A stretch of DNA of 64,000 nucleotides from NCBI GenBank assembly GCA_050945835.1, contig JBMNTR010000001.1, positions 9,384 to 73,383 on the forward strand, written 5' to 3'. The position numbers were made by a program, and so were the translations under genes. This document shows positions 1-64,000 of this stretch, piece after piece. Under the pieces are notes generated by a model that was not told the origin of the DNA, ran no database searches, and saw nothing but the letters and a program-made list of their open reading frames with translations. How positions within the stretch are numbered: the first letter of the stretch is position 1; each line of letters starts with the position of its first letter. This stretch comes from Christensenellales bacterium (GTDB lineage Bacteria; Bacillota; Clostridia; Christensenellales; JBMNTQ01).

Positions 1-1100
1 ATGCCGGCGAAATAGCTACTGTTCCGAAGAGAGGGAAATATGATATTTTCGATAACACTTTGGTGAGAGAGCAGTGAATCCGGATGTGCAATATGCTCTA
101 ATAAGCTGATGCCGGCATTATAAGCGTCTTCAGGGTTGTTTTTGATTCGTTTATTTTCAACTTTTACCACCACATTGCTTTTGCTGTTTGGACGAAATAT
201 CTGATCCAAAACAGCACTGGACCAAGCATACTCTAAATCGATTATGCCAACAATTTCACCAGGATAAAGTTCAATTTGCAGGGATAAGCTATTGTGGTCT
301 ATGCATATATTGTCAGCTCTCAACAGAGGAGTTTTGCGGCTATACATTTTCCCGTCGACATTTTCAAGCTCCTCACTATCACTTTGTGTTGTCAGACAGG
401 ACATGATATTTTGCCTAGAGAACTCATCCCTCTCAAGTGTTTTGATTGTATATCCGGAACGAATCACTGTAATACGGTCACACATTTGCTGGAGAATTTG
501 TATATTGTTAGATATGATAATCATCGCCATGCCGCGAGACTGAAGTATTTTCAGAATGTCGGAAAACTGTCGACGTTCGGCTTCAGAAAATCGATCAATG
601 AAACTATCGAATACCAGCAGACGCGCACCTGCGTGCAGCGCCTTGCATATCGCCACCACGCTGCGCTCAAAACGTGTTAAAGCAGCAATAGTATTTGAAG
701 CGTCTATCCGGCCGGGCAGAAGATCATCGAGCATCTTTTGACCCTTTTCTCTCACTTTTCGGTGGTTTATCAAGAAAGTGTGTTTTTTGTGGGAATGAAA
801 CACCAACAGGTTTTCAGCCGCACTCAGATTTTCAATAAGTGTATCCTCTGCAAGAATATCATAGATGCCATGCCAAAGGCCGGTATCCGTGGGCATATCC
901 GGATATGGGGCATGTAGAATTTTTCCCGCCTGAGGAGGCAGGGTACCCATTAAAATCCGCTGAACGATAAATTCTGCGTCCTTTGGTATGCCTAGCAAAC
1001 CCAATATTTCACCCGCGCAAACATGAAAGTTAAGGTCTCGAAATATATCCTGCTCCCCATCGCGGATATTAACATGTATAAAACGTAAAACTTCTTGCAT
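1..1100 (-). CDS. RbsA/MglA-like tandem ABC nucleotide-binding protein with all catalytic motifs degenerate (pseudo-ATPase). The C-terminus runs off the window.
   Basis: It is absent from the ORF track because it has no in-window stop. My hand translation of the minus strand from ATG 1100-1098 stays open to nt 3 (366 aa, MQEVLRFIHVNIRDGEQDIFRDLNFHVCAGEILGLLGIPKDAEF...). The start overlaps the kinase stop (TAATG). It aligns without gaps to the intact ATPase at 3887. Walker A GENGAGKST becomes GIPKDAEFI. Signature LSVAQCQ becomes LTRFERS. Walker B MDEPTS becomes FDSFID. H-loop ISHK becomes ISNN. Second Walker A GLVGAGRSE becomes DLEYAWSSA. Confidence 0.75.
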   Translation of the reverse strand, partial: MQEVLRFIHVNIRDGEQDIFRDLNFHVCAGEILGLLGIPKDAEFIVQRILMGTLPPQAGKILHAPYPDMPTDTGLWHGIYDILAEDTLIENLSAAENLLVFHSHKKHTFLINHRKVREKGQKMLDDLLPGRIDASNTIAALTRFERSVVAICKALHAGARLLVFDSFIDRFSEAERRQFSDILKILQSRGMAMIIISNNIQILQQMCDRITVIRSGYTIKTLERDEFSRQNIMSCLTTQSDSEELENVDGKMYSRKTPLLRADNICIDHNSLSLQIELYPGEIVGIIDLEYAWSSAVLDQIFRPNSKSNVVVKVENKRIKNNPEDAYNAGISLLEHIAHPDSLLSHQSVIENIIFPSLRNSSYFAG

Positions 1101-2080
1101 TATCGTTTATCCTCCATGGAAGTGAGCATATCAAGGTTATCGACAAGCGGCAATATCACCTCAATATCTGTTCCCATAGCGGGTGTGCTGTAGGCGCAAA
1201 TCCCATAAGATTCTCCAAAAGTGAGCCGTATGCGCTGGTTTACATTTGTGAGCGCAAGTCCTCCATTTTGGTGGTGCATCATTTCTATATAAGAGGAGGG
1301 TTGCATAGGAGATTTTTGCAGTTTTATATTAAGCTTTTGCAAGTCTTCTGCCGACATTCCGACTCCATTGTCACTGATCCGGATAATAAGCTGCTGACCG
1401 GAAGAATACACTCTTATGGTGATCACACCACCATGTAGCTTTGTTTCCAAACCATGAAAAACAGCATTTTCGACAATAGGCTGAATCGTCATTCTCGGAA
1501 CATAATACTTAACCAGACTGTCATCTTCAATTTTTTTTAACACGGTAAATCTGTTTTCAAATCGAAACCTTTGGAGCATTAGATAGTGATCGGCATTGCG
1601 TAGTTCCTCATGAAGTTGAACGAAATTTCCTGTTTGACTAATGCTGTATCGAAACATCATGGACAAGGCCTCTGCCATATCCGCTACAGTTGGTGTGTCA
1701 TCCATTAATGCCTGACCGCGTATGGAATCTAGGGTGTTGTATAAAAAATGAGGGTTGATTTGGCTTTGCAAAGCTTCAATGTGGATTTGTTTTTGGAGGA
1801 TTTCTTCAGAATAACGTTTTTGTGATGAAAAGTCGGCAATATCCAATAGTTTATTAGTTTTAAACAACAGACTTTTCCTGCGATGCTCTGGCAAGGTACG
1901 GTCAATCATCCGGTTCATCTGAACCAGTTGATTAAGCATGAAAACACCCAATATACTCCCTCCCAGGACGAGGGCACCGATCAAAAAATGCCATAAGAAG
2001 CCCGTAGTCCAATAGATAGCAATAGCTCCTAAGGAGGCAATCAGTAAAATAAGAGCAATAAGGAAAACAAACAGAAACAC
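1100..2080 (-). CDS. YesM/LytS-family sensor histidine kinase, short intramembrane type with no extracytoplasmic or HAMP domain
   Basis: 326-aa ORF. Two N-terminal hydrophobic helices are separated by only about 3-4 residues (…AIAIYWTTGFLWHFLIG…). It has the His_kinase motif QINPHFLYNTLDSIRG and a HATPase region (IRISDNGVGM … GGLALTNVNQRI). Confidence 0.85.
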   Translation of the reverse strand: MFLFVFLIALILLIASLGAIAIYWTTGFLWHFLIGALVLGGSILGVFMLNQLVQMNRMIDRTLPEHRRKSLLFKTNKLLDIADFSSQKRYSEEILQKQIHIEALQSQINPHFLYNTLDSIRGQALMDDTPTVADMAEALSMMFRYSISQTGNFVQLHEELRNADHYLMLQRFRFENRFTVLKKIEDDSLVKYYVPRMTIQPIVENAVFHGLETKLHGGVITIRVYSSGQQLIIRISDNGVGMSAEDLQKLNIKLQKSPMQPSSYIEMMHHQNGGLALTNVNQRIRLTFGESYGICAYSTPAMGTDIEVILPLVDNLDMLTSMEDKR

Positions 2081-2092
2081 TATACAAGTCTC

Positions 2093-3697
2093 CTATAATT
2101 TTCGATATTTACCTGGTGAAATCGCATAGGTTCTTTTGAACAACTTACTAAAATATCGATAATCGTTATATCCAATCATTTCAGATATCTGTTCGATCGA
2201 AAAAATAGTGTCTCGCAGCAAACGTTTTGCCTGACGCATACGTAAGGATGTCAAGTAGTCTGAAAAATTCTCCCCCATCTCTTTCTTGAATACCGAGGAA
2301 AAATAAGATGGTGACATCCCGGCAACCATAGCAGCATCCTCAAGTGTGATAGATTGTGTGTAATGCTCTTCCATATATGCGGCAGCCTTTCGTATCGGCC
2401 GAGTGTGTTGCTGGCGCAGATACTCCATGGCGGGCTCCACCCAATTCAGAAAGGCATTGATAAAAGTTGAAATAAATTGAGGTACGGATATAGCGTTGTC
2501 AATTGCTTCATAGATCGATGAAATGTCTGATAATCCACTCATGATCTCATCTGTTTCTGGATAACCTTGCTGCACACTGATTATAATGTCTTGATAACGC
2601 TCATACATGGACTCTAGATTGTCTTCATTTTTTGTTGCGAACATATATTCGTCAAACAGCTGTTGTAACAGCAAGCGCAGCGACGATTTTTCTCCGTGCT
2701 CAACAGCATTTAATAACTCAATGCGCTCGCTATTCTGTAAGGTTCCCGTGGCTTGCTGTTCCGCCGGCAGCAGGGCGCTGTCCACAATATGGTTAGCGCT
2801 CCCCAGCAAACGATAAAGAGAAGCCCGTTGTGCCAGCTGAATAGTACGCCCGAGACAATTTGGTTCTGAGGCTTCCGAACCAAGGCAAATCGTGAAGGTG
2901 TAGGTATCATAACGGTCGGCCACTCTAGATAGTTGTTCGACAAATATATCAAAGGTACGTTCCGAAGAGTTGCATTGGAAAAGACAATACAATCTGGAAT
3001 AAATGGTGATAATTTCAAAATCGGAGCAGCAATATTTGCTAGCTCGTTTTAGAACCTGAACCATTTTGTCCAGCACAAACGGACGCATGGAAAGATTCTC
3101 AATTTTCAAACAGTCTACTTTGACAATGAATAAGCCCAAAGGGCGCTCTTCAAAATGGTATTGATAGTCGATGTTTAGCCTGCTTAAGGTAATATCTTTT
3201 AAGTTTACCTCATTGCTTAAAAGACCATAAATGAACTGTTGACGCGGTAAGGATGCCGGCCGATTGTTTTCTGATTGATTTACAGATACATGTTCGGATT
3301 CAGACATCAACTGTAGTTCACCATGAATGCGAATCAGCGATGCACTCAGCTCATCTGCATTGATAGGCTTGAGCAGATAGTCTGTTGCACCGAAACGAAT
3401 GGCACTCTTTGCGTATTCAAATTCTTTGTATCCGCTGATCATAATGAAGCGCATATGGTGCTCGTTGTTTTGGAGTTTTTTCACAAGTTCCAGGCCGGTC
3501 ATAGCAGGCATGCGAATATCTGTGATAATGACATCAGGTTTGTCTCGCAGAGCGATTTCATACGCTTGCAAACCATTATGGGCGAATCCGATGACCGTAA
3601 AACCCAATGCATTCCAATCTATCAGCTTCACAATCAGTTCACATATTTTTTTCTCATCATCTGCAATTAAGACGCGCAGTTTTCTCTGCATGGTCAA
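2093..3697 (-). CDS. YesN-type response regulator (REC plus AraC-family HTH)
   Basis: 534 aa. N-terminal receiver (RVLIADDE…DVIITDIRMPAMTG…KP). C-terminal AraC HTH (AGMSPSYFSSVFKKEMGENFSDYL…IGYNDYRYFSKLFKRTYAISPGKYR). It lies 12 nt upstream of the kinase gene. Confidence 0.9.
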   Translation of the reverse strand: MTMQRKLRVLIADDEKKICELIVKLIDWNALGFTVIGFAHNGLQAYEIALRDKPDVIITDIRMPAMTGLELVKKLQNNEHHMRFIMISGYKEFEYAKSAIRFGATDYLLKPINADELSASLIRIHGELQLMSESEHVSVNQSENNRPASLPRQQFIYGLLSNEVNLKDITLSRLNIDYQYHFEERPLGLFIVKVDCLKIENLSMRPFVLDKMVQVLKRASKYCCSDFEIITIYSRLYCLFQCNSSERTFDIFVEQLSRVADRYDTYTFTICLGSEASEPNCLGRTIQLAQRASLYRLLGSANHIVDSALLPAEQQATGTLQNSERIELLNAVEHGEKSSLRLLLQQLFDEYMFATKNEDNLESMYERYQDIIISVQQGYPETDEIMSGLSDISSIYEAIDNAISVPQFISTFINAFLNWVEPAMEYLRQQHTRPIRKAAAYMEEHYTQSITLEDAAMVAGMSPSYFSSVFKKEMGENFSDYLTSLRMRQAKRLLRDTIFSIEQISEMIGYNDYRYFSKLFKRTYAISPGKYRKL

Positions 3698-3718
3698 ACT
3701 CTCTTAGCGTTTTATTTA

Positions 3719-3747
3719 AGCATATCGAATCGACTGGAGCATGTCAA
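3719..3747 (-). promoter_or_regulatory. Candidate sigma-70-type promoter of the regulator-kinase operon
   Basis: The minus strand reads TTGACA-17 nt-TATGCT (-35 at 3747-3742, -10 at 3724-3719), about 20 nt upstream of the RBS and ATG at 3697. Confidence 0.55.
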
Positions 3748-3750
3748 TGA

Positions 3751-3795
3751 AATTTGTGCATTATATTTTGTAAATCGTAAAATAATGCACAAATT
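3751..3795. promoter_or_regulatory. Perfect 14-bp inverted repeat (candidate operator) in the divergent intergenic region
   Basis: AATTTGTGCATTAT (3751-3764) and ATAATGCACAAATT (3782-3795) are exact reverse complements separated by 17 nt. The repeat sits just upstream of the -35 of the regulator-operon promoter. Confidence 0.5.
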
Positions 3796-3886
3796 CATAA
3801 GATTAGCGGCTGTTATTCAAGCCAGTATCTTCTATAATTATTATATATTCCTGAATTAAACCAATAGAGACTGAAGGAGGTGTGAA

Positions 3887-5392
3887 GTGAGCGATTATGT
3901 GCTGGAGATGAAAAATATCTCCAAGACCTTCCCTGGTGTAAAGGCGCTGGACAATGTTTCTTTGGCGGTCAAGCCAGGAGAAGTCCACGCTGTCATGGGA
4001 GAGAATGGTGCAGGCAAATCGACTCTTATGAAAATCATTATGGGCATTTATACCGCTGATTCCGGCGAAATGCTGGTTGAAGGCCAAACGATTGTCAATC
4101 GCAATCCCCAGGAGGCGATGGAAAATGGAATCGCCATGATACATCAGGAGTTGAATCCGGTTTTGGATATGCGGGTATACGAGAATATTTTCATGGGGCG
4201 CGAAATTAGAACCAAGTTTGGAACGTATGACAAAAAAATGATGATCGCTGAGACCAAACGTCTGTTGGAAGAGATTGAAATCGACATTCCTGCTACCTGT
4301 GTGATGCGTGGACTCAGCGTGGCGCAGTGCCAACTGATTGAGATCGTCAAAGCCATTTCAATTCATGCACGTATTGTAGTGATGGATGAGCCAACCTCTG
4401 CGATTACCGACAAGGAAATAGATATTCTTTTCAACCAAATCAATTCCCTGAAGGCCAAGGGCGTGGCCATCATTTATATTTCACACAAAATAGATGAAAT
4501 ATTTCGTATCAGCGACCGAATTAGCGTGTATCGCGATGGATGCTATATTGGAACCGACGAATCGGCTAATTTGGATCATAATCAGTTGATCAAAATGATG
4601 GTGGGCAGAGAGATAACGGATATCTATCCCAAAACAGAGTATCCGATTGGTGATGTCGTGATGGAAGTCAAGAACTTATCAATGGGAAATAAGGTGGATC
4701 ATGTCAGCTTTAAGCTGCACCAGGGGGAAATTCTTGGCATTGTCGGTCTCGTGGGCGCGGGGCGCAGCGAATTGGTTGAGACCATTTTCGGCGTGCGGAA
4801 AAAAACTGCCGGCAAAATCAGCATCCGCGGTAAAGTTTTTAACGGTAAGAATCCAGAAGACGGGATCAACGCGAAGATCGCACTGATAACGGAAGACCGC
4901 AAGCTAACAGGTTTGAATTTGGTGGCGAGTGTGAAGGAAAATATTACGCTTGCTTCATTAAGACGTGTTTCAACGGCTGGAGTGCTCAGCACCAAAGAAG
5001 AGACACATTACTCGGAAAAGTATATCGATGCATTGAAAATTAAGACATCATCAAAAGATACTTTGACGGGCTGTCTGTCCGGCGGCAACCAGCAAAAAGT
5101 TGTTCTGGCCAAGTGGCTGCTGACAGAGCCGGATATCATCATTATGGATGAACCAACAAGGGGAATTGACGTTGGTGCCAAACGCGACATCTATCTATTG
5201 ATGGGCGAATTTGCCAAGCAAGGAAAGGCAGTCATTATGATTTCGTCTGAAATTCCTGAAATTATGGGCGTCAGCGATCGTGTGATTGTAATGGCGGAAG
5301 GCAAGATTACAGGCGAATTAAAACGAAGTGAATTTTCACAGGAGCGGATCATGGAATTTGCATCCAACATAAAGGGGGGAGCGGCTTGCTGA
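3887..5392 (+). CDS. Sugar ABC transporter ATP-binding protein (RbsA/MglA type, two intact NBDs)
   Basis: 501 aa. GTG start 6 nt after GAAGGAGG. First NBD: GENGAGKST, LSVAQCQ, VVMDEPTS, ISHK. Second NBD: GLVGAGRSE, LSGGNQQK, IIMDEPTRGID. Confidence 0.9.
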   Translation: MSDYVLEMKNISKTFPGVKALDNVSLAVKPGEVHAVMGENGAGKSTLMKIIMGIYTADSGEMLVEGQTIVNRNPQEAMENGIAMIHQELNPVLDMRVYENIFMGREIRTKFGTYDKKMMIAETKRLLEEIEIDIPATCVMRGLSVAQCQLIEIVKAISIHARIVVMDEPTSAITDKEIDILFNQINSLKAKGVAIIYISHKIDEIFRISDRISVYRDGCYIGTDESANLDHNQLIKMMVGREITDIYPKTEYPIGDVVMEVKNLSMGNKVDHVSFKLHQGEILGIVGLVGAGRSELVETIFGVRKKTAGKISIRGKVFNGKNPEDGINAKIALITEDRKLTGLNLVASVKENITLASLRRVSTAGVLSTKEETHYSEKYIDALKIKTSSKDTLTGCLSGGNQQKVVLAKWLLTEPDIIIMDEPTRGIDVGAKRDIYLLMGEFAKQGKAVIMISSEIPEIMGVSDRVIVMAEGKITGELKRSEFSQERIMEFASNIKGGAAC

Positions 5393-6336
5393 GAAAAATA
5401 GATCGAAAAACACTGCTCAGAGAATTTGGAATCCTGTTCATATTTCTTCTTGTTATCATTATACTGTCCATCGTATCGCCCACATTTCGTCGTCCACTGA
5501 ACTTGCTCAACGTGCTCAAACAGGCATCCATAACTGGAATTCTTTCCTTTGGCATGATGCTTGTTGTCATATCGGGCGGCATAGATCTTTCGATGGGATC
5601 TGTTCTAGGTCTTTCCGGCGTAGTGGCGGCAACCTTTGCACACCCGGGAGAGTATCCCTTGATCATTCCCATTCTGGTAGCGCTTTTAGTGGGTGCTTTG
5701 TCTGGGTTTTGCAATGGCATTGGCGTTGCATATGGTGAATTGCCCCCCTTTATCATTACCTTGGGCACAATGAGTATTGCGCGGGGCTTGGCGTTGGTCA
5801 TAAGCGGCGGCGTTCCAGTTATCAATATATCGCCTGAGTTTGGCACTATTGCAGCTGATACATTGTTCGAGGTTCCGCTTCTCTCTTATTATCTGGTTAT
5901 CGTCGTAGTTATAAGCGCTTTCATTTTAAATAAAACAGTGTTTGGACGAAGAGTATACAGCATTGGCGGCAATATCGCTGCTGCCCGGGTATCAGGCATA
6001 AATGTGAAAAGAACACAGATTGGCGTATATATATTTGCAGGTTTAATGTCTGGTATCGGCGGCCTGCTCATGGCTTCCCGTACCACTCAAGGGGCTCCCA
6101 CTGCCGGTCTGAGCTACGAAATGGATGCTGTCACCGCGGTTGTTATTGGCGGTGTGAGTATGAGCGGCGGTGTTGGAAAGTGGCATGGCGTGCTGATCGG
6201 GGCGTTGTTTATTGCCGTCATTGAAAATGGTCTGACTATCTTTGGCATTGATCCCAACATGAAACAGGTAGTCAAGGGCGCCATTATTATTGCGGCCGTG
6301 TTGTTGGATGTGAAAACCAAAGGAAAACAGAACTGA
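5386..6336 (+). CDS. Sugar ABC transporter permease (RbsC/MglC family)
   Basis: 316 aa, polytopic and hydrophobic. It has family-typical segments (GGIDLSVGS-like GGIDLSMGS; ITLGTMSIARG). The start overlaps the ATPase stop. Confidence 0.85.
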   Translation: MLRKIDRKTLLREFGILFIFLLVIIILSIVSPTFRRPLNLLNVLKQASITGILSFGMMLVVISGGIDLSMGSVLGLSGVVAATFAHPGEYPLIIPILVALLVGALSGFCNGIGVAYGELPPFIITLGTMSIARGLALVISGGVPVINISPEFGTIAADTLFEVPLLSYYLVIVVVISAFILNKTVFGRRVYSIGGNIAAARVSGINVKRTQIGVYIFAGLMSGIGGLLMASRTTQGAPTAGLSYEMDAVTAVVIGGVSMSGGVGKWHGVLIGALFIAVIENGLTIFGIDPNMKQVVKGAIIIAAVLLDVKTKGKQN

Positions 6337-6388
6337 GCACTCATTGGGTTCTGTTCCAATATTAATCAAATTAGAAAAGGAGAAAAAG

Positions 6389-7444
6389 ATGAAGAAAAAA
6401 TCGTTTGCACTGATCATGGCATTGATACTGATGCTAGCCTTGTTCTTGACAGCATGCGGCACAGGCGCTGACAGCGGTTCGCCTGCTCCGACCGGGGAAC
6501 CAGAAGGTGTCGCATCACAACCGATTCCCGAAACAGAGGGAGAATCGGCCAGTCAAAGCAATGATGATGAGGGAACCGCTGATACCGAGGCTGGCGGTGC
6601 CAAGAAGTATGCTGTATTCATTTCTCAGAACACAAACGCATTTACTATGAGTGTCGGCGAATCGGCAAAGTCGCACGGTGAATCGCTGGGACACGAAGTC
6701 ACGCTCTTCGATGGCAAGGGTGACCAGAACACCCAAATCAGCCAAATTGAGACCTGTATTGCGCAGGGATATGACGGTTTGATTGTAGAACCTGTTTCTG
6801 GTGACGGCGCCATCCCGATCTTAACACAAGCAATGAACGAGAATATTCCGGTGGTCACCATTATTCAGGAGTTGAACGATCAAAGTATTGTCAATGCTTT
6901 TGTCGGCCCCGATCATTACGAAGCTTCCGTGATTGAAGCGGAGGCTGCTTTGGAAGCCATTGGCGGTAAGGGCAAAGTATGTATTTTGCGGGGGGCCCTT
7001 GGCTCCAGCGCTGAAATGCTGATCAACAACGCCTTCCATGACACCCTTGAAAAATATGCCGATGTTGAGGTCATTGAAGAGCAAAGCGCGAACTGGGTGA
7101 TTGACGAAGCCTTGAAAATCACCGAAACTTGGCTGCAGAAGCACAGCGATATTGCTGCAATTTTAGGTGAAAGCGATCAAATGTCTCTGGGCGCCATGAA
7201 AGCTTGTCAGGATATGGGCATTGACAACATCATCATTGTAGGACGTGATGCCCTGCCCGAGACTCTGGAAGCTATCCGAGATGGAGGCATCTATGCTACT
7301 GTATATCAAAACGGCCCGCAGATGGGTTCTATGGCGATTGATACCCTTGATACCATTCTTAGCGGTAAAACGGTAGAGCCTGTATTGGCAACTAAAAATG
7401 TTCTGGTTACAGTTGACAACATCGATACATTCGAAAACGAATAG
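6389..7444 (+). CDS. Sugar-binding lipoprotein (RbsB-like periplasmic binding protein)
   Basis: ATG at 6389 lies 7 nt after AAAGGAG. Signal peptide and lipobox (LFLTACG). A long acidic Gly/Ser/Pro/Glu linker is followed by a type-I PBP fold sequence (…VFISQNTNAF…IVGRDALPE…). Confidence 0.8.
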   Translation: MKKKSFALIMALILMLALFLTACGTGADSGSPAPTGEPEGVASQPIPETEGESASQSNDDEGTADTEAGGAKKYAVFISQNTNAFTMSVGESAKSHGESLGHEVTLFDGKGDQNTQISQIETCIAQGYDGLIVEPVSGDGAIPILTQAMNENIPVVTIIQELNDQSIVNAFVGPDHYEASVIEAEAALEAIGGKGKVCILRGALGSSAEMLINNAFHDTLEKYADVEVIEEQSANWVIDEALKITETWLQKHSDIAAILGESDQMSLGAMKACQDMGIDNIIIVGRDALPETLEAIRDGGIYATVYQNGPQMGSMAIDTLDTILSGKTVEPVLATKNVLVTVDNIDTFENE

Positions 7445-7452
7445 GTGACAGC

Positions 7453-7490
7453 AATGCCTCCCTCTTCAAGAAGGGGGAGGCATTATTTGT
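7453..7490 (+). terminator. Rho-independent terminator after the binding-protein gene
   Basis: 10-bp stem AATGCCTCCC/GGGAGGCATT followed by ATTTGT. Confidence 0.75.
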
Positions 7491-7614
7491 GTGGAGCGCG
7501 ATAGGGATAAGGGAAGCAGACATTCGTCGGGATAGAAGAGCGCCTGATGGCTACAAAGCGGTAACTAAAATGAGCAAATGGATCTCAGGTACGTAAGAAG
7601 AGGAGATTGTATAG

Positions 7615-8928
7615 ATGAGATACGATAAAGGATCGTGGGGGAATTGGATCACAGAAGGCTGGACGATAGATCAGGCGGTGATGTCGGCAGAAGACAAGGC
7701 CATTTTGCGTGAACTGGCCAAACAGTTCAGACAGCTGTGTGCGCAGCCTCAAGAGGAAGAGAAAATCAGACTCTGGACGGCGCACAATGATCTTGAGGAT
7801 ACACGACCGTTGATTCTGGTAGATATGGAGCACGGATGGAATGAAGTGTTTACATTTGATCGGGACATGCAATGCAGCGGTTATATGGCACAGGACTGGG
7901 AAATGTGGCTGCGCAAAGAAATTTTTTACGCGACAAAGCTTCGCGATGATAAACCGCTTACACCGGTATTTTACCTACCGCACCGAGCCGTAAATACAGA
8001 GTGGGGCATCAATGAAGAGCAGATCGGCAACGAGGACAAAAGAAACGCCTATGCCTGGGAGCCGATCTTTCGCAGCAAAGATGAGGCCTTCGAAGCTTTC
8101 GATGTGGACAGCATTGAAGATCCGTATGTTGAAGTGGACTGGGAAGCGACCAACCGCTATTTTGAGATCGGTCAGGATGTTTTCGATGGTATTTTATCTG
8201 TAGAATTTCGCACCTGGTGGTTTTGGTCCTCCTCAATTGTGCATGCCTATGCCCATTATCGCGGCATCGATGGCATGATGATCGATTTTTATGATTACCC
8301 CGATCGGTTTCATGAAATGATGCAGAAGTTTGTCAATGGCTATATGGGCAAACTGAGATGGCTGGAGCAAAACGGCCTGCTGTATAACAACGCAGGAAAT
8401 TGCTTCGTAGGCTCGGGTGGCCTAGGCTTTACAAATCAGCTTCATCCCAACCCACAGCACGTGCTGCTCAAGGATATGTGGGGGTTGAATGAGGCACAAG
8501 AAGCCACTGGCATCTCGGGTGAAATATACGGCGAGTTTATTTTTCCTTACCACAAGCAGGTGGCCGAAATGTTTGGCTTCAATTGCCACGCATGCTGTGA
8601 ACAAATGGAGCCTCTATGGGAGTATGTGCAGAAAATTCCCCGTTTGAGACGGGTTTCCGTCTCCCAATGGACAAATATCGAGATGATGTCGGAGTTTTTG
8701 GGCCGAGATTATGTATACTCCTACAAAGCTTGTTCCTCAGACACGGCGTTGCCGCAAATGAACGAGGATGTGGTGCGCGGACGGTTACAGAAAATGTATC
8801 ATGTCACGAAAGACAATCATGTGGAAATTGTGCTGAAAGACTTGCACACCATTGGCAATAATCCTCAACAAATCTGCCGCTGGGTGGAGATTGCACGTGA
8901 AGAAATGCACAAAGTCTATGGTTCGTGA
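7615..8928 (+). CDS. Hypothetical cytoplasmic protein (possibly a URO-D/methyltransferase-like barrel; family not recognised with confidence)
   Basis: 437-aa ORF. ATG follows AGAGGAG. No TM segments or signal peptide. It has its own upstream and downstream terminators. The family call is only a weak impression. Confidence 0.5.
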   Translation: MRYDKGSWGNWITEGWTIDQAVMSAEDKAILRELAKQFRQLCAQPQEEEKIRLWTAHNDLEDTRPLILVDMEHGWNEVFTFDRDMQCSGYMAQDWEMWLRKEIFYATKLRDDKPLTPVFYLPHRAVNTEWGINEEQIGNEDKRNAYAWEPIFRSKDEAFEAFDVDSIEDPYVEVDWEATNRYFEIGQDVFDGILSVEFRTWWFWSSSIVHAYAHYRGIDGMMIDFYDYPDRFHEMMQKFVNGYMGKLRWLEQNGLLYNNAGNCFVGSGGLGFTNQLHPNPQHVLLKDMWGLNEAQEATGISGEIYGEFIFPYHKQVAEMFGFNCHACCEQMEPLWEYVQKIPRLRRVSVSQWTNIEMMSEFLGRDYVYSYKACSSDTALPQMNEDVVRGRLQKMYHVTKDNHVEIVLKDLHTIGNNPQQICRWVEIAREEMHKVYGS

Positions 8929-9032
8929 AACTAACCCCTTTTAAAACAAAACATGAAGAAAATCCATGGGCAATACTGTGATGTTGCCGATAATCTGCTT
9001 TCCGAAGTGCTCATAAAAATAAAGTCAAAAAA

Positions 9033-9065
9033 AGCCCGCGATCGCATTCGCTGCGGGCTTTTTTG
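9033..9065. terminator. Bidirectional rho-independent terminator
   Basis: AAAAAAGCCCGC…GCGGGCTTTTTT: a GC stem flanked by an A-run and a T-run, lying between the 7615 gene and the tRNA cluster. Confidence 0.8.
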
Positions 9066-9067
9066 CT

Positions 9068-9143
9068 TGGTGGGCCATCAGGGATTCGAACCCGGGACGC
9101 CCTGATTAAGAGTCAGGTGCTCTACCAACTGAGCTAATGGCCC
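9068..9143 (-). tRNA. tRNA-Lys (anticodon CTT), CCA encoded
   Basis: The reverse complement is GGGCCATTAGCTCAGTTGGTAGAGCACCTGACTCTTAATCAGG…GGTTCGAATCCCTGATGGCCCACCA, with anticodon loop CTCTTAA. Confidence 0.9.
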
Positions 9144-9152
9144 CTATGAAAT

Positions 9153-9226
9153 TGGAGCGGGTGATGGGAATCGAACCCACGTAGCCAGCTTGGAAGGCTG
9201 GAACTCTACCATTGAGTTACACCCGC
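9153..9226 (-). tRNA. tRNA-Gly (anticodon TCC), CCA encoded
   Basis: The reverse complement is GCGGGTGTAACTCAATGGTAGAGTTCCAGCCTTCCAAGCTGG…GGTTCGATTCCCATCACCCGCTCCA. Confidence 0.9.
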
Positions 9227-9229
9227 GCT

Positions 9230-9304
9230 TGGAGCGGTAGACGAGATTCGAACTCGCGACATCCACCTTGGCAAGGTGGCACTCTACCACTGAGCTACTA
9301 CCGC
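9230..9304 (-). tRNA. tRNA-Gly (anticodon GCC), CCA encoded
   Basis: The reverse complement is GCGGTAGTAGCTCAGTGGTAGAGTGCCACCTTGCCAAGGTGG…AGTTCGAATCTCGTCTACCGCTCCA. Confidence 0.9.
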
Positions 9305-9313
9305 ACGTGATGG

Positions 9314-9396
9314 TGGTGCGGGCGAAGAGACTTGAACTCCCACACCGAAGTACCAGATCCTAAGTCTGGCGCGTCTGCCAATTCCGCCACGCCCGC
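9314..9396 (-). tRNA. tRNA-Leu (anticodon TAG), long variable arm, CCA encoded
   Basis: The reverse complement is GCGGGCGTGGCGGAATTGGCAGACGCGCCAGACTTAGGATCTGGTACTTCGGTGTGGGAGTTCAAGTCTCTTCGCCCGCACCA. Confidence 0.9.
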
Positions 9397-9443
9397 ATAA
9401 TCTTCATTGCCAAGGATACAAACAAAACTCCATGCAGGCAACT

Positions 9444-9477
9444 ATTATAGTTTAAAATGATATTTCGAAATTGTCAA
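9444..9477 (-). promoter_or_regulatory. Possible promoter of the tRNA cluster (perfect hexamers, non-canonical spacing)
   Basis: The minus strand reads TTGACA (9477-9472) … TATAAT (9449-9444), but the spacer is 22 nt. The -10 lies about 48 nt upstream of the tRNA-Leu 5' end. Confidence 0.35.
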
Positions 9478-9520
9478 TACCTTCATTTGTTTTTATGGAT
9501 GCATAGATTTCCCAGCGCCG

Positions 9521-11647
9521 TTAGGTGCTCACAAGATCGTTGTACCATTTCACAGCCGCGACATAGCAATCGTTGATCAGCTCGCTGCTCAAGCGGTGTT
9601 CTTGGGCAAACCGGTTCACTTCCTCCCAGTTGGAATATTCATAATTGCTAAAAAGAGAGATCAAATCCGAATAGATGCCGTCCTTTTGGAGCAAGGATTC
9701 ATGAACTTCCTCGGCCACCGGAATTTCACTGAGCAGCTCTTCTTTGGTTTTATCCAGCGCGATATGCAAAAGTGAAAACATACCGATGAAAAAGGCATGC
9801 TTGGGATTGCGCTTGGGAATGAAATGCGGCGCCAAAAGCTCGGCAAATTGCGCGCGTATCAACGAGATGCGCATCAACTCCAATGGCGTATCGGAGGCCA
9901 GACCGCGCAGCGACAAAAGCGAGATCCATTTTTTTAATTTTTCTTCGCCTAAGTATGTGACGGCTGTGGAAATAGATGAGATTCGATAGCGTAAGCCAAG
10001 CGCCGCCGAGTTGAGCAGCCGCAGCAGCTTATAGGAAAGCACGACATCGGACGCGATGATATCGCTGATCTCTTTGAAATCCACATGCCCTTCCGCGCTG
10101 GAGAGCTGTAATAAGCGGTAATAATTTACATGCAAAGGGTCGAGATCTTTTGTCTTTTTGGTGATCACCGGCTGCTGGAAATAATAGCCCTGGAAGTAAC
10201 GGAAACCGCGGATCTGCGCGTTTTCGAAGTCTATGATGTTGTCCACGTTCGTCGCGACAAAACTGATTTTATCATATTGCTTGATGAGCATGTTTTGCTC
10301 CGGATATCCGATATGATCGTAATCGAATTTGACATAATGGGCCAGCGACAAAAGCGCCGGAGACGCATTTGTGCGGTTCAGGTCGCTGAATGCAAGCGAA
10401 TAGCCGCAGGCACGTAAAGTACGGTATAGCTGCAAATCTTTCCTTTTGCACCGCGTGGGCAGTTGAAACTGTATGACAAATTTATCTTTGGGCAGATTCA
10501 AGCGTACGGAAGGCGAGAGAAGCTGATGGGAATAGGAGATGAAATAGCGTGTGTCGTTCTCGATATCCTCCAAACCCAGTGCGTCCAGCGTGCGTTCGAA
10601 TTCAGTGAGCACAACGGAATTTCCATCATTCGCTTCTTTCTTGCCCTGATCGATGAGCTCATAGCCGAACACCTCGCCTTTTTCCTTCATGACCGGCTGT
10701 ATGTCGATATAGAGATCGTTGGGCTTTTTGGCTTTGTCATAATGCTCTTCAAAGAATGTGATGGTATTTCGCCCCATGCTCTTCGATTTATACAGAGCGA
10801 TATCGGCTTTGCGCAGCAGCTCGGAGGTGGTGGTGCCGTGTTCCGGAAAGACGGAGACACCCATGCTGATGGTGCAGGTCAGATCGATGATGGGCAGCGT
10901 GTATTCCTGCAGCGCGTTGCCCAATACCGTGTCATAATGCTCATAGAACGCCGTTTCGGTGGGAAACCGGCTGATTGGATCCGCATAGAAGAGCACAAAC
11001 TCATCGCCGCCCAGGCGGTACAGATGCCCATCGTAGACCGCATCCGCCGTGAGGTGGGCTGCCAGCTTTTGCAGCATGATATCGCCGGTATTATGACCAT
11101 AAGTATCGTTTATGATCTTGAAATTATCCAAATCAAACATCGCAACGATGCCGCGAGTCTGATTGTGGCCGATGGATTCCCGATGTTCTTCGAAATCTTC
11201 TTTAAATTTCTGGCGATTGGGGATGCCTGTCAGATGATCGGTATAGGCCAAGGTATAGAGCTTCTTTTCGGCGGCGCGTTCGCGGTCTATATTGCGCAGA
11301 CACATCACGGTGGCCGGCTTGCCGTCTGTCCATTCGATGATATCGCAGGAGGCGGAGTAGGCATGGCCTTGTATGTCCTCCACGTCGAAAGTGAGGGAGG
11401 TGCCGTCGTCCTGCAGAAAGGAATGCTGCGCCGGGCAGTATTGGCATAGATCCGAATAAAGAAGGGAATACCCGGATTTACAGCTGTGATGATCCAATCT
11501 GTTTTTTTCCTGATGATTTTGCGCGGATGTGTTTCTAAAGAGCGTTTCGCACCCGGGACGCATGACCAGTATGTCGATGTCCGGCATGTTGAGCAGATTA
11601 CCCAGCAGTGTATTGATTTTTTGTTTTCTTTTTTTGAAAAACGCCAT
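9521..11647 (-). CDS. Cyclic-di-GMP signalling protein: Cys-rich N-terminal domain, GGDEF, degenerate EAL-like domain, HDOD
   Basis: 708 aa. Intact GGDEF (YRLGGDEFVLFY). EAL-like segment (EVFGYELID…VKFDYD…ATNVDN…FQGYYFQQP). C-terminal HDOD (ISDIIASDVVLSYKLLRLLNSAALGL…TAVTYLGEEKLKKW). An in-frame TAA lies 5 codons upstream of the ATG. Confidence 0.85.
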   Translation of the reverse strand: MAFFKKRKQKINTLLGNLLNMPDIDILVMRPGCETLFRNTSAQNHQEKNRLDHHSCKSGYSLLYSDLCQYCPAQHSFLQDDGTSLTFDVEDIQGHAYSASCDIIEWTDGKPATVMCLRNIDRERAAEKKLYTLAYTDHLTGIPNRQKFKEDFEEHRESIGHNQTRGIVAMFDLDNFKIINDTYGHNTGDIMLQKLAAHLTADAVYDGHLYRLGGDEFVLFYADPISRFPTETAFYEHYDTVLGNALQEYTLPIIDLTCTISMGVSVFPEHGTTTSELLRKADIALYKSKSMGRNTITFFEEHYDKAKKPNDLYIDIQPVMKEKGEVFGYELIDQGKKEANDGNSVVLTEFERTLDALGLEDIENDTRYFISYSHQLLSPSVRLNLPKDKFVIQFQLPTRCKRKDLQLYRTLRACGYSLAFSDLNRTNASPALLSLAHYVKFDYDHIGYPEQNMLIKQYDKISFVATNVDNIIDFENAQIRGFRYFQGYYFQQPVITKKTKDLDPLHVNYYRLLQLSSAEGHVDFKEISDIIASDVVLSYKLLRLLNSAALGLRYRISSISTAVTYLGEEKLKKWISLLSLRGLASDTPLELMRISLIRAQFAELLAPHFIPKRNPKHAFFIGMFSLLHIALDKTKEELLSEIPVAEEVHESLLQKDGIYSDLISLFSNYEYSNWEEVNRFAQEHRLSSELINDCYVAAVKWYNDLVST

Positions 11648-11676
11648 AGCTTTTCTTTCCGCTTACCGTTGCAGGC

Positions 11677-11728
11677 CGAAATCATCTGTAAGCCCTTGCC
11701 TGCGAAATCATCTGTAAGCACTTGCCTG
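11677..11728. repeat. Tandem direct repeat, 2 x 26 bp (25/26 identical)
   Basis: CGAAATCATCTGTAAGCCCTTGCCTG (11677-11702) is followed immediately by CGAAATCATCTGTAAGCACTTGCCTG (11703-11728), 30-80 nt upstream of the GGDEF gene start. Confidence 0.9.
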
Positions 11729-12166
11729 TATATTTTGATGCATACAATCTGTCAAAGCCGCCCATGCGAAGGCTGGCAGATGAGCACCTAAAAAACAAGA
11801 TCACCACGGCCCAAAACGACTGTTTGAGCTAAAATAAAACAGATGAAACTCTACCAAGCGCACGGGCGCTTGATGAAGCACATCTTCAACCATCAAAAAA
11901 CACATCTTTGGACTACCTGTATCATATCATGTCATATTGTTAAATTTCAACAAAATTAGTGCAAAAGCAGTTAAAGCGTGCGGCTTTGGCGCAAGATTGC
12001 CGTTTATTCCTGCCAAACCTGCCTGAATGCCATTCCCAATTCCTGTTTGCTGCATAAAATGATACTACATATACCCAACGCAGCACAGCAAGACTTATGT
12101 GTTTTTGCATCTGCAACGCTGTGTAACGCGGGATGCCGGCAAGGGTATTCATAAAGGAGGTTTTTT

Positions 12167-12904
12167 ATGCCCACTATATATTTAAGCCCATCCACACAGG
12201 AGTTCAACCCCTATATCACCGGAGGTAACGAAGAATACTACATGAACCTGATCGCCGACGCCATGGAGCCGTATCTGCGCTCAAGCGGCATACAGTTCAC
12301 ACGCAATACGCCGGATATGACGGCCGCGTCCTCCATACGCGCATCCAACGCCGGCAACTATGATCTGCATGTGGCGCTGCATTCCAACGCTTCACCTGAA
12401 TCGCTCGCGGGCCAGCTCCGAGGCTCGGATGTCTATTATTACCCGACGAGCACGAGCGGCCGGCGTTTAGCCGAAATCACCGCCAACAACCTGCGCAGCA
12501 TCTATCCGCTGCCCGATCTTGTGCGGACGCTGAGCACGACCAGCATAGGCGAAGTCGCCCGCACACGCGCCCCCGCCATATTGATCGAATACGCATACCA
12601 CGACAATGTACAGGATGCGAACTGGATCACTGCGAACATAGACAGCATCGCACGCAATACGGTGTTGTCCTTAACGGAATATTTCGGCATCCCCCTCGTG
12701 CCGCCCATACCCCGCGGAACGGGCACCGTGCGCACACAGGGCGGACGGCTGAATATCAGAAGCAGGCCGAGCATGGATGCCCCCGTGATCGCGCAGGTGA
12801 ACAACGGCGAGCCTATCACCGTGCTGGGCCAATGGAACAATTGGTACACGGTAGACTATTGGGGCGTGGTCGGTTATGCGTCCAGCGACTATATTCAGTT
12901 TTAA
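12167..12904 (+). CDS. N-acetylmuramoyl-L-alanine amidase (Amidase_3-like) with a C-terminal SH3 domain
   Basis: 245 aa. ATG follows AAAGGAGG. The N-terminal amidase-like region reads IYLSPSTQEFNPY…LHVALHSNA…ILIEYAYHDN. The C-terminal SH3_3-like region reads GTVRTQGGRLNIRSRPSMDAPVIAQV…WYTVDYWGVVGYASSDYI. No signal peptide is visible. Confidence 0.7.
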   Translation: MPTIYLSPSTQEFNPYITGGNEEYYMNLIADAMEPYLRSSGIQFTRNTPDMTAASSIRASNAGNYDLHVALHSNASPESLAGQLRGSDVYYYPTSTSGRRLAEITANNLRSIYPLPDLVRTLSTTSIGEVARTRAPAILIEYAYHDNVQDANWITANIDSIARNTVLSLTEYFGIPLVPPIPRGTGTVRTQGGRLNIRSRPSMDAPVIAQVNNGEPITVLGQWNNWYTVDYWGVVGYASSDYIQF

Positions 12905-12939
12905 AAAAGACAGGCGCCCCACGCTTTAGACATCCAAAA

Positions 12940-12965
12940 GAAGCCCCGTGGCGGGGGCTTCTTTG
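12940..12965. terminator. Bidirectional terminator between the amidase and ylbJ
   Basis: 8-bp stem GAAGCCCC/GGGGCTTC flanked by AAAA and TTT. Confidence 0.75.
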
Positions 12966-13011
12966 CGGCGCTGTTCTGCATGCGGATGAAAGGATCAGAA
13001 AGATATACCAC

Positions 13012-14148
13012 CTAGCGCCTGAGCAGGCGTTTTTTCTTAAAGAGGCTGTATGCGCAGAGTATGAGCAGCATCGATGCACATACAGCCAAGGCCACGACCA
13101 GCGACGGCCAGAAGAAAGCCCCCCAGGCATCAAAGCCGGGCTCAAGCGGCGCGAAGGCCGTTTGGGCGGTGCTGAGCAATGAGGACAGAGCAAAGCACAA
13201 AAAGGCCGCCAGCACGCCGTGCAGCAGCTTGATGAGCATGTAGCGCCCGTTGGGAATGCCCGCTGTGCTCAAAAACGCGGATGTTTGCGAGTGGATGCAA
13301 AGGCCGCTGAAGGATACGATGAAGCTGATGAGTATGGCTTTATGCGCCATAGGCGCGCCTACTGCGCTGATCAGGCTTACGCCTGTGGTCATCTCCACCA
13401 GACCCGAGGCGAAGGGTTCGGCAAAGGAGGCTGAAAAGCCCAGCAGGGAGAGAATGGGCTTCAACAAAAACCCTAAAAACTCCAAAAACCGGATTTCACC
13501 CAGCAGCCGGATGATGATGGAAAACAGTATGATATAGCCGCCCACCACCAGCAGCGTCTGCACGGAATCCGAAACGGAGGCTTTGAGCAGCATGCCGAAG
13601 GGCTGCTTGTTTGTGCGCGGCTGTACGGATGTCTGCTCTACAGACACAGCGTCGCGTATGGCGAACCGTGCGATGAGTCCGCACAAAAGGGCGGATATAT
13701 AGTGGGCCAGCAAAAGGATGACGCCGTATGCCGGGGTGCGCAGCATGCCCGCGGCAATGGAACCCATCAGAAACAGCGGGCCTGATGTGGAAGAAAAGCA
13801 CAGCGTGCGCAGGCCTTCTGAGCGTGTCATACGCCCATCCATCACCAGAGAGGAGACGAGCTTGGCGCCCACAGGATAGCCGGAAACGATGCTCATGGCA
13901 AACACATACGCCGAATCCCCCGGGCAGCGAAACAGCGGCCGCATCAAAGGCTCCAGCAGGCGTGAAAAGCTGTTTAGCGCGCCGGTTTTCACCAGCAGCG
14001 CGGATCCGATGAAAAATGGCAGCAGGGAAGGGAAAACGGTTTCGAAGAACAGTGTGATGCCAATCTGCCCCGCTTGCAGGCATTGCTCGGGAAACAATAC
14101 GAGCAGCAGTAAAAAGGCCGCGCAGAGGATTTGTATTGTTTTTCTCAT
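13012..14148 (-). CDS. ylbJ: Sporulation integral membrane protein YlbJ (nucleoside-recognition/Gate-domain family)
   Basis: 378 aa, polytopic. The N-terminal pattern …GITLFFETVFPSLLPFFIGSALLVKTG…LLEPLMRPLFRCPG…SGYPVGAKL matches my memory of YlbJ. Confidence 0.7.
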   Translation of the reverse strand: MRKTIQILCAAFLLLLVLFPEQCLQAGQIGITLFFETVFPSLLPFFIGSALLVKTGALNSFSRLLEPLMRPLFRCPGDSAYVFAMSIVSGYPVGAKLVSSLVMDGRMTRSEGLRTLCFSSTSGPLFLMGSIAAGMLRTPAYGVILLLAHYISALLCGLIARFAIRDAVSVEQTSVQPRTNKQPFGMLLKASVSDSVQTLLVVGGYIILFSIIIRLLGEIRFLEFLGFLLKPILSLLGFSASFAEPFASGLVEMTTGVSLISAVGAPMAHKAILISFIVSFSGLCIHSQTSAFLSTAGIPNGRYMLIKLLHGVLAAFLCFALSSLLSTAQTAFAPLEPGFDAWGAFFWPSLVVALAVCASMLLILCAYSLFKKKRLLRR

Positions 14149-14276
14149 TTATTCTCCTCATCAATTCTGTTATAATAAAAAGCAACTGTACTGCATAGAT
14201 GTAGACATTGCAGGAAGGAAGCGGCAGGTGATAAAATATCCGCTCCTTTTAAGAATATGAATGAGGCGGTTGGGTT

Positions 14277-15086
14277 ATGAAAAACAAACCGTTGATCGGC
14301 ATCGCCCTGGGTTCGGGTTCTGCGCGCGGATATGCCCACATCGGCGTGCTGCAGGTGCTGAACGAAGAGATCCCGTTTGACATGGTGGCGGGCAGCAGCA
14401 TGGGCGCGCTGGTGGGTGCGCTGTATGTGACGGGCACAGATTTAAACATGCTGGGCAGGCTGGCCGGTGAATTGTCCTCCAAGATGCTGTGGGATATGTC
14501 TATCTCCAGGAAGGGCTTTATCAAGGGCGAACGGATCTATGAGCTGATCAGCATGCTGACAAAAGGAAAGTCGTTTGAAGAGACGGACATACCCTTCTAT
14601 TGTGTGGCCTGTGATATCGCGACGGGTGAAGCGGTGGTGTTCGATACCGGCAAAATCGCCGACGGCGTGCGCGCAAGCATATCGATTCCGGGCATTTTTG
14701 TGCCTTTTGAGCATGAAGGGCGCATGCTGGTGGATGGCGGTGTGCTGTATCGTGTTCCGGCGCAAGTTTTGCAAGAGGCGGGCTCGGATATCGTGATCGG
14801 CGTGGATGTGGGCTACTGCGGCGAGCAGCGTGAACAGCCGGTGGGCGCTGTGGAGATCATACAATACACCATGGACATCATGGGCTGGGAGGGCACCCGC
14901 CATTGCGCAAGCCATGCGGATATACTCATCAGGCCGAAGGTGCGCCATTTGAGCTCCGCGTCGTTTAAAAAACCTCAGGAGTTTATAGAAGCCGGGCGGC
15001 TGGCCGCACAGGAGGCGCTGCCTGACATACGGGCGTTGATCGGGCGAAAGGCCGCCGAAATCGAAGCGCTTGCACAAATGGCCTGA
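14277..15086 (+). CDS. Patatin-like phospholipase (RssA/NTE family)
   Basis: 269 aa. Oxyanion motif GSGSARG, nucleophile elbow GSSMGA (GxSxG) and DGG (LVDGGV). Confidence 0.85.
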   Translation: MKNKPLIGIALGSGSARGYAHIGVLQVLNEEIPFDMVAGSSMGALVGALYVTGTDLNMLGRLAGELSSKMLWDMSISRKGFIKGERIYELISMLTKGKSFEETDIPFYCVACDIATGEAVVFDTGKIADGVRASISIPGIFVPFEHEGRMLVDGGVLYRVPAQVLQEAGSDIVIGVDVGYCGEQREQPVGAVEIIQYTMDIMGWEGTRHCASHADILIRPKVRHLSSASFKKPQEFIEAGRLAAQEALPDIRALIGRKAAEIEALAQMA

Positions 15087-15113
15087 AAAAGGGCGCTCGG
15101 CTGGATAGGACAT

Positions 15114-15146
15114 AAAAGCAGACACAAGACGAGTGTGTCTGCTTTT
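15114..15146. terminator. Bidirectional terminator between the patatin gene and pfkA
   Basis: AAAAGCAGACAC…GTGTCTGCTTTT: an 8-bp stem with A and T flanks. Confidence 0.85.
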
Positions 15147-15184
15147 CAACTTTTTGGCTATGTGAAAACCGTGCTTGTGTCGGA

Positions 15185-16270
15185 TCAATCCCCGAAGCAG
15201 GTGCCTGTATCCCGCGCGACCTGTATCAGCGGATGATCGACGGGCAAAAACTTCGTCTGGCTTGCGGCTTCCTCAAGGGGCACAGCCACGATTTCGCCTT
15301 TTCGAATGCCCACCATATTGCCGAACTTCCGCTCGCGGATCAAGTGTACGGCGGCTGTACCGAACCGTGTCGCCAGCACCCGGTCATACGGGCAGGGCGG
15401 GCCGCCGCGCTGGTAATGCCCGGGGATGGTCACGCGCGCCTCCTGGCCGGTGAGCTCTTGGAGCTGCTCGGCGATCTTATAGGAGATGGTGGGATGATGC
15501 AGCGACTCGTTCTTCTTTCGGCGCTCCTCTTTCGTAAGGCCCACGTCTTCCTTGGCCAAGGCGCCTTCCGACACCGCCACGATGGAGAAGGTGCGCCCCT
15601 GCTTTTTGCGCCGTTCGATGGCTTGTGCTGCGATTTCGATGTCATAGGGGATTTCAGGCACAAATATGATGTCTGCGCCGCCTGCGATGCCTGCGCTCAG
15701 CGTAAGCCAGCCCGCGTCGCGCCCCATCAGCTCCACCAGGAAAATACGGCTGTGTGAGCTCGCGGTGGTGTGTATGTAGTCGATCACATTGGTGGCGATA
15801 TCCGCCGCGCTTTGGAAACCGAAGGTGGTATCCGTGCCGTAGATGTCGTTGTCGATGGTCTTGGGCAGCGTGATCACGTTCATGCCGGCTTCCATGAGCA
15901 GTTTGGCGCTCCTTTGTGTGCCGTTGCCCCCTAAAACGACCAGACAATCCAGATTCAGCCGGGTGTATGTGTCCAGCATGGCGGGCATGACATCGTTGCC
16001 CTCGTCGTCCACGATCGCTTTGCCGGGGATGTAGGGCTGGCGGGATGTGCCCAGCATGGTGCCGCCTTGTGTGATGATGCCTGAGAAATCGTTGGGTTCA
16101 AGATATTTATAATCGTTGTAAATAAGGCCGCGGTAGCCGTCGTGCATGCCAAATATTTCGACATTGTCCATTCGTTGGTACAGCGCTTTTCCTACGCCGC
16201 GGATGGCTGCGTTCAGCCCTTGGCAATCTCCGCCGCTGGTGATCAGCGCGACTCTCGTTTTCCTTTTCAT
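15185..16270 (-). CDS. pfkA: 6-phosphofructokinase
   Basis: 361 aa. Motifs TSGGDCQGLNAAIRG, VLGGNGT, LPKTIDNDIYGTDTTFGF and PGHYQRGG. I did not resolve ATP versus PPi specificity. Confidence 0.85.
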   Translation of the reverse strand: MKRKTRVALITSGGDCQGLNAAIRGVGKALYQRMDNVEIFGMHDGYRGLIYNDYKYLEPNDFSGIITQGGTMLGTSRQPYIPGKAIVDDEGNDVMPAMLDTYTRLNLDCLVVLGGNGTQRSAKLLMEAGMNVITLPKTIDNDIYGTDTTFGFQSAADIATNVIDYIHTTASSHSRIFLVELMGRDAGWLTLSAGIAGGADIIFVPEIPYDIEIAAQAIERRKKQGRTFSIVAVSEGALAKEDVGLTKEERRKKNESLHHPTISYKIAEQLQELTGQEARVTIPGHYQRGGPPCPYDRVLATRFGTAAVHLIRERKFGNMVGIRKGEIVAVPLEEAASQTKFLPVDHPLIQVARDTGTCFGD

Positions 16271-16314
16271 AATGGATTATAAACCCCGCTTCCGTATCAG
16301 TATAGTTGATAAAA

Positions 16315-16343
16315 ATAATACCATAACCGCGGTGTTTTTTCAA
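16315..16343 (-). promoter_or_regulatory. Candidate sigma-70 promoter of pfkA
   Basis: The minus strand reads TTGAAA-17 nt-TATTAT. The -35 lies inside an 11-bp hairpin (GCGGTGTTTTT/AAAAACACCGC, 16329-16364). Confidence 0.5.
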
Positions 16344-16497
16344 ATTCATACGCAAAAACACCGCAACATCCTTTAGAATAAAAGGATCAAACCCTTAAAG
16401 CTCGGAAAAACCCCTTTTATTAGCGGCAAGATTGCATTATAATATAAGCTGTATGTCGATTATTGTGGGAGGCAATTTAGATAAAGGAGCAATATAC

Positions 16498-17727
16498 ATG
16501 ACAAGAATCAATGAGAATTACCTTGAACTCCAGGGGAGCTACTTGTTTTCGGAAATCGCGAAAAGGGTAAACACTTTTAAAGAGGAGAACCCCAACGCCG
16601 ATATCATCCGTATGGGCATCGGGGATGTCACCCGTCCGCTCAGCGAAAGCGTCATCGCGTCGCTGCATGCGGCTGTGGATGAAATGGCCGACGCCGACAC
16701 ATTCCGCGGCTATGGCCCCGAACAGGGCTATGCGTTTTTGACCCAGAGCATCATAGACACCGACTACACACCCCGCGGCGTCGAGCTTTCGACGGACGAA
16801 GTATTCGTGAGCGACGGTGCAAAATGCGATACCGGCAACTTTCAGGAGATATTCGACACCGGCAGCATAGTCGCGGTGACAGATCCGGTGTATCCGGTGT
16901 ATGTGGACAGCAACGTCATGGCGGGCCGCGCCGGCAAGTTCGATGCAGCAACCGGGCGCTATGAGCGTATCGTCTATCTGCCCTGTGTGCAGGAAAACGG
17001 TTTTGTACCCGAGCTGCCCAAACAACGGGTGGATTTGATCTATCTCTGCTACCCGAACAACCCGACAGGCACCGTGCTGAGAAAAGACGAATTGAAGGTT
17101 TGGGTGGACTACGCGCAAAAAACGGGCGCCGTCATATTGTTCGACGGTGCGTATGAAGCGTTTATCCAAGAGGATGACGTGCCGCGCAGCATCTACGAGA
17201 TAGAGGGCGCGAAGGAAGTTGCGGTGGAGTTCCGATCGTTGTCGAAAACGGCAGGCTTTACAGGTACGCGGTGTGCGTACACGGTGGTGCCCAAAGAGCT
17301 TTATGCGCGCAATGCCGCGGGTGAAAAGGTTTCGCTGAACGTGTTGTGGAACCGGAGACAGACCACCAAGTTCAACGGTGTGTCCTATGTGACGCAGCGC
17401 GGTGCGCAGGCTGTCTATACGCAAGAGGGCCAGCAGCAGATTAAAAGCATGATCGATTACTATATGGGCAACGCCAAGGTGATACGCGAAGCGATGCAGG
17501 GCTTGGGCATTCAGGCGGTGGGTGGTGTGAATTCACCGTATATCTGGATGAAGACACCCGTGAAATCCTGGGATTTCTTCGATAAGCTGCTCAAAGAGGT
17601 GCATATCGTGGGCACGCCGGGTGCCGGGTTTGGCACATGCGGCGAAGGATATTTCAGGCTCACGGCGTTCTCCAGCCGCGAGAACACGCTGCGCGCCATG
17701 GAACGCCTCTCTGGGCTCAAGCTGTAA
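16498..17727 (+). CDS. dapL: LL-diaminopimelate aminotransferase
   Basis: ATG at 16498 lies 7 nt after [31 protein letters not shown]…[12 protein letters not shown]…CYPNNPTG…[10 protein letters not shown] is typical of DapL. The upstream 22 codons of the track ORF lack an RBS. Confidence 0.85.
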
Positions 17728-17745
17728 GAAAGGCGGCGGTATCAC

Positions 17746-18255
17746 ATGGTACAGGGAAGATATGTCCAGGGAGACGAGGATTTAAGCGTTTGCTTTGCGT
17801 TGCGCGAAGGCGTGTTTTTAGACGAGCTCAAAAAGAAACGCGAAGAGGTGTTCGATTCAAAAGACGAATACGCGCTGCATGTGCTGGTCTACTTTGAGGG
17901 CGCGCCCGCAGGCACAGGCAGGATCACGTTCGATACGCTGCAGGTCGTGCGGGTGTCACAGCTCTGCGTGGCGAAGGATCTGCGTAAAAAAGGCGTGGGC
18001 GATTTGCTGCTCAGGCTGCTGCTGGTGCGCGCGTTGGATGCGCATTGCGAGAAGGTATGTGTGACGGCTTGTCCATCGTCCGCCCCGTTTTTTGCGCGCT
18101 ACGGGTTTCAACGTGTGGGCGAAGAGGGGGAGGACATTCATATGGCGCTTGCATATGATGAAATCGAAAAGCTGTTCTCCACCTGTGCGGGTTGCAAAAA
18201 ATGCGGCGCGGGCTGCGCGCATAAAATGGATGCTGAAAAGGAAAAGACTATATGA
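17746..18255 (+). CDS. GNAT-family N-acetyltransferase with a C-terminal CX2CX2CX3C motif
   Basis: 169 aa. Acetyl-CoA-binding pattern (LCVAKDLRKKGVGDLLL). The C-terminus reads CAGCKKCGAGCAHK. The stop overlaps the fhs start (ATGA). Confidence 0.7.
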   Translation: MVQGRYVQGDEDLSVCFALREGVFLDELKKKREEVFDSKDEYALHVLVYFEGAPAGTGRITFDTLQVVRVSQLCVAKDLRKKGVGDLLLRLLLVRALDAHCEKVCVTACPSSAPFFARYGFQRVGEEGEDIHMALAYDEIEKLFSTCAGCKKCGAGCAHKMDAEKEKTI

Positions 18256-19910
18256 CGGATATTGAAATTGTACGCAATGCGCGGCTAAAGAAGATCACAG
18301 ACATCGCCCGTGAGGCAAACATACCCGAGGCGGCTGTGATTCCTTACGGGCGGCATATGGCCAAGATCAACCCTGCCCTCATAGAGAACAAGGGCAAAGG
18401 CAAGCTCATATTGGTGAGCGCGATCACGCCCACGCCCGCGGGCGAAGGCAAGACGACTACCTCCATCGGCTTAACGGACGGATTGAAGGAAATCGGAAAA
18501 AAAGCGGTGCTGGCGCTCAGGGAGCCGTCTTTGGGGCCTGTGTTCGGCATGAAGGGCGGCGCTGCGGGCGGCGGCTATGCGCAGGTGCTGCCTATGGAGG
18601 AGATCAACCTGCATTTTACGGGCGATCTGCATGCCGTCACCTGTGCCAACAATCTGCTCGCGGCTCTGGTTGACAACCATATCCAGCAGGGCAACGCATT
18701 GGGCATCGACCCAAGGCGGATCGTTTGGCGGCGGTGTATGGATATGAACGACCGCCAGCTGCGCAACATCGTGAGCGGGCTGGGGGGGCGCCTGAGCGGT
18801 ATGCCGCGGGAGGACGGGTTCGACATTACGGCGGCCTCCGAAGTGATGGCTGTGCTCTGCCTTGCCGATGATCTGGAGGACTTAAAGCGCAGGCTTTCCG
18901 AAATCGTGGTGGGCTATACCTATCAGGGCGCACCTGTGCGCGCACAGGATCTGAGCGCGCAGGGCGCGATGGCCACGCTGCTCAAACAGGCGATCATGCC
19001 CAATCTCGTACAGACCATGGGCGGTTCCCCCGCGTTGGTGCACGGCGGGCCGTTTGCCAACATTGCGCATGGCTGCAACAGCGTTTCCGCTACCAAACTG
19101 GCCATGGCTCTGGGCGATTACGCGGTGACGGAAGCCGGGTTTGGCGCGGACTTGGGCGCTGAAAAGTTTATGGATATCAAATGCAGATTGAGCGGCATTT
19201 CCCCGGACGCTTCGGTGCTGGTGGCGACGCTGCGCGCATTGAAATACCATGGGGGTGCTGCGAAGGAAAACCTGGACGCACCGGATATAGAGGCGTTGAA
19301 AAAGGGCGCTGAAAACCTCATCAAGCATATCGAAAACCTAAAAGACGTGTTTGGGCTGCCCGTGGTGGTCGCCGTCAACCGTTTCAGCTCGGACACGGAG
19401 GCGGAGCTGGCCAGCCTGCTGGACTGCTGTGAAAGAGCAGGTGTACGAGGGGTGGTTTGCAACGCGTGGGAGCAGGGAGGTTCGGGCGCCGTCGAGCTGG
19501 CAAAAGCGGTGGTAGAGGCCTGCTCTGTGGCTGCACAGCCTCGTTTTGCATACGGACTGGACGAAAGCTACGTCGATAAGATCACGTCGCTCGCCGTACA
19601 TGTCTATGGCGCAAAAAAGGTGAACATACCCGATCCGGTATACAAGGAACTTGAGCGGCTGGAAAAGAGCGGATACGGCTCTTTACCCGTTTGCATTGCG
19701 AAAACGCAGTATTCTTTAAGCGACGACCCTGCGTTAAAAGGGCGGCCGCAAGGCTACACTTTCCATGTCAGAAGCGTGCGTCTAAGTGCGGGCGCCGGGT
19801 TTGTGGTGGTGTTTACAGGCAGCATCATCGCCATGCCGGGGCTTCCAAAATTGCCCGCGGCAGCTTTTATAGACATAGATGCACAGGGCGTCATCAGCGG
19901 ACTGTTCTGA
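18252..19910 (+). CDS. fhs: Formate--tetrahydrofolate ligase
   Basis: 552 aa. PTPAGEGKTTTSIGL plus family-typical length and sequence throughout. Confidence 0.95.
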   Translation: MTDIEIVRNARLKKITDIAREANIPEAAVIPYGRHMAKINPALIENKGKGKLILVSAITPTPAGEGKTTTSIGLTDGLKEIGKKAVLALREPSLGPVFGMKGGAAGGGYAQVLPMEEINLHFTGDLHAVTCANNLLAALVDNHIQQGNALGIDPRRIVWRRCMDMNDRQLRNIVSGLGGRLSGMPREDGFDITAASEVMAVLCLADDLEDLKRRLSEIVVGYTYQGAPVRAQDLSAQGAMATLLKQAIMPNLVQTMGGSPALVHGGPFANIAHGCNSVSATKLAMALGDYAVTEAGFGADLGAEKFMDIKCRLSGISPDASVLVATLRALKYHGGAAKENLDAPDIEALKKGAENLIKHIENLKDVFGLPVVVAVNRFSSDTEAELASLLDCCERAGVRGVVCNAWEQGGSGAVELAKAVVEACSVAAQPRFAYGLDESYVDKITSLAVHVYGAKKVNIPDPVYKELERLEKSGYGSLPVCIAKTQYSLSDDPALKGRPQGYTFHVRSVRLSAGAGFVVVFTGSIIAMPGLPKLPAAAFIDIDAQGVISGLF

Positions 19911-19925
19911 ATACGGCATACAGGA

Positions 19926-21632
19926 GTGAAGGAATTGGATTTTATTGAAAATATCGCGGCATATCTCAGCGCACGCACGGGGCTTGCAAAAGAGGAAATC
20001 AAACAGATCGTCGAAGTGCCGCCCAACCCCTCTATGGGGGATTACGCGTTTCCCTGCTTCAGGCTGAGCAAGCCGCTGCGCAAGGCCCCCAACGCCATCG
20101 CGTGTGCGCTGGAGGAGGATACCCAAAAGCCGCAGGGCATCGCAAAGATGTGCGCCCAAGGGCCCTATCTGAACTTTTTTGTGGACAGGGCGCTGTTCAT
20201 CGAAAATATACTCACGCGCGTACGTGCGCAAAAGGATCGTTTCGGCAGCTCAGACGAAGGCAAGGGCCGGGCTGTTTGCATCGACTATTCCTCCATCAAC
20301 ATCGCCAAGCCGTTCCATGTGGGGCATTTAAGCACCACCGTCATAGGTGCATCCTTGGCACGCATCTATGATTTTTTAGGCTACAGGAGTGTTTCCATCA
20401 ACCATCTGGGTGATTGGGGCACGCAGTTCGGCAAGCTGATCGTGGCATACAAGCGCTGGGGCGATCAAGAGAGAATCGAAGCGGATTCGGTGGACGAGCT
20501 CTTGAAAATCTATGTGCGCTTCCATGAGGAGGCCGAAAAAGAGCCCGCGCTGGACGACGAAGCGCGCGCCTGGTTTAAAAAGATCGAGGAAGGCGACGGA
20601 GAAGCGCTTGCGCTGATGCAGTGGTTTCGCGAGTTGACGCTTAAAGAGGCGCATGTGATCTATGATCTGCTCAACATCCGTTTTGACAGCTATGCGGGCG
20701 AAAGCTTTTACAACGACAAGATGCAGCCTGTATTGGACGAATTGGAGCAAAAGGGGCTGCTGTGTGACAGCGACGGCGCGAAGATGGTGGATTTAAGCGC
20801 ATACGACATGCCCCCCTGCCTGATTCTAAAATCGGACGGTGCGACGCTGTACGCCACGCGGGACATCGCCGCGGCGTTTTACCGCAAGAAGACCTACGAT
20901 TTCTATAAAAACCTCTATGTGGTGGCCTATCAGCAGAACCTGCATTTCAGGCAGTGGTTTAAAGTCATCGAGTTGATGGGTTACGACTGGGCATCACAGC
21001 TGGAGCATGTGGCGTTCGGCATGGTGTCCATGGAGGAGGGCACGCTGTCCACCCGCAAGGGGAAGGTGGTGCTGCTCAAGGATGTGCTCAATCAGGCGGT
21101 TGAAAAATCATTCGCCATCATGGAGGAGAAAAACCCGGAATTGGCAGACAAGCAGACCGTGGCACAGCAGGTGGGTGTGGGCGCTGTGGTGTTCGACGTG
21201 TTGAGCAACAACCGCATCAAGGACATCGTGTTCTCCTTTTCGCGTGTGCTTAATTTCGACGGCGAGACAGGGCCGTATGTGCAGTATTCCCACGCGCGCT
21301 GCTGCAGCGTGTTGGAAAAGGGCGCGGGCATTTGTCTGGATCAGGCGGATCTGCGCGCTTTGGATGACGAGGAGGCGTTTGCCGTAGCTAGGCTTCTCTA
21401 CTCGTTTGAGGACGCGGTGCGCGAGGCGTGCAGGAAGAACGAGCCGTCTGTCATTACGCGGCATGTGGTGGATATAGCCCAGGCTTTCAATAAATACTAC
21501 TACGAACACCGTATTCTCATAGAGGGTGACGAGCAGGGCAGCGCCGCCAGGCTCATGCTCACCGACGCTGTGCGCCAGACGATCCGAAACGGCCTGATGC
21601 TGCTCAACATCGCCTCGCCTGCCAAGATGTAG
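19926..21632 (+). CDS. argS: Arginine--tRNA ligase
   Basis: 568 aa. GTG start follows AGGAG. HIGH-type motif (PFHVGHLSTTVIG) and a class-I ArgRS C-terminal anticodon-binding region. Confidence 0.9.
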   Translation: MKELDFIENIAAYLSARTGLAKEEIKQIVEVPPNPSMGDYAFPCFRLSKPLRKAPNAIACALEEDTQKPQGIAKMCAQGPYLNFFVDRALFIENILTRVRAQKDRFGSSDEGKGRAVCIDYSSINIAKPFHVGHLSTTVIGASLARIYDFLGYRSVSINHLGDWGTQFGKLIVAYKRWGDQERIEADSVDELLKIYVRFHEEAEKEPALDDEARAWFKKIEEGDGEALALMQWFRELTLKEAHVIYDLLNIRFDSYAGESFYNDKMQPVLDELEQKGLLCDSDGAKMVDLSAYDMPPCLILKSDGATLYATRDIAAAFYRKKTYDFYKNLYVVAYQQNLHFRQWFKVIELMGYDWASQLEHVAFGMVSMEEGTLSTRKGKVVLLKDVLNQAVEKSFAIMEEKNPELADKQTVAQQVGVGAVVFDVLSNNRIKDIVFSFSRVLNFDGETGPYVQYSHARCCSVLEKGAGICLDQADLRALDDEEAFAVARLLYSFEDAVREACRKNEPSVITRHVVDIAQAFNKYYYEHRILIEGDEQGSAARLMLTDAVRQTIRNGLMLLNIASPAKM

Positions 21633-21706
21633 GGAGGTTTGCATGAAAAAGGAGCGGCTCTGCGCTGAAATGATTAAAGGATAAAATTGAATTTAAGAGG
21701 CCGATC

Positions 21707-21745
21707 GGGCTTGTTGTCTGCGCACAGCAGGCGGCAAGCCCTTCA
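21707..21745. terminator. Hairpin/terminator between the convergent argS and CPBP genes
   Basis: GGGCTTG…CAAGCCC stem followed by TTCAGTTTT. Confidence 0.5.
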
Positions 21746-21748
21746 GTT

Positions 21749-22786
21749 TTATCCTTCTGACGCGCTTGTATTGCGTTGTGCATCCGCAGTTAAGGCTTTT
21801 GCAGCGGACGGCGCTTTTCGAAGGAGATAGATCAGCAGCAGTACGCCGATGGCGATGAGCAGCACGAGGAAGACCGGTAATTCGCGGATGAGCGCCATGC
21901 GCCCGAACGGATCGCCCTGAACAGGCGAAATGGAGAAGACGGTGATATTGGAGGAAGCTCCCGCCTCCTGCGCGCCGAAAAGGTTCAATGCGGCAAAATT
22001 CCAGCCGGCATGCATGGCGCAGGCCCCCCAGAGGTTGTCATATAAAAGTACATGCACGGCAAAAAGCACGGCCAGCAGGAATATGTTGACCAGCGACAAT
22101 ATGTTGACGCCCACGTTGAGCACATGCAGCAGCGAAAAGACCGCGGAGCTGATGAGCACACAGCTGGGGATGGTCATGCGGTTGGTCAGCGAAACCATGA
22201 AATACCCCCGCGCCAGCAGTTCCTCGCTTGCGGCCTGTATGATGAAGCCTAAGAAGAATAACACCACCAGCACGGCGGATGCGTTTGTATTGAGGCCATT
22301 GAAGCGATCGAGCCCGAAAAGGATGCGCAAAAGCTGGCCGCACGCCACGAGCAGCACGCCCACAACATAGCCGCTCAGATACCGGCGCGGGATATGCCCC
22401 CGCACAATGCCCATGCTGCGCAGCGGGCGTTTTTCGATGTCCACGCAATAGACGATGACCAGCACGATGGTGATGACGGTAAAGAAGAGCGTGTATAAAA
22501 GCACACGTGTGAACAGGGCGTTGACCACCTCCGGGGTGATGCTGTTGATCAGCATGCCGAGATCTTTAAACTGCGACAACGGCAGGAAGAGCTGGAGCAT
22601 GACAGACCCGATGGCGGGGATGGTGATGGCGATTTGTGTGATGGCGAACAACGCGAGGAAGATGAGCAGTTGTATGCCCCACTTCGGTTTAAACCGTGCC
22701 TTTTCTGCTTCCTGCAGCATGACGGAATGCAGCGGCCAGCGTGTGTCCTGAGACGACGATACAGGGGCGGGCGGATGGTGTTGCAT
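21749..22786 (-). CDS. CPBP-family intramembrane glutamic endopeptidase (CAAX protease family)
   Basis: 345 aa, polytopic. Motifs EELLARGYF, FSLLH and HAGWNF. ATG lies 10 nt after AAGGAGG. Confidence 0.85.
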   Translation of the reverse strand: MQHHPPAPVSSSQDTRWPLHSVMLQEAEKARFKPKWGIQLLIFLALFAITQIAITIPAIGSVMLQLFLPLSQFKDLGMLINSITPEVVNALFTRVLLYTLFFTVITIVLVIVYCVDIEKRPLRSMGIVRGHIPRRYLSGYVVGVLLVACGQLLRILFGLDRFNGLNTNASAVLVVLFFLGFIIQAASEELLARGYFMVSLTNRMTIPSCVLISSAVFSLLHVLNVGVNILSLVNIFLLAVLFAVHVLLYDNLWGACAMHAGWNFAALNLFGAQEAGASSNITVFSISPVQGDPFGRMALIRELPVFLVLLIAIGVLLLIYLLRKAPSAAKALTADAQRNTSASEG

Positions 22787-22917
22787 AGCGCTAAAACCTC
22801 CTTATGATGATGCATATAAGAATTGTGTGTCCTGCTTAAAATGAGCATATGAAAGCGAACATGCGCAAGGATGATACAGCGCAAAGGGGAATGCGCGAAA
22901 AAAGATGAAAACGCTGA

Positions 22918-23505
22918 CTACGCCTTGTTTGCTGAGAGGCAATAGAAGTTTGCGCCCAGCTCAAAATAATCCTGCGGTGTGAACCCGGCAGTACAGAGCC
23001 GGTCTGTAAGCGCTTGTCTGCCCAGCCGGCCGTCGGGCGGCCCTAAGGGCGTTTGCCTGTCGTGAAACTCGATGATTGCCAGCTGCCCGTTTGTTTTGAG
23101 TATGCGTTTGACTTCGCGCAGCATAGACTGCATGTGGTTTTCCTCCAGCTCGTGCAGCACAAGGCTGATCAGCACCAGATCGCAGCAACCGTCTGCAAGT
23201 GGATAGGAGAAGCCTTCGATCTGATGCGTGATGACATTGCGCAGGTGCAATTCTTCTGCGTGTTTGCGCATGAAATCCACCATCTGCGCCGATGTATCCA
23301 ACGCATAAACCGTTTTGGCGCGTTTTGCCGCCGCGAAGCTGAATACACCTGTGCCTGCACCGATGTCGCAACACACAAAGCCCTCTTTCAACCCGACTCT
23401 TTCGAGGGTGTTGTGAGCGTTCAGTTCCGCCAGGCGAACAGGGTTTTCCAGCCGGTCGATCCTTTGGCGCATATCCATAATAAGCAACTCCTTATCATTT
23501 TTCAA
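22918..23505 (-). CDS. Class I SAM-dependent methyltransferase
   Basis: 195 aa with SAM motif I CCDIGAGTGVFS. Confidence 0.8.
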   Translation of the reverse strand: MKNDKELLIMDMRQRIDRLENPVRLAELNAHNTLERVGLKEGFVCCDIGAGTGVFSFAAAKRAKTVYALDTSAQMVDFMRKHAEELHLRNVITHQIEGFSYPLADGCCDLVLISLVLHELEENHMQSMLREVKRILKTNGQLAIIEFHDRQTPLGPPDGRLGRQALTDRLCTAGFTPQDYFELGANFYCLSANKA

Positions 23506-23592
23506 AACATCATGATTCTAAAATATCAGAAAATCCGGCGGAGCGCAAGTGCGGCGGCTGGCGGGTATCACGTATGAAGGATACAGCGGTAT

Positions 23593-23627
23593 AAAAAAAC
23601 CCCTCTCGCTTTGCGATGGGGGTTTTT
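23593..23627. terminator. Second (back-up) bidirectional terminator downstream of tRNA-Met
   Basis: AAAAAAACCCCTCTCGC TTT GCGATGGGGGTTTTT. Confidence 0.6.
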
Positions 23628-23689
23628 GCATGGAGCGGAGTTTGCCCTATGCATTTGCGCTGCTGTAGCATAGGCGATGGACCGCGGGC

Positions 23690-23728
23690 AAAAAAATACC
23701 GCGAACCATTCAAACATGATTCGCGATA
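23690..23728 (-). terminator. Rho-independent terminator of tRNA-Met
   Basis: The minus strand reads TATCGCGAA-loop-TTCGCGGTA followed by TTTTTTT, 21 nt after the tRNA 3' end. Confidence 0.7.
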
Positions 23729-23748
23729 CGGCTGCAGGCCTTGCCCGC

Positions 23749-23825
23749 TGGTAGCGGCGATGTGACTTGAACACATGACCTTTCGGGTATGAACCGAGCG
23801 CTCTAGCCAACTGAGCTACGCCGCC
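23749..23825 (-). tRNA. tRNA-Met (anticodon CAT); elongator, initiator or Ile2 identity not resolved
   Basis: The reverse complement is GGCGGCGTAGCTCAGTTGGCTAGAGCGCTCGGTTCATACCCGAAAGGTCATGTGTTCAAGTCACATCGCCGCTACCA. Confidence 0.85.
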
Positions 23826-23937
23826 AAATGAACTCACCACGCTATTATAGCATCACAAAAGCGATCATGCAAGCCCATAATAAAAAATTAAAAATCCAAA
23901 AATGACCTGCGCATCATAGTCCCGCCGGACGGGGCGA

Positions 23938-24474
23938 TCAGCCGCCCAGCAAAGCCAGACGCACCTCGCCCTTGAGCGTTTCCTTGGCTGTGCGGATATC
24001 GATTTCCACCTCATAGACGGTATCCTTGGCATCCCCGTTGATATTGGCCTGACCGTTGAACTGTAAGCGCAGCACATCGCCGTCGTTTATGAGTACGTCA
24101 TATTCGACCGCGAGCTGGATGCTGTCCTCATGCTCCATCATAGCGCGGTAGAATTCGCGCACCTGATGCGCCCCTTGGGCAAGCTGTTCGTTGATGTCGT
24201 CCATATTTTTCAGCCCGTTGTCGAAGGAGACTTGCGGAAAACGGATGGTGATATCCGTGGTGATATTGCCTCCCTCCTGCAGCGCCAGCTTTGAATTGCA
24301 GGTATACACCTCCTCGCTCAGCGCAAGCACATCGGTGGGAGCGGGTGTAGGTGTGGGTGCTGCGGGCCGCCCGGTCAGGGAAGCGCTTACAGAAGCCTGC
24401 TCGGCACCGTTGCCGCAGGCGCAGAGGCATAAAGTGAAAGCAACGTATAGCAGCAGAAAGGATAGTTTCGTCAT
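23938..24474 (-). CDS. Hypothetical lipoprotein
   Basis: 178 aa. Signal peptide plus lipobox (FTLCLCACG). Pro/Thr/Ala linker. Confidence 0.6.
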   Translation of the reverse strand: MTKLSFLLLYVAFTLCLCACGNGAEQASVSASLTGRPAAPTPTPAPTDVLALSEEVYTCNSKLALQEGGNITTDITIRFPQVSFDNGLKNMDDINEQLAQGAHQVREFYRAMMEHEDSIQLAVEYDVLINDGDVLRLQFNGQANINGDAKDTVYEVEIDIRTAKETLKGEVRLALLGG

Positions 24475-24510
24475 AAGTCACCGCCTATATAGTCATTTTT
24501 ATGTGGCGCG

Positions 24511-25260
24511 CTATATCACAAACCCGCCGTTGGGGCTGATCACCTGGCCGGTGATAAAGCCGGATGCGTCGCTGCACAGATAGCGCATGCACTGTGCGAT
24601 CTCATAGGGACTGCCCAGCCTGCCCAGCGGCGTCTGCGCGATCAGCTCATGCTTGTCCGATTCGTTGAGCGAATCGTTCATGTCTGTATCGATCACGCCG
24701 GGCGCGATGCAGTTCACCCTTATATGGCTTGGGCCCAATTCCTTGGCCAGGGATTTTGTAAAACCGATCAACGCCGCCTTGGCTGTGGAATAATGCACTT
24801 CACAAGCGCCGCCTGTGATGCCCCAAGCGGAGGAAACATTCAGAATCACACCCTGTTTGACGTGCAGCATATCAGGCAAAACAGCCTGTGTGCAGAAGAA
24901 CGCGCCGTCGACATGCACATTGAGCATGCGATGCCAGTTTACATCCGTGATGTCTTGAAACTGGCAGAACGCACTCACGCCCGCGTTGTTGATGAGCACC
25001 TCCACAGGCCCCAGCCGCTCGGCACACAGCGCGACAGCCGCATCGACTTCCTCGCGCCTGCCCACATCCGCACGCGTACAGCAAACGGCCCATCCCTGCC
25101 CGCACAGCTGTTCTGTGAGCTCTGCGGCCATTTGCGCGGAATCACGGTATGTAAAGAACACGCGATCCCCCGCTTGAGCAAACGCCTGCACGGCAGCCCT
25201 GCCTATGCCGCGCGAGCCGCCTGTGATGAATACGGTTTTGTTGGCAGATGATCGTTTCAT
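24511..25260 (-). CDS. SDR-family oxidoreductase (FabG-like)
   Basis: 249 aa. TGGSRGIG, NNAG and the Y-x3-K catalytic pattern (YSTAKAA). Confidence 0.85.
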   Translation of the reverse strand: MKRSSANKTVFITGGSRGIGRAAVQAFAQAGDRVFFTYRDSAQMAAELTEQLCGQGWAVCCTRADVGRREEVDAAVALCAERLGPVEVLINNAGVSAFCQFQDITDVNWHRMLNVHVDGAFFCTQAVLPDMLHVKQGVILNVSSAWGITGGACEVHYSTAKAALIGFTKSLAKELGPSHIRVNCIAPGVIDTDMNDSLNESDKHELIAQTPLGRLGSPYEIAQCMRYLCSDASGFITGQVISPNGGFVI

Positions 25261-25271
25261 GTTTCTTCCTG

Positions 25272-26210
25272 TTAAAATTCGTGCTTTTGTTTGCGCAGAA
25301 AAAGCTTCGAAAGCACCTCTTTGGGTTTTTGGTTTTCATACACGATGCTGTAGATGGCCTTTGTGATGGGCAGCTCAACGCCATACCGATCGCTCAACAC
25401 CATCAGCGCCTTGGTGGTGGTCACACCCTCCGCGAGCTTGTCGAGCTTCTGCCCTTTGATGTAGAGCTCGCCAAACTGCCTGTTGTGGCTGTACGGCGAA
25501 AAGAGGGTCGCTTCGTAATCCCCGATGTGGCAGAGTCCGTAGGCTGAAAGCTCATTGCCGCCCATCTGCTTGATGAGCACGGAAATCTCCCGCGCGCCCC
25601 GTGCCATCAGCGCGCCCTTTAAGCTCGTGTAGCCGTAGCCGTCCAGCATGCCGGCGGCGATGCCGATCACGTTTTTCGACGCGGCGCCCACCTCGCTGCC
25701 CAGCAGGTCGTTGCCGTAGTAGAAGCGGATTAAGCCGCCGGAAAACGCGTCTACCAGAAACTTCTTCACATCGTGCTCCTCCGAGTCGATGAGCATACAG
25801 TTGGGCACCCCGCGCCTGTAATCCTGCACATGCCCGGGCCCCACCCACACGGCGACGCTCGCATCCGGCGCGTAAGCCGCCACGATTTCGCTCAGCCGAA
25901 GGCCCGTGTCGTCCTCCAAGCCCTTCATGCATAATACGAACACCTTATCCCGAAGATCGAAAGCGCTCAATTGGCGCATGAAGGAGCGCAGCGCCTGCGC
26001 GCTGATGGATACGACGAGCACATCGGCATGCGAGAGCGCTTCGTGCAGGTCCTGCGTCAGCGTGATGTTGTCAAAGGCGCTGTCTTGTTGAACTTTTTGG
26101 TAGTTTTGTGAATGCGCACGCCCCCAGAGCACGATTTGGTGGCGGATACTGTCCAGATACCATGCTAAAAATGAACCCCAGCGGCCGCAGCCTAAAACGG
26201 ATATCTTCAT
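25272..26210 (-). CDS. gpsA: NAD(P)H-dependent glycerol-3-phosphate dehydrogenase
   Basis: The internal ATG at 26210 gives MKISVLGCGRWGSFLA… (Rossmann GxGxxG). GpsA-like sequence continues throughout. The track ORF's upstream 23 codons would overlap the preceding gene. Confidence 0.75.
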   Translation of the reverse strand: MKISVLGCGRWGSFLAWYLDSIRHQIVLWGRAHSQNYQKVQQDSAFDNITLTQDLHEALSHADVLVVSISAQALRSFMRQLSAFDLRDKVFVLCMKGLEDDTGLRLSEIVAAYAPDASVAVWVGPGHVQDYRRGVPNCMLIDSEEHDVKKFLVDAFSGGLIRFYYGNDLLGSEVGAASKNVIGIAAGMLDGYGYTSLKGALMARGAREISVLIKQMGGNELSAYGLCHIGDYEATLFSPYSHNRQFGELYIKGQKLDKLAEGVTTTKALMVLSDRYGVELPITKAIYSIVYENQKPKEVLSKLFLRKQKHEF

Positions 26211-26217
26211 GATTGCG

Positions 26218-26829
26218 CTACTCCTGCCTTTGATAGACGAGCAGCATCTGGCGGCCGGTCCATAGCTGCTGTTCGGCATACAGCGTTGTGTCCGTCATGG
26301 CGTTGAATACGAGCGAGCAGCCGTTTAGCGTATGCGGAAAGGATTCGCTGCCGAAGAGCACCACATGCTCGCCCGCTAGCTTTGCTTCTTCGAAGGGTAC
26401 GAGCAGCAGCAAATAACGCTTCGCCATGCCGGCCATTTTACGCATGACGGCTTTATAATCCGCAAAATGCTCCAGCGTGTTGGAGCAAAAGACCACGTCG
26501 TATTGACGGGATGTATGCATAAGATCATCCACGATGAACGTATAATCCGGAAATTGCGCGCGCGCATGCGCGATGGCGTTTGCGGCGTAGTCCATACCGG
26601 TGAGCGGGTTGTGCGCAAAGGCGGCCCGCAGCACAGGCAGCCCGTGCCCCTCCGCAGAGCAGAGATCGCAGATATGCATCGCTTCGTTTCGGATTTCCTC
26701 CACCAGCCACCACGGCATCAGCTCCACCGCATAGCGGTAAAAATCGATGTTATAGTGATGGCAGTGCAGCTGTTTCCAGCGCCCGGAAGCGAATTTGTCT
26801 TCCCAGTATGCGCGGCTGTTGATGTCCAT
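26218..26829 (-). CDS. SAM-dependent methyltransferase (Methyltransf_11/23-like)
   Basis: The ATG at 26829 is preceded by GGAGGG. Sequence: MDINSRAYWEDKF…DLCSAEGHG…VFCSNTLEHF. Confidence 0.65.
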   Translation of the reverse strand: MDINSRAYWEDKFASGRWKQLHCHHYNIDFYRYAVELMPWWLVEEIRNEAMHICDLCSAEGHGLPVLRAAFAHNPLTGMDYAANAIAHARAQFPDYTFIVDDLMHTSRQYDVVFCSNTLEHFADYKAVMRKMAGMAKRYLLLLVPFEEAKLAGEHVVLFGSESFPHTLNGCSLVFNAMTDTTLYAEQQLWTGRQMLLVYQRQE

Positions 26830-27001
26830 GTGTTCCCTCCAAACGCCCCTGCTGCGACCGGCCAAACCCATGAGTGGGGATGCCGATGGAAGCAAACGGG
26901 CCCTTTTGCCCATACGAAAATCAAGCGAACAGACATAAAAAGTATATCATAATGTGTATAAAATGGGAATCATAATATGCGCACAATGCCTTCGCGCTTG
27001 T

Positions 27002-27640
27002 TTACGTATGCCGGCGCAGCGGCACACCGCTCAGACGTTTGACGGCGTTGCCCACCGTGACGGCCACCAAGAACAAAAGCAGGCTCTCAAAGGGCCAGAG
27101 CGCGAGGTTTTTGATGATGCGCTCGGGCAGCAACACGGCGATGGCGTCGCCGTACAGTATGCTGAGCCACAGCGTATTGAGCAGCATGTTGCAAAAAATA
27201 TTGATCAGCCCCTTGGCCAAAAACGCCCGGCCGGCAGGCTTTAGAATATGGCGTAAAAACCGCGATAAGCGCGGAATTTCATTTTTTTCGGCGGCGTGAA
27301 GCGGCTGCTGCGGACGCCAGTCGTATAAAAGAAGCCCATAGATCAGGCCGCCTATGATGGCGGTCACGGTAAAGCCGGGGAAATAGGAGCCGCCGGGCTT
27401 TACGAGATAGCCCAGCACATCCGAAAGCGCACCGCTGCACATCCCCATGACGGGGCCGAACAGCATGCCGGTCAGCGCTTGCGTTAAAAAGCCCACGCCC
27501 ACGCGCAACTGGGGGGACAGATCGATGCGCACAGAAGTGAGCACCATGTGCAGCCCGATGAGCATGGCACACAACACGAGCGCGCGCAGGTTTTTAAAAT
27601 GTGCGGCGCTCTCTTTAAAACAAGCTTTGAGTTTACGCAT
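27002..27640 (-). CDS. folT: ECF-transporter S component, folate family
   Basis: The ATG at 27640 follows AAAGGTG. About 212 aa with 5-6 TM segments. It lies directly downstream of a THF riboswitch. Confidence 0.7.
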   Translation of the reverse strand: MRKLKACFKESAAHFKNLRALVLCAMLIGLHMVLTSVRIDLSPQLRVGVGFLTQALTGMLFGPVMGMCSGALSDVLGYLVKPGGSYFPGFTVTAIIGGLIYGLLLYDWRPQQPLHAAEKNEIPRLSRFLRHILKPAGRAFLAKGLINIFCNMLLNTLWLSILYGDAIAVLLPERIIKNLALWPFESLLLFLVAVTVGNAVKRLSGVPLRRHT

Positions 27641-27714
27641 AGAAAAACACCTTTCGAAAATATAGTGTGCTACATGTTCAAAAGGTGCATAAAGAAGTAC
27701 CTTTTTAGGATGCA

Positions 27715-27810
27715 GCAGCGGGATGCGACGTTTGCACCGCAAGCGGTTCACTTTTCGTTCAGCGGCAACTCCCCGTCCGCTGACACTTCACGCGCAAACA
27801 TCTACTCTGC
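27715..27810 (-). promoter_or_regulatory. THF (tetrahydrofolate) riboswitch, class I aptamer
   Basis: The minus strand reads GCAGAGTAGATGTTTGCGCGTGAAGTGTCAGCGGACGGGGAGTTGCCGCTGAACGAAAAGTGAACCGCTTGCGGTGCAAACGTCGCATCCCGCTGC. It shares AGAGUAGAUG, GCG.U.AAGUGU, GGGA, AACGAA, GCGGUG and GCAUCC-CGCU with the Eubacterium siraeum THF aptamer as I remember it. P1 pairs GCAGAG with CGCUGC. Confidence 0.85.
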
Positions 27811-27859
27811 TGTATCCTATTGTACTATCTCTGCTGTGTCTGTCAAGAGGGAATGATCG

Positions 27860-29026
27860 TCATACATATGGATTCTCCACACATACGACAGCAAAACAGG
27901 GGGTTTCGAAATCGGATAGTTTCTCGTTGATCAGCTTCACAAGCTCTTTCGCGTTCATATGGAAATCGTGGGGCACCACCAGATCGAATATGAGCTTGGT
28001 ATGCTTAGGGCCGGCTGTCATTCTGAAATCGTGTATGCTGAGCACAGGATCGATGGATTGCACAGCCCGCAGCGTTTTTTGGAGCATCCGGCTGGTCTGT
28101 GTGTCATCCATGACAAGAGGATCCAGATGGATCACGGCGCTGCAGTCGTATTTGTCATTCAGCTCGTGTTCGATATGGTCGATCACGTCGTGCAGCAGCA
28201 GCAGATCCGAGCTGCTGTCCGCTTCCGCGTGCAGGGAAACCATGCGGAAACTGGGCCCGTAGTTGTGCACGATGATTTCGTGAACGCCCAGGATTTCGTC
28301 ATGCGCCAGCACGGTCTGTTCAATGCTGTGCACAAGCGCTTCACTCGGCGCACCGCCTAAGAGATGGTGGAATGTGTCGCGGGCGGTGGTAAAACCGGTG
28401 TAGAGTATGAATAGAGACACCACCACGCCCAGGTATCCGTCCACCATCCAGCCCGTGTAATGCCCGATGAGCATGCCGGCCACCACCACCACGGTGGCGG
28501 CGGCGTCGCTCAGGCTGTCCAGTGCGGTCGCTTTAAGTGCGTCGGACTGTATGCGCTTGCAAAGGAAGCGGTTGTAAGCATACATATACAGCTTGACGAA
28601 TATGGATGCAAGCAGTATGCAAAAAGGCAGCAGATTGAACGCGACGGCCTCGGGCGTGAGGATCTTTTCGATGGAGGAGCGGATCAATTCGATGCCCATC
28701 AGCATGATGATGAGGGATACGGCAAAGCCTGCGATGTATTCCACACGGCCGTGGCCGAAGGGGTGTTGTGTGTCCGCTTTTTTGCCTGCCATCTTGAAGC
28801 CCGCCAGCATGATCACAGAGGAGCCTGCATCGGAGAGGTTGTTGATGGCGTCGCCTGTGATGGCCACGGAGCGGCTGATCAGTCCCGCCGTCAACTTCGC
28901 TGCGAACAAAAGCAGGTTTAACACGATACCCAATACGCCGCTCAACACGCCATAGCGCCTGCGCACGCTTGCGTCGTTCGTATCGTGGGCGTTTTTGATC
29001 AATTTTCGTATGAGGAAGCGGATCAT
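27860..29026 (-). CDS. Cation diffusion facilitator (CDF) family metal efflux transporter
   Basis: 388 aa. It has the typical N-terminus and TM domain (…AAKLTAGLISRSVAITGDAINNLSDAGSS…HPFGHGRVEY…) and a C-terminal cytoplasmic domain. Confidence 0.85.
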   Translation of the reverse strand: MIRFLIRKLIKNAHDTNDASVRRRYGVLSGVLGIVLNLLLFAAKLTAGLISRSVAITGDAINNLSDAGSSVIMLAGFKMAGKKADTQHPFGHGRVEYIAGFAVSLIIMLMGIELIRSSIEKILTPEAVAFNLLPFCILLASIFVKLYMYAYNRFLCKRIQSDALKATALDSLSDAAATVVVVAGMLIGHYTGWMVDGYLGVVVSLFILYTGFTTARDTFHHLLGGAPSEALVHSIEQTVLAHDEILGVHEIIVHNYGPSFRMVSLHAEADSSSDLLLLHDVIDHIEHELNDKYDCSAVIHLDPLVMDDTQTSRMLQKTLRAVQSIDPVLSIHDFRMTAGPKHTKLIFDLVVPHDFHMNAKELVKLINEKLSDFETPCFAVVCVENPYV

Positions 29027-29279
29027 TTGTTTGATATACTCCTTTCAGGCGGCGGGCGGCCGTGCTTTTTCGGATGATTTCATCTTATCCGAAGCAGACG
29101 CTCTTTTCAACGGCGCGGCAGCCGGCTTTTCATAAAATAGGTTGGTAATTGCTGTATGGTTGGTGTATAATACTAAGAATATACGAACCAGCTGCCTGTT
29201 TGATGACACAGACGGATTGATTATGTGTGCCGATTTCAGGCTGCAAGCTGACATTTCAAGTCCTTTGAAGGAGGAAACC

Positions 29280-30833
29280 ATGCAATCAACACAGGAAAAT
29301 CAAAAGATGAAGGAAAGCGCGCATCTTTTATTGATCTACCCGGATTTTATTGAAGACGAAGCGACGAAGCACGGGTTGGGAAACTACTCGGAAGGTCTGG
29401 CTTCCATCTCCGCCGTTTTGAAGCAGGGCGGGCATCGTGTTTCGCTGATGCACTTGACATACATGCCCAGCCGTGAGGAATACACAGAAAAACTTCGATC
29501 CTACGGCGAGGTGGATGTGATCGGATTTTCCGTGCGCACCACGGCTTTTAAAGACGTGCGCTATCTCGCGGAATGGACAAAGGAAGCCAGCAGCGCTGTT
29601 ACGGTGGCAGGCGGCTACCATGCGATACTCGTGCCTAACGACGTGCTGGCGCTTAACGGCATGGACGCCGTGGCCGTGGGCGAGGGCGAGGAGCCGCTGC
29701 TCAAGCTGTGCGACGGGCTGTGCAACAACGGGGAAGTGGATTATTCCATCGAGAGTATGTGGTTTAAACGCGATGGCGAGATCGTCAAAAACCCGGTGGC
29801 GCCGCTGATACAGGATCTCGATCTGCTGCCCTTTCCCGATTACGATCTGTTCGATTTCGACAACTTAGCCGCCACCAAGATGGACACGGCGCTGGTGATG
29901 GTTTCGCGGGGCTGCGTGTTCAGATGCACTTACTGCGGCAATTCGCAGTTTCGAAATATCTATCCCAACAAGGCGAAATACGCGCGCTTCAGAAGCCCGG
30001 AAAAAGCGATCGAGCTGGTCAAACGGCTGCTTGAAAAGCACCCCGGGATGCAATTTATCAACTTCAGAGACGCGATTATCAACATGTTTCCCAAATGGTT
30101 TGAGGAATTCATCGTGCGCTACCGCGATGAGATCGGGCTGCCCTTCACCTGTAACCTCCGGTTTGATATATTGACGGAAGAGCATGTGAAGCTTTTAAAG
30201 GAAGCGGGCTGCTATATGATCGACGTGGGTGTGGAATCGGGCGACGAGGAGATCCGCAAAAAATACTTGGAGCGCAACATGACGGACGAGCAGATGATCA
30301 ACTCCTGCAAATGGTTCCGCAAATACGGCATTCTGACACTCACCTACAACATCGTTGGCTTGCCCTATGAGACGCTTGAGAGAGCGCTGAAGACGGTAAA
30401 GCTCAATGCGAAGCTGGAAGCAGACAGAAAAATACCCAATATCTTCTACCCATACCCGGAAACGAAGCTGGCTAAGATCGCCATAGACGGCGGCTTTTTC
30501 GACGGCGACTACAGCGTCAAGCGCCGGGTGATGCTCGATCAGCCGGATTTCCCGGAGAGGGATGTGCTCTACATCTTCTGGCGCTTTCCCAAGCTGGTGG
30601 AAAAATATAAGAGAATCTACGCGCTGCCCGAAGAAAAGGCGAAGCGGCGGGAAGCGAAGCTGGACAAGCGCATCTTAAGCCCGTGGTATCCGCGCGGGCT
30701 CATTGGGGAGTTCACGCGTTTTGAAGACTGGGCCTACAGGAGCCTGCGCCAGAGCGTGCTCCATCTGACACCGGGGCTGTATAAATGGCTGCGCAACAAG
30801 AAAAACCGCATTCAAACGAATAAATCCAAATAA
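29280..30833 (+). CDS. B12-binding-domain radical SAM protein (class B)
   Basis: ATG at 29280 lies 5 nt after GAAGGAGG. N-terminal cobalamin-binding-like domain (LLIYPDF…VIGFSVRT…). Radical SAM motif SRGCVFRCTYCG (CX3CX2C). Confidence 0.8.
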   Translation: MQSTQENQKMKESAHLLLIYPDFIEDEATKHGLGNYSEGLASISAVLKQGGHRVSLMHLTYMPSREEYTEKLRSYGEVDVIGFSVRTTAFKDVRYLAEWTKEASSAVTVAGGYHAILVPNDVLALNGMDAVAVGEGEEPLLKLCDGLCNNGEVDYSIESMWFKRDGEIVKNPVAPLIQDLDLLPFPDYDLFDFDNLAATKMDTALVMVSRGCVFRCTYCGNSQFRNIYPNKAKYARFRSPEKAIELVKRLLEKHPGMQFINFRDAIINMFPKWFEEFIVRYRDEIGLPFTCNLRFDILTEEHVKLLKEAGCYMIDVGVESGDEEIRKKYLERNMTDEQMINSCKWFRKYGILTLTYNIVGLPYETLERALKTVKLNAKLEADRKIPNIFYPYPETKLAKIAIDGGFFDGDYSVKRRVMLDQPDFPERDVLYIFWRFPKLVEKYKRIYALPEEKAKRREAKLDKRILSPWYPRGLIGEFTRFEDWAYRSLRQSVLHLTPGLYKWLRNKKNRIQTNKSK

Positions 30834-30851
30834 GCGGCGGCGTAATATAAA

Positions 30852-30886
30852 ATACAAACAGCCTGATCATCACAGGCTGTTTGTAT
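30852..30886 (+). terminator. Terminator after the radical SAM gene
   Basis: 14-bp stem ATACAAACAGCCTG/CAGGCTGTTTGTAT with a weak T tail. Confidence 0.65.
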
Positions 30887-31449
30887 ATAATGGAGAAATC
30901 TTATATGTATGTAAACCCTTTGTGTCGCGCCGGTATACGTTATAGGAGGGGGCTGGCGCGATGCAAAGGAGGGAGGGCGCATTTGGGATGGTAGGCCCCG
31001 GCGGTCCTTTGTTGGGGAAGGACGGCCGAAGCCCGCCACATAGTTTCATTTTATTCAGGAGTCGTTTGGTTTGGATTGCATTCGTTTAGGATAAAATTTA
31101 ATTATGTTTGTTGGGATTTGTCCTCCTTTCTTAGTTCGTATCATATCGATGAAATATGTCGGCAATTTGTCATACAATTGACAAAACCGGTAAACATTGT
31201 AAGAAAACCATGTCAAACAGGGACGCTGTCTGCAAGCGCTGTAAAGAGAAGTGCCGAAGCACAGACGAATATTCGCAGAGGAATGCGGCCGCTTTTGAAT
31301 GAATTGGCGAATTAAGCATTCCAAACGGCGAAATTTGTGGTATGATTTAGGAAGGCTTTTTGGGGCGGGGGCGAAAGGCGGTATGTACTACGAGGCTCCG
31401 GCTTTGAATATAGCTCTATCATGAAAGAAACTCATTAAGGTGGAATAGA

Positions 31450-32481
31450 ATGGATATTATTGTTTTAGCAGGCGGCATCAGCACAGAAAGAGATGTATCG
31501 CTTTCCTCGGGTGCGCTGGTATGCCAGGCGCTGCGTGAAGCGGGGCACCGCGCGGCGATGGTGGATCTCTTCTTGGGCTCACAGAGTACGGATCTCAATG
31601 AATTGTATCTTCACGCGCCGAAGGAGTATCCCGTCTCGATCAAAGATGAAGCGCCTGATATCATCGGCATCAGGCAGTCCAGAGGGTACAGCCCCATGGG
31701 GGATATCGGACCGAATGTGATTGCGCTGTGCCGCCAAGCGGATGTCGTATATCTGGGACTTCACGGTGAAGACGGGGAAAACGGCAGGCTGCAGGCTGTT
31801 TTGGATATGGTGGGCGTGACCTATACGGGTACGGGGTATTTAGGAAGCGCACTCGCCATGAACAAGGGGCTGAGCAAGCAGATGCTGATGGCAAAAGGGC
31901 TGCCGACGCCATTAGGGCGCGCATTTAACCGCTATGATTATAAGCAGGGGCTGCACGAGGTGGAGCTGCCCTGCGTTGTCAAGCCGTGCTGCGGCGGCTC
32001 CAGCATAGGCGTTTCCATCGTGCACGATGAGCAGGCGTTGCTGAGTGCGCTCAAGCATGCGTTTGACTATGAGGACGAAGTGGTGGTGGAGACGTATATA
32101 AAGGGCCGGGAGTTTTCTGTGGGTATACTCAACGGTGTTGCTTTGCCCGTGATCGAGATCATTCCCAAGACGGGCTTCTATGATTACGCGAATAAATACC
32201 AGCCGGGCGCCACGCAGGAGATCTGCCCGGCAGAGCTGGATGAACAGACGGCGCTCGCCATGCAGCAGACGGCGAAAGAAGTGTTCAATACGCTCAGGCT
32301 GGAGGTCTATGCGCGGATTGATTTCATGCTGGACGCACATGGACAACACTATTGCCTGGAAGCGAACACGCTGCCCGGCATGACGCCCACCAGCCTGTTG
32401 CCGCAGGAGGCGGCGCAGGCGGGGCTGTCCTATGTGGCGCTGTGTGAAAGCATTGTGGAGTCGTCTTTGAATAAAGGATAA
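31450..32481 (+). CDS. ddl: D-alanine--D-alanine ligase
   Basis: 343 aa. ATP-grasp fold with Ddl-typical N-terminus (LAGGISTERDVSLSSG) and C-terminus (LEANTLPGMT). Confidence 0.9.
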   Translation: MDIIVLAGGISTERDVSLSSGALVCQALREAGHRAAMVDLFLGSQSTDLNELYLHAPKEYPVSIKDEAPDIIGIRQSRGYSPMGDIGPNVIALCRQADVVYLGLHGEDGENGRLQAVLDMVGVTYTGTGYLGSALAMNKGLSKQMLMAKGLPTPLGRAFNRYDYKQGLHEVELPCVVKPCCGGSSIGVSIVHDEQALLSALKHAFDYEDEVVVETYIKGREFSVGILNGVALPVIEIIPKTGFYDYANKYQPGATQEICPAELDEQTALAMQQTAKEVFNTLRLEVYARIDFMLDAHGQHYCLEANTLPGMTPTSLLPQEAAQAGLSYVALCESIVESSLNKG

Positions 32482-32491
32482 GGAGAAGCGG

Positions 32492-33865
<1,374 letters not shown>

Positions 33866-33922
33866 CCATGAAGGGATTGTGTTGAGCAAGGCCCTGCGAA
33901 AGAAAGATCTAATCGTGAAGTG

Positions 33923-33947
33923 CAGGAGGCGTATGCCTCCTGTTTTG
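33923..33947 (+). terminator. Rho-independent terminator after murF
   Basis: CAGGAGGC-GTAT-GCCTCCTG followed by TTTT. Confidence 0.85.
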
Positions 33948-33966
33948 ATCATAAGCGTGGTGAGGG

Positions 33967-33990
33967 CCGCCCTTGAACGAAGGGCGGTTT
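33967..33990 (+). terminator. Second tandem terminator after murF
   Basis: CCGCCCTT-GAACG-AAGGGCGG followed by TTT. Confidence 0.6.
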
Positions 33991-34070
33991 CGATATATGG
34001 GCGGGTTTTTATGGATAATTGGCAAGCTTTATTGTATAATTAGTTATCTGAGCCACTATATGGCAAATAG

Positions 34071-34979
34071 ATGACAAAGGATGGAAAGACTTTGAAGATC
34101 AAAAAAGCAGTCATACCGGCGGCCGGGTTGGGTACGCGGTTTTTGCCCGCAACCAAGGCGCAGCCCAAGGAGATGCTGCCCATCGTGGACAAGCCCACCA
34201 TACAATACATCGTGGAAGAAGCGATCGCTTCGGGCATCGAGGAGATTCTCATCATCACAGGCAGGAGCAAACGCGCGGTGGAAGACCATTTCGACGAATC
34301 GCCTGAGCTGGTGATGGAGCTCAAGAATAAAAACAAGCCGGATCTTCTGCGCATCGTGGAGGATATCTCCAACATGGCGGAAATATTCTACATACGCCAA
34401 AAGCAGGCGAAGGGGCTGGGCCATGCCGTGTATTGTGCGAAGACATTCGTGGGCAACGAGCCGTTTGCCATCATGCTGGGCGACGACATCGTCCACTCCC
34501 AAAAGCCCGCATTGCAGCAGTTGATGGAAGTGTATGAGCGATATGATGCGAGTGTGCTCGGCGTGCAGCGTGTACCCCTTTCGCAGACCGACAAGTACGG
34601 CATCGTAAGCTACAGCCAACAGACGGCGCAAAACGTATTCCGTGTGCACGATCTGGTGGAAAAACCGGCGCAAAACCCGCCTTCCGACATGGCGATCATG
34701 GGGCGTTACATCGTCACGCCGCAGATATTCTCAGTGCTGGAACACACGAGCGCGGGCCATTCGGGTGAAATACAGCTTACGGATGCGCTGCGCGGGCTGT
34801 TGCAAAAAGAGCCGATCTACGCCTGTGTGTTCGAAGGCAGGCGTTATGATGTGGGAGACCGCATAGGATTTTTGCGTGCTACGGTGGAATTCGCTCTCAG
34901 AAGGGAAGACTTAAAAGAGGAATTCGCCGATTATTTAAAAAAATTGGATCTGAATGCTTTAAAGGAGAAGGAATCATGA
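34071..34979 (+). CDS. galU: UTP--glucose-1-phosphate uridylyltransferase
   Basis: 302 aa with KAVIPAAGLGTRFLPATKAQPKEMLPIVDKPTIQYIVEE. Confidence 0.9.
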   Translation: MTKDGKTLKIKKAVIPAAGLGTRFLPATKAQPKEMLPIVDKPTIQYIVEEAIASGIEEILIITGRSKRAVEDHFDESPELVMELKNKNKPDLLRIVEDISNMAEIFYIRQKQAKGLGHAVYCAKTFVGNEPFAIMLGDDIVHSQKPALQQLMEVYERYDASVLGVQRVPLSQTDKYGIVSYSQQTAQNVFRVHDLVEKPAQNPPSDMAIMGRYIVTPQIFSVLEHTSAGHSGEIQLTDALRGLLQKEPIYACVFEGRRYDVGDRIGFLRATVEFALRREDLKEEFADYLKKLDLNALKEKES

Positions 34980-36217
34980 GTGTGATCAGGGATGCTTCGC
35001 TCGCAGCCGCGGGCCAGAAGAAAATCGATTGGGCAAAGAGCTACATGCCGCTGCTCAACGAGCTGGAGAAGGAATTTAAAAACACCAAGCCGCTTGCCGG
35101 CTTGAAAATCGCGCTTTCCATCCACTTGGAAGCGAAGACAGCATGCTTGTGCCTGCTGCTCAAGCAAGCGGGCGCCGAGGTGGCGTGCACCGGCTGCAAC
35201 CCGCTGTCCACGCAGGACGACGTGGCCGCCGCGCTGAGCACGCATGGCGTAGGGGTGTTTGCGTGGTACGGCGCCACCGAGGAGGAATACACAGCGCACT
35301 TAAGCCAAACACTGGACATAGGCCCCAACCTGATCGTGGATGACGGCGGGGATTTCATACAGCTTTTACACAGCACCAAGCAGCACCTGCTTGAAGATCT
35401 CATAGGGGGCAGTGAGGAAACGACCACCGGCGTGATGCGGCTGCGCAGCCGCATGCGGGACGGGAGCCTGCGCCTGCCCATGATGAGCGTAAACGACGCA
35501 AAATGCAAGCATCTGTTCGACAACCGCTACGGCACGGGGCAGTCCGTGTGGGATGCCATCATGCGCTCCACGAATCTGCTCATCGCGGGTAAAACCGTGG
35601 TGGTGGCGGGCTACGGATGGTGCTCCCGCGGCATCGCCCTGCGCGCCAAAGGCTTGGGGGCGCGGGTGGTGGTGTGCGAGGTGGACTCTGTTTCGGCGCT
35701 GGAAGCGGCTATGGACGGCTACGACGTGATGAGCATGGACGCGGCGTCGTGCGTGGGGGATGTGTTCGTCACGGCGACAGGCTGCCGGGATATCATACTG
35801 CGCAGGCACTTTGAAAAGATGAAGGACGGCGTGCTGCTCGCAAACGCGGGGCATTTCGACGTCGAGATCGATAAAGTCGCGCTCGAGGATATGGCGGTAT
35901 CCGTGCAGGAGCGCCGCACGAACATCATGGGCTACACCTTAAAAGATGGGCGCACCCTGAACCTGATGGCAGAAGGCCGGCTGGTCAATCTGGCCGCGGG
36001 CGACGGGCATCCGGTGGAGATCATGGACATGAGCTTCGCCATACAGGCGTTGTGCGCCTGTTATCTGGCACAGCACCGTGATCTGCCTGTGGGTGTTTAT
36101 GAAGTACCCCGGGAAATCGACGAGCGGGTGGCGCGCTTAAAGCTCAAGACCATGGGCATCCATATCGACGCATTGACGCCATATCAGTCGGACTATCTCG
36201 ATTCGAGCGGGGAGTGA
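34976..36217 (+). CDS. ahcY: Adenosylhomocysteinase family protein, short form (SAH or S-inosylhomocysteine hydrolase)
   Basis: 413 aa. AhcY-typical N-terminus and NAD domain (VVVAGYGWCSRGIA). The start overlaps the galU stop (ATGA). Confidence 0.85.
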   Translation: MSVIRDASLAAAGQKKIDWAKSYMPLLNELEKEFKNTKPLAGLKIALSIHLEAKTACLCLLLKQAGAEVACTGCNPLSTQDDVAAALSTHGVGVFAWYGATEEEYTAHLSQTLDIGPNLIVDDGGDFIQLLHSTKQHLLEDLIGGSEETTTGVMRLRSRMRDGSLRLPMMSVNDAKCKHLFDNRYGTGQSVWDAIMRSTNLLIAGKTVVVAGYGWCSRGIALRAKGLGARVVVCEVDSVSALEAAMDGYDVMSMDAASCVGDVFVTATGCRDIILRRHFEKMKDGVLLANAGHFDVEIDKVALEDMAVSVQERRTNIMGYTLKDGRTLNLMAEGRLVNLAAGDGHPVEIMDMSFAIQALCACYLAQHRDLPVGVYEVPREIDERVARLKLKTMGIHIDALTPYQSDYLDSSGE

Positions 36218-36221
36218 CACC

Positions 36222-37502
36222 ATGCTATTCAAAAACGCAACCATCGTAACCATGAACGACGCGCAGCAAGTGCTGCATGATGCGTGTCTGTGGACGAAAG
36301 ACGAGCGCATCGCGTATATTGGGGATGAAGAGGGGCTGCCTATAGAGGCGCAGGCGGACGAATGGCGCGATGCTTCTGAAAAAGTGCTGCTGCCGGGGCT
36401 TGTGAACACACACAACCACGTAGCCATGACGCTATTTCGTGGACATGCGGATGATCTGACGCTGCATGAGTGGCTCACCGGCCGCATCTGGCCGATGGAA
36501 GAGAAGCTCAACGGCGAAGCCGCCTACGCGGGTACATTGCTGGGCTGCGCGGAGATGCTGCAAAACGGCGTCACCTGTTTTTCCGACATGTATTTCTTCA
36601 TGGAGGACGTGGCCAAGGCGGTGGAAGAATCGGGCATACGGGGTGTTTTAAGCTGGGCCGTGCTGGACAAGCCGGATATGATGGAGCGAATAAATATCAG
36701 CCGGGATTACCACCGGCGCTTCCACGGCTCGGCCGACGGGCGCATCACGGTGGCATTGGGCCCGCATGCCATCTACACCTGCAGCGCAAAGCTGCTCGAA
36801 CAGGTGGTGCGCACGGCGGAGGAGCTCGATGTCAAAATCCATATCCATATTTCAGAAACGCAGAAAGAAGTGGACGACTGTATGAAAGCGCACGGCTGCT
36901 CGCCGGTCGCTTATCTGGATGCTCTAGGCATCATCAGCCCGCGTACGCTGGCTGCGCACTGCGTGGTGCTGGACGCACAGGATATCGCGCTGATGGCGCA
37001 GCGGGGCGCACATGTGCTGCACTGCCCGAGCAGCAACTTAAAGCTGGGCAGCGGCATCGCGCCGGTGGCATCTATGCTGCGCGAAGGTGTGAACGTAACG
37101 CTGGGCACCGACGGAGCGGCCAGCAACAACAGGTTGGATGTGTTCTCGGAGATGCGCTTATCGGCGCTCCTGCAAAAGGGAATGACGGGCGACGCGTCCG
37201 TTTTAAGCGCGCAAACCGCGCTTGCAATGGCCACACGCAACGGCGCACGCGCGCTGGGCGTCGACGCGGGCCAGCTTGCGGCAGGCAGGCTTGCGGATGT
37301 GGTGATGGTGGATCTGGATGCACCTTATTATCACCCCAGGGCGGATGTGTACGCGAGCCTGGTATACGGCGGGTGCGCGCGGGATGTGGTGCTGACCATG
37401 GTAAATGGAAAAGTGCTCTATGAAAACGGCGAATTTTTATCGTTGGATATACAAGACGTGTATAAAACCTGCGGTGAGATCGCCCGAACCATTTGCGGTT
37501 AG
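36222..37502 (+). CDS. mtaD: 5'-methylthioadenosine/S-adenosylhomocysteine deaminase (amidohydrolase)
   Basis: 426 aa with LLPGLVNTHNHVAMTLFRG…HISE…GTDGAASNN. It starts 4 nt after ahcY. Confidence 0.8.
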   Translation: MLFKNATIVTMNDAQQVLHDACLWTKDERIAYIGDEEGLPIEAQADEWRDASEKVLLPGLVNTHNHVAMTLFRGHADDLTLHEWLTGRIWPMEEKLNGEAAYAGTLLGCAEMLQNGVTCFSDMYFFMEDVAKAVEESGIRGVLSWAVLDKPDMMERINISRDYHRRFHGSADGRITVALGPHAIYTCSAKLLEQVVRTAEELDVKIHIHISETQKEVDDCMKAHGCSPVAYLDALGIISPRTLAAHCVVLDAQDIALMAQRGAHVLHCPSSNLKLGSGIAPVASMLREGVNVTLGTDGAASNNRLDVFSEMRLSALLQKGMTGDASVLSAQTALAMATRNGARALGVDAGQLAAGRLADVVMVDLDAPYYHPRADVYASLVYGGCARDVVLTMVNGKVLYENGEFLSLDIQDVYKTCGEIARTICG

Positions 37503-37545
37503 CGCAAGGCCGCGAAGCCGGCTGAAACTGGGGGGGTGACTGCGT

Positions 37546-39330
37546 ATGGGCAAGCGAATTCTATGCATAGCGCTCATATTGCTGCTGGCGGCGGCTTTGT
37601 TTGCATGCCAACCGAACCCCGAGGCTCAGAGCAGCATGGATATGGGCATTGCGCCGGTCGATCCGGATTATTACACCTCCGCACAAATGCATTCCGGCGG
37701 TGTTGCGTCTGCCGAGGGCGTCAATGTCAAATCCGTCCTTTTGTCCCATGAGGAGGAAAACACCGCCATCCGCATCAGGTTTTTATACGGCAGCAAGTAC
37801 AGCGGTGTGGATGAGGCCATGATGGACTATGTACCGCAATACCGTGTGTATTGTCTGCCCAATCCGCATAGACTGGTGGTGGAGGTGCAGAATGTGGACT
37901 ACTGGGATTGGGAAAAAACACGGCAGGAAGCTCTGAAGATGCAACCACTTTACGGACTTTTTAATAAAATCCCCTATGAAACAGGGCCGTATACGCTGTT
38001 CTTCCAGCTGACAGAAGAGATGTCCTATCAGGTGGAAGAGCAGATGGACGAGTTGACCATCCGCCTGAAACCGCAGGGCAGGCAGTTGGCATCGCGGCAA
38101 TACTATGTGCTGTTGCAGGCGTATTATGAATATCAGGAGGGCAAGATACCCAGCGATTGGAATTTTACACCTACGCTGTGTGCGAATCTGGACACCAAAA
38201 CACTGATCTCTTCGCCCTTTGCTCAGGAACAGGACGCGCAAACGTTTATGCAGCGGGCGAGAGCAGACATGAAGGGCATCGTCGCCGAGGAGATGTTTTC
38301 TGTGGCCGCATTGGAGGAAGGGGCGCTTCCTGATGTGGATACGAAGGGCGATGCGGTGTCTAACAAGCCGGTCGTTTTGGTGAATGGCGAGGAACGGCAG
38401 CTGCCTGTGGATATGACGGACGGCACCTATCTGTGCTCGCTGCCTGCACAGCAGCAAATGCTGTTTTCCATTCCGGCAGGCGCGCGGGAGGATCATTTTG
38501 TGCGGCTGTGCATCATGGAGCCAAACGGCAAACGCAGTATGCTGGGTCAATACACCTTTTATCCCATACTGCAGGCCGAATATTCGCCGGATGGCAGCAA
38601 GCTTGCGCTGCTGGACATGGATCCAAGCGGTGTGTCCACGCTCTATTGCATCGATCTTTCCACCACCATCATAGAGGATCTGTCAGAAGCAGGGGGTTTT
38701 GTCCATACCAGCAGTTTTGCCTGGGCGGGCTCCGATGTTTTGTACTCCGTCAGCGGCACAGAGACTATGGATCTCGTGCGTATTGATTTTACGGCTTCCG
38801 AATCGGGGCGGTTTAAAACGTATCCGAGAGTGGAAACATCCCTAGGCACCATCGAGTACTATCACAACGAGCTTTACCTGCTGTCTACCAAGGCGGGGGG
38901 GACGGGCACGGTCTATGAAACGGATCTGTACGGAAAGGCCCAAAAACCGATTGCGGACGGCATTCTGTTCAAGGTGGGTGCGGGCGGCAATCTCGCCGTA
39001 TTGCAGCCGCTGGAGGGGCCATACAGGCTGATGATCTATAGCCTTGCGAGCGGCGATGGCGAGGTGGTGGCGTCTGATGTGCTCATTCCGGAGCTGAGAT
39101 GGTCGATGGACGGCAACACGCTCTATTATATGGGCAGAAGCGGAAACGCGCTCTACCCTTATACGCTGTATGCATACGATGTGGCGGGTAAATCCTCCAA
39201 GGCGATCTGTGACACCTATGTGAGCAGCTTCAACGTGACATCGCTGCCGGGGGTTTTGATGCTCATGGAATACGGCGCGCTGGACAGCCGGACGATGAGC
39301 ACCTACCGCCTGGACATACAGAACCTGTAA
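37546..39330 (+). CDS. Hypothetical lipoprotein with a C-terminal beta-propeller-like region
   Basis: 594 aa. Lipobox LFAC. C-terminal repeats resemble TolB/WD40-like modules (YSPDGSKLALLD…). Confidence 0.6.
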   Translation: MGKRILCIALILLLAAALFACQPNPEAQSSMDMGIAPVDPDYYTSAQMHSGGVASAEGVNVKSVLLSHEEENTAIRIRFLYGSKYSGVDEAMMDYVPQYRVYCLPNPHRLVVEVQNVDYWDWEKTRQEALKMQPLYGLFNKIPYETGPYTLFFQLTEEMSYQVEEQMDELTIRLKPQGRQLASRQYYVLLQAYYEYQEGKIPSDWNFTPTLCANLDTKTLISSPFAQEQDAQTFMQRARADMKGIVAEEMFSVAALEEGALPDVDTKGDAVSNKPVVLVNGEERQLPVDMTDGTYLCSLPAQQQMLFSIPAGAREDHFVRLCIMEPNGKRSMLGQYTFYPILQAEYSPDGSKLALLDMDPSGVSTLYCIDLSTTIIEDLSEAGGFVHTSSFAWAGSDVLYSVSGTETMDLVRIDFTASESGRFKTYPRVETSLGTIEYYHNELYLLSTKAGGTGTVYETDLYGKAQKPIADGILFKVGAGGNLAVLQPLEGPYRLMIYSLASGDGEVVASDVLIPELRWSMDGNTLYYMGRSGNALYPYTLYAYDVAGKSSKAICDTYVSSFNVTSLPGVLMLMEYGALDSRTMSTYRLDIQNL

Positions 39331-39461
39331 CGCTGCGACTCAAGTAAAGAAAACACGCCCCCCCGCGGCCGGTATGCCGAAAAAGGCGTGTCTTTTATTC
39401 CTGTATACGCAAGCAGCCGGTGTTTTGCTTTGGGCTGCCGCGTCCATCATAACGATCGCTT

Positions 39462-40991
39462 TTATTTTCTATTCGTGGGTTTCCATCTGGAATAGCGGGT
39501 CTTGCGGGCGGACCGTTCCTCCGGCGTGCGGCTTAATATGCTTGCGGGATCGCTTTTTTTAGGGCGCAGCAAGGAGTCGTTCTTATGGAGGGTGGTGCGC
39601 CGTTTACGCCTTTTGCCGTTGAGACGTATGCGGCTGATGCATATGAATGCCGTCGCCGCGAGCAGGAGTGCACCCAGCACCAGCAGTATGATGACGATAG
39701 GCTTCGACCAGCCGGAAGCGGCGGGCTGCTCGTCCGGCGCCGTGGTGCTGCTGGTGGTCATGGTGGGCTGTGTGTCCTGCGCCTGCGCAACGCTTCTGGA
39801 AGCGCTCAGCTTTGCCTGTGCGACCTCCTCGCCGTTGTACTGCAAGGAAGCGGTCCCTACTTCGGCGCCCTCATGGATGGGTGCTGACGGTACGTCACCG
39901 TCATATGAAGGGACGATCTGCAGCAGCGAAGGATCCTGCTTGAGCGCGGCTAAGTCCTCTTTCCAGCCGCGCAACACGGTGTCTTCAGCGTCCTCAAAGG
40001 TGCAGTTTAATATCAGCCTGCCCTGTTCGTCGTCGTCTTGTGCTGCGTTTTTCACGCTCACTTCCACCTGCGGCGGCTGTTGCAATACATCGCTGAGCTT
40101 TTCGCTTCCGTAGTGTTCAAAGCCGAACTCGAACATCTCTATGGCATAGTCCCAGCGGTAGGTGCCGTCATAAGTAGCGTCGTTGAAAATACTTGCGATC
40201 AGGTTGACGCCGCTCTGTGTGCGTACGCCGGCCGACGGGTCTTCGGATGCGATGGCGACATAGGTGCTGCCTGCCAGCTGCGTGTTTCCTGTTTTGCCGC
40301 CGGTGCATTTGGAATAATATTCCTCCTTGCTCTGCAGCATCAGCCGGTCTGTGCGTACCCATGTGCCTCTGCCGGCATTGACATTCGTGTGGGCGGGCGT
40401 GTGTTCCACTTTGCTGAACAACACCGCAAAATGGCCGTTGCTCAGGGCTTCTCTTGTCAATATAGCCATGTCGTAGGCGGTGGTGTAGTGGTCGTCATCG
40501 TCGAACCCGTGCGGATTGACAAAATGTGAATCCGCCATGCCGATCTCTTGCGCGCGCGCGTTCATCATGTCTGCAAAGCCTTCAACGCTCCCGCCGATGT
40601 GTTCGGCGATGGCGATGGCCGCATCGTTGCCGCTCTTGAGCATAAGGCCGTACAGCAGATCGCGCAGCGTCATCTTCTCACCTGTAGCCAGCTGTATGTT
40701 GCTGGAATGGGGATCTACAAAGGGCAGCACGTTGGCACTGCAAGTCACGACATCGTTCAGTTCCCCGTTTTCCAATGCGACCAGGCAGGTCAGTATCTTG
40801 GTGGTGCTGGCGGGATAAACCCGCTTATGCGCGCCGTTTTGCGCCAAGACCTTTCCTGTGTCCAGATCCATCAGCACAACGCCCTCTTTGCCCATGGCTT
40901 CCCCTTCATAAGCAACCGCGGCGTGTGCAAAGACGGGCAGCATGGCCAGCATGAGCGCGATGATGAGGAGCAACGAAAACGCCTTTTTCAA
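39462..40991 (-). CDS. Serine-type D-Ala-D-Ala carboxypeptidase (PBP5/DacB-like) with a C-terminal TM anchor and a basic tail
   Basis: 509 aa. Signal peptide, SxxK (ASTTK), SxN (SGND), KTG (KTGNT), one TM segment, then a roughly 57-aa Arg/Lys-rich tail. Confidence 0.85.
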   Translation of the reverse strand: MKKAFSLLLIIALMLAMLPVFAHAAVAYEGEAMGKEGVVLMDLDTGKVLAQNGAHKRVYPASTTKILTCLVALENGELNDVVTCSANVLPFVDPHSSNIQLATGEKMTLRDLLYGLMLKSGNDAAIAIAEHIGGSVEGFADMMNARAQEIGMADSHFVNPHGFDDDDHYTTAYDMAILTREALSNGHFAVLFSKVEHTPAHTNVNAGRGTWVRTDRLMLQSKEEYYSKCTGGKTGNTQLAGSTYVAIASEDPSAGVRTQSGVNLIASIFNDATYDGTYRWDYAIEMFEFGFEHYGSEKLSDVLQQPPQVEVSVKNAAQDDDEQGRLILNCTFEDAEDTVLRGWKEDLAALKQDPSLLQIVPSYDGDVPSAPIHEGAEVGTASLQYNGEEVAQAKLSASRSVAQAQDTQPTMTTSSTTAPDEQPAASGWSKPIVIILLVLGALLLAATAFICISRIRLNGKRRKRRTTLHKNDSLLRPKKSDPASILSRTPEERSARKTRYSRWKPTNRK

Positions 40992-41154
40992 AACCGATTC
41001 CCTCTTTTCCGATAGGTGAGCGTTTCACCAGAATTTCACATATATAGGTGCCATTATATCAAAAAAGGCAGGCGTGTGAAAGTATAAAAGGGATATTTAC
41101 AATAAAATAACATATTTCACGGGGTACGGCCCATATCGAATATTGAAAAACCGG

Positions 41155-41183
41155 ATGTCAAACCCGTGCAATTGTGGTATAAT
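41155..41183 (+). promoter_or_regulatory. Candidate promoter of the two-component operon (extended -10)
   Basis: TGGTATAAT (the -10 hexamer is 41178-41183), with ATGTCA 17 nt upstream. Confidence 0.45.
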
Positions 41184-41298
41184 AACCGAAAAGCCGCTGT
41201 GAAAGCCGCTACGGTATCACAACAGATAATTTGTCCGTATATTTAAAGAAAACCATCGATTCGTTTCACATAAAATTTCACAAGAAAGGGTAGTAGTT

Positions 41299-41991
41299 AT
41301 GAATGAAAGAATTTTAATTGTTGACGACGAACCCTTGATCATAAAAGGGCTTAAATACAGCTTGGAGCAGGACGGCTACTCCGTGTTCGGTGCGGCCGAC
41401 GGCGAGGAAGCGCTGGAAAAGCTTCGCACCAGCAGTTATGACATCGTACTTCTGGATGTCATGCTGCCTAAGATGAGCGGGATCGAAGTTTGCCAGACGA
41501 TACGCGAAACCTCGGATATACCCATCATCATGCTCACAGCAAAGGGCGAGGACATGGATAAGATACTCGGCCTTGAATATGGCGCGGACGATTACATGAC
41601 CAAGCCGTTCAATATACTGGAAGTGAAGGCGCGCATCAAAACGATTCTGCGCCGGGCGGGTGCGTCCAGTGCGGAGGCGGCTAAAAAGCAGGTGGTTGAA
41701 GCCGGCAAGATGAAAGTCAATCTTTCGGCGCGCAGCGTGGAGGTGGACGGCCGCGAGGTGGTGCTCACCGCCAAGGAATTCGACCTTTTAAAAATATTCA
41801 TCACCAACCCGGGCAAGGTGTTCAGCCGCGAAAATCTATTGGAAACGGTCTGGAAATATGATTACCTGGGAGAGGTGCGCACGGTGGACGTGCATATCCG
41901 CCGGCTGCGCGAAAAAATTGAAACGGATACGGCAAGGCCGGAGTATATACTGACCAAATGGGGAGTTGGCTATTACTTTGCGGATAAGTAG
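41299..41991 (+). CDS. OmpR/PhoB-family response regulator (WalR/VicR-like by context)
   Basis: 230 aa. REC (ILIVDDEP…DIVLLDVMLPKMSG…TAKG) plus a winged-helix domain (…RTVDVHIRRLREKIE…). Confidence 0.9.
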   Translation: MNERILIVDDEPLIIKGLKYSLEQDGYSVFGAADGEEALEKLRTSSYDIVLLDVMLPKMSGIEVCQTIRETSDIPIIMLTAKGEDMDKILGLEYGADDYMTKPFNILEVKARIKTILRRAGASSAEAAKKQVVEAGKMKVNLSARSVEVDGREVVLTAKEFDLLKIFITNPGKVFSRENLLETVWKYDYLGEVRTVDVHIRRLREKIETDTARPEYILTKWGVGYYFADK

Positions 41992-43432
41992 GTTCTTTTA
42001 TTCCATCCGGACACGCATCGTGCTCTTATACCTAGTGCTGCTGCTGTGCACATTCGGTATTGTGAGCCTTTTTGTGTCTCACATCATCGGGTCGTATCTG
42101 GTGACGCAGCAGGTGGACGAGCAGAGCAGGCTGAATGAAAAAGTGGCGGTGGAAATCGCTGCTTATCTGTCTAATGCGGACGCGAACGAGATCTATGGCG
42201 TATGCGCCCAGCGCGGCCAGGAATACGGCGGCCGCTTTTTGGTGCTGGACACCAACGGCGTGGTGCAGGTGGAAAGCTTTTGCAGGATCAACGGATACCA
42301 GCTTCGCATGCGGGAGGTGGAGGAAGTGCTGCGCGGCGAGCGCTTTGCCTCCTACGGCATCCACAAGGTGGGGGAGGATGAGTTTTTAGAAGACGACCAA
42401 GAATGGGCGGTTTACTATACCTCCGCCATCACGTCCGGCTCCAAACTGATCGGTGTGATGATGTTTTCCGCTTCGCTGCAGGATGTGGTAGGGCGTATGC
42501 AAACCCTGGAGGGCCGCATTTTTCTGCTGTATATGGGCGCCATCGTGGTGGCGGTGCTGTGCGGTCTGATCTTCTCGCGCTATATCACAAAGCCCATACA
42601 GTCGCTGACGAAAGCATCCGTCGCCATTGCGGACGGTCACTTCGATCAGCGTATCAAGGTAAAAGGCGAATCCGAGATATCCAAGCTCGCCAACTCCTTC
42701 AATATCATGTGTGAAAAATTAGAGAATCTTGAAATGCTGCGCAATGAGTTCGTGTCCAATGCGTCGCATGAATTAAAGACGCCGCTCAGTTCCATCAAGG
42801 TGCTGGTCGAGTCTTTGCTGTATCAGGACGCCCCCAAGCAGCTGCGGGAGGAATTCTTGCAGGATATCAACTCCGAGATCGATCGCTTGAGCGTGGTGGT
42901 CAGCGATCTGCTGCTGCTGGTGCATATCAACCAACAGGATATCAAGCCGCACATCCAGTCGGAATCGGTGGCGGAAATCCTTCAAAAAGTGCTGAAGATA
43001 CTCAGGCCGCTGGCCGCAAAACGGAATATCACCATCGAGTTTAATCCGGACGAAGAAGCGGTGGTGGAATGTGATGCGCTCAAATTGCAGCAGGCGCTGT
43101 TTAATCTGATAGACAATGCCGTGAAATATTCCCACGACGGCGGTTTTGTGCGGATCAGGATGGGTATGGAGACAGACGCCGTGCGCATCACCATACTGGA
43201 CAACGGCCAGGGCATCCCCGAAAAAGATCTGCCGCATATATTCGACCGCTTCTACCGTGTGGACAAGGCGCGCCCCCGCAACACGGGGGGCACGGGGCTG
43301 GGTCTTTCCATCGTGCAGCAGATCGTGCATATGCACGACGGGCGCATCGAGGTGATGAGCACCGAAGAGAAGGGCACGGCGTTCATCGTTTGGATCCCGA
43401 AGGTGCATAAGGAGGTGGATACGGATGCGTAG
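41966..43432 (+). CDS. Sensor histidine kinase (TM, roughly 150-aa extracytoplasmic domain, TM, HAMP, HisKA, HATPase); start codon uncertain
   Basis: 488 aa from TTG 41966, which overlaps the regulator gene. H-box SNASHELKTPL. N and G boxes (DNAVKY; DNGQGIP; GGTGLGLSIV). No cytoplasmic PAS domain is visible. GTG 42020 is an alternative start. Confidence 0.85.
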   Translation: MAITLRISRFFYSIRTRIVLLYLVLLLCTFGIVSLFVSHIIGSYLVTQQVDEQSRLNEKVAVEIAAYLSNADANEIYGVCAQRGQEYGGRFLVLDTNGVVQVESFCRINGYQLRMREVEEVLRGERFASYGIHKVGEDEFLEDDQEWAVYYTSAITSGSKLIGVMMFSASLQDVVGRMQTLEGRIFLLYMGAIVVAVLCGLIFSRYITKPIQSLTKASVAIADGHFDQRIKVKGESEISKLANSFNIMCEKLENLEMLRNEFVSNASHELKTPLSSIKVLVESLLYQDAPKQLREEFLQDINSEIDRLSVVVSDLLLLVHINQQDIKPHIQSESVAEILQKVLKILRPLAAKRNITIEFNPDEEAVVECDALKLQQALFNLIDNAVKYSHDGGFVRIRMGMETDAVRITILDNGQGIPEKDLPHIFDRFYRVDKARPRNTGGTGLGLSIVQQIVHMHDGRIEVMSTEEKGTAFIVWIPKVHKEVDTDA

Positions 43433-44405
43433 CGGCAAAAGACGGCTTTGGCTGCTCCTTGTGCTGGGTCTGCTGCTGAACAGCGGATGTACGGTTTATT
43501 TGATAGAGGAACCCGCTAATATCGATATCCCGCCCATGATACAGAATGTGCAGACCGACGAGATACTCACCACGCTCTATTTCCCCTACAACGACGAGAA
43601 TGTGATGCTCCGGCTGCTGGCCAGCGACACGCGCAAAATTAAAATAGCGCCGAATGAGCGCCTGGATATGGCGGTGTTGAAGGATCTGATCAAGGGGCCG
43701 TCCGCCGACAAGGATCATCTCATCCCCTGCATCAACGCTTCCACGCAGGTCGTTTCACTGGAAGTACGGGGCGATATACTCTATGTGACATTAAGCCGGG
43801 AATTCTTAGAGCCTATGAGCGATTTTCCCGCCGACTGGGAGACGGATGCGCTCTGGCGCGAACTCAAGGACGCCCGGCAGGAGATGGCGACCTATGCCGT
43901 CGTGAACACGCTGCTGCAGCTTGGGCAAGGATATAGCAGCGTGCAGTTTCTCATCGACCGGCTGGGCAGCGGCGTGGGCGAAAGACCGACGCGCGGCGAG
44001 CTGGGATTCGTGGGCGACGCCAACCAGATACAGCTTGCAGAGCCCATGGCGCGGTTTGACGATGTGACGCTGACGCCTGAAAAAACCACGCAGCTCGTGT
44101 TCAACTACATGGTCAACGGCAGCTGGGTGGAGACATATGAATTCGTGGCACAGGGCAGCGGGAAGCCGTCTTATGACGAAGCTGTGCAGCAGCACTCGAT
44201 CGAGTCCTACGCCATGGAGCGTTTTGAGATACTGGATCAAACGAGTTCCCTGGATGGCAACAGTGTGACGGTTTTTGTTTCCTACCGGATGCGCACACAT
44301 CAGGGGAGCGTGGTTGAAAAGACCAACAAGCCCATCCGGCTTGTGCAGGAGAATGAGCTCTGGAAATTCACCTACGACTCGTTTAAGAGCCTTTTTACCA
44401 AATAG
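43425..44405 (+). CDS. GerMN-domain lipoprotein
   Basis: 326 aa. The ATG overlaps the kinase stop by 8 nt. Signal peptide with Cys (LLLNSGC). GerMN-like segment (…MAVLKDLIKGPS…). Confidence 0.7.
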   Translation: MRSGKRRLWLLLVLGLLLNSGCTVYLIEEPANIDIPPMIQNVQTDEILTTLYFPYNDENVMLRLLASDTRKIKIAPNERLDMAVLKDLIKGPSADKDHLIPCINASTQVVSLEVRGDILYVTLSREFLEPMSDFPADWETDALWRELKDARQEMATYAVVNTLLQLGQGYSSVQFLIDRLGSGVGERPTRGELGFVGDANQIQLAEPMARFDDVTLTPEKTTQLVFNYMVNGSWVETYEFVAQGSGKPSYDEAVQQHSIESYAMERFEILDQTSSLDGNSVTVFVSYRMRTHQGSVVEKTNKPIRLVQENELWKFTYDSFKSLFTK

Positions 44406-44418
44406 GACGGAGAAGAAG

Positions 44419-45951
44419 ATGAAACGAAGCGCAAAAATACTATGCGCGGCGCTTGCGCTGCTCATGCTGACGGCCGTTGGATGCAGCGATGCCGACATTG
44501 CGCCGCAGCAGAGCGAAGCGGTGCATACGCCTGATGCGCAGGAAAAGCCTTCCATCGGCACGGAGAGCATACAAACGGCGAGCATACCCTTGTATTTTTT
44601 AAGCACACAGCAGGAAAAGCTGGTGTCGCAGATGCGCGATGTGACGGCGCAAAACAACATAACCCTGCTCGAAGCGGCGCTGTGGGAGCTGATCGCAGGC
44701 CCCTTGGGGGACAACAGCCTCAGAGTTTTCCCGACAGGCAGCGAGATTTTGTCTGTGGAAGTATCGAAAAACGTGGTCAATGTAGATTTAAACGACAGAT
44801 ACAGGATGATGGATAAACGGCAGCAGGCCTATGCCCGCGCGGCGGTGGCCTGCACGGTCTATGAGATTACGGAGATTGAGAATGTCAACCTCTTCTGTGA
44901 AGGCATGGAGGTCGGTTACGAGGATAAACCGATCGGGCATATCAACTACCGCAAATATGCGGACGATTTAAACGGGCTTATCCTCTTTTTAGAGGACACC
45001 TATCAGACCTATTACGAAACCCAGAAGGAAAAGGCTGTGGAGCATAATGTCGCGTTGTATTTCGCGGATAAGCGCGGACAATACCTGCTGCCTGAAACGA
45101 GGACGTTCTCCGTGTCTACGGCCAGGCCGGCAACGGAGATCATACAGGAGTTGATCGCGGGGCCGAATGACATAGCCAATCTTTCGGGCGTGATGCCGCA
45201 GGGCACCGAGCTGCTTGAAGAGCCGCAGATCACCATCGATTCCTACGGCATGACCACGGTGGAGCTGAACTTCTCCAAGATGCCGGAGCTGATCGGCAGC
45301 ACAAACGACCTGTCCCGCTCCAGCGCGCTGTACTATGCGTCCATCGTATACACACTCAGCGGCTATATCCCCAATGTGGATGCTGTCATCTTCCGGCAAA
45401 ACGGCCTGCTCGTCACATCCATCGAAGGGTTAGGGTCTTATTCCCACGGCAGGATGCAGCGCGGCGATTTTTCGGATTATATCGGCAGCCAGATGACATT
45501 GTATTTTTCAAGCCAGACGCAGGAAGCGTTTGTGCCGGTCAGCCGCTCCGTTGGCCAGCAGGCGCTCAAGGAACCCATCGAGTGCATCTATGAGCTGCTC
45601 AGGGGCCCGCAGCAAACGGAGGGCGGCGACGAGGCGTTTACCGTATTCCCCGCCGGCATCGTGAAGGAAGACATAAGAAAAGTGGTGCTGCAAAACGACA
45701 GCGCGTTCATCGATGTGTCCGGCCATTTCGCCGCCGTGTGCGGCAGCATGGAGCAGCGCGCGGAATGGATATTGATCTATGCCATCGTGAACACCATCAC
45801 GGAGACACAGCGCGTAAAGAGCGTACAATTTCTTGTAGACGGGCATATCGTGCAGAATTTCGGCGTGTATGCGCAAACGATATCGCGCGAGCACGTATCG
45901 CTCCACGGGCCGCTGATGCGCAACAGCGGGTTCAGCGCGGTCAACGGATAG
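44419..45951 (+). CDS. Lipoprotein with tandem GerMN domains
   Basis: The ATG at 44419 gives MKRSAKILCAALALLMLTAVGCSD. There are repeated GerMN-like blocks (LLEAALWELIAGP…; IIQELIAGPN…; IYELLRGPQ…). Confidence 0.7.
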   Translation: MKRSAKILCAALALLMLTAVGCSDADIAPQQSEAVHTPDAQEKPSIGTESIQTASIPLYFLSTQQEKLVSQMRDVTAQNNITLLEAALWELIAGPLGDNSLRVFPTGSEILSVEVSKNVVNVDLNDRYRMMDKRQQAYARAAVACTVYEITEIENVNLFCEGMEVGYEDKPIGHINYRKYADDLNGLILFLEDTYQTYYETQKEKAVEHNVALYFADKRGQYLLPETRTFSVSTARPATEIIQELIAGPNDIANLSGVMPQGTELLEEPQITIDSYGMTTVELNFSKMPELIGSTNDLSRSSALYYASIVYTLSGYIPNVDAVIFRQNGLLVTSIEGLGSYSHGRMQRGDFSDYIGSQMTLYFSSQTQEAFVPVSRSVGQQALKEPIECIYELLRGPQQTEGGDEAFTVFPAGIVKEDIRKVVLQNDSAFIDVSGHFAAVCGSMEQRAEWILIYAIVNTITETQRVKSVQFLVDGHIVQNFGVYAQTISREHVSLHGPLMRNSGFSAVNG

Positions 45952-46014
45952 GCATAAATGATGGGGCGTGCAGGGCATGACCCATATTTATAATGTTTGA
46001 AAGGGGAGTGTGGA

Positions 46015-46752
46015 ATGAAGCTAACAGTATTGGGAAAGTATGGTCCATTTGCACCTGCAAACGGGGCGAGCTCGGGATATCTCGTCAGCCATAAGGGGAC
46101 GGATATCTTGCTGGACTGCGGCAGCGGCGTGTTGTCGCGGCTGCAAAACTACTGCCCGCTTGAGCAATTGTGCGCGGTGGCCATATCGCACTTTCACAGC
46201 GACCATGTTGCGGATCTGGCATTGCTCAGATATGCGATCGCCGCCATCAAGGCGCACGGCGGATGGGACAGACAGCCCTTGTGGGTGTTCGCGCCGTTTT
46301 TGCCGGACGAGGAGTTTGCCGCGCTGCAGCAGGATGAAAATCTGCGCGTGATCAGCATGTATGACGGCGCCATGGGCAAGCTGCCCTTCGTGACGCTCAA
46401 ATTCCATGAGATGACACATCCAATCCAGAGCTTCGCCATTGAAGCGCGCGCCGACGATGGCAAAGTGCTGTTCTATACCGGCGACACCAACATGAACGGC
46501 CGATTAGCCGCGCGGTGCAAGGATGCGGATGTGCTGCTGTGTGACGCGGGCTTGCTGCAAGCGGACAGAGGAGAAACGCCGCCGCACCTCACGGCGCTGG
46601 AAGCGGGCATGATCGCGAAGGATGCCTGTGTGAAGAAGCTGCTGCTCACCCACATCTACCCGCGTTATGATGAAAAGGCCGTGTTGAAGGAAGCGCAAAG
46701 CTATTGCGATGGCGCACAGGTTGCCCGGGAGCTAGAAGAAATCAGGATATGA
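46015..46752 (+). CDS. MBL-fold metallo-hydrolase
   Basis: ATG at 46015 lies 5 nt after AAAGGGGAG. HxHxDH motif (SHFHSDH). Confidence 0.8.
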   Translation: MKLTVLGKYGPFAPANGASSGYLVSHKGTDILLDCGSGVLSRLQNYCPLEQLCAVAISHFHSDHVADLALLRYAIAAIKAHGGWDRQPLWVFAPFLPDEEFAALQQDENLRVISMYDGAMGKLPFVTLKFHEMTHPIQSFAIEARADDGKVLFYTGDTNMNGRLAARCKDADVLLCDAGLLQADRGETPPHLTALEAGMIAKDACVKKLLLTHIYPRYDEKAVLKEAQSYCDGAQVARELEEIRI

Positions 46753-48260
46753 AGGGTCTGCGCCCTTTTTTAAACCCGAGGCCGCTCTGTTTAAGCGCCC
46801 TTCTATACGCGACGGGCATACTGCTCTCAAGGGCTCTGGGCGATGAGACGACGCTTTTGCTGCTGGCCGGCGCGCTTTTATGCCTATGCGCGGCGGCGGC
46901 GGTGTGTAGATATTTTGCAGTGCTGCCGTATATATTGCTGCTTTTGCTCGCCTTTTGTGTGGGATATACGGCGCTTGCGCCGCGCTATGTGCGCATGCCT
47001 GTAACGCCTGTACGCCTGACGGGGCGTGTGTGCAGCGAGGTGCAGGCGCACCCGCGCGGGGTGGCGGCCGTACTGGATGATGCGTATATCGCGGATGCGC
47101 AGGATCAAAGGATTGCGCTGGGCCGCGTGGCGCTTACGCTGTATGGCGAGTCAACACTGCGCTACGGCGATGTGATCGATGTGCCCGCAGCGCGCGTGGC
47201 TTTGCCCCAAAGCGCGCAGACGGGCTCCACCTACGACGAACGGCTGCATCTGCTCATAGACGGCATACGCTATAAAGCGGCGGCGAATGCCTGCGAGATC
47301 ACCGGCCAAAGGCGGGACTTTTACGGCGCGCTGCTGGATGCAAAGGCGCATATCGTGCGCGTGATCGATACAAGCTTTGAATATCCAAACATCATACGCG
47401 GGATCCTGCTGGGCGGCAGCCTAGATATGGAAGCGGAGCAGATCGGCGCTTTTAAAGACACAGGGCTCTATCATCTTTTCTCGGTGTCGGGGCTGCATGT
47501 CGCCATCATAACGGGCCTGCTGGCCTTCGTGTTCAAAAAGGTGAAAAAGGAGCGGGCCGCGCTCTTCTTCATCGCGCCGTTTTTACTGCTGTATTGCGCG
47601 CTGGCCGATTTTTCACCCCCCATCATACGGGCGTCGCTGATGTCGCTCTATTACCTGATTGCAAAACGGAGCGGGCAGGCGTATGATCTATTGAACGCGG
47701 TGGCCTTTTCCGTCATGGTCATGCTGCTCGTCAATCCGTTGTACGTGTTCGATGTGGGGTTTCAGCTGTCGTACGCCTCGGTGCTGGGTATCGCTTTGTT
47801 GATGCAGGTCTTCTTAAAGCCCTTCAAAAAGAAGGATTTGTTTCTGGATTCGGCCGCCGTGTCGCTGTCGGCGCAGGCGGGCAACCTGATGGTCAGCGCC
47901 TATTACTTCAACAGGATTCCCATCGCGGGGATCCTAGTGAACGTGCTGCTGGTGCCGTTGTTCAGCGTGGTGCTGATCGCGGCATTCTGCGCGGTGATAC
48001 TGGGGCTCGTCATAGCGCCGCTGGGGCATATGGCGGCATTGCTGCCAGACGCGATGCTCTTGGGCATACTATGGCTGATCGAGGCGGTGGCGTCTGTTTC
48101 CTGGCTGAACATAACGACCACACCGCCGCCGGTTTTATCCATCGTCCTTTGGTTTTGTGCGATGGTCGCGGCTTCGAAATATTTTATGGCGCGTGCGGCG
48201 CTCAAAACAGCGCTCACCGCTGCGCTGGCCCTCGCGGCGCTGGCTTTGTGGATGCTATAG
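46749..48260 (+). CDS. comEC: ComEC/Rec2-family DNA internalisation channel protein lacking the C-terminal MBL domain
   Basis: The ATG at 46749 overlaps the MBL gene stop (ATGA). About 503 aa. Competence-domain sequence DTGLYHLFSVSGLHVAIITGLL. The protein ends right after the last TM segments. Confidence 0.8.
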   Translation: MKGLRPFLNPRPLCLSALLYATGILLSRALGDETTLLLLAGALLCLCAAAAVCRYFAVLPYILLLLLAFCVGYTALAPRYVRMPVTPVRLTGRVCSEVQAHPRGVAAVLDDAYIADAQDQRIALGRVALTLYGESTLRYGDVIDVPAARVALPQSAQTGSTYDERLHLLIDGIRYKAAANACEITGQRRDFYGALLDAKAHIVRVIDTSFEYPNIIRGILLGGSLDMEAEQIGAFKDTGLYHLFSVSGLHVAIITGLLAFVFKKVKKERAALFFIAPFLLLYCALADFSPPIIRASLMSLYYLIAKRSGQAYDLLNAVAFSVMVMLLVNPLYVFDVGFQLSYASVLGIALLMQVFLKPFKKKDLFLDSAAVSLSAQAGNLMVSAYYFNRIPIAGILVNVLLVPLFSVVLIAAFCAVILGLVIAPLGHMAALLPDAMLLGILWLIEAVASVSWLNITTTPPPVLSIVLWFCAMVAASKYFMARAALKTALTAALALAALALWML

Positions 48261-48274
48261 AAATTAGGAGAAAC

Positions 48275-49264
48275 ATGGATTATCAGGCATTTTTAAAGAG
48301 AATTGAGCATTCCCCCCAGGGCATATATCTGTTTTACGGGGAGGATGCGTTTTTAGCACAACAGGCACTGACGGCCGTTCGAAGCAAGTTAGATCCGGCG
48401 CTTGCGGATATGAACGAGGACGTGCTGCACACGCCCGATGTGCATCAGCTCATCGCCGCCTGCGAGACGCTGCCCGCTTTCGACGCGTTTCGGCTGGTGG
48501 TGGCGCGTGACACGCGTTTTTTATCCTTAAGCGCCGAGGACGCGCAGCTTAGGGAGCTTTGCGCTTATTTGGCCCGAGTGCCCGAACACCTTTGCCTGAT
48601 CCTTTTAGAACCGGGCAAGCCGGATGCGCGCAAAGCAGGCTATAAGGCGCTGACAAAAGTGCTTGAGCCTGTGGCGTTTTCGACCATGCATGAAGCCGGC
48701 GCCGCGCAGTTTGTGGTGGAGTGTGTGAAGAAGGCGGGCTGCGAGATCTCGTTTTCCGATGCGCGTGTGCTGGTGGAGGCCGTCGGTTGTGAGACGGGCA
48801 GGCTCTATCAGGAATGCGCCAAGCTGTGCGCCGGCAGCGGCGAAAGGATCGACGCGGGGCTCATAGAGCGCATGGTGAGCAAAAGCATAGAGAGCAATAT
48901 GTTTCGCATGTTGGACGCGTTTGAAAGCGGGCGGCTGGACGATGCGTTCGAACGGCTGCACGCCCTGCGCATGCAGAACGAGCCGGCGCTCTTGCTGCTG
49001 GGCGCTCTTGCCTCCCGCTTCCGGCTGGTGCTGCAGGCGGCGGAGCTGGCGGCGGCGAAAAGAGGCTTTGCCTCGATGGGAACAGGCTACGCTGCGAAAA
49101 AAGCCATACAGGCACAGAAGAGATACAGCGTGGCAAGGCTTCGCAGCATACTGCGCATCTTGCTAAATGCGGATGTCGATATCAAATCGGGTCGGCGGCG
49201 TGATTTTGACGCGATCTACGATGCTGTGATGGAAATCTATTGTGACGGAGGGAAAAAGAATTGA
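48275..49264 (+). CDS. holA: DNA polymerase III subunit delta
   Basis: The ATG at 48275 follows AGGAG. MDYQAFLKRIEHSPQGIYLFYGEDAFL is HolA-like. The comEC-holA synteny matches Bacillus. Confidence 0.8.
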   Translation: MDYQAFLKRIEHSPQGIYLFYGEDAFLAQQALTAVRSKLDPALADMNEDVLHTPDVHQLIAACETLPAFDAFRLVVARDTRFLSLSAEDAQLRELCAYLARVPEHLCLILLEPGKPDARKAGYKALTKVLEPVAFSTMHEAGAAQFVVECVKKAGCEISFSDARVLVEAVGCETGRLYQECAKLCAGSGERIDAGLIERMVSKSIESNMFRMLDAFESGRLDDAFERLHALRMQNEPALLLLGALASRFRLVLQAAELAAAKRGFASMGTGYAAKKAIQAQKRYSVARLRSILRILLNADVDIKSGRRRDFDAIYDAVMEIYCDGGKKN

Positions 49265-49782
49265 AAAACGACGAATACAACACCTACTTGCGCAAGACAC
49301 AGGTCGTGCCCAAAAATTGTTCGGACATCCGCTTCAGAGGCAAGCTGGATACGTTGTATGCCTTCATACTCAACGCCTGCGTGATGGCTGACGAACTGGG
49401 CATATACGATGCATCGGCGGATTTACAAAGCATGGGGCAGTGCTGCCTGAATATCTTGGGCGCGCATGTGCGCGACGCACCGATCGAGCAAATCTGTATG
49501 CTGGGGTTGTCCGAAGATGCGCTGCGAAAAGTCTCACACAACCCGCAAGAATACGGCATCGCGCATTTTTTGCCCTGCGTGACAGACGGCGCACTGATCG
49601 CCGCTGTGAACTTGGTGCGTGTACATGCACGGGAAACAGAGTGCGATGCGGTGGAATACTTTGCAGACAAACAGCCGAGCTATGTCCGCGCGCTCAACAG
49701 AATATCCAGCGCCGCGTACATCATCATGTGCCGCATCAAGGGCGACTTTTATGCTAAAAAAGGTGTGAAGCAAGAAGAATAG
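49261..49782 (+). CDS. Cobalamin adenosyltransferase-like protein (PF01923-like; low certainty)
   Basis: 173 aa. The TTG start overlaps the holA stop. IRFRGKLDTLYAFIL resembles the RGKLDxL block I recall from EutT-independent/PduO-related adenosyltransferases. Confidence 0.4.
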   Translation: MKNDEYNTYLRKTQVVPKNCSDIRFRGKLDTLYAFILNACVMADELGIYDASADLQSMGQCCLNILGAHVRDAPIEQICMLGLSEDALRKVSHNPQEYGIAHFLPCVTDGALIAAVNLVRVHARETECDAVEYFADKQPSYVRALNRISSAAYIIMCRIKGDFYAKKGVKQEE

Positions 49783-49895
49783 TGCATGTGTTGCGCAAAA
49801 AGGAAGCGTGTTTGGTTGAGATCAAGCACGCCGCGCGGCATGAAAGGGTACGGCTGCTGCGGATTTGTGCGCGCTCAACGCCGCAACAAAAAGAG

Positions 49896-50681
49896 CTAGG
49901 GCTTTTTTTGCACAGCTGGCTTTCGTCTTTGCTTTTCAAAGACCGCCTTTTGAATGGCTTGCAGAGAATCGTGATTGTGTAGCGAATACATGTTGCGATA
50001 GGCGAGTATAAGCCGTACGTGTACGGCGGCCCGGTTTTGGATCAGGCTTTCATAGCGGTCCCGCAATATTTGGATGCCGTCGTCCAGCATCTCGTGTATG
50101 TGCTCGTGGCGGTGCTGTATCTGCTTTCTGAGCTTGCTCATCACTTCCAACCGTTTGTGAAGGCTATGCAAAGAAGTGCTGACATAGGTAAGATCGCTGG
50201 CCAGATACAAAAGGAATACGCCTGTGACGAGGAGCAGTGTCAGCAGTGAGAACCCGGCGGCGAGTTTCGCCACCTCCGGATGGAGGACGTCCAGCAGGGT
50301 GACGCTGAGTATACCCCATATGAGCGAAGTGGTCAGCGAGATGCGGCCGCGGAAGGTGAGAAACTGATAACGCCAGAAACGCATTTTGTAGATACGCTCT
50401 AAAAGGCAGTTGGTGCCGTATTCCAGCGCTGTGGACAGCACCATGGCGCACAACAGCAGTATGGTGACATTCTGCACCCAATGCGACAGCACGATCATAC
50501 ACAGAGCGCCTGCGCCGTAAAGGGGGCAGAAAGGGCCTGTAAGAAAGCCGCGGTTGACCGGCCGTTTTTCGCGCAGGCTTCCATAAAGACTTTCCAGCAG
50601 CCAGCCCATGAAGCTATATAGAATGAAATAAAAGCAAAATGAAAAAAGAGTATGCAAACGACTCCGCCCTCCTACACCCAT
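49896..50681 (-). CDS. Membrane protein of the 'putative ABC-transporter type IV' / DUF1113 family
   Basis: 261 aa with …ILYSFMGWLLESLYGSL…NRGFLTGPFCPLYGAGAL…. Confidence 0.6.
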   Translation of the reverse strand: MGVGGRSRLHTLFSFCFYFILYSFMGWLLESLYGSLREKRPVNRGFLTGPFCPLYGAGALCMIVLSHWVQNVTILLLCAMVLSTALEYGTNCLLERIYKMRFWRYQFLTFRGRISLTTSLIWGILSVTLLDVLHPEVAKLAAGFSLLTLLLVTGVFLLYLASDLTYVSTSLHSLHKRLEVMSKLRKQIQHRHEHIHEMLDDGIQILRDRYESLIQNRAAVHVRLILAYRNMYSLHNHDSLQAIQKAVFEKQRRKPAVQKKP

Positions 50682-50910
50682 TTAATATATCAGAATCCCA
50701 AACAAAAAGGTATAGATAAACAAAAATATACACCTGTGGCATTTATTTCTATGTATAAAAAATACAACCAATTTGAAATTGCAGGGCATCTGTGTTAGAA
50801 TAACGCTCGTAAGAGGGGATAAAGCGATACGTGTGATGAAAAAATGGAAAAGCATGCTCGTATATTTCCAAAATCAGAACGACCAGCGAATCCGAAACGG
50901 ATAAAGGACG

Positions 50911-51369
50911 GTGAAAATTTTGACACAAAAGAAAAAATTATGGCGCATCATATTGCTGATATGTTTTGCGCTGCTGCTCACGGGCTGCAGCGAATCAGGG
51001 GAGGACAGCAACGCACAGAACAGCGAATCACCGGGCACCTTGGCGGAGGGTGAATCCGCCGCACCCGCCCCCACGCCCACGCCTACACCCACGCCGACGC
51101 CCACACCCACGCCCAAGCACATACAGCTGCTGGGGAAATGGACGCTTGAGGGCAACGGCGGCACATACGAATTCAAAGAAGACGGCACGCTGGACATCAT
51201 GTTTCCCACAGGCTATACCGCGACCTGGACCTATGAAGCCGACGAGGAGACGATCAAGTTTGTGCGGGCAGAGGACGATGCCATCGTGAACCAATACGAC
51301 ATCGTAGACGATGTGCTCAAATGGACAGACGAAGCGGAAATCGAATATACGGCCAAGCGCGAAAAGTAA
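50911..51369 (+). CDS. Small lipoprotein with a Pro-Thr linker
   Basis: 152 aa. GTG start, lipobox LLTGC, APAP(TP)7 linker. Confidence 0.65.
   Translation: MKILTQKKKLWRIILLICFALLLTGCSESGEDSNAQNSESPGTLAEGESAAPAPTPTPTPTPTPTPTPKHIQLLGKWTLEGNGGTYEFKEDGTLDIMFPTGYTATWTYEADEETIKFVRAEDDAIVNQYDIVDDVLKWTDEAEIEYTAKREK
51061..51114 (+). repeat. Hexanucleotide (ACN-CCN) tandem repeat encoding APAP(TP)7
   Basis: gcacccgccccc followed by 7 x (ac[g/a] cc[c/t/g]). Confidence 0.9.
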
Positions 51370-51382
51370 GCGCATACAATTC

Positions 51383-51420
51383 ATAATCCCCCTAGGCATA
51401 GCCCCGGGGGGATTATTGTT
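51383..51420. terminator. Hairpin/terminator between the convergent lipoprotein and PHP genes
   Basis: 10-bp stem ATAATCCCCC/GGGGGATTAT followed by TGTTTG. Confidence 0.65.
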
Positions 51421-51496
51421 TGATGCGCTCGTGTGAGAAGCTTGCGCTGCAACAGAACAGCCCCTTGGGCCAAAACGGGCCTCAGCGCTGTGCGGG

Positions 51497-52201
51497 CTAG
51501 CCTTCACAGAGCCCTTTTTGGCGCAGCAGTGCTAAAAAATCCTCATCCAATCGGTTTTCCGCTTCGGAGATATCCCACAGATAATGTGCGTCTGAATTCT
51601 TGAGCAGCGGCAGATCGGCTAAAAGCGGATTGCTTTCGATTATGCCGCTTTTTTTTGACACGTCGGCCAGCTCATAGGCGTCCATGACACACTCCTGCGG
51701 TACGAAACCCAGGTTGGACAGAAGGCTGAAGGTGCTTTTGTCGATATGGGCGGGAAAATAAACGCCGCCAAAACGCTGCATAAGCGCTTCAAGCTCGAAA
51801 AACGAGATGCTGCTCGCGTTGATAAGCAGCTTGTCCACGCTGCCTGTCACTTCGTCGTGCTCATTCAGTATGAGTTGTTCGCCGAATATGGCGGGATCGT
51901 TGAGAATAGGGGGCAAGCGTTCCGCCACATATTCGTCGAACGCAAGCGCCTGTTCCAACTGCGTGAACAGACATACGGCGTGCACTTCCTCCGCCGTATT
52001 GATCTCCATGCCGCTCAACGCCAAAATGCCCGCCTTTTGGGCAACCTTCAAAAAGGCCGGGCAGTTTTTTGCGGTATTATGGTCTGTGAGCGCGATGATG
52101 TCCAGCTCCTTGAGCCGGGCCATATGTACGATGTTGTTCACGCTCATATCCCTGTCCCCGCAGGGAGACAGGCAGGAATGAATATGCAGATCGTAATAAA
52201 T
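51497..52201 (-). CDS. PHP-domain phosphoesterase; N-terminus has no canonical start codon
   Basis: The track ORF starts at ATG 52147. The same frame is open upstream and encodes …IYYDLHIHSCLSPCGDRD-MSVNN…, which contains the PHP metal-binding motif DLHIHS. The only plausible initiator is ATT 52201, 7 nt after GGGGGTG. Confidence 0.65.
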   Translation of the reverse strand: MYYDLHIHSCLSPCGDRDMSVNNIVHMARLKELDIIALTDHNTAKNCPAFLKVAQKAGILALSGMEINTAEEVHAVCLFTQLEQALAFDEYVAERLPPILNDPAIFGEQLILNEHDEVTGSVDKLLINASSISFFELEALMQRFGGVYFPAHIDKSTFSLLSNLGFVPQECVMDAYELADVSKKSGIIESNPLLADLPLLKNSDAHYLWDISEAENRLDEDFLALLRQKGLCEG

Positions 52202-52221
52202 CGGTGAACACCCCCAAGACG

Positions 52222-52551
52222 TTACAGGTTTTGATCGATCGCTTTGGCGGTTTCAAAAACGGAATTTTTGCTTGAAAGGATGGGGATCCCCTCCGTGTTG
52301 GCTTTTTGCAGGGCTTGGTCGTCCGCCTGTGCGCTTTCGGCCAGCACGATGCAGGACACATCCGTCAAAGACGCGACGGCCACCGCGTTGACATTGCCCA
52401 TAACGGTCACCCATGCGCTGCTTTCAGGTGCGCGCCCCATGGCGAAGCTCAGCAGATCGCAGCAATAGACGCTTGATATGGGTGCATCTAGCCCTTGTTC
52501 CCCTGCTAAGATATCAAAGCCCAGCCGATGCGCCGCTTCTTTTACCGTCAT
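52222..52551 (-). CDS. DRTGG-domain protein (copy B)
   Basis: 109 aa. The start overlaps the stop of the upstream gene (ATGA). DRTGG-like sequence (…CCDLLSFAMG…VTVMGNVNAVAVASL…). Confidence 0.7.
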   Translation of the reverse strand: MTVKEAAHRLGFDILAGEQGLDAPISSVYCCDLLSFAMGRAPESSAWVTVMGNVNAVAVASLTDVSCIVLAESAQADDQALQKANTEGIPILSSKNSVFETAKAIDQNL

Positions 52552-53882
52552 AGTTCCAAATCCTCCTCCGGTTCGTCGTGTTCAACCCACGGTTCGCTGT
52601 GTGCGTCTATACTGCTCAGCTTTGCCAGCTGCTGCGCGATATCATGCATGGTTTCCTTGAGCACGAATATGCACTCGTCCTTTTCGCAGTAGCCGCGGAC
52701 GATATCCTCCGCAAAAGCATGACAGGAGGGCGACCCGCAGGAGCCGCAGTCCAGCCCGCGCAGGCTTTCGGTGATGCGATCGATCTCCACCATCTTCTCC
52801 ATGGCGATGGCGAGGTCGTCGTCCAGCTGCATGACCGGCTTGTAGGTGACCGGCTGGTTCCACATCACACGATTGGGGTCGGAATCCGCCTTCAAGCCGT
52901 TGCGTGATGGCGGCAGCCCTTTGCGCAGCTGCTTGAGCTTTGCGCTCGCGATAAACGGATTCTGCACCGTCAACACACCGCCCACGCAGCCGCCCGGGCA
53001 GGCGTTTAACTCCACGAAATCCACGCTGAATTTATCGTCTTCCAGCTTTTCAAGCACACGGATGCAGTTTTCGATACCGTCTGCTGCCAGATATTGGTCG
53101 TCATTGGTGGCGAGCGCCTCGCCGCCGCTGCTTCCCCAGCGAATGCCCTCGCCGCCGGATTTCTGCAAGGCGGTATTCGCTTTTTCCGCCTTCATGATGT
53201 TGAGCAGCTTGGGATAGATCTCCTTGATGGCGATGGCCGCGTCCAGATTGCTTTGATCGCTGCCCAGCGGGTTGGCCACGGTGGTCACCTTGGCGGGGCA
53301 GGGCGAAATAAACACCGTGCCGATTTTTTCAGCACTCAGCCCCGTTTTCTTCATGGCGTTCTGCTTGGCAATATAGCCCGCGAGCTCGGCGGGCGTGATG
53401 ATGGGCAGTATATTGTCGATCAAATCCGGAAACCGCATTTGAATGAGCCTTGTGATGGTGGGGCAGGCCGAGCTGATGATGGGTTTTTTAAAATCACCCT
53501 TTTCAATAAATTTTCTGGTGGCGTCGGATATGATCTCGGCGGCGGTGGCCACTTCGAACACATCGTCAAACCCGAGCGCGAGCAACGCGTTGAGCAGCAC
53601 GTTGATGTTTTTGAGCTTGGTAAACTGCCCGTACAGCGAGGGCGCGGGCAGCGCGATGGTATACTCGAATTTATCGAGCACATCCAATGAATCATACACC
53701 GCTTTTTTAGCGTGATGCGGGCAAACGCGTATGCATTCGCCGCAGTCGATGCAGCGGTCCGACATGATTTCGGCTTTTCCTTTGCGAACCCGGATAGCTT
53801 CGGTCGGGCAGCGCTTTAAGCAGTTGGTGCAGCCTTTGCACCAATCGCGGCGCAATGTAACAGAATGAAAGATGGGATCCAA
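52548..53882 (-). CDS. [FeFe]-hydrogenase-like (HydS-type) Fe-S protein: 2x[4Fe-4S] ferredoxin domain, H-cluster-domain homologue, C-terminal Cys-rich Fe-S domain
   Basis: 444 aa. Ferredoxin motifs CKGCTNCLKRCP and CIDCGECIRVCP. H-domain motifs SSACPTI (versus TSCCP), SPCPAK (versus MPCxxK) and ACPGGCVGG. The C-terminus has LDCGSCGSPSCHAF. No PAS domain is visible. Confidence 0.8.
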   Translation of the reverse strand: MDPIFHSVTLRRDWCKGCTNCLKRCPTEAIRVRKGKAEIMSDRCIDCGECIRVCPHHAKKAVYDSLDVLDKFEYTIALPAPSLYGQFTKLKNINVLLNALLALGFDDVFEVATAAEIISDATRKFIEKGDFKKPIISSACPTITRLIQMRFPDLIDNILPIITPAELAGYIAKQNAMKKTGLSAEKIGTVFISPCPAKVTTVANPLGSDQSNLDAAIAIKEIYPKLLNIMKAEKANTALQKSGGEGIRWGSSGGEALATNDDQYLAADGIENCIRVLEKLEDDKFSVDFVELNACPGGCVGGVLTVQNPFIASAKLKQLRKGLPPSRNGLKADSDPNRVMWNQPVTYKPVMQLDDDLAIAMEKMVEIDRITESLRGLDCGSCGSPSCHAFAEDIVRGYCEKDECIFVLKETMHDIAQQLAKLSSIDAHSEPWVEHDEPEEDLEL

Positions 53883-53911
53883 TTATAACACCTTCTTTAA
53901 AAATGGTCAGA

Positions 53912-54340
53912 TCAAGTTACATTTAATACGGTCATGGAAATGGTGGTGCCTTCGCCTATTGTGCTCGAAATCTCAAAATCATCCGCATATTTCTTCATAT
54001 TGGGGAGCCCCATACCTGCGCCAAACCCAAGATCGCGCACATCGTTTGAAGCTGTGGAATAGCCGGCCTTCATGGCCAGATCAATATTGGGTATGCCCGG
54101 GCCGTGATCCACAAGCTGCATGTCGATACGATCCGTATGGATGGTTGCGGTAATCTCGCCGCCATTGGCATGGATCACCATGTTGATCTCGCCTTCATAC
54201 AATGCGATCGCGACTTTACGCACGACTTCAGGCGGAAACCCCAGGCGCTTCAATGCTTTTTTTATGTTGCTGGAGGCTTCCCCCGCACGCGTGAAATCAT
54301 CGCCCGGCACTTGATAGCTGAGCACGATCGGAGCGCTCAT
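53912..54340 (-). CDS. RsbW/SpoIIAB-like serine-protein-kinase-type ATPase (HATPase_c_2)
   Basis: 142 aa with …EGEINMVIHANGG…VDHGPGIPN…GFGAGMGLPN…. The ATG overlaps the upstream stop (TAATG). Confidence 0.75.
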   Translation of the reverse strand: MSAPIVLSYQVPGDDFTRAGEASSNIKKALKRLGFPPEVVRKVAIALYEGEINMVIHANGGEITATIHTDRIDMQLVDHGPGIPNIDLAMKAGYSTASNDVRDLGFGAGMGLPNMKKYADDFEISSTIGEGTTISMTVLNVT

Positions 54341-54687
54341 TACTCCACACCGCCCCTCAATCCGTTTTCATAGAGTAACCCGCAGGCTGTGAACATATGA
54401 TGTTTGGTCGCGAGCAGGCAGATTTCCTTTTCTTTCGCCATTTCAATCGTTATTTCGTCCGGTTGTTTGTTGCGCACAAAAACGATGCATTCAATGTCCA
54501 TCATTTCCGCGGTGCGCACCACTTGCGGGTTCATCATACCGCTTAAAAGGACAGGCTGGTCTTTCGCAAAAGCGAGCACGTCGCTCATCAAGTCACTGCC
54601 GCAGGCGGTGTGGATCTCATGGTCCATCTTATTTGCGCAGCAGTATACCGTGGCGTCCAGGATTTCCTTTACTTCTTGAATTGTCAT
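54340..54687 (-). CDS. DRTGG-domain protein (copy A)
   Basis: 115 aa. It is the first gene of the minus-strand operon. The ATG follows GGGAGG. Confidence 0.7.
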   Translation of the reverse strand: MTIQEVKEILDATVYCCANKMDHEIHTACGSDLMSDVLAFAKDQPVLLSGMMNPQVVRTAEMMDIECIVFVRNKQPDEITIEMAKEKEICLLATKHHMFTACGLLYENGLRGGVE

Positions 54688-54751
54688 AAACTACCTCCCA
54701 AGATTCAGATAATACGATCATTGCAGTGATGCATAACAAACGGAAACCAGC

Positions 54752-54763
54752 TGTTCATGAACA
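54752..54763. promoter_or_regulatory. Perfect 12-bp palindrome TGTTCATGAACA upstream of the sensor operon
   Basis: It is exactly self-complementary and lies 65 nt upstream of the DRTGG-A start. Confidence 0.35.
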
Positions 54764-54903
54764 ACCGTAATCTATAATAATATGATACAATCAGTTCAAG
54801 TATGCATGGATTTTAGCAAAAAGTCAATTGTACACTTCACACGGATCGTATTTGGAAAACATTTCAGAGTGATACGACTAATTATTTAAAAAAATGTGGT
54901 TTT

Positions 54904-54937
54904 TTGTGTAGATTTCACAAGGGAAATTTGCTATGAT
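54904..54937 (+). promoter_or_regulatory. Candidate hyd operon promoter (extended -10 TGCTATGAT) with an overlapping inverted repeat TTGTG-N7-CACAA
   Basis: TTGTGTAGATTTCACAA spans 54904-54920. TGcTATGAT spans 54929-54937. hydC starts about 125 nt downstream. Confidence 0.45.
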
Positions 54938-55062
54938 ATCTATGTTAGCTGATATTCATGTTTTCAGGTGCTTTATCGGGTTGCGCCCCGATGGAGCAAT
55001 TTGGCGTCCCAACGGTAAAATATGGATACGGCGTAAAAGTTGTGTAAGGAGATAATGCCGGA

Positions 55063-55563
55063 ATGCAAAACACTAAAACGAAGATCCCTTTTGAGGGCAG
55101 CGCGGAGCAGGAAAAGCAACTGCTCTCAGTCATCAACGGGCTCAAGAGCCAAAGAGGCTCGCTAATGCCCATCTTGCAGCAAGCGCAGGATATCTATGGT
55201 TATCTGCCCATAGAGGTGCAGACCATCATTGCGCGGGAACTGAAAATCCCTATCGAAGAGGTGTATGGGGTGGTGACATTCTACTCACAGTTTGCACTCA
55301 ACCCCAAAGGAAAGTACAGGATCGCCGTTTGTTTGGGTACGGCATGCTATGTGAAAGGCGCAGGCGACATTTTCGACGGCTTCTCACAGCGGCTGGGCAT
55401 ACAGAGCGGAGAATGCACGGAAGACGGGCAGTTTTCACTGGAGGCTTGCCGTTGCATCGGTGCGTGCGGGCTGGCGCCCGTTTTGATGGTAAACGACGAG
55501 GATGTGTTCGGGCAGGTGACGGTTGACGAACTCGACGACATCATCGGAAAATATAGGGCCTGA
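55063..55563 (+). CDS. hydC: NuoE-like [2Fe-2S] subunit of the NAD(P)H-linked [FeFe]-hydrogenase
   Basis: 166 aa. NuoE pattern …AVCLGTACYVKGA…EACRCIGACGLAPV…. Confidence 0.85.
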   Translation: MQNTKTKIPFEGSAEQEKQLLSVINGLKSQRGSLMPILQQAQDIYGYLPIEVQTIIARELKIPIEEVYGVVTFYSQFALNPKGKYRIAVCLGTACYVKGAGDIFDGFSQRLGIQSGECTEDGQFSLEACRCIGACGLAPVLMVNDEDVFGQVTVDELDDIIGKYRA

Positions 55564-55566
55564 TCC

Positions 55567-56112
55567 ATGCAGGAGCTGTCCATGCATGTGCTTGATATCG
55601 CGCAGAACTCCGTGCGTGCCGGCGCCAGCGAGATCACGGTGATGCTGGAGGAGGATATCAAAAACGACAGCCTAGTGGTTACGATTACTGACAACGGTTG
55701 CGGTATGACCGAAGAGCAAGTTGAAAAGGTGACGGATCCGTTTTTCACCACGCGCACCACGCGCAAGATAGGCTTAGGCATTCCGTTTTTCAAGATGGCG
55801 GCTGAAATGACGGGAGGAAGCTTTCGGATCCAATCAGAAGTGGGAAAAGGCACAAAGGTAACGGCTGCGTTTGTCCGCTCCCATATCGACCGGATGCCGC
55901 TCGGCGATATGAACGAGACGATGGGCCAGCTGATGTGTTTGAACGAGGGAATTGATATTACTTACGCATACCGGATCGACGGCAAGGAGTTTTCGGTATC
56001 TTCCAACAGCTTTTGCGAGGTGCTGGAGGGTGTGCCGCTGAACACACCGCAGGTAATACAGTTTGTGATTCAGCATCTTAAAGAAAATACAGACGAATTA
56101 ATTGAGGCATGA
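55567..56112 (+). CDS. Stand-alone histidine-kinase-like ATPase (HATPase_c only, no HisKA or sensor)
   Basis: 181 aa with …DNGCGMTEEQ…GLGIPF…GGSFRIQSEVGKGT…. It is embedded between hydC and the 2Fe-2S gene. Confidence 0.75.
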   Translation: MQELSMHVLDIAQNSVRAGASEITVMLEEDIKNDSLVVTITDNGCGMTEEQVEKVTDPFFTTRTTRKIGLGIPFFKMAAEMTGGSFRIQSEVGKGTKVTAAFVRSHIDRMPLGDMNETMGQLMCLNEGIDITYAYRIDGKEFSVSSNSFCEVLEGVPLNTPQVIQFVIQHLKENTDELIEA

Positions 56113-56134
56113 TTAACATCGAATGGAGGCATCT

Positions 56135-56503
56135 ATGAAAAACTTAGCGGAACTTCAGGCATTGAGGGAAAAGATGAAAGGCCAGATGGGCATACGGGCA
56201 GATGCACCGGAAAACATCCGTATTGTCGTAGGTATGGCAACTTGCGGGATTGCTGCGGGCGCCAGACCTGTGCTCACGGCGATCAACGAGGAGGTTTCAA
56301 AGCGCAATCTGCATAACGTCACCGTCGCGCAGACGGGCTGTATCGGTATTTGCCAGTTTGAGCCGGTTGTGGAGATCCATGCACCGGGCAAGGATAAGGT
56401 GACCTATGTGCGTATGACTCCGGAAAAAGCAGTACGGGTCGTTGTGGATCATATTGTCAACGGACACCCGGTTTCAGAGTATACAATCGGCGCCAACGTT
56501 TAA
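56135..56503 (+). CDS. Thioredoxin-like [2Fe-2S] ferredoxin-domain protein
   Basis: The ATG at 56135 lies 7 nt after TGGAGG. Motif: VGMATCGIAAGA…TGCIGICQFEP. Confidence 0.75.
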   Translation: MKNLAELQALREKMKGQMGIRADAPENIRIVVGMATCGIAAGARPVLTAINEEVSKRNLHNVTVAQTGCIGICQFEPVVEIHAPGKDKVTYVRMTPEKAVRVVVDHIVNGHPVSEYTIGANV

Positions 56504-56527
56504 ATAAGAAATGAGGGAGAAAACATT

Positions 56528-58315
56528 ATGTATCGTTCACATATATTGGTTTGCGCCGGTACCGGCTGTGCGTCGTCCGGCAGCGAGAAACTGATTTCGG
56601 TTTTTCAAGAGAAGGTCGAAGAAAATGGTCTTTCAGAAGAAGTGAAAGTCGTTAAAACGGGCTGTTTCGGGCTTTGTGCCAACGGGCCTGTGGTCATCGT
56701 ATACCCCGAGGGTGTGTTCTATTCGAAAGTCACCGAAGAAGACGCCATCGAGATCATCAACGAGCATATCGTAAAGGGCCGCATCGTGACCAAGCTGCTC
56801 TATGAGGATTCTGTGCATGAAGATGTGATCGAATCCCTGGACAACACGGATTTCTACAGAAAGCAAAAACGTGTTGCGCTGCGCAACTGCGGTGTGATCA
56901 ATCCGGAGGATATCAACGAGTATATCGCATACGACGGCTATCAGGCGCTGGGCAAGGTGCTCACCGAGATGACGCCGGAAGATGTGATACAGACACTCAA
57001 AGATTCAGGGCTGCGCGGCCGTGGCGGCGCAGGGTTCCCTACAGGTGTCAAATGGTCGTTTGCGGCGTCGCAGCCTAAGGGCGTAAAGTATGTCTGCTGC
57101 AATGCCGACGAAGGTGACCCGGGCGCGTTTATGGATCGTTCCGTTTTAGAGGGCGACCCGCATGTGCTCATCGAAGCGATGACCATCGCAGGCTATGCGA
57201 TCGGATCCTCCCAGGGGTATATCTATGTAAGGGCTGAATACCCCATCGCTGTGAAGCGTCTGACCATCGCCATTCGCCAGGCTCGCGAAGCGGGCTTGCT
57301 GGGCAGGGATATTTTAGGCACAGGATTTGATTTCGATCTGGATATCCGCCTGGGTGCAGGTGCGTTTGTCTGCGGCGAGGAGACCGCGCTGATGACTTCT
57401 GTGGAAGGGCACAGAGGCGAACCCCGTCCGCGTCCGCCGTTCCCGGCGGTGAAAGGCTTGTTTGACAAGCCCACCATACTCAACAACGTGGAAACCTACG
57501 CGAATATTCCGCGCATCATATTAAATGGCCCGGAATGGTTTGCCTCCATGGGCACGGAGAAATCCAAGGGCACCAAAGTGTTCGCACTGGGCGGCAAGAT
57601 CAAGAACACAGGCCTTGTGGAAATCCCCATGGGCACTACGCTGCGCGAAGTCGTGGAAGAAATCGGCGGCGGCATTCCCGATGGAAAGAAATTCAAGGCG
57701 GCACAGACCGGCGGTCCTTCCGGCGGATGTATCTCCATAGAAAATATCGATATTCCCATCGATTACGACAACCTGATCTCCATTGGCTCCATGATGGGCT
57801 CGGGCGGGTTGATCGTAATGGACGAAGACAACTGCATGGTGGATATCGCGAAGTTCTTCATGGGCTTTATCGTGGATGAAAGCTGCGGCAAATGCTCCCC
57901 CTGCCGGATCGGCACGAAGCGGCTGTATGAGCTTTTGGAGAAGATCACCAGCGGCAACGGCGAGATGGAGGATTTAGACAAGCTGGATGCGCTGTGTATG
58001 CACATCAAGGCGAACTCCCTCTGCGGCCTGGGCCAAACGGCCGCAAACCCGGTGCTGTCCACGCTGCGCTATTTCCGCGATGAATATGTGGATCATATCC
58101 AGAACAAACGCTGCATGGCGGGCGTGTGCAAGGATCTGCTGTCCTATGAGATACTGCCCGACAAATGCATCGGGTGCACCGCGTGCGCGCGTGTCTGCCC
58201 CACCAACGCCATTTCGGGCAAGGTGAAGGCTGTGCACACCATCGACAAAGAAAAATGTATCAAGTGTGGCGCTTGTATCGAAAAATGCAAGTTTGGCGCT
58301 ATTATTAAGAAGTAA
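56528..58315 (+). CDS. hydB: NuoF-like flavoprotein subunit of the [FeFe]-hydrogenase (FMN/NAD(P)H-binding, multiple Fe-S clusters)
   Basis: 595 aa with GRGGAGFPTG, GAGAFVCGEETALM, CGKCSPCR and a C-terminal 2x CX2CX2CX3C. Confidence 0.9.
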   Translation: MYRSHILVCAGTGCASSGSEKLISVFQEKVEENGLSEEVKVVKTGCFGLCANGPVVIVYPEGVFYSKVTEEDAIEIINEHIVKGRIVTKLLYEDSVHEDVIESLDNTDFYRKQKRVALRNCGVINPEDINEYIAYDGYQALGKVLTEMTPEDVIQTLKDSGLRGRGGAGFPTGVKWSFAASQPKGVKYVCCNADEGDPGAFMDRSVLEGDPHVLIEAMTIAGYAIGSSQGYIYVRAEYPIAVKRLTIAIRQAREAGLLGRDILGTGFDFDLDIRLGAGAFVCGEETALMTSVEGHRGEPRPRPPFPAVKGLFDKPTILNNVETYANIPRIILNGPEWFASMGTEKSKGTKVFALGGKIKNTGLVEIPMGTTLREVVEEIGGGIPDGKKFKAAQTGGPSGGCISIENIDIPIDYDNLISIGSMMGSGGLIVMDEDNCMVDIAKFFMGFIVDESCGKCSPCRIGTKRLYELLEKITSGNGEMEDLDKLDALCMHIKANSLCGLGQTAANPVLSTLRYFRDEYVDHIQNKRCMAGVCKDLLSYEILPDKCIGCTACARVCPTNAISGKVKAVHTIDKEKCIKCGACIEKCKFGAIIKK

Positions 58316-58330
58316 ACAGGAGGTCTCGTT

Positions 58331-60076
58331 ATGGAAACCGTTAATATGAAAATCAACGGAATTGAAGTCCAGGCGCCGAAGGATGCAACCATTTTGGAAG
58401 CTGCAAACGCCGCCGGGATTCGAATTCCTACTCTTTGCTATTTAAAAGACATCAACGCCATCGGCGCCTGCCGTATGTGTGTTGTGGAAGTCAAAGGTGC
58501 GCGCGCGCTGGCTGCTGCTTGTGTGCATCCGGTTGCGGAGGGCATGGAAGTGCTCACCAACACCGCCAAGCTGCGCGAATCGCGTAAGACGACATTAGAG
58601 CTTATATTGTCCAACCACCGGATGGATTGCCTGTCCTGCAAACGCAACCTAAGCTGCGAGCTGCAGTCGTTGTCCTTAGATTATGGTGTGGACCAGAAGC
58701 GCTTCATGGGCGCTGAGGATTTAAGCCCGCAAATCGAGGATTCGGCACCGCACCTCGTGCGCGACAATTCCAAGTGCATACTCTGCCGCCGGTGTGTGGC
58801 GGTGTGCAGGAGTAATCAGCATGTAGGCGTGATCGGGCCGAACGACCGCGGCTTTGAAACGCATATCGCAAGTCCGTTCGATCTTCCGCTGGATTCCACC
58901 TCCTGCGTATACTGCGGGCAGTGCATCGCCGTTTGTCCGACAGGCGCGCTGATGGAAAAGGATGATACGCGCAAGGTATGGGAAGCTTTGGCGGACGAAA
59001 CAAAGCATGTCGTGGTCGCGCCCGCGCCGTCTGTGCGCGCGCAGTTGGGCGAATGCTTCGATTACCCCATCGGCACGAACATACAGGGCAAGATGGTTGC
59101 GGCGCTGCGAAGGCTAGGCTTTGACGGCGTGTTCGACGTCGATACCGCGGCGGACATCACCATCATGGAAGAGGGAACCGAGTTCTTAAACCGCCTAAAG
59201 GGTGAAGGCGGCCCCCTGCCGCTGATCACTTCCTGCTCGCCTGGCTGGATTAAGTTCTGTGAGCATTATTATCCGGATATGCTGCCCAATGTATCGAGCT
59301 GCAAATCCCCGCAGCAGATGTATGGCGCGTTGATGAAGACATACTATGCCGAGCTGAAGGGCATCGACCCGAAGGATATGTTCGTGGTGAGCGTCATGCC
59401 CTGCACAGCGAAGAAATTCGAAGTGAAGCGCGACGACCAGAACGCGGCGGGATACTCCGATGTGGACGTATCGCTGACCACCCGTGAGCTGGCGAGCATG
59501 ATCAATGAAGCCGGCATCGTATTCCAATCGCTGCCGGATGAGGAGTTTGACCCGGCGTTTGGCATCGCGTCCGGCGCGGGGCATATCTTCGGCGCGACCG
59601 GCGGCGTGATGGAAGCGGCGCTGCGCACCGTGGCCGAGATCGTGACCGGCAAACCGTTGGAATCCCTCGATTTTGAGGATGTCCGCGGCACAGAGGGCAT
59701 AAAGGAAGCGGAATATGACCTTGCGGGTACGAAGGTGCGCGTCGCGGTCACATCCGGCCTTGCGAACGCGAAAAAGCTGCTGGATATGGTGAAATCCGGA
59801 GAAAAGGATTATCACTTCATCGAAGTCATGGCATGCCCCGGCGGCTGTGTCAACGGCGGCGGGCAGCCGTATCAGCCCGGTTATGTGCGCAACTTCGTGG
59901 ATCTGCGCGCGGAACGCGCTAAAGCGCTCTATGGGTCTGACAAAGAGATGGAGCTGCGCAAGAGCCATGAAAACCCGGTCGTTCAAACGATCTATGACGA
60001 CTATCTGGGCGAACCCGGCAGCCACAAGGCGCATGATATACTGCATACAACCTATGTGGAGCGCTGCGTGTATTAA
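58331..60076 (+). CDS. hydA: [FeFe]-hydrogenase catalytic subunit (M3 architecture) with a variant P1 motif
   Basis: 581 aa. N-terminal 2Fe-2S, HX3CX2CX5C and 2x[4Fe-4S] sites. H-domain motifs TSCSPGW (canonical TSCCPxW), MPCTAKKFE and EVMACPGGCVNGGGQP. Confidence 0.9.
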   Translation: METVNMKINGIEVQAPKDATILEAANAAGIRIPTLCYLKDINAIGACRMCVVEVKGARALAAACVHPVAEGMEVLTNTAKLRESRKTTLELILSNHRMDCLSCKRNLSCELQSLSLDYGVDQKRFMGAEDLSPQIEDSAPHLVRDNSKCILCRRCVAVCRSNQHVGVIGPNDRGFETHIASPFDLPLDSTSCVYCGQCIAVCPTGALMEKDDTRKVWEALADETKHVVVAPAPSVRAQLGECFDYPIGTNIQGKMVAALRRLGFDGVFDVDTAADITIMEEGTEFLNRLKGEGGPLPLITSCSPGWIKFCEHYYPDMLPNVSSCKSPQQMYGALMKTYYAELKGIDPKDMFVVSVMPCTAKKFEVKRDDQNAAGYSDVDVSLTTRELASMINEAGIVFQSLPDEEFDPAFGIASGAGHIFGATGGVMEAALRTVAEIVTGKPLESLDFEDVRGTEGIKEAEYDLAGTKVRVAVTSGLANAKKLLDMVKSGEKDYHFIEVMACPGGCVNGGGQPYQPGYVRNFVDLRAERAKALYGSDKEMELRKSHENPVVQTIYDDYLGEPGSHKAHDILHTTYVERCVY

Positions 60077-60109
60077 CTTCTGATGTAAACGAACAACAGG
60101 CTATCAACA

Positions 60110-60147
60110 CAACAGGGCGGGTGCAATGCACCCGCCCTGTTGATTTT
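60110..60147 (+). terminator. Strong rho-independent terminator of the hyd operon
   Basis: CAACAGGGCGGGTGCA/TGCACCCGCCCTGTTG followed by ATTTT. Confidence 0.9.
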
Positions 60148-60482
60148 GCGCCAAGCCGAAAAAGCATGGGCGCAGAGAAAAGCGGCCAAAGAAATATGAA
60201 GGTGAAAAAGCCTTCACAATTAAAATGCATGGATGGAATCGGTTCGTACCCTCTGAATGTTTTCGTTGGGTGCTTGTAAAGCGGGCGGGAAAAATGCAAA
60301 AAAGACAGGCTGTTTTGTGCGCTGTATAAGGCGGAGCAAAGCATCTGTTTCGTATCTATGAAAAAACACATGGATATGTTATGCTTGTTCTCGAGTGTTA
60401 CAAAATATTGCCCAGGGGATCAAAAGAGGTGATTTCGCGGTTACAGCAGCGCGGCGCCTAAGGATGCAGACAGCTCTGCATG

Positions 60483-60764
60483 CTATTCTTCAGACTTAGA
60501 GAGTGCATATAAAAAATCATAGGCCTTTTGATAATCGTCATTTGAGGTCACATAGAAAACCCCCTGCCGTGTGTTCAGTGAATCGGGCAGCACACAGCGG
60601 CGTGTGCAGCCGCTGAGTATGATGGCGGCGTCGTAAACAGTTCGTTCGGAGGCGCCGAGAAAGGCAATATGGGGGAATGCAGCCTTGAGCTTGTCCGCCA
60701 ATGCAGTGCGGTCATAGTAGGGGTTACAGCCCCCGCAGTATTTGATGGCTACTTCCACAGGCAA
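60483..60764 (-). CDS. Small Cys-motif protein (YCGGCNP…GCTRRC)
   Basis: 93 aa. It starts 10 nt downstream of mntP on the same strand. Confidence 0.5.
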   Translation of the reverse strand: MPVEVAIKYCGGCNPYYDRTALADKLKAAFPHIAFLGASERTVYDAAIILSGCTRRCVLPDSLNTRQGVFYVTSNDDYQKAYDFLYALSKSEE

Positions 60765-60774
60765 AGCTCCTTTT

Positions 60775-61326
60775 TCATCCGGTGATGAGTATTTTAAAAC
60801 CGATTGCGATGAGCACGCACCCGCCCGAGAACACGGCGCGCTTTTGAAACAGATTTCCGAGTTTTTTACCGATAAGCATGCCGGCCATGCAGATGCAGAA
60901 GGTGACTGCGCCTATGAACAGGCAGGAGAGCACAACGTCCACATGCAGCAGCGCCAAGCCCAGACCCACGGCAAACGCGTCGATGCTGGTTGCCAAAGCC
61001 ATGACCAGCAGCCGGACGGTGGAGACGGGATTCTTTTCACAGCTTTGTTCACCGCAATGGAAAGAATCATAGATCATCTTGGCACCGATGATACCGAGCA
61101 GCAAAAAGGCGATCCATTGCCCAAACGCCGCGATATAGCGGGCGACATTGGCGCCGGCCAGCCAGCCTAAAGCGGGCATGAGCGCCTGAAATCCGCCGAA
61201 GAAAAGAGCTGTTTTGAGGGTTTGCCAAATTGTGGGGCACTTGAGCAGTATACCGTTTGTCACGGAGACGGTAAATGCGTCCATTGCCAACCCGACCGCC
61301 AACAGGAGTAATTCAAATATACTCAA
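60775..61326 (-). CDS. mntP: Manganese efflux pump MntP
   Basis: 183 aa. TTG start lies 7 nt after GGAGG. LAMDAFTVS… and …ATSIDAFAVG are the duplicated MntP (DUF204) motifs. Confidence 0.85.
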   Translation of the reverse strand: MSIFELLLLAVGLAMDAFTVSVTNGILLKCPTIWQTLKTALFFGGFQALMPALGWLAGANVARYIAAFGQWIAFLLLGIIGAKMIYDSFHCGEQSCEKNPVSTVRLLVMALATSIDAFAVGLGLALLHVDVVLSCLFIGAVTFCICMAGMLIGKKLGNLFQKRAVFSGGCVLIAIGFKILITG

Positions 61327-61548
61327 GCCGCAACCTCCAAAAAAGCCTTCAGATGATCAAAAGTATAATCATCATATCAAACGCGTTTTATGCGGTCAAG
61401 TACCGATGCGGGCAAAGGAGCGCGCCGGGCTCTGATATGAATAATTTGCTCAAAATACGAGACAATGAAACAGGTGTCGGGTATAATCAATGTATAAACC
61501 ATACACATTCCATGATGTTTGAATATAAATCGGATAGGAGCGGGATCT

Positions 61549-62580
61549 TTGAATAAGAAGAAGAATAACAAAAGAGTCAACATACGAAAGATCGCCGAGC
61601 TGTGTGATGTTTCCATCGCCACGGTGTCGCGTGCGATCAACCATCCTGAGAAGGTTGCGCCGGAGCTATATGAGCGCATTCAAGCCGTGATCAAGGAGTA
61701 TAACTATGTGCCCAATGAACTGGCAAAGCAGTTGTTTGCGCAGGATTCGCGCTCATTGGCCATATTCGTTCAAAATATCGAAAACCCGTTTTATACGAAT
61801 TTTATCAGCTATCTGAATGAATATGCGTTCGACAGCGGCTATACGCTGATCATCTGCGACACGAAGAACGACGAGCAGCGCGAGCTGAAATATGTCCGTT
61901 ATTTGTTTGGCATCAAGGCCTCCGGTATGATCTTGATGGACGGTGAATGGAGCCATCCGTTGAGCGAAGCGCTGAAATCCATGCCCTGTGTGGCCATCGA
62001 CCGCATCATGAAGCCGAGCATTACGGGGATCCCCACCGTTGCTTCCGACTACAAAACGGCCAGCGCCGAGGCGATTGACTATCTGGTGTCCTTAGGGCAT
62101 AAGCGCATCGCGTTTGCGGGGCTGTGCGGTTCGCAATCCGCGCTCACGCGGTTTTTAAGCTATAAAGCGCATCTGTCGGCGCATGGGCTGTCTGTGCCTG
62201 AAGCGTATATCGGCCGTTATGACGCCATGGACATGAAGGTGGGCGAACAATCCTTCGAACAGTTCTTTTCACAGGCGCAGCCCCCCACCGCCATCATGTG
62301 CGTCAACGATCTGATCGCATACGGCGTACTGCATAAGGCGGAACAGATGGGCGTAAAGGTTCCGGAGCAGGTTTCTGTGATCGGAACGGACGGTATTCTT
62401 GTGGACATGTTCAAGCCGCGTCTGGCAACGCTGCAGCAGGATGTGGAGCAGCTTGTAAAGGCCGCGGTGAAAGAGCTGGAGCAGATCATGGAATCCGGCG
62501 CGGAAGACGGACGCGAGCTCATCGTACCGATGCGGTTTATAAAGGGAGAAACGATTGCCAAAGCATCGGATTCGCTGTGA
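61549..62580 (+). CDS. LacI-family transcriptional regulator
   Basis: TTG 61549 lies 8 nt after TAGGAG. HTH NIRKIAELCDVSIATVSRAIN plus a PBP-like effector domain. Confidence 0.85.
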   Translation: MNKKKNNKRVNIRKIAELCDVSIATVSRAINHPEKVAPELYERIQAVIKEYNYVPNELAKQLFAQDSRSLAIFVQNIENPFYTNFISYLNEYAFDSGYTLIICDTKNDEQRELKYVRYLFGIKASGMILMDGEWSHPLSEALKSMPCVAIDRIMKPSITGIPTVASDYKTASAEAIDYLVSLGHKRIAFAGLCGSQSALTRFLSYKAHLSAHGLSVPEAYIGRYDAMDMKVGEQSFEQFFSQAQPPTAIMCVNDLIAYGVLHKAEQMGVKVPEQVSVIGTDGILVDMFKPRLATLQQDVEQLVKAAVKELEQIMESGAEDGRELIVPMRFIKGETIAKASDSL

Positions 62581-62704
62581 AAAAGCTGGATGTAAGCCAT
62601 GTGCATGAACCGGGCGGGAGATTGTAAAGCAGGCATTTCTGTGATATGATGAAGGATAAAGAATGATACAGCAGCAAAGCGCTGTCCTTGCAAAGGGAAA
62701 CGAA

Positions 62705-63799
62705 ATGAAATTGAGTATTGTTATCCCTGTATATAATATCGGCAGTACCATCGAGAGAGCCTTAAAGAGCATACAACGGCAGTCGTTTAAGGACTATGAG
62801 ATCATACTCATAGACGATGGCTCAACGGATGACACATGCGACTACTTGCGCAAAGCGGCCCAAGAGGATGCGCGCCTGTATGTGCATACCATCGAAAATC
62901 AAGGCCCCGGCCATGCACGCAACTACGGCGTGGAGTTGGCCAGAGGGGATTATATACTGTTCATAGACAGTGACGATGTTTTGGTAGACGGTGCGCTTGA
63001 ACTGCTGATCCAAAAGATGGACGAGACAAAGGCCGATTTGCTCATATTCGGATTCATACTAACGGATGCGCAGCTAAACGAGCGAAGCCGTTACAGCTAC
63101 CGCAACGAGCTCTTCGATTTGGAAGCGGATCCCAAGGTGCTGAGCACCACCTTTTCAAAGCTATACCGCAACAACCTTTTAAACCAGGTATGGAACAAGG
63201 TCTACCGCCGCAAGCTGCTCATAGACTGTCAGATTCGTTTTACAGACTACCGCTACGGCGAAGACCGGCTGTATGTGTTTGACGCCATGCAGGTCGCAAA
63301 AAAAATCGCCACCATTGAGGACTGCTGTTATCTCTATGTGGTGGGCAAAAGCAGTAGCCTGATCAACCAGTATTATGAACCGAAACTCACCTGCTGCCGC
63401 CTGATCAATGAGCGAGTCCGGTATTTAGCGGATCTCTGGGGGGCCGGCAGCCCTGAGGATACGGCGGTATTCGATTATATGTACCTAAAGGGCATGCTGT
63501 CCTGCATGGTACAGCTGTTTGACAAAACGTGCCCGTTGAGTTTTCGCGAGAAGCGGCGCTACATGAAGGACATACTGCAGGAGCGGCAGATACGCGAATT
63601 GAGCCGTATAAAGCTGAAATACGGCCTGACGACCTTCATATTGCAATACATATTAAAAACAGGATGGGTCTGGTTGAATATGGCCAGCGGCGCGCTGATC
63701 GCGCTGATCAGCAAAAGGCTGCCCAATCTGTTTTTCAAGCTGAAACACCCCGCCAAGATCAATGCAAACGAAGCGGACACAGACGCACCGCAAAGCTGA
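62705..63799 (+). CDS. Family 2 glycosyltransferase
   Basis: The ATG at 62705 gives MKLSIVIPVYNIGSTIERAL…IILIDDGSTDDT…FIDSDD (DxD). C-terminal TM helices. Confidence 0.85.
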   Translation: MKLSIVIPVYNIGSTIERALKSIQRQSFKDYEIILIDDGSTDDTCDYLRKAAQEDARLYVHTIENQGPGHARNYGVELARGDYILFIDSDDVLVDGALELLIQKMDETKADLLIFGFILTDAQLNERSRYSYRNELFDLEADPKVLSTTFSKLYRNNLLNQVWNKVYRRKLLIDCQIRFTDYRYGEDRLYVFDAMQVAKKIATIEDCCYLYVVGKSSSLINQYYEPKLTCCRLINERVRYLADLWGAGSPEDTAVFDYMYLKGMLSCMVQLFDKTCPLSFREKRRYMKDILQERQIRELSRIKLKYGLTTFILQYILKTGWVWLNMASGALIALISKRLPNLFFKLKHPAKINANEADTDAPQS

Positions 63800-63850
63800 T
63801 TGGCTGCGGTCTCAGAGCACATCCTGCAAAAAAACAAATTTGGATACGCA

Positions 63851-63885
63851 AGCACTGTTTTTGACAAAACGGTGCTTTATTCTTT
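63851..63885 (+). terminator. Rho-independent terminator after the GT2 gene
   Basis: AGCACTGTTTT-TGAC-AAAACGGTGCT followed by TTATTCTTT. Confidence 0.75.
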
Positions 63886-63903
63886 CGGACCCTGCGAGCG
63901 TTC

Positions 63904-63933
63904 TTGACGCGTTTAAGAAGAGTACGGTATAAT
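63904..63933 (+). promoter_or_regulatory. Candidate sigma-70 promoter for the next gene (ATG at 63998, off window)
   Basis: TTGACG-18 nt-TATAAT. GGGAGGTG and an ATG sit at the window end. Confidence 0.55.
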
Positions 63934-64000
63934 GAGGCGATTCTCATGCCCGCCGCCGTAAGATACGGCAAGTGCATGTATATATCCGGGAGGTGTGATG

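Follow-up and report, generated by a model that had tools for sequence, protein, structure and literature searches.

Analysis of a 64,000-nt stretch of DNA from a Christensenellales bacterium (assembly GCA_050945835.1, contig JBMNTR010000001.1, positions 9,384-73,383, forward strand; hereafter, the window) revealed a YesM/LytS-type histidine kinase that lacks a sensor domain and is encoded next to a degenerate tandem ABC nucleotide-binding homologue, psiNBD. Because this pairing recurs across Clostridia, psiNBD is, on the sequence evidence, a conserved signalling partner and not a decaying pseudogene. We lean towards the reading that the operon supplies its two-component system with a receptor derived from a transporter, in which a substrate-binding protein (SBP), a CUT2-type permease and psiNBD would form a non-transporting complex that controls the kinase. 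The features concerned are listed below; the sequence beyond the left edge of the window was read from longer contigs carrying the same genes, such as contig L001.

1..1100, minus strand: psiNBD (pseudo-ATPase), tandem ABC nucleotide-binding homologue; N-terminal 366 of 479 aa, cut by the window edge
1100..2080, minus strand: YesM/LytS-type histidine kinase without a sensor, 326 aa; PF06580 His_kinase and HATPase_c
2093..3697, minus strand: YesN-type response regulator, 534 aa (range 532-534 aa); Response_reg and HTH_AraC/HTH_18
3698..3886, no strand: intergenic region separating the divergent regulator and transporter operons, putative promoter
3751-3767 and 3779-3795: 17-nt inverted repeat in the intergenic region, putative regulatory role
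3887..5392, plus strand: intact tandem ATPase (RbsA/MglA type) of a sugar importer of the CUT2 class of ABC transporters; both Walker A motifs, both Walker B motifs and the NBD2 signature present
5386..6336, plus strand: RbsC-like permease (BPD_transp_2); canonical coupling loop, GGNIAAARVSGINV
6344..7444, plus strand: RbsB-like lipoprotein SBP (Peripla_BP_4; lipobox LTAC)
L001:6845-7813, just past the window edge: TMD2, second RbsC-like permease, 322 aa (BPD_transp_2)

The gene order of the operon is regulator, kinase, psiNBD and TMD2. As the preliminary description of this DNA had stated, the kinase stop codon overlaps the psiNBD start codon as TAATG and the adjoining rbsA/rbsC/rbsB-like transporter (3887..7444) is intact; a GGAGG lies 10 nt upstream of the overlap. 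The same description had noted that genes further left were unseen; the longer contigs showed TMD2 there, and the end of psiNBD overlaps its start by 4 nt.

The kinase begins with a membrane hairpin of two helices, followed by a linker of approximately 50 residues, the PF06580 DHp domain and HATPase_c. A profile search returned PF06580 (E 5e-25) and HATPase_c (E 2e-11) and nothing else, with no match to HAMP or Cache even at E<=10; the long relative L022, used as a positive control, returned both dCache_1 and HAMP. Hydrophobic segments were found at residues ~1-30 and 26-53, and the AF2 model placed helices at residues 2-23 and 28-62 with a 4-residue turn between them (membrane hairpin 2-23 / 28-50). 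The model and the profile search therefore agree with the earlier view of a kinase with two transmembrane helices, a minimal loop and neither an extracytoplasmic nor a HAMP domain. Its DHp His box, of the NPHFLYN type with the catalytic His111, and its HATPase_c domain assign the protein to the YesM/LytS type, from which the typical Cache-HAMP input is absent here. The N and G boxes are also present, and H111, N205, D237, G239 and G241 were invariant across 21 relatives. In the alignment of relatives, no column of the hairpin or linker ahead of residue 98 was conserved; therefore, there is no obvious conserved docking motif. The closest 120 relatives were all of the short type (226-379 aa), and individual short members occurred in >100-200 metagenome sample blocks, including those of human-gut Dorea and Blautia.

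The psiNBD open frame (1100..3) runs off the window edge after 366 codons, and the truncation noted earlier proved to be a property of the window and not of the protein, which is an intact 479-aa product on contig L001 (P0001, annotated "hypothetical protein" in a Christensenellales MAG). BLASTP aligned psiNBD with the adjoining RbsA-like ATPase at 22% identity (E 3e-19); this alignment, previously described as free of gaps, contained 23 gap positions in 352 columns. The Pfam ABC_tran profile scored 18.1 bits, under the cut-off of 25, and NCBIfam AraG matched residues 19-477 with an E of 1e-41, far under its cut-off. Upon comparison with the RbsA-like ATPase, we found that in NBD1 the Walker A motif GENGAGKS was replaced by GIPKDAEF (K to E), the Q-loop Gln by Ala, the signature region LSVAQ by LTRFE, the Walker B motif MDEPT by FDSFI and the H-loop SHK by SNN, and that in NBD2 the Walker A motif GLVGAGRS was replaced by DLEYAWSS. 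This alignment, together with four orthologues in which both halves lacked any ATP-site motif, confirmed the losses first noticed in NBD1 and in the NBD2 Walker A motif. In the full-length protein on contig L001, the signature, Walker B and H-loop of NBD2 are missing as well. The AF2 model of psiNBD had a pLDDT of 87.8 and a pTM of 0.66, which leaves uncertain how the two halves are oriented to each other, and the best PDB matches found by Foldseek were tandem-NBD ABC proteins. The profile and structure comparisons with RbsA/MglA that had been proposed thus returned the tandem-NBD fold without its catalytic motifs. Judged by these motifs, psiNBD is an ABC homologue and not an ATPase.

To the family level, we compared 44 psiNBD members with 60 canonical ATPases. 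The Walker B Glu was retained in 2% and 9% of members in the two halves, the NBD2 signature GG in 5% and 2%, the H-loop His in 16% and the Q-loop Gln in 25%; across the Walker B Glu and its adjacent Pro, the signature, the H-loop, the Q-loop Gln and the NBD2 Walker A motif, retention ranged from 0 to 27%. The NBD1 Walker A Lys and the NBD1 Walker B Asp, each retained in 73%, were far commoner than the other catalytic positions. Scaffold positions persisted; the Asn that follows the Q-loop, for example, was present in 100% and 98% of members in the two halves. A subclass of the family keeps the NBD1 Walker A motif, and the kinase-adjacent tandem NBD in locus L095 is fully intact, so nucleotide binding may matter in part of the family. 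These two observations, together with the many loci that have no second permease, would suit a psiNBD that acts independently of a permease as a cytoplasmic ligand sensor for the kinase, binding an internal sugar, a sugar-phosphate or, in members with the NBD1 Walker A motif, a nucleotide. However, the window psiNBD has no P-loop in either half and carries no extra domain (479 aa vs 501 aa for the RbsA type), and we know of no sugar-binding regulatory domain in RbsA-type NBDs. A membrane complex is also suggested by the fusion to a permease and by the frequency of TMD2 genes, both described below, and we regard the cytoplasmic sensor as highly doubtful.

The association of psiNBD with the kinase was examined in 80 genome loci of the kinase family, which included 12 informative short kinases and 66 long Cache/HAMP kinases. 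A degenerate tandem NBD lay beside all 12 sensor-less kinases vs 0/66 of the Cache/HAMP kinases (Fisher p = 2e-14), and four of four further short kinases, looked up directly, also adjoined one. In the reverse direction, 6/6 independently sampled psiNBDs adjoined a short kinase, one of the six being fused to a permease. The co-occurrence that the preliminary description had called for was therefore found in both directions. The psiNBD start lay <=35 nt from the kinase stop in 18 of 19 loci and overlapped it in 12; a search for a natural kinase::psiNBD fusion found none. Every sufficiently long locus contained a complete SBP, NBD and TMD transporter. The L092 cluster had the order psiNBD-SBP-TMD-RR-HK, with no working ATPase on its 9.6-kb contig. 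When the same genomes were compared with one another, the sensor parts were 29-37% identical vs 65-71% for the transporter parts, the sensor evolving approximately twice as fast.

The low identity of psiNBD to the canonical ATPase (22%) and its sub-threshold Pfam score might point to a functionless, decaying rbsA duplicate whose position after the kinase is accidental. This reading is effectively ruled out by conservation: intact open reading frames of 437-509 aa without frameshifts were present in at least 20 divergent loci at a mutual identity of only 20-37%, the scaffold residues are conserved, the synteny with the kinase is strict and the AF2 fold is confident. The full-length frame beyond the window and these orthologues also settle the earlier concern that the gene might be a pseudogene.

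TMD2 was 32% identical to the adjoining RbsC-like permease, and the coupling loop GGNxxAARxSGINV was degraded in TMD2 paralogues, which is consistent with a permease that may have diverged together with psiNBD. A permease gene lies 3' of psiNBD or is fused to it in the window genome and in loci L003, L005, L014 and L089; the protein P0298 is a natural psiNBD::permease fusion in the context RR-HK-fusion-SBP-NBD-TMD. The TMD2 gene overlaps psiNBD in the window genome, and TMD2 is therefore its most economical partner. In contrast, a second permease is missing from about 10 of 16 fuller loci, such as Dorea L007 and Parablautia L015, so that a receptor with its own permease cannot be the rule throughout. 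In such loci, psiNBD has to rely on the working permease or influence the kinase by itself.

The preliminary description had proposed that psiNBD docks on the RbsC-like permease or competes with the real ATPase and relays transport status to the kinase. Taken as a full account, psiNBD would be a Bce-like need or flux sensor that competes with the real ATPase on the working RbsC and reports its occupancy or activity to the kinase, with no dedicated receptor. The approximately 10 loci in which RR-HK-psiNBD is followed by SBP-NBD-TMD with a single permease (L007, L009-L011, L015, L016, L018-L020) fit this account, as do the tandem architecture, which still suits a permease dimer, and the near-invariant Asn after each Q-loop. 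Nevertheless, we consider it unlikely, given that psiNBD is followed by or fused with its own permease in the five genomes named above and that the coupling loop of TMD2 no longer matches the canonical sequence, pointing to a separate complex. Furthermore, a protein without ATP sites cannot report ATP-driven flux, and the sensing of occupancy or docking is more plausible. Of the original proposal, association with a permease is upheld by the P0298 fusion and a coupling role fits; the docking partner in the window genome is probably TMD2 and not the working RbsC, and competition is unneeded there.

Idle MalK sequesters MalT. By analogy, psiNBD might be a kinase inhibitor or scaffold that shuttles to the permease, SBP docking capturing or releasing psiNBD and so freeing or blocking the kinase. 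The tight coupling of the kinase and psiNBD genes and the permease association seen in P0298 would agree with such a switch, and PhoU offers a comparable case by bridging PstB and PhoR (PMC9239213). However, the same fusion tethers psiNBD permanently to a membrane complex, which argues against shuttling, and although this switch is computationally indistinguishable from the receptor model, we judge it quite improbable.

In the receptor model, the kinase would have no input domain of its own, and psiNBD, keeping the tandem ABC-NBD fold and predicted to be unable to bind or hydrolyse ATP, would sit on the cytoplasmic face of a TMD2 dimer. The sugar would be recognised outside the cell by the lipoprotein SBP of the adjoining working transporter; the RbsB-like protein is the likely ligand-recognition element because no other binding protein is encoded near the sensor genes, and it would presumably be shared with the sensor. 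Docking of the sugar-loaded SBP would change the conformation of the permease/psiNBD complex through the same SBP-to-NBD transmembrane signal that triggers ATP hydrolysis in importers. The membrane-anchored kinase would read this change, probably via its cytoplasmic linker or DHp region, and phosphorylate the AraC-type regulator, which would switch on the divergent rbsACB-like transporter genes. The gene order and overlaps, the lost motifs on a retained fold, the recurrent pairing, the P0298 fusion and the adjoining CUT2 transporter are observed; each protein-protein contact, the binding protein used, the direction of regulation and the target promoter are inferred.

We compared this arrangement with known sensory systems and found likenesses to several, each with differences. 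In the UhpC-UhpB system, an MFS transporter paralogue, UhpC, binds the ligand itself and senses it for the kinase. In both systems, the sensing partner of the kinase would be a transporter paralogue whose main task is no longer uptake; here, in contrast, the parts come from an ABC importer and one of them is a cytoplasmic pseudo-enzyme. In the Pst-PhoR system, a kinase with two membrane helices and no external sensor receives its signal from an SBP-dependent ABC importer via a cytoplasmic adaptor (PMC9239213, PMC13577022). The hairpin kinase without an external sensor and a proposed signal from the ATPase side of an ABC importer via an adaptor are shared with Pst-PhoU-PhoR. However, the Pst transporter is fully active and PhoU is a non-ABC adaptor that binds the PhoR PAS domain, whereas here the adaptor would be a dead ATPase paralogue, the kinase is of the PF06580 family without PAS and a spare permease is often present. 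Profile searches with the proteins of the locus found neither PhoU nor PAS, and Pst is an analogue only.

Bce-type modules, including the split pairs BraDE-BraSR-VraDE and VirAB-VirRS-AnrAB (PMC3023708, PMC7828314, bioRxiv 10.1101/2020.02.28.969956), likewise rely on an ABC transporter for sensing by an intramembrane-type kinase. In the split pairs, one paralogue senses and another works, as TMD2/psiNBD and RbsAC may do. Only the Bce-type systems have an FtsX-type, exporter-like transporter whose BceB-type permease carries a large extracellular loop and whose active BceA ATPase must hydrolyse ATP for signalling, HisKA_3/BceS-type kinases, OmpR regulators and peptide-antibiotic ligands; the present locus encodes BPD_transp_2 permeases, an AraC-type regulator and a dead partner NBD. 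The Bce analogy drawn earlier therefore holds for the coupling of a kinase to a transporter part, but its readout of transport activity or flux is not directly transferable to a psiNBD without an ATP site. As a 326-aa hairpin protein without any other domain, the kinase has the features of the intramembrane-sensing class (Mascher 2006, as cited in PMC7828314), although the classical members have a DHp family other than PF06580.

Sugar sensors with three or four components are CuaD-CuaS-CuaR (PMC10384115, PMC5663094), LevQRST (PMC3043104) and XylFII-LytS-YesN (as cited in PMC8050422). The present locus shares with these systems a PF06580 kinase and an AraC-type regulator; they control a neighbouring transporter for sugar, of the ABC or PTS kind, and recruit a transporter component for sensing, as is proposed here. 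They alone have a large extracytoplasmic kinase domain and a dedicated SBP paralogue beside the kinase. The arrangement with an SBP beside the kinase appeared in many of the 66 long-kinase loci. In the window, the regulator is of the AraC type, but the kinase has no external domain and the sole nearby SBP belongs to the transporter operon.

We found no description of the kinase/psiNBD arrangement in the searchable literature. The theme of a transporter as a co-sensor is already known; a pseudo-ATPase as the kinase partner is a new twist, by whatever mechanism it may act. The pairing suggests that gut Clostridia turned a transporter into a receptor. As a tentative extension, to which we give somewhat less than even credence, there may be a widespread gut-Clostridia family of non-transporting ABC-importer receptors, in which an SBP is combined with a permease paralogue and a tandem NBD that is dead in both halves, and the SBP-to-NBD signal is repurposed to switch a sensor-less kinase without ATP; the graded series from intact NBDs, through those with only the NBD1 P-loop, to fully dead ones would record the change from enzyme to adaptor. 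If the receptor model is true, a pseudo-enzyme derived from an ABC importer would be the input device of a two-component system for sugar sensing, the first of its kind, and the locus would be a natural case of ABC-importer transmembrane signalling uncoupled from ATP hydrolysis. It would be useful for dissecting how SBP docking is transmitted to NBDs and would provide parts for sugar biosensors. Proteins of this family that now carry the label "hypothetical" or "sugar ABC transporter ATP-binding protein" should then be left out of estimates of transport capacity, and signal perception would be explained for the very many YesM-type kinases of ~320-350 aa that have no sensor and look like orphans.

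The response regulator (RR), histidine kinase and pseudo-ATPase genes are tightly packed on the minus strand, and a 189-bp intergenic region separates the RR operon from a plus-strand sugar ABC importer. The kinase stop and the pseudo-ATPase start share TAATG, which GGAGG precedes. The genes of the locus are as follows.

Genes of the window locus
3697..2093, minus strand: response regulator, 534 aa, receiver domain and AraC-type HTH
2080..1100, minus strand: histidine kinase, 326 aa, with PF06580 His_kinase and HATPase_c as its sole Pfam domains
From 1100 off the window edge, minus strand: pseudo-ATPase, ORF call of 366 codons
3887..5392, plus strand: CUT2-type tandem ATPase of the intact importer
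5386..6336, plus strand: BPD_transp_2 permease (RbsC-like) of the intact importer
6344..7444, plus strand: lipoprotein binding protein of the intact importer

We also found a 17-nt inverted repeat between the RR and rbsA-like genes (3751-3767, AATTTGTGCATTATATT; 3779-3795, AAAATAATGCACAAATT); its arms are 94% complementary with 11 nt between them, and it may be an operator. Directly behind the binding-protein gene, a 437-aa ORF (7615-8928, plus strand), which was also present in the longer contig L002, matched nothing in Pfam, NCBIfam or the PDB sequences and may encode a sugar-processing enzyme of unknown kind in the same regulon. Additionally, the window contains a cluster of four tRNA genes (9068-9396, minus strand; Lys-CTT, Gly-TCC, Gly-GCC and Leu-TAG), a separate tRNA-Met (23749-23825, minus strand) and a gene for a 708-aa GGDEF and HDOD protein (9521-11647, minus strand), whose N-terminal region is Cys/His-rich and in which no recognised sensor domain was found.

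Exact-sequence look-up of the window kinase identified two longer contigs (L001 and L002) with the same genes, on which the pseudo-ATPase is complete at 479 aa (P0001, which in a Christensenellales MAG is annotated as "hypothetical protein"). The stop codon of the pseudo-ATPase overlaps with the start of the next gene, which encodes TMD2, a BPD_transp_2 permease of 322 aa that shares just 32% identity with the RbsC-like permease of the window. The operon thus consists of the regulator, the kinase, the pseudo-ATPase and a second permease, and its transcription diverges from that of the operon of the working ATPase, permease and binding protein. Comparison of near-identical contigs for dN/dS revealed 0-1 substitutions per gene, too few to inform.

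Alignment of the edge-truncated pseudo-ATPase to the ATPase next to it gave 22% identity (E 3e-19) and contained 23 gap positions, contrary to the gap-free match claimed in the preliminary description. The first nucleotide-binding domain (NBD1) has lost the signature motif, the Q-loop Gln and the H-loop His; its Walker A lysine is replaced (K to E), and its Walker B reads DS instead of DE. The P-loop of NBD2 is gone too, and the full-length protein shows no signature, Walker B or H-loop in its second half. The Pfam ABC_tran score of 18.1 bits fell short of the cut-off (25), no NCBIfam model scored above its cut-off, and a PDB sequence search revealed no solved relative at E<=1e-10. The motif loss in both halves and the sub-cut-off ABC_tran score confirmed that a dead tandem NBD lies beside the sensor-less kinase, as had been proposed. 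Residue retention in 44 family members was assessed against 60 canonical CUT2 ATPases, using positions with at least 85% conservation among the latter.

Residues kept by the pseudo-ATPases, as a share of the 44 members
Walker B Glu (NBD1, NBD2): 2%, 9%
NBD2 signature Gly-Gly: 5%, 2%
H-loop His: 16%
Q-loop Gln: 25%
NBD2 P-loop glycines: 7-27%
Scaffold glycines: 93-98%
Asn after each Q-loop: 100%, 98%

In ABC structures, the Asn after the Q-loop opens the helical sub-domain that lines the permease-coupling groove, and this groove may still work in the pseudo-ATPase. The AF2 model built from the family alignment was a confident tandem NBD (pLDDT 87.8, pTM 0.66), and its best PDB matches were tandem-NBD ABC proteins, namely MCR component A2, Mtb DppD/OppD and EttA.

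In the AF2 model of the kinase, a turn of four residues connects two hydrophobic helices (2-23 and 28-62) into a hairpin. No Cache or HAMP match was found in the kinase even at E<=10, and the same search recovered dCache_1 and HAMP in the positive control, a long relative from locus L022. The kinase is thus built as first described, with two transmembrane (TM) helices, a minimal loop and neither an external domain nor HAMP. Its best 120 relatives in a collection of 5.8 billion proteins were all short (226-379 aa). The first conserved column does not occur before residue 98, so the N-terminus looks like an anchor and not like a surface for specific docking, which slightly favours contact on the cytoplasmic side, where the pseudo-ATPase would meet the kinase linker or DHp. 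Two other forms were observed among PF06580 kinases. P0390 (632 aa) showed a weak ABC_membrane (PF00664) match at 196-316 (33 bits) in its N-terminal membrane region, which may be another transporter-like input domain in the kinase clade. A third size class of approximately 440-490 aa (P0393-P0429, e.g., in Christensenella timonensis) has two TM helices approximately 100-130 residues apart, with no Cache or HAMP match.

Three short-kinase relatives were looked up (from an Acetivibrionales MAG, a protein in 132 sample blocks and a Dorea phocaeensis protein in 207 blocks), and all three loci contained an RR, a short kinase and, overlapping the stop of the kinase gene, a degenerate tandem NBD of 467-490 aa, with a complete CUT2 transporter adjoining. 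A genome scan with the kinase alignment, using one genome per species, then provided 80 PF06580 kinase loci, whose ORFs were called and labelled anew; kinases were classed as short (His box before residue 160) or long (external domain of approximately 240 residues). Among these loci, which were picked by likeness to the window kinase, a degenerate tandem NBD was present in 12 of the 12 informative short-kinase loci and in 0 of the 66 informative long-kinase loci (Fisher p = 2e-14). It lay immediately downstream of the short kinase in 11 loci and elsewhere in the same cluster in one; all 12 NBDs lacked Walker B and the signature, and Walker A was missing or present in NBD1 only. Beside many long kinases, a binding-protein gene overlaps the kinase stop instead, which is the known three-component arrangement (PMC10384115). 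Locus L063 (1.9 kb) was uninformative, and L074, a seeming short kinase without a pseudo-ATPase, was excluded as a mis-called or truncated long kinase with a HAMP-like segment after its TM helix.

Conversely, when the pseudo-ATPase served as query in an exhaustive HMMER search, its relatives formed a graded series that stood above the canonical background, and a motif screen showed that approximately 45 of the best 150 lacked Walker B. Six of these were looked up: P0298, P0250, P0247, P0343 and P0256 lie directly behind a short PF06580 kinase, and P0299 has one in the same cluster. The predicted co-occurrence of short kinases with degenerate NBDs elsewhere was therefore borne out from both sides. 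Kinase and pseudo-ATPase are at most 35 nt apart in 18 of 19 loci and overlap in 12, a count possibly inflated by the ORF caller, which uses the most upstream start. Decay of a pseudogene is excluded, since the family's ORFs have stayed intact in Lachnospiraceae, Oscillospiraceae, Christensenellales and Acetivibrionales at a mutual identity of only 20-37%. No natural kinase-pseudo-ATPase fusion was found in the best 120 matches to a concatenated query; coverage was at most 39% except for P0001 (60%), which matched the pseudo-ATPase half of the query alone. We also observed an RR, short kinase and pseudo-ATPase on a 6.3-kb contig (L013, JAISYW010000113.1). This contig is assigned to a MAG labelled Holosporaceae (Alphaproteobacteria), but it probably stems from Clostridia and was mis-binned. 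In a Dorea phocaeensis MAG (GCA_036551485.1, L007:5389-6988), the RR is split into two ORFs by a frameshift or assembly error, and it is whole in a near-identical HMP contig (L008:5387-6988).

Two architectures link the pseudo-ATPase to a permease. In the window's genome, L003, L005, L014 and probably L012, the pseudo-ATPase has a permease of its own behind it. In approximately 10 loci, including those of Dorea, Blautia, Parablautia and Herbinix, it is followed directly by binding protein, NBD and a single permease; here the earlier proposal that it competes with the real ATPase and reports flux may hold. This idea is unneeded in the window's genome, and without ATP sites the protein could signal docking or occupancy, not ATP-driven flux. 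In P0298 (811 aa), a degenerate tandem NBD is naturally fused to a BPD_transp_2 permease; the gene order is RR, kinase, fusion, binding protein, NBD and permease, and the fusion provides Rosetta-stone evidence that pseudo-ATPase and permease would act as a single unit. None of the TMD2 paralogues is truncated, and their canonical coupling loop (GGNxxAARxSGINV) is degraded, reading GNSRSAMETMAINV in the window's genome. A 9.6-kb contig (L092:2228-8324) carries pseudo-ATPase (P0299), binding protein, permease, RR and short kinase with no canonical working ATPase on the contig, and this cluster may be a complete stand-alone sensor transporter.

Among the same three genomes, identity was 65-71% for the transporter proteins, 43-50% for the kinase, 36-39% for the regulator, 29-37% for the pseudo-ATPase and 35-36% for TMD2; by this measure, the sensor module is changing much faster than the transporter. 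A first NJ tree placed 16 degenerate NBDs apart from 35 canonical NBDs. We do not claim a single origin, because the split was no longer clean once less degenerate members and the L095 NBD were added; long-branch effects are likely. At L095:6001-9455, a long kinase with an external domain (P0392) precedes an orphan tandem NBD of 501 aa whose Walker A/B and signature are intact and whose N-terminus (KTEILRLSH) resembles that of the pseudo-ATPases. The P0392 N-terminus, considered as a permease-kinase fusion, proved to be that of an ordinary two-TM kinase with an extracellular domain. The P0392 catalytic core is among those closest to the short kinases, and the NBD groups with the least degenerate pseudo-ATPases in the NJ tree, hinting that the kinase-NBD partnership is older than the loss of catalysis. 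This intact NBD and the members with only the NBD1 P-loop suggest graded degeneration, and for some of the family nucleotide binding may still be important.

In UhpC-UhpB, a sensor-less kinase is informed by a transporter. The same applies to PstSCAB-PhoU-PhoR (PMC9239213, PMC13577022) and to Bce-type modules, in some of which one transporter senses and another does the work (PMC3023708, PMC7828314). Sugar sensors with three or four components share the kinase and regulator families found here and use a binding-protein paralogue (PMC10384115, PMC5663094, PMC3043104), as does XylFII-LytS in the passage of PMC8050422 that cites it. None of these systems has a catalytically dead NBD paralogue, unlike the window locus, which lacks the defining features of each compared family. 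We found no description of the pseudo-ATPase and YesM-type kinase arrangement in the full-text literature that is open without a subscription.

The module is most likely a transporter-derived receptor, all of whose contacts we infer. The binding protein would recognise the sugar and dock on a CUT2 permease dimer, formed by TMD2 if present and otherwise by the working permease. The conformational change would pass to the pseudo-ATPase at the cytoplasmic side, where the membrane-tethered kinase would read it, and the AraC-type regulator would then activate the neighbouring transporter genes.

Follow-up and report, generated by a model that had tools for sequence, protein, structure and literature searches.

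What does a cassette of small signalling-type genes do beside an operon for a bifurcating hydrogenase? The question is raised by five minus-strand genes in the window (the whole 64,000-nucleotide stretch of Christensenellales DNA that was analysed), which lie divergently from hydC-ATPase-hydD-hydB-hydA. All five reading frames are present in the window at the following coordinates, listed together with the neighbouring features.

DRTGG1, 54340-54687, minus strand: stand-alone DRTGG-domain protein, 115 aa, gene 1 of the cassette
ATPase142, 53912-54340, minus strand: GHKL ATPase of SpoIIAB/RsbW type, a putative Ser kinase or ATP switch, 142 aa
HydS, 52548-53882, minus strand: putative sensory [FeFe]-hydrogenase of Group D (M2e) type, 444 aa, start codon TTG
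DRTGG2, 52222-52551, minus strand: DRTGG1 paralog, 109 aa
PHP phosphoesterase, 51497-52201, minus strand: 234 aa from ATT at 52201
Divergent control region, 54688-55062, no strand: 375 bp, ahead of hydC
hydC, 55063-55563, plus strand: NuoE-like [2Fe-2S] subunit (Pfam 2Fe-2S_thioredx, 9e-50)
HATP181, 55567-56112, plus strand: histidine-kinase-type GHKL ATPase, 181 aa (HATPase_c, 1.6e-17)
hydD, 56123-56503, plus strand: thioredoxin-like ferredoxin-type subunit, 126 aa (weak 2Fe-2S_thioredx match)
hydB, 56528-58315, plus strand: NuoF-like flavoprotein subunit (Complex1_51K, NADH_4Fe-4S, Fer4)
hydA, 58331-60076, plus strand: catalytic group A [FeFe]-hydrogenase (NF040763, 7q4v)

The tight packing noted in a sequence-only reading of this DNA is borne out: DRTGG1 and ATPase142 meet in TAATG (stop 54342-54340, ATG 54340-54338), HydS and DRTGG2 overlap in ATGA (DRTGG2 ATG 52551-52549, HydS TGA 52550-52548), and the HydS TTG start follows a 29-nt gap (53911-53883). 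The 375-bp region that it placed between the cassette and the hyd operon is likewise found, at 54688-55062. On its minus strand lies a sigma-70-like site (TTGACT-17-CATACT, 54827-54799), and it further contains a perfect palindrome in the cassette leader (TGTTCATGAACA, 54763-54752) and an inverted repeat that is Rex-box-like but one base short (TTGTGaaatctaCACAA, 54920-54904). Cross-species conservation was seen for none of these three elements, and the 375 bp gave no Rfam matches. For the hydrogenase itself, hydA scores 897 bits (cut-off 765) against NF040763, ‘NADH-dependent [FeFe] hydrogenase, group A6’, and is most similar in the PDB to A. woodii HydA1 (7q4v, 1.2e-215).

Products of the cassette and of HATP181

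Profile searches agree with the domains proposed for the cassette, with DRTGG (twice), HATPase_c_2, Fe_hyd_lg_C, PF04060 and PHP all scoring at least at the Pfam thresholds. HydS combines Fe_hyd_lg_C (2.4e-36) with two Fer4 domains and PF04060 (6.9e-10), and has no PAS domain. Its four H-cluster cysteine ligands, C140 (in SSACP), C195 (SPCPAK), C295 and C299 (ACPGGC), are invariant in the homologue alignment, as are A139 in place of the proton-relay Cys and the C-terminal Cx2Cx4Cx16C (C379, C382, C387, C404); S193 of SPCPAK is kept in homologues, with Thr in some relatives. The retained ligands, the Ala substitution and the extra Fe-S clusters at both ends had all been read correctly from the sequence. 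Loss of the relay Cys, M353 replaced by Ser/Thr, the Cx2Cx4Cx16C motif and absence of PAS are the published features of Group D (PMC8163306), and by this match the 444-aa product agrees with HydS of Group D (M2e), a putative sensory type, in line with its earlier interpretation as a sensory protein. A likeness to hfs/HydS-type clusters, also suggested earlier, holds for HydS orthology, of the M2e/TamHydS type, but not for hfs, which is Group C with PAS. The characterised Group D model is TamHydS from Thermoanaerobacter mathranii (PMC8163306, PMC10407848, PMC11803613, PMC13104023), a slow enzyme whose Hred state is stable (PMC8163306, PMC11803613).

The RsbW-like call for ATPase142 is upheld by its family profile, which matches SpoIIAB in the PDB over the full length (6.5e-11) and RsbW at 4.2e-5. 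The protein also matches Pfam HATPase_c_2 (1.7e-11) and NCBIfam spIIAB (2.8e-14, under that model's cut-off), and its N-box (E49/N53/H57), G1 (D78xG80xG82) and G2 (G105-G111) motifs are invariant. The earlier list of signalling genes named these five correctly and missed a sixth, HATP181, which sits within the hyd operon. HATP181 is a homologue of Tte0891 without a DHp/HisKA domain, again with invariant N-box, G1 and G2 motifs. Its AF2 model (pLDDT 90) predicts a GHKL domain and a small C-terminal alpha/beta domain, with Foldseek matches to PMS2/MutL-N, HK853 CA and TopoVI-B. HATP181 is found in 70 of 70 adjacent hyd operons and directly follows PHP in two loci (L089, L094); in another (L092), HATP181, PHP and hydD are all missing together and the other four cassette genes are kept. 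It is thus a sixth signalling-type gene that travels with the cassette.

Both DRTGG proteins pass the Pfam cut-off of 25.2 bits (DRTGG1 26.1, DRTGG2 29.6), and DRTGG2 aligns to the DRTGG1 family with 98.2% hhalign probability at 23% identity. Where the classical D-R-T-G-G signature would stand, the window reads LLSGMMNPQVVRTA and the family consensus is LLTGLxNPQVxRTA. DRTGG1 shows little or no variation in the motif A28-C-G-S-D-M-M-S35-D-V-L-A39, which falls in the least confident block (residues 31-40, mean pLDDT 56) of an AF2 model with pLDDT 86; invariant in DRTGG2 are D32, L34, S35, M38, T49, M51, N55, A58, V59 and L62. The best Foldseek match of DRTGG1 is AF1212 (2IOJ, TM 0.85), and further fold matches are to the insert of the CBS-pyrophosphatase and to the N-terminal domain of HPr kinase. 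With no STAS entry in the 50 Foldseek matches listed, the modelled DRTGG fold is not STAS-like.

The PHP frame and fold stand as first described, but the ATG at 52147 taken as its start does not. That ATG, the first in the frame, gives 216 aa without the HxH motif, and the frame continues upstream of it through the conserved N-terminus YYDLHIHSCLSPCGD, which holds this metal motif. Orthologues start 2-5 codons ahead of YDLHIHS, and the homologous start position, 52201, is ATT. No ATG, GTG or TTG occurs in frame in the conserved stretch upstream of 52147. The two closest relatives among 80 loci (L005, L013) read MYYDLHIHS, with ATG where the window has ATT. An independent run (SRR31061295) likewise has the ATT, independent samples contain the same sequence at 100% identity, and 9 nt ahead of the ATT stands a GGGGG run that resembles a Shine-Dalgarno site. 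Because the start codon is ATT in this strain, the enzyme may be truncated or made only poorly. In 78 orthologues Y3, D4, H6, H8, D40, H41, E66, H74, H152, D204 and H206 are invariant, as is C14; C10 varies little, being Ala in the two closest relatives. Among solved structures the family comes nearest to EndoQ (4e-8), RNase AM (2e-7) and pAp-phosphatase-type PHP enzymes, with similarities mainly limited to the N-terminal metal motifs, and no protein-phosphatase-type PHP entry was found among the PDB matches. Judged by sequence, the protein has its closest relatives among nucleases and nucleotide phosphoesterases rather than among protein phosphatases.

Conservation, fusions and variants

Cassette-type arrangements occur in hundreds of fermenting bacteria. 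The five genes share one order and strand in 77 of 80 species-level loci, and the hyd operon lies no more than 10 kb away in 70 (58 divergent, 12 tandem). The proposed co-occurrence of the five genes with each other and with hydABC is thus found across Clostridia, and such an arrangement goes far beyond chance. At three of the four cassette junctions, gene overlap has a median of -4 nt. In several lineages (L089-91, L094), regulators and structural genes form a single one-strand, tightly spaced operon. The earlier remark that no DNA-binding, sigma or STAS domain is present extends to the neighbourhoods, as no such gene, nor any other neighbour beyond the hyd operon, is conserved near the cassette in the 80 loci. 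HydS and HydD show rate covariation with a partial r of 0.52, the highest non-catalytic value (subsample range 0.35-0.58, permutation maximum 0.14); these are mirror-tree statistics and weak evidence.

Natural fusions give a further view of the cassette. In the best 150 50%-identity representatives of the ATPase, the partners are HydS-like domains (~49), CBS domains (~31) and DRTGG1 (8, as DRTGG1-(CBS)-ATPase, for example P0377), and none is a DNA-binding domain. Since fusions of DRTGG1, CBS pair, ATPase and HydS-like domain run from N to C terminus in the cassette gene order, DRTGG1, ATPase and HydS probably form one unit. The ATPase-fused HydS-like domains, which come from other lineages, are without the Lys of SPCPAK and the GxxWGSSGGEA loop, and for this reason may sense redox state rather than H2. 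HydS-less sets of DRTGG/ATPase/DRTGG/PHP stand beside nuoE-HATP181-hydD-nuoF (L095, L096/97, L099), with DRTGG2 directly after the ATPase, and in some variants a CBS pair stands in for HydS. Because the accessory set also occurs without it, HydS looks like one exchangeable input.

Possible roles of the cassette

There are several possible explanations for this arrangement. The one we tentatively prefer, at somewhat less than an even chance, is that the cassette and HATP181 act as an ATP-dependent switch that tunes the adjacent bifurcating HydABC(D) at the protein level. HydS would bind H2 and pass into a reduced or altered conformational state while physically bound to ATPase142, like a sensor domain on a kinase. 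ATPase142 would then alter its ATP-dependent interaction with both DRTGG paralogs, which might be phosphorylated at the invariant flexible D-x-x-S loop, and the PHP phosphoesterase, perhaps with HATP181, would reset the switch. A kinase/phosphatase/substrate triad, as suggested in the sequence-only reading, is hypothetical. The output would fall on the NuoE/NuoF (HydC/HydB) side, possibly via HydD, and not on transcription through a linked DNA-binding protein. If this is true, H2 production would be tuned to H2 pressure and energy state. Several points count against the proposal: DRTGG does not have a STAS fold, the PHP relatives are not protein phosphatases, the PHP enzyme may be poorly made here, and the hyd operon is absent from the examined flank in 10 of 80 loci and in Anaerotruncus. 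We know of no phosphorylated DRTGG domain, nor of an experiment in which a Group D HydS acts as an H2 sensor in vivo, and a divergent regulator-target layout is also typical of transcriptional control. In addition, the Tte0891 homologue was not reported among the proteins co-purifying with HydABCD (PMC4694547); the C. subterraneus HydD homologue is a co-purifying subunit (PMC4694547). In favour of the proposal, an effect of H2 pressure on NADH-dependent hydrogenase activity in Caldanaerobacter is cited in a passage of PMC3561251.

A rather unlikely explanation, though one to be taken seriously, is partner switching with a transcriptional output, in which ATPase142 would be an anti-sigma factor or antagonist of a regulator encoded elsewhere, and H2-loaded HydS with the DRTGG proteins would release this factor and alter transcription of hydABC and fermentation genes. 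The nearest relatives of ATPase142 are indeed the anti-sigma factors SpoIIAB and RsbW, the cassette shares its control region with divergent hydABC in 58 of 80 species and stays intact where the hyd operon is missing within 8-10 kb, and a Rex repressor gene lies directly upstream in three CBS-type loci (L095, L098, L099). A Rex gene is, however, absent from the window and the 80 loci, and no sigma, STAS or DNA-binding gene is conserved in these loci; the control regions have no conserved operator, DNA-binding fusions number 0 among the best 150 representatives, and several lineages place regulators and structural genes in one operon. This common operon would also suit an auxiliary or maintenance system to assemble, repair or reductively activate HydABC(D), with HydS as a low-rate hydrogenase or electron-entry module, a GHKL ATPase as a chaperone-like or conformational motor and PHP as a hydrolase. 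TamHydS still turns over H2 as a competent, though slow, catalyst (PMC8163306), which favours such a role and counts against the switch proposal. The cassette has no output domain, HydS co-varies with the structural subunit HydD, and GHKL ATPases include non-kinase motors, with HATP181 matching MutL/PMS2 and TopoVI-B in fold. We nevertheless consider this role unlikely, as ATPase142 resembles signalling kinases and not chaperones, CBS and DRTGG are ligand-binding domains typical of regulation, a CBS pair can replace HydS, and recombinant Caldanaerobacter HydABCD was assembled in E. coli from hydC-tte0891-hydD-hydB-hydA without the cassette (PMC4694547).

The CBS partners could also point to nucleotide-centred signalling, where DRTGG/CBS would bind adenine nucleotides or a dinucleotide, PHP would degrade a phospho-nucleotide signal and not a phosphoprotein, and HydS would gate the signal with H2, integrating energy charge with H2 pressure. 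The CBS-pyrophosphatase insert region, matched by the DRTGG fold, is nucleotide-regulated, CBS pairs replace or join DRTGG1 in ~31 of the best 150 representatives, and the solved PHP relatives (EndoQ, RNase AM, pAp-phosphatase type) act in its favour. It is nonetheless improbable in our view, given that a signal synthase is missing from the cassette, L092 keeps four genes without PHP, and the PHP similarities lie mainly in the metal motifs. Least probable is that the cluster is degenerating or non-functional in this strain through loss of the PHP start codon. The ATT, where the closest relatives in the set of 80 loci have ATG, and the lack of in-frame ATG, GTG or TTG upstream of 52147 suit such decay, but none of the five reading frames is broken and all keep their invariant functional residues, the 18 codons ahead of 52147 are stop-free and still encode the conserved motif, and both the Shine-Dalgarno-like run and the identical sequence in independent samples speak against it.

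Relation to known systems

DRTGG proteins of the AF1212 (2IOJ) and CBS-pyrophosphatase insert (3L2B/3L31) type are alike in fold to those of the cassette (TM 0.85 and 0.64-0.72) and share an association with CBS pairs with the cassette ATPase representatives; in the cassette the domain stands alone instead, in two paralogs that have an invariant D-x-x-S loop of their own. The SpoIIAB/SpoIIAA/SpoIIE and RsbW/RsbV/RsbU modules contain GHKL proteins of ~140 aa in a common subfamily with ATPase142, with ATP motifs intact, and are likewise encoded with small alpha/beta proteins and a phosphoesterase. The cassette differs in having no STAS protein, PP2C phosphatase or sigma factor, and in a sensor that is a metalloenzyme, fused to the ATPase in other lineages.

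Group C sensory hydrogenases pair with PP2C-type phosphatases and kinases, whereas the partners here are DRTGG, a SpoIIAB-like ATPase and PHP. Group C (M2f: TmHydS, HfsB, R. albus HydS) resembles HydS in its lost relay Cys, C-terminal [4Fe-4S] cluster, slow turnover and genes adjoining bifurcating hydrogenases, but carries a C-terminal PAS that HydS does not have (PMC8163306, PMC8924675, PMC3561251). The regulatory [NiFe]-hydrogenase of Knallgas bacteria is also a low-activity hydrogenase serving as H2 sensor and bound to a kinase-type partner, HoxJ, and kinetic parallels have been noted (Land 2020); its metal site is unrelated to that of HydS, and HoxJ has PAS-like and HisKA domains with a response-regulator output (Land 2020), none of which is seen here. 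TamHydS is closer: ~440 aa, N-terminal 2x[4Fe-4S], four H-domain Cys ligands, C-terminal Cx2Cx4Cx16C, no PAS, Ala at the relay-Cys position and Ser at the M353 position, with its conserved C379, E392, D393 and C404 coinciding with invariant positions of the window HydS. The likeness is by published features and sets a thermophile enzyme against a mesophilic Christensenellales MAG; the TamHydS literature treats the enzyme alone.

The core of the locus (HydS, kinase and bifurcating hydrogenase) is already known and has been published since 2010-2013. An M2e hydrogenase upstream of an A1-type bifurcating hydrogenase, “separated by a kinase”, has been described (PMC3561251, PMC3608648, PMC8163306), as M2e - kinase - A1 TR(M3) by Calusinska 2010, in the part of Carere 2012 that cites it (PMC3561251), and by Verbeke 2013 (PMC3608648). 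This neighbourhood pairs a PAS-less sensory-type hydrogenase with hydC-(ATPase)-hydD-hydB-hydA, as here, and the natural Caldanaerobacter order hydC-tte0891-hydD-hydB-hydA is identical to that of the window (PMC4694547). In the literature searched, we found no discussion of DRTGG, PHP or second-ATPase partners of Group D HydS. PMC3561251 and PMC3608648 name just ‘a histidine/serine kinase’ lying between these hydrogenases; relative to them, the additions here are the two DRTGG paralogs and the PHP gene, the constant order of the five genes, the fusions and the HydS-less variants.

Gene order, conservation and control region of the HydS cassette

The locus is an ordinary representative of a family found in at least 576 species genomes, in which relatives of HydS, its 444-aa [FeFe]-hydrogenase-like protein, were confirmed from a homologue search with at least 8,000 scored candidates, all at E <= 1e-20. 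The window DNA was found again at 100% identity in independent sequencing runs. What the sequence-only reading observed is confirmed: the five minus-strand genes are present, they join as stated (at TAATG, across a 29-nt gap and at ATGA), they are parted from the hyd operon by a control region of 375 bp (54688-55062), and Pfam supports every domain named. Its interpretation is partly supported.

Genes of the cassette (from the ORF list and the sequence) and of the hyd operon across the 375-bp region
54340-54687, minus: DRTGG1
53912-54340, minus: ATPase142, a 142-aa SpoIIAB/RsbW-like GHKL ATPase
52548-53882, minus: HydS, Fe-S protein of 444 aa with a TTG start
52222-52551, minus: DRTGG2
end at 51497, minus: PHP protein
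from 55063, plus: hydC
55567-56112, plus: ATPase181, a 181-aa HATPase_c protein between hydC and hydD
56123-56503, plus: hydD, thioredoxin-like ferredoxin of 126 aa
from 56528, plus: hydB
58331-60076, plus: hydA

The earlier call of the PHP gene holds for its end (51497) and its domain, but the homologous start is an upstream ATT at 52201 and not the ATG at 52147. The frame runs on upstream of that ATG and encodes PIYYDLHIHSCLSPCGDRD, a canonical PHP N-terminus with the HxH metal motif, and the HxH-coding stretch upstream of the ATG holds no in-frame ATG, GTG or TTG. A start codon stands 2-5 codons ahead of the YDLHIHS motif in 77 PHP orthologues. The closest relatives among 80 species loci (L005 and L013) read MYYDLHIHS, against IYYDLHIHS in the window, where a GGGGG run lies 9 nt upstream of the ATT; the same ATT occurs in the independent run SRR31061295. 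The HxH motif is translated only if initiation falls at or before ATT 52201. The source strain either uses rare ATT initiation or has lost the start, leaving an N-terminally shortened and probably inactive protein. Across the family H6, H8, D40, H41, E66, H74, H152, D204 and H206, the full PHP metal-ligand set, are invariant, as is Cys14 and very nearly Cys10. PHP-type protein phosphatases are of the CpsB/YwqE kind. The family profile matches EndoQ, RNase AM, nucleotide phosphoesterases, TM0559 and PolC at <=0.01; of these, EndoQ, RNase AM and the nucleotide-phosphoesterase type are its nearest solved relatives. The profile matches listed include nothing named as a protein phosphatase, a missing sequence match being compatible with such activity.

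Conservation was assessed by tblastn with the ten window proteins against the 80 best species loci (52-67% identity; Oscillospirales, Lachnospirales and Christensenellales). The order DRTGG1-ATPase142-HydS-DRTGG2-PHP on one strand is found in 77 of them, the exceptions being a fragmented assembly, a contig end and L037, in which DRTGG1 and the ATPase went undetected. The operon hydC-ATPase181-hydD-hydB-hydA lies within 10 kb of the cassette in 70 of the 80 (58 divergent, 12 tandem downstream), which bears out the proposed co-occurrence of the five genes with hydABC. No hyd operon was found in the available flank of the remaining ten, nor in that of Anaerotruncus colihominis and a Lachnospiraceae MAG. 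The median distance between neighbouring genes is -4 nt at DRTGG1/ATPase, HydS/DRTGG2 and DRTGG2/PHP and +31 nt before HydS, values taken from longest-ORF starts that overstate the overlaps. All-against-all clustering of 5,571 flanking ORFs from the 80 loci returned nothing conserved beyond the ten genes and antisense shadows; no transcription factor, sigma factor, STAS or hydEFG gene is among these conserved neighbours, in agreement with the claimed lack of DNA-binding, sigma and STAS genes. A NusG_II-domain gene overlaps the PHP stop in Anaerotruncus colihominis (10408-10764 in L001-L003), and one follows the rnf operon in L092 (16305-16694). As a cassette member it was rejected, being unconserved in the 80 loci, and judged unrelated; it is probably tied to Rnf/flavin maturation.

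Within the control region, the cassette leader has at 54752-54763 a perfect palindrome of 12 bp, TGTTCATGAACA, inside a terminator-like hairpin, and a 17-bp Rex-box-like inverted repeat, TTGTGaaatctaCACAA, at 54904-54920 has a centre of 7 nt versus 8 nt in a Rex box. Neither is kept in other species. Rex control was considered and rejected: TTGTGAA-N4-TTCACAA sites with at most 2 mismatches occur in only 3 of 51 divergent regions, and neither the window nor the 80 loci hold a Rex gene. Across 79 upstream regions, searches for shared k-mers and palindromes yielded nothing beyond AT-rich words and species-specific palindromes, Rfam had no leader match at E <= 1, and promoter and terminator counts did not exceed shuffled controls. 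Membership of a defence system was also set aside, PADLOC returning marginal PHP and ATPase matches only. Directly downstream of the cassette (50911-51369, plus strand) is a small putative lipoprotein whose (Thr-Pro)8 linker comes from a dinucleotide-like repeat rich in GT/GG. At 1-12000, where G+C is 41-48% against 51-58% in most of the remaining window, the window may hold a foreign or distinct segment.

HydS and the sequence features of Group D hydrogenases

HydS retains the Cys expected to ligate an H-cluster, as had been claimed: C140 (SSACP), C195 (SPCPAK) and C295/C299 (ACxGGC) align with the hydA motifs and do not vary among 14 homologues or among more remote relatives. The Ala said to replace the proton-relay Cys (CpI C299) is A139 of SSACP, while S193 of SPCPAK, at the CpI M353 position, is Ser or Thr in all loci scanned. 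The extra Fe-S motifs at both ends are also found, with Pfam placing Fer4 families at residues 12-58 and PF04060 at 376-406; the N-terminal dicluster domain has eight invariant Cys, and C379, C382, C387 and C404 form an invariant C-terminal Cx2Cx4Cx16C. No PAS domain is matched by Pfam.

The features by which Land et al. define Group D (M2e) enzymes, with TamHydS as the model (PMC8163306), are shared by HydS, namely the H-cluster ligands, the lost relay Cys, Ser/Thr at M353, clusters at both ends and the PAS-less build. The neighbourhood agrees too, since hydC-hydA adjoin the cassette divergently at 375 bp. C379, E392, D393 and C404, described as conserved in Group D (PMC13104023), are invariant in the HydS family here under identical numbering. 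By its sequence features the locus is a Group D (M2e)-type HydS cassette, an arrangement well populated and noticed before. The PDB holds no Group C or Group D structure. According to a 2026 TamHydS study, the C-terminal cluster is unresponsive to H2 and signalling via its redox state is judged unlikely (PMC13104023); the TamHydS papers state the signalling route of Group D enzymes to be unsolved.

Several Lachnospiraceae-type loci (L032, L038, L041, L051, L075 and L079, about 0.2-3.2 kb in locus coordinates) carry a second, distant HydS-like gene (26-30% identity) just past hydA, which may encode a Group C or other sensory-type hydrogenase.

The window hydA scores 897 bits against the NCBIfam model 'NADH-dependent [FeFe] hydrogenase, group A6' (cut-off 765). 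The textbook L1 motif TSCCPxW contributes its second Cys as a ligand of the H-cluster. At this motif the catalytic HydA has TSCSPGW (55/56 hydA orthologues in L005-L084), with Ser aligned at the second-Cys position across a whole clade of active bifurcating enzymes, and has an additional Cys in SSCKSPQ. A. woodii HydA1 (PDB 7q4v) also has TSCSPGW, and T. kivui HydA1 (8a6t) has TSCCPSW. HydD has only three invariant Cys (C41, C73, C77), with an invariant His110, and scores under the Pfam threshold for thioredoxin-like [2Fe-2S] ferredoxins; its cluster ligation may therefore be unusual.

Partner proteins, fusions and variant loci

For ATPase142, the proposed partner-switching-type Ser kinase fold is well matched. 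Its family profile aligns with SpoIIAB at 6.5e-11 over residues 30-138 and with RsbW at 4e-5, and the N-box (E49, N53, H57), G1 (D78xGxG), G2 (G105-G111) and a family-specific N-terminal motif, D-F-T-x-A-G-x-A-S, are invariant. It is not a SpoIIAB orthologue, because the NCBIfam equivalog score (53) is far under the cut-off (135). DRTGG1 and DRTGG2 score 26.1 and 29.6 bits against Pfam DRTGG (PF07085; cut-off 25.2) and are paralogs (hhalign 98%, 23% identity) with a common invariant D32-x-x-S35. The AF2 model of DRTGG1 (pLDDT 86) best matches the AF1212 fold (2IOJ, TM 0.85); further matches are the DRTGG insert of a CBS-pyrophosphatase and the HPr-kinase N-terminal domain. GSDMMSDVLAF, the DRTGG1 motif with the highest conservation, coincides with the stretch modelled with least confidence (residues 31-40, mean pLDDT 56). 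The idea of DRTGG as a STAS analogue by homology was rejected on the fold search with this model, no STAS protein being among the 50 matches listed. ATPase181, a homologue of the hypothetical protein Tte0891, occurs in every one of the 70 adjacent hyd operons and follows PHP directly in L089 and L094. It has an intact histidine-kinase-type ATP-binding domain, with HATPase_c at residues 8-101 only and no HisKA/DHp phospho-acceptor domain by Pfam. In its model (pLDDT 90) the last 80 residues fold into a small alpha/beta domain that Pfam does not match; the model matches MutL/PMS2-N, HK853 and TopoVI-B.

A HMMER scan with ATPase142 gave 2,303 cluster representatives at E <= 1e-3 (106 at E <= 1e-30), the best 150 of which were classed by family HMMs and Pfam. 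They comprise 53 stand-alone ATPases, about 49 with a C-terminal HydS-like protein, about 31 with an N-terminal CBS pair and 8 with an N-terminal DRTGG1, with or without CBS; in one of these last (P0377) the N-terminal half is plainly a DRTGG1 orthologue. None of the best 150 of 2,303 carries a DNA-binding domain. In the fusions the order DRTGG1-(CBS)-ATPase-HydS repeats that of the window genes, Rosetta-stone evidence that DRTGG1, ATPase and HydS act as one physical unit. In the ATPase-HydS-like fusions (P0372, P0381, P0393 and about 45 others; also L089 at 868-2496) Fe_hyd_lg_C is weak, at 26-38 bits. The fused domains keep the twelve accessory-cluster and four H-cluster Cys; because the Lys of SPCPAK and the GxxWGSSGGEA loop are missing, they may no longer hold the [2Fe] site, and such fusions may be redox sensors.

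Variant loci, with gene contexts assigned by family HMMs built for this analysis
L089-91: DRTGG1, ATPase-HydS, DRTGG2, PHP, ATPase181, hydC, hydD, hydB-gltD, hydA; one strand, minimal spacing
L094: as L089-91, with a DRTGG1-ATPase fusion
L095 (9001-19158), L096/97 (L096 8601-16865): DRTGG1, CBS-ATPase, DRTGG2, PHP, nuoE-like, ATPase181, hydD-like, nuoF-like; no HydS
L099 (5074-9296): DRTGG1, CBS-ATPase, DRTGG2, PHP, nuoE-like, ATPase181 (contig ends inside ATPase181); no HydS
L092: DRTGG1, CBS-ATPase, HydS, DRTGG2; no PHP; nearby hydCBA without ATPase181 and without hydD

In L095 the HydS-less set leads into a [NiFe] Hox-type hydrogenase, and a Rex gene lies directly upstream of DRTGG1 in three CBS-type loci (L095, L098, L099). 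These variants point to ATPase142 and the two DRTGG paralogs as the constant core, with HydS and CBS as alternative or additive inputs; PHP, ATPase181 and hydD are present together or all absent in this small sample. As judged from gene context, the constant genomic partner of the core is a NuoE/NuoF-type module.

Rate covariation was explored by partial correlation of pairwise distance matrices in 53 species with all ten genes, a partial Mantel-type (mirror-tree) statistic that is anticonservative and serves as a lead only. HydA-HydB gave a partial r of 0.85 and HydS-HydD, the strongest non-catalytic covariation with HydS, 0.52 (0.35-0.58 in 70% subsamples; label-permutation maximum 0.14), followed by ATPase142-ATPase181 (0.28), HydS-DRTGG1 (0.27) and DRTGG2-PHP (0.23). 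This suggests that HydS may touch the enzyme through HydD.

A candidate switch and its relation to known systems

Our preferred reading, held tentatively and at a little under even confidence, is that HydS would be the H2-input domain of a SpoIIAB-like GHKL switch with the two DRTGG paralogs as partners, which PHP and/or ATPase181 would reset and which would act at the protein level on the NuoEF side of HydABC(D). We infer phosphorylation on the D-x-x-S loop, which way the response runs and what it acts on. A protein-level output is favoured because no DNA-binding partner is linked anywhere in the family, because several lineages keep regulators and structural genes together in single operons, because HydS-less variants remain beside NuoEF genes and because HydS co-varies with HydD. 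An anti-sigma-type transcriptional output would suit the SpoIIAB likeness of ATPase142 and would have to run through an unlinked factor; we think it unlikely.

The cassette could instead be a non-regulatory maintenance or auxiliary-enzyme system, which we rate lower again. Nucleotide-centred signalling, with PHP as a nucleotide hydrolase, would agree with the nearest relatives of PHP, and the core occurs with no PHP in L092; we consider it improbable. Decay of the cassette in the source strain, for which a lost PHP start would speak and the five intact reading frames would not, appears very improbable.

A broader form of the preferred reading, the protein-level switch, is more doubtful: the DRTGG-ATPase142-DRTGG core with PHP, ATPase181 and HydD could be an undescribed, widespread device that controls NuoE/NuoF-type (flavin-based, electron-bifurcating) oxidoreductases post-translationally, with swappable sensor inputs (HydS in Group D, the CBS pair elsewhere) and HydD as docking point in HydS versions. 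The gene contexts suggest that the same switch controls other NuoEF-type complexes without a hydrogenase sensor. If so, Group D HydS would be no more than the domain through which a new GHKL switch class receives its H2 input. Electron-bifurcating hydrogenases govern H2 yield and redox balance in gut, rumen and industrial fermentations, and how they are throttled and H2 is sensed is an acknowledged open question. The comparative evidence names candidate HydS partners (the SpoIIAB-like ATPase, two DRTGG paralogs, PHP, ATPase181 and HydD), and the fusions together with the existing TamHydS preparation make the signalling question directly testable; confirmation would open a way to engineer H2 or ethanol yields.

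Like SpoIIAB/RsbW partner switching, the cassette has a GHKL protein of ~140 aa with N, G1 and G2 boxes. Partner switching, however, has a STAS antagonist phosphorylated on Ser, whereas the window cassette has none and the 80 loci share none; its PP2C-type phosphatase is replaced here by PHP, and its cognate sigma factor in the locus has no counterpart conserved near the cassette. Two-component histidine kinases place a DHp beside the CA domain, unlike ATPase181, which is without DHp. Our literature search found no paper tying DRTGG or PHP proteins to Group D or bifurcating hydrogenases. Carere et al. listed, for Caldicellulosiruptor, Caldanaerobacter, C. thermocellum, C. phytofermentans and Thermoanaerobacter, M2e genes at a distance of five locus tags from A1-type trimeric hydrogenases (PMC3561251), Verbeke et al. 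found this proximity in all Thermoanaerobacter genomes (PMC3608648), and Land et al. noted a histidine-kinase-like ATPase flanking the Group D enzyme and posed its mode of signal transduction as a question (PMC8163306). The natural order in Caldanaerobacter, hydC-tte0891-hydD-hydB-hydA, is that of the window operon, and HydC-His pulls down HydA, HydB and HydD there (PMC4694547). The HydS-kinase-A1 arrangement was therefore known before; the DRTGG and PHP partners, the fusions and the HydS-less variants are what the present comparison contributes.

Follow-up and report, generated by a model that had tools for sequence, protein, structure and literature searches.

The best PDB match for each of the HydA, HydB, and HydC proteins described here is a subunit of A. 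woodii HydABC(D). In the catalytic subunit of that complex, HydA1, a Cys ligand of the cubane of the H-cluster "is replaced by a serine residue (Ser301Aw)" (Katsyv et al., JACS 2023, PMC10021017). A. woodii HydABC is active at a level comparable to that of T. kivui HydABC and displays canonical H-cluster states by FTIR, with a signature that is unaffected by Ser301; in the cryo-EM map at 3.4 Å, Ser301 was modelled as a ligand of the cubane (PMC10021017). T. kivui HydABC (8A6T) and T. maritima HydABC (7P5H) are trimeric NuoEF-linked bifurcating enzymes, the HydA fold of which is shared with HydA studied here, but both have the canonical motif (FTSCCPSW...STARSPQQ and FTSCCPAW...SSVKSPQQ, respectively) and an all-Cys cubane. 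The group A1 prototype, CpI of C. pasteurianum (e.g., 4XDC), contains TSCCPGW and SSAKSPQQ and is a monomeric, ferredoxin-dependent enzyme without HydB or HydC partners.

Ser at the position of CpI Cys300 was reported in ~20% of sequences (Kertess et al. 2017, Chem Sci, PMC5855289), and TSCSPGW was noted in trimeric hydrogenases of Melainabacteria (Di Rienzi et al., eLife 2013, PMC3787301). In contrast, the engineered C115S variant of C. reinhardtii HydA1 (CrHydA1) lost most of its [4Fe-4S] cluster, did not bind it stably, and had an activity of <1 unit (Kertess et al. 2017, PMC5855289).

A hydC-hydB-hydA operon in the window

The window is the whole 64,000-nucleotide stretch of DNA. Based on ORFs and Pfam matches, we confirmed the hydC-hydB-hydA operon of the preliminary description. 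hydB and hydC lie just upstream of hydA on the same strand, and the gene order is hydC, a HATPase_c gene, a gene for a small 2Fe-2S ferredoxin, hydB, and hydA:

55063-55563, forward strand: hydC, NuoE-like [2Fe-2S] subunit (Pfam PF01257; best PDB match A. woodii HydC, 7Q4V_C, E = 2.3e-51)
55567-56112, forward strand: gene for a HATPase_c-domain protein, between hydC and hydB (Pfam PF02518, E = 1.6e-17)
56123-56503, forward strand: gene for a small thioredoxin-like [2Fe-2S] ferredoxin of 126 aa, between hydC and hydB (weak match to Pfam PF01257)
56528-58315, forward strand: hydB, NuoF-like FMN/NAD(H) subunit (Pfam; best PDB match A. woodii HydB, 7Q4V_B, E = 1.4e-275)
58331-60076, forward strand: hydA, catalytic [FeFe]-hydrogenase subunit of 581 aa (ORF list, Pfam, NCBIfam, PDB match)

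According to Pfam, HydB begins with a thioredoxin-like 2Fe-2S domain, and its C-terminal domain is a 2x[4Fe-4S] ferredoxin. In the PDB, the 126-aa ferredoxin matches NfnB and HydB-type subunits in their N-terminal domains (best E = 3.6e-18). The F-domain of HydA contains a [2Fe-2S] cluster, a His-ligated [4Fe-4S] cluster, and two [4Fe-4S] clusters; the H-domain and an SSU-like C terminus come after it, in line with Pfam matches to Fer2_4, NADH-G_4Fe-4S_3, Fer4, Fe_hyd_lg_C (PF02906, E = 1.6e-99), and Fe_hyd_SSU. HydA scored 540.8 bits against TIGR02512, the H-domain of group A [FeFe]-hydrogenases (cutoff 405.95), and 897.5 bits against NCBIfam NF040763, "NADH-dependent [FeFe] hydrogenase, group A6" (cutoff 765).

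The best PDB match of HydA is 7Q4V_A (E = 1.2e-215). An AlphaFold2 model of HydA of moderate quality (mean pLDDT 71.4), which we used for the fold match alone, superimposed on 7Q4W_A with a TM score of 0.82 at 54% identity. HydA and A. woodii HydA1 (583 aa) share their domain architecture, although they are only ~54% identical. CpI is 43% identical to HydA and shares the layout of the F- and H-domains, the proton pathway, and P2 and P3. This HydABC is predicted to be an NADH- and ferredoxin-linked complex of the A. woodii type that is electron bifurcating or confurcating.

HydA has Ser at the position of a cubane ligand

Aligning HydA residue by residue with CpI (1C4A/4XDC) matched CpI T297-S298-C299-C300-P301 to HydA T300 to P304 and CpI S319-S320-A321-K322 to HydA S322 to K325, in agreement with the numbering of Cys299 and Cys300 given in the preliminary description. 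The relevant motifs are the following:

59228-59248, forward strand: P1/L1 motif TSCSPGW (T300 S301 C302 S303 P304 G305 W306), encoded by ACT TCC TGC TCG CCT GGC TGG in frame with the 581-aa ORF
59294-59317, forward strand: SSCKSPQQ, in which Ser322 corresponds to CpI Ser319 of the proton pathway and Cys324 (TGC, 59300-59302) to CpI Ala321
59396-59422, forward strand: P2/L2 motif MPCTAKKFE, in which Cys358 corresponds to the cubane ligand CpI Cys355
59822-59869, forward strand: P3/L3 motif EVMACPGGCVNGGGQP, in which Cys502 corresponds to CpI Cys499 and Cys506 to CpI Cys503, the thiolate of which bridges to [2Fe]H

Both the sequence and the frame of TSCSPGW were confirmed. Ser303 (TCG, 59237-59239) occupies the position of CpI Cys300, a ligand of [4Fe-4S]H, and Cys302 (59234-59236) is the counterpart of the proton-relay residue CpI Cys299 in alignments to both CpI and A. 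woodii HydA1. A. woodii HydA1 (7Q4V, 7Q4W, 8A5E) has the same P1 variant together with SSCKSPQ (ITSCSPGWIKF...LSSCKSPQN).

The other motifs are intact, as the preliminary description had stated. HydA matches the group A consensus sequences of P2 (MPCxxKxxE) and P3 (ExMxCxxGCxxGGGQP). In a 50-sequence alignment, the P2 residues M356, P357, C358, K361, K362, and E364 are invariant, and so are the accessory-cluster ligands C36/C47/C50/C64, H96/C100/C103/C109, C149/C152/C155/C159, and C192/C195/C198/C202. By the rule that [4Fe-4S]H is held by four Cys residues (CpI C300, C355, C499, and C503), HydA has three of the four (Cys358, Cys502, and Cys506) and Ser303 at the fourth position. This rule is too strict because active A. 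woodii HydA1 and ~16 to 19% of the family representatives also carry Ser, and Ser303 is no argument against membership in group A.

Ser is a widespread natural alternative to Cys300

Among the 120 nearest database homologues of HydA (74 to 85% identity), 119 contain xSCSPxW, and Ser is present in 79 of 80 loci from GTDB species representatives (65 to 80% identity), in which it is encoded by TCG (23 loci), AGC (20), TCA (16), TCT (10), TCC (9), and AGT (1). The use of six codons indicates that Ser has been under long-term selection at this site rather than being introduced by error. A protein identical to HydA (P0001) is recorded from both NCBI and JGI, and a TSCCP revertant is present within the clade of HydA itself.

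Among representatives of diverse 50%-identity clusters, ~16 to 19% have Ser at the Cys300 position (24 when all 153 aligned stretches are counted, 21 when the count is restricted to the 112 full H-domains). P2 is intact in these Ser-type representatives wherever the sequence is untruncated, and most of them also have an intact P3. Fitch counting on a neighbor-joining tree of the 112 representatives gave ~16 changes between Cys and Ser. Replacement of Cys by Ser is thus common in nature and evolved repeatedly. It has also been described before, and the TSCSPGW variant of HydA is known rather than new. The preliminary description had presented the variant as a departure from the canonical motif that was not known to have been described for NuoEF-linked hydrogenases. 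The large alignment shows instead that TSCSP is common, and active, in this subgroup, and both A. woodii HydABC and the trimeric Melainabacteria enzymes are published cases (PMC10021017, PMC3787301). The two Melainabacteria ACD20 hydrogenases, which are of the confurcating type, share TSCSPGW with HydA; in both proteins, a Cys of motif 3 is also changed to Ile, whereas P3 of HydA is intact (PMC3787301).

These data leave a negligible probability that TSCSPGW reflects a sequencing or assembly error or that hydA is decaying or inactive. The sole support for this explanation is the departure from the textbook motif. Against it, independent assemblies of practically all relatives encode Ser, HydA retains every other cluster ligand and motif, the NF040763 score is far above its cutoff, and A. 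woodii HydA1 is a characterized, active homologue. An assembly or base-call error, already held to be unlikely in the preliminary description, is refuted by the comparative data (119/120 homologues and 79/80 species loci, from independent assemblies). For annotation, a rule based on TSCCPxW should not brand TSCSP hydrogenases as defective.

Cys302 is conserved together with the proton pathway

Cys302, Glu281, Glu284, Arg288, and Ser322 of HydA align with the proton pathway residues C299, E279, E282, R286, and S319 of CpI; among 50 homologues, Arg288 is nearly invariant and the other four do not vary at all. This conservation bears on a second explanation, in which the register shifts such that Cys302 ligates the cubane and the proton relay is lost, leaving an altered or slow enzyme. 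A hint in this direction comes from CrHydA1 C115A, in which the neighboring Cys114 was suggested as a possible substitute ligand (Kertess et al., PMC5855289). However, keeping the entire pathway would serve no purpose if the relay Cys were lost, a change (C299S) that gives an inactive enzyme according to a review (PMC11376134), and A. woodii HydABC, in which the motif is identical, has the canonical FTIR states and the activity described above (PMC10021017). We consider a register shift highly improbable. The conserved proton-relay set and the active A. woodii enzyme likewise disfavor the altered or lost activity that had been put forward together with it.

The Cys of SSCKSPQQ is not associated with Ser

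A third explanation is that Cys324, at the position of CpI Ala321, serves as the fourth cubane ligand in place of the lost Cys; the preliminary description had suggested that this A-to-C change might be compensatory. Cys324 is invariant in the close clade of HydA, its equivalent accompanies Ser in A. woodii HydA1, and the corresponding residue in characterized enzymes with Cys300 is Ala in CpI and T. kivui HydA1 and Val in T. maritima HydA. In joint counts drawn from ~150 representatives of 50%-identity clusters, 64 sequences combine CC with Cys321, 44 CC with another residue, 16 CS with Cys321, and 8 CS with another residue (Fisher p = 0.65). Even the diverse TSCCP representatives have Cys at position 321 more often than any other residue. 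Moreover, proteins with intact P2 and P3 combine TSCSP with STAK or SSAK (P0122, P0238, and P0210), and CrHydA1 natively has SSCK, yet its C115S variant loses the cluster (PMC5855289). Relocation of the ligand to Cys324 is thus very unlikely and largely refuted by the absence of association, the TSCSP enzymes with Ala321, and the SSCK motif of CrHydA1. Accordingly, annotation should not treat this Cys of SSCKSPQQ as a compensating ligand.

Ser303 is the probable fourth ligand of the cubane

By analogy to A. woodii HydABC, the explanation that we favor, with a probability of roughly 0.7, is that HydA is the catalytic subunit of an A. woodii-type HydABC and would be an ordinary, active enzyme with Ser303 as the fourth ligand of the cubane. 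The cubane would be held by the three Cys residues Cys358, Cys502, and the bridging Cys506, and the oxygen of Ser303 would most likely bind the fourth iron. Cys302 would still relay protons to the azadithiolate amine, and it is because Cys302 keeps this role that a normal, active hydrogenase is expected. Of the options listed in the preliminary description, ligation of the cubane by Ser matches the model for the closest characterized homologue, A. woodii HydA1 with Ser301 (PMC10021017).

Fe-O(Ser) bonding is itself a modelled feature only, based on cryo-EM of A. woodii HydABC at 3.4 Å, and this is a point against Ser ligation. In the literature searched, we found no cubane-ligand-specific spectroscopy, and no study later than Katsyv et al. 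2023 was found to have taken up the serine-ligated H-cluster.

Alternatively, a non-protein ligand such as water or hydroxide could bind the fourth iron, with Ser303 only hydrogen-bonding to the cluster. The 3.4-Å cryo-EM model, the sole structural evidence for Ser ligation, is too coarse to define an Fe-O bond; in addition, natural coordination of a [4Fe-4S] cluster by Ser was not known as of 2017, and CrHydA1 C115S does not hold its cluster (Kertess et al., PMC5855289). On the other hand, it is Ser rather than Ala, Gly, or Thr that is fixed in 79 of the 80 species loci, via six synonymous codons. In the set of diverse representatives, sequences that retain Cys299 have Ala or Thr at this site in single cases each, compared with 24 cases for Ser. 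Given the fixation of Ser and the rarity of Ala and Thr, we argue that a hydroxyl is needed at ligand distance, and we regard a non-protein fourth ligand as unlikely. If the fourth iron were nevertheless not bound by Ser, or if Ser tuned the potential of the cubane for bifurcation, the large gut and rumen clade would provide a natural test set.

Tolerance of Ser depends on the protein background

The C115S substitution in CrHydA1 reproduces, at the position of CpI Cys300, the chemical change that HydA carries naturally, and SSCKSPQ is also present in the algal enzyme. Because CrHydA1 C115S loses its cluster while the natural Ser-type A. woodii HydA1 is active, tolerance of Ser depends on the protein background, and Ser ligation is not generally tolerated.

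A stronger version, that natural Ser-type H-clusters function only in permissive backgrounds that involve second-shell determinants, is a tentative idea that we consider doubtful. It draws on the failure of the substitution in CrHydA1, on the free toggling between Cys and Ser in HydABC-type enzymes (~16 switches among 112 representatives), on the use of both Ser codon families, and on the TSCCP revertant within the clade. A search for H-domain positions covarying with Ser300 in 12 Ser-type and 76 Cys-type representatives identified no determinant after correction for ~5,800 tests. The highest-ranking positions, both of which fail the correction and come from a comparison without control for phylogeny, were His at HydA position 312 (6/12 versus 3/76, p = 1.2e-4) and Gly at HydA position 501 (4/12 versus 0/76, p = 2.1e-4).

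Physiological setting of the locus

While A. woodii is an acetogen, the host of this locus belongs to an uncultured gut or rumen-type lineage of Clostridia (Christensenellales, NCBI label), with a genome that resembles those of Christensenellales/Oscillospirales from the gut. As the host is not an acetogen, the physiological direction of the complex is, in comparison with A. woodii, probably H2 production, i.e., confurcation. None of the maturase genes hydE, hydF, and hydG is among seven large ORFs scanned at 29-39 kb, six of which encode Ddl, MurF, GalU, AhcY, a deaminase, and a B12-radical-SAM protein, whereas the seventh has no assignment. The window also contains a separate gene related to hydS:

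52548-53882, reverse strand: HydS-like gene with SSACP (ORF list, Pfam)

Assignment of HydA itself to the sensory group C hydrogenases of the HydS type was ruled out, as HydA keeps Cys302 and the full proton pathway.

HydA carries a serine at a cubane ligand position

In the window, hydA stands last in a gene cluster whose members share one strand.

55063-55563, +, hydC, NuoE-like
55567-56112, +, HATPase_c gene (histidine-kinase-like ATPase domain protein, 181 aa), between hydC and hydB
56123-56503, +, thioredoxin-like [2Fe-2S] ferredoxin gene (126 aa), between hydC and hydB
56528-58315, +, hydB, NuoF-like
58331-60076, +, hydA, 581-aa ORF

In frame with the hydA ORF, nucleotides 59228-59248 read ACT TCC TGC TCG CCT GGC TGG (T300-S301-C302-S303-P304-G305-W306), bearing out the preliminary description of the P1 motif as TSCSPGW. 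P2 (MPCTAKKFE) and P3 (EVMACPGGCVNGGGQP) are both intact, as had been stated. Using a residue-by-residue alignment with CpI (1C4A/4XDC), we confirmed the numbering of the preliminary description: C302 corresponds to the proton relay C299, S303 to the cubane ligand position C300, and S322-S323-C324-K325 to S319-S320-A321-K322. By its Pfam domains (Fer2_4, NADH-G_4Fe-4S_3, a 2x[4Fe-4S] ferredoxin domain, Fe_hyd_lg_C [E = 1.6e-99], and Fe_hyd_SSU), HydA is built as a complete CpI/HydABC-type catalytic subunit; it scores 897.5 bits against NCBIfam NF040763, "NADH-dependent [FeFe] hydrogenase, group A6" (cutoff, 765).

The best PDB matches of HydA, HydB, and HydC are, in the electron-bifurcating HydABC complex of Acetobacterium woodii, the corresponding chains 7Q4V_A (E = 1.2e-215), 7Q4V_B (E = 1.4e-275), and 7Q4V_C (E = 2.3e-51), and the AlphaFold2 model of HydA (mean pLDDT 71.4) has 7Q4W_A as its top structural match (TM 0.82, 54% identity). 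A. woodii HydA1 (PDB sequence ITSCSPGWIKF...LSSCKSPQN) shares both the Ser and the downstream Cys with HydA. For the 181-aa ATPase protein and the 126-aa ferredoxin, which is similar to NfnB/HydB-type subunits in their N-terminal domain (9N5U_B, E = 3.6e-18), no counterpart chain was detected in the A. woodii cryo-EM entries. Immediately after hydA, both on the minus strand, come a Cys-containing 93-aa ORF (60483-60764, -; including KYCGGCNPYYDR) with no Pfam match and then an MntP manganese-efflux gene (60775-61326, -).

The serine is conserved among close relatives and recurs across the family

Of the 120 proteins nearest to HydA in the database (74-100% identity), one is identical to it; P1 is TSCSPGW in 116, TSCSPAW in 2, and TSCSPSW in 1. 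A scan with one genome per GTDB species gave 80 loci (65-80% identity). They all belong to Clostridia MAGs that derive from gut, rumen, or digester, and have TSCSP in 76, SSCSP in 2, TSCSS in 1, and TSCCP in 1. Ser is thus present in 79/80 species loci, which speaks against an assembly error; judged from these sequences, TSCSPGW is neither an error nor a one-off.

The six Ser codons are all used across species (TCG 23, AGC 20, TCA 16, TCT 10, TCC 9, and AGT 1), so Ser has been maintained despite extensive synonymous turnover. Going between TCN (58 loci) and AGY (21 loci) by single-base steps requires passing Cys (TGY) or Thr (ACN), and the use of both codon families is a hint of repeated Cys/Ser interconversion or of separate origins from TGC. 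The sole TSCCPGW is in an Oscillospiraceae MAG (L058; CAZIVK010000074.1, around position 4869). There the codon is TGC and SSCKSPQQ is present as well; the locus represents either a reversion or an ancestral state retained within an otherwise all-Ser clade.

We recovered 150 diverse HydA relatives by searching 1.84 billion 50%-identity cluster representatives exhaustively with HMMER. Positions 299-300 are CC in 108 and CS in 24 of the aligned stretches, the remainder being non-catalytic-looking variants, and Ser occupies position 300 in 21/112 full H-domains (19%). Apart from truncated sequences, all CS proteins retain P2, and P3 is present in most of them. Fitch parsimony on a rough neighbour-joining tree requires ~16 Cys/Ser changes, so the switch is recurrent and not limited to one clade. 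One representative (P0121; 4122 residues) has seven separate hydrogenase-like matched stretches (1909 bits, 44% identity) and is either a giant multi-H-domain protein or a concatenation/gene-calling artefact.

Our frequency of 16-19% of representatives agrees with the ~20% of sequences reported by Kertess et al. (2017, PMC5855289). The Ser-for-Cys variant is already known: the suggestion that it was undescribed for NuoEF-linked hydrogenases is contradicted by A. woodii HydABC (PMC10021017) and by the TSCSPGW that Di Rienzi et al. (eLife 2013, PMC3787301) noted in Melainabacteria, in trimeric confurcating hydrogenases. Being common in this subgroup and carried by the active A. woodii enzyme, it is unremarkable in the sense that the preliminary description itself had allowed for.

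No support for Cys at position 321 as compensation for the serine

The Cys of SSCKSPQQ had been proposed as possibly compensatory. At position 321, Cys outnumbers every other residue whatever stands at 300, and the two positions are not associated among the diverse representatives (odds ratio 1.4, Fisher p = 0.65).

Residues at positions 299-300 and 321 in diverse representatives
CC at 299-300: Cys321, 64; other residue at 321, 44
CS at 299-300: Cys321, 16; other residue at 321, 8 (6 Ala, 2 Thr)

TSCSP is also combined with STAK or SSAK in P0122, P0238, and P0210, whose P2 and P3 are intact, and L058 has both cysteines (TSCCP and SSCK). Chlamydomonas HydA1 naturally has TSCCPGW...SSCKSPQ, and in its C115S variant (CpI C300S) most of the [4Fe-4S] cluster is lost and the activity is <1 unit (PMC5855289); Cys321 therefore does not rescue the missing ligand. 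On these four grounds, we rejected an Ala-to-Cys change at 321 as compensation. The pattern among solved enzymes (Ser with Cys321 in A. woodii; Cys with Ala in CpI and T. kivui and with Val in T. maritima) is a small-sample coincidence.

A substitution that is lethal in algal HydA1 is gained and lost freely among HydABC-type enzymes; its effect is thus background dependent. In a simple association scan, no other position tracked Ser300 past multiple-testing correction. This dependence is a specialists' question on a known variant and is not peculiar to this window.

Ligation of the cubane

The observation behind the preliminary description is confirmed, and its interpretation is supported in part. 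A register shift in which Cys302 becomes the cubane ligand is unlikely because the proton-transfer set (Cys302, Glu281, Glu284, Arg288, and Ser322) varies little or not at all among 50 homologues and an enzyme that lacks the relay Cys is reported to be inactive (PMC11376134). In the best-supported reading, the cubane would be bound by Cys358, Cys502, the bridging Cys506, and the Ser303 oxygen, as modelled for Ser301 in the A. woodii structure, which Katsyv et al. solved together with that of T. kivui HydABC (JACS 2023, PMC10021017); the [2Fe]H site and the proton pathway would be normal. Ligation by Ser, one of the options initially raised, thus has a published model in its favor, in which the Fe-O bond is modelled rather than demonstrated because the map is at 3.4 Å. 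A three-Cys cubane with water or hydroxide as a further ligand is a minor rival; against it, Ser alone is retained across the clade, never Ala, Gly, or Thr, which argues that the hydroxyl at position 300 is functionally required.

The literature searched yielded no cluster-specific spectroscopy. Oxygen ligands usually lower the reduction potential of [4Fe-4S] clusters, by which a serine ligand could tune the H-cluster. The bridging thiolate in CpI is conventionally the second P3 Cys (C503). The main text of PMC10021017 gives the di-iron-bridging residue as Cys354Tk/Cys356Aw, which is the P2 Cys; the ligand description may be imprecise, which is one more reason to regard ligation by serine as a model. 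No obvious effect of an oxygen ligand on the H-cluster is seen in the 2023 FTIR data of Katsyv et al. (PMC10021017).

A HydS-like gene cluster lies beside the operon

Upstream of hydC-hydA and divergently transcribed from it is a cluster around a second [FeFe]-hydrogenase homologue.

52548-53882, -, HydS-like protein, 444 aa
51497-52147, 52222-52551, 53912-54340, and 54340-54687, all -, its neighbours: two DRTGG-domain genes, a HATPase_c_2 gene, and a PHP-domain gene

The HydS-like protein has SSACP as P1, with Ala where the proton-relay Cys would be, SPCPAKV as P2, ELNACPGGCVGG as P3, and a PF04060 Fe-S domain at the C-terminus. The cluster resembles a sensory/regulatory module of group C beside the HydABC operon.
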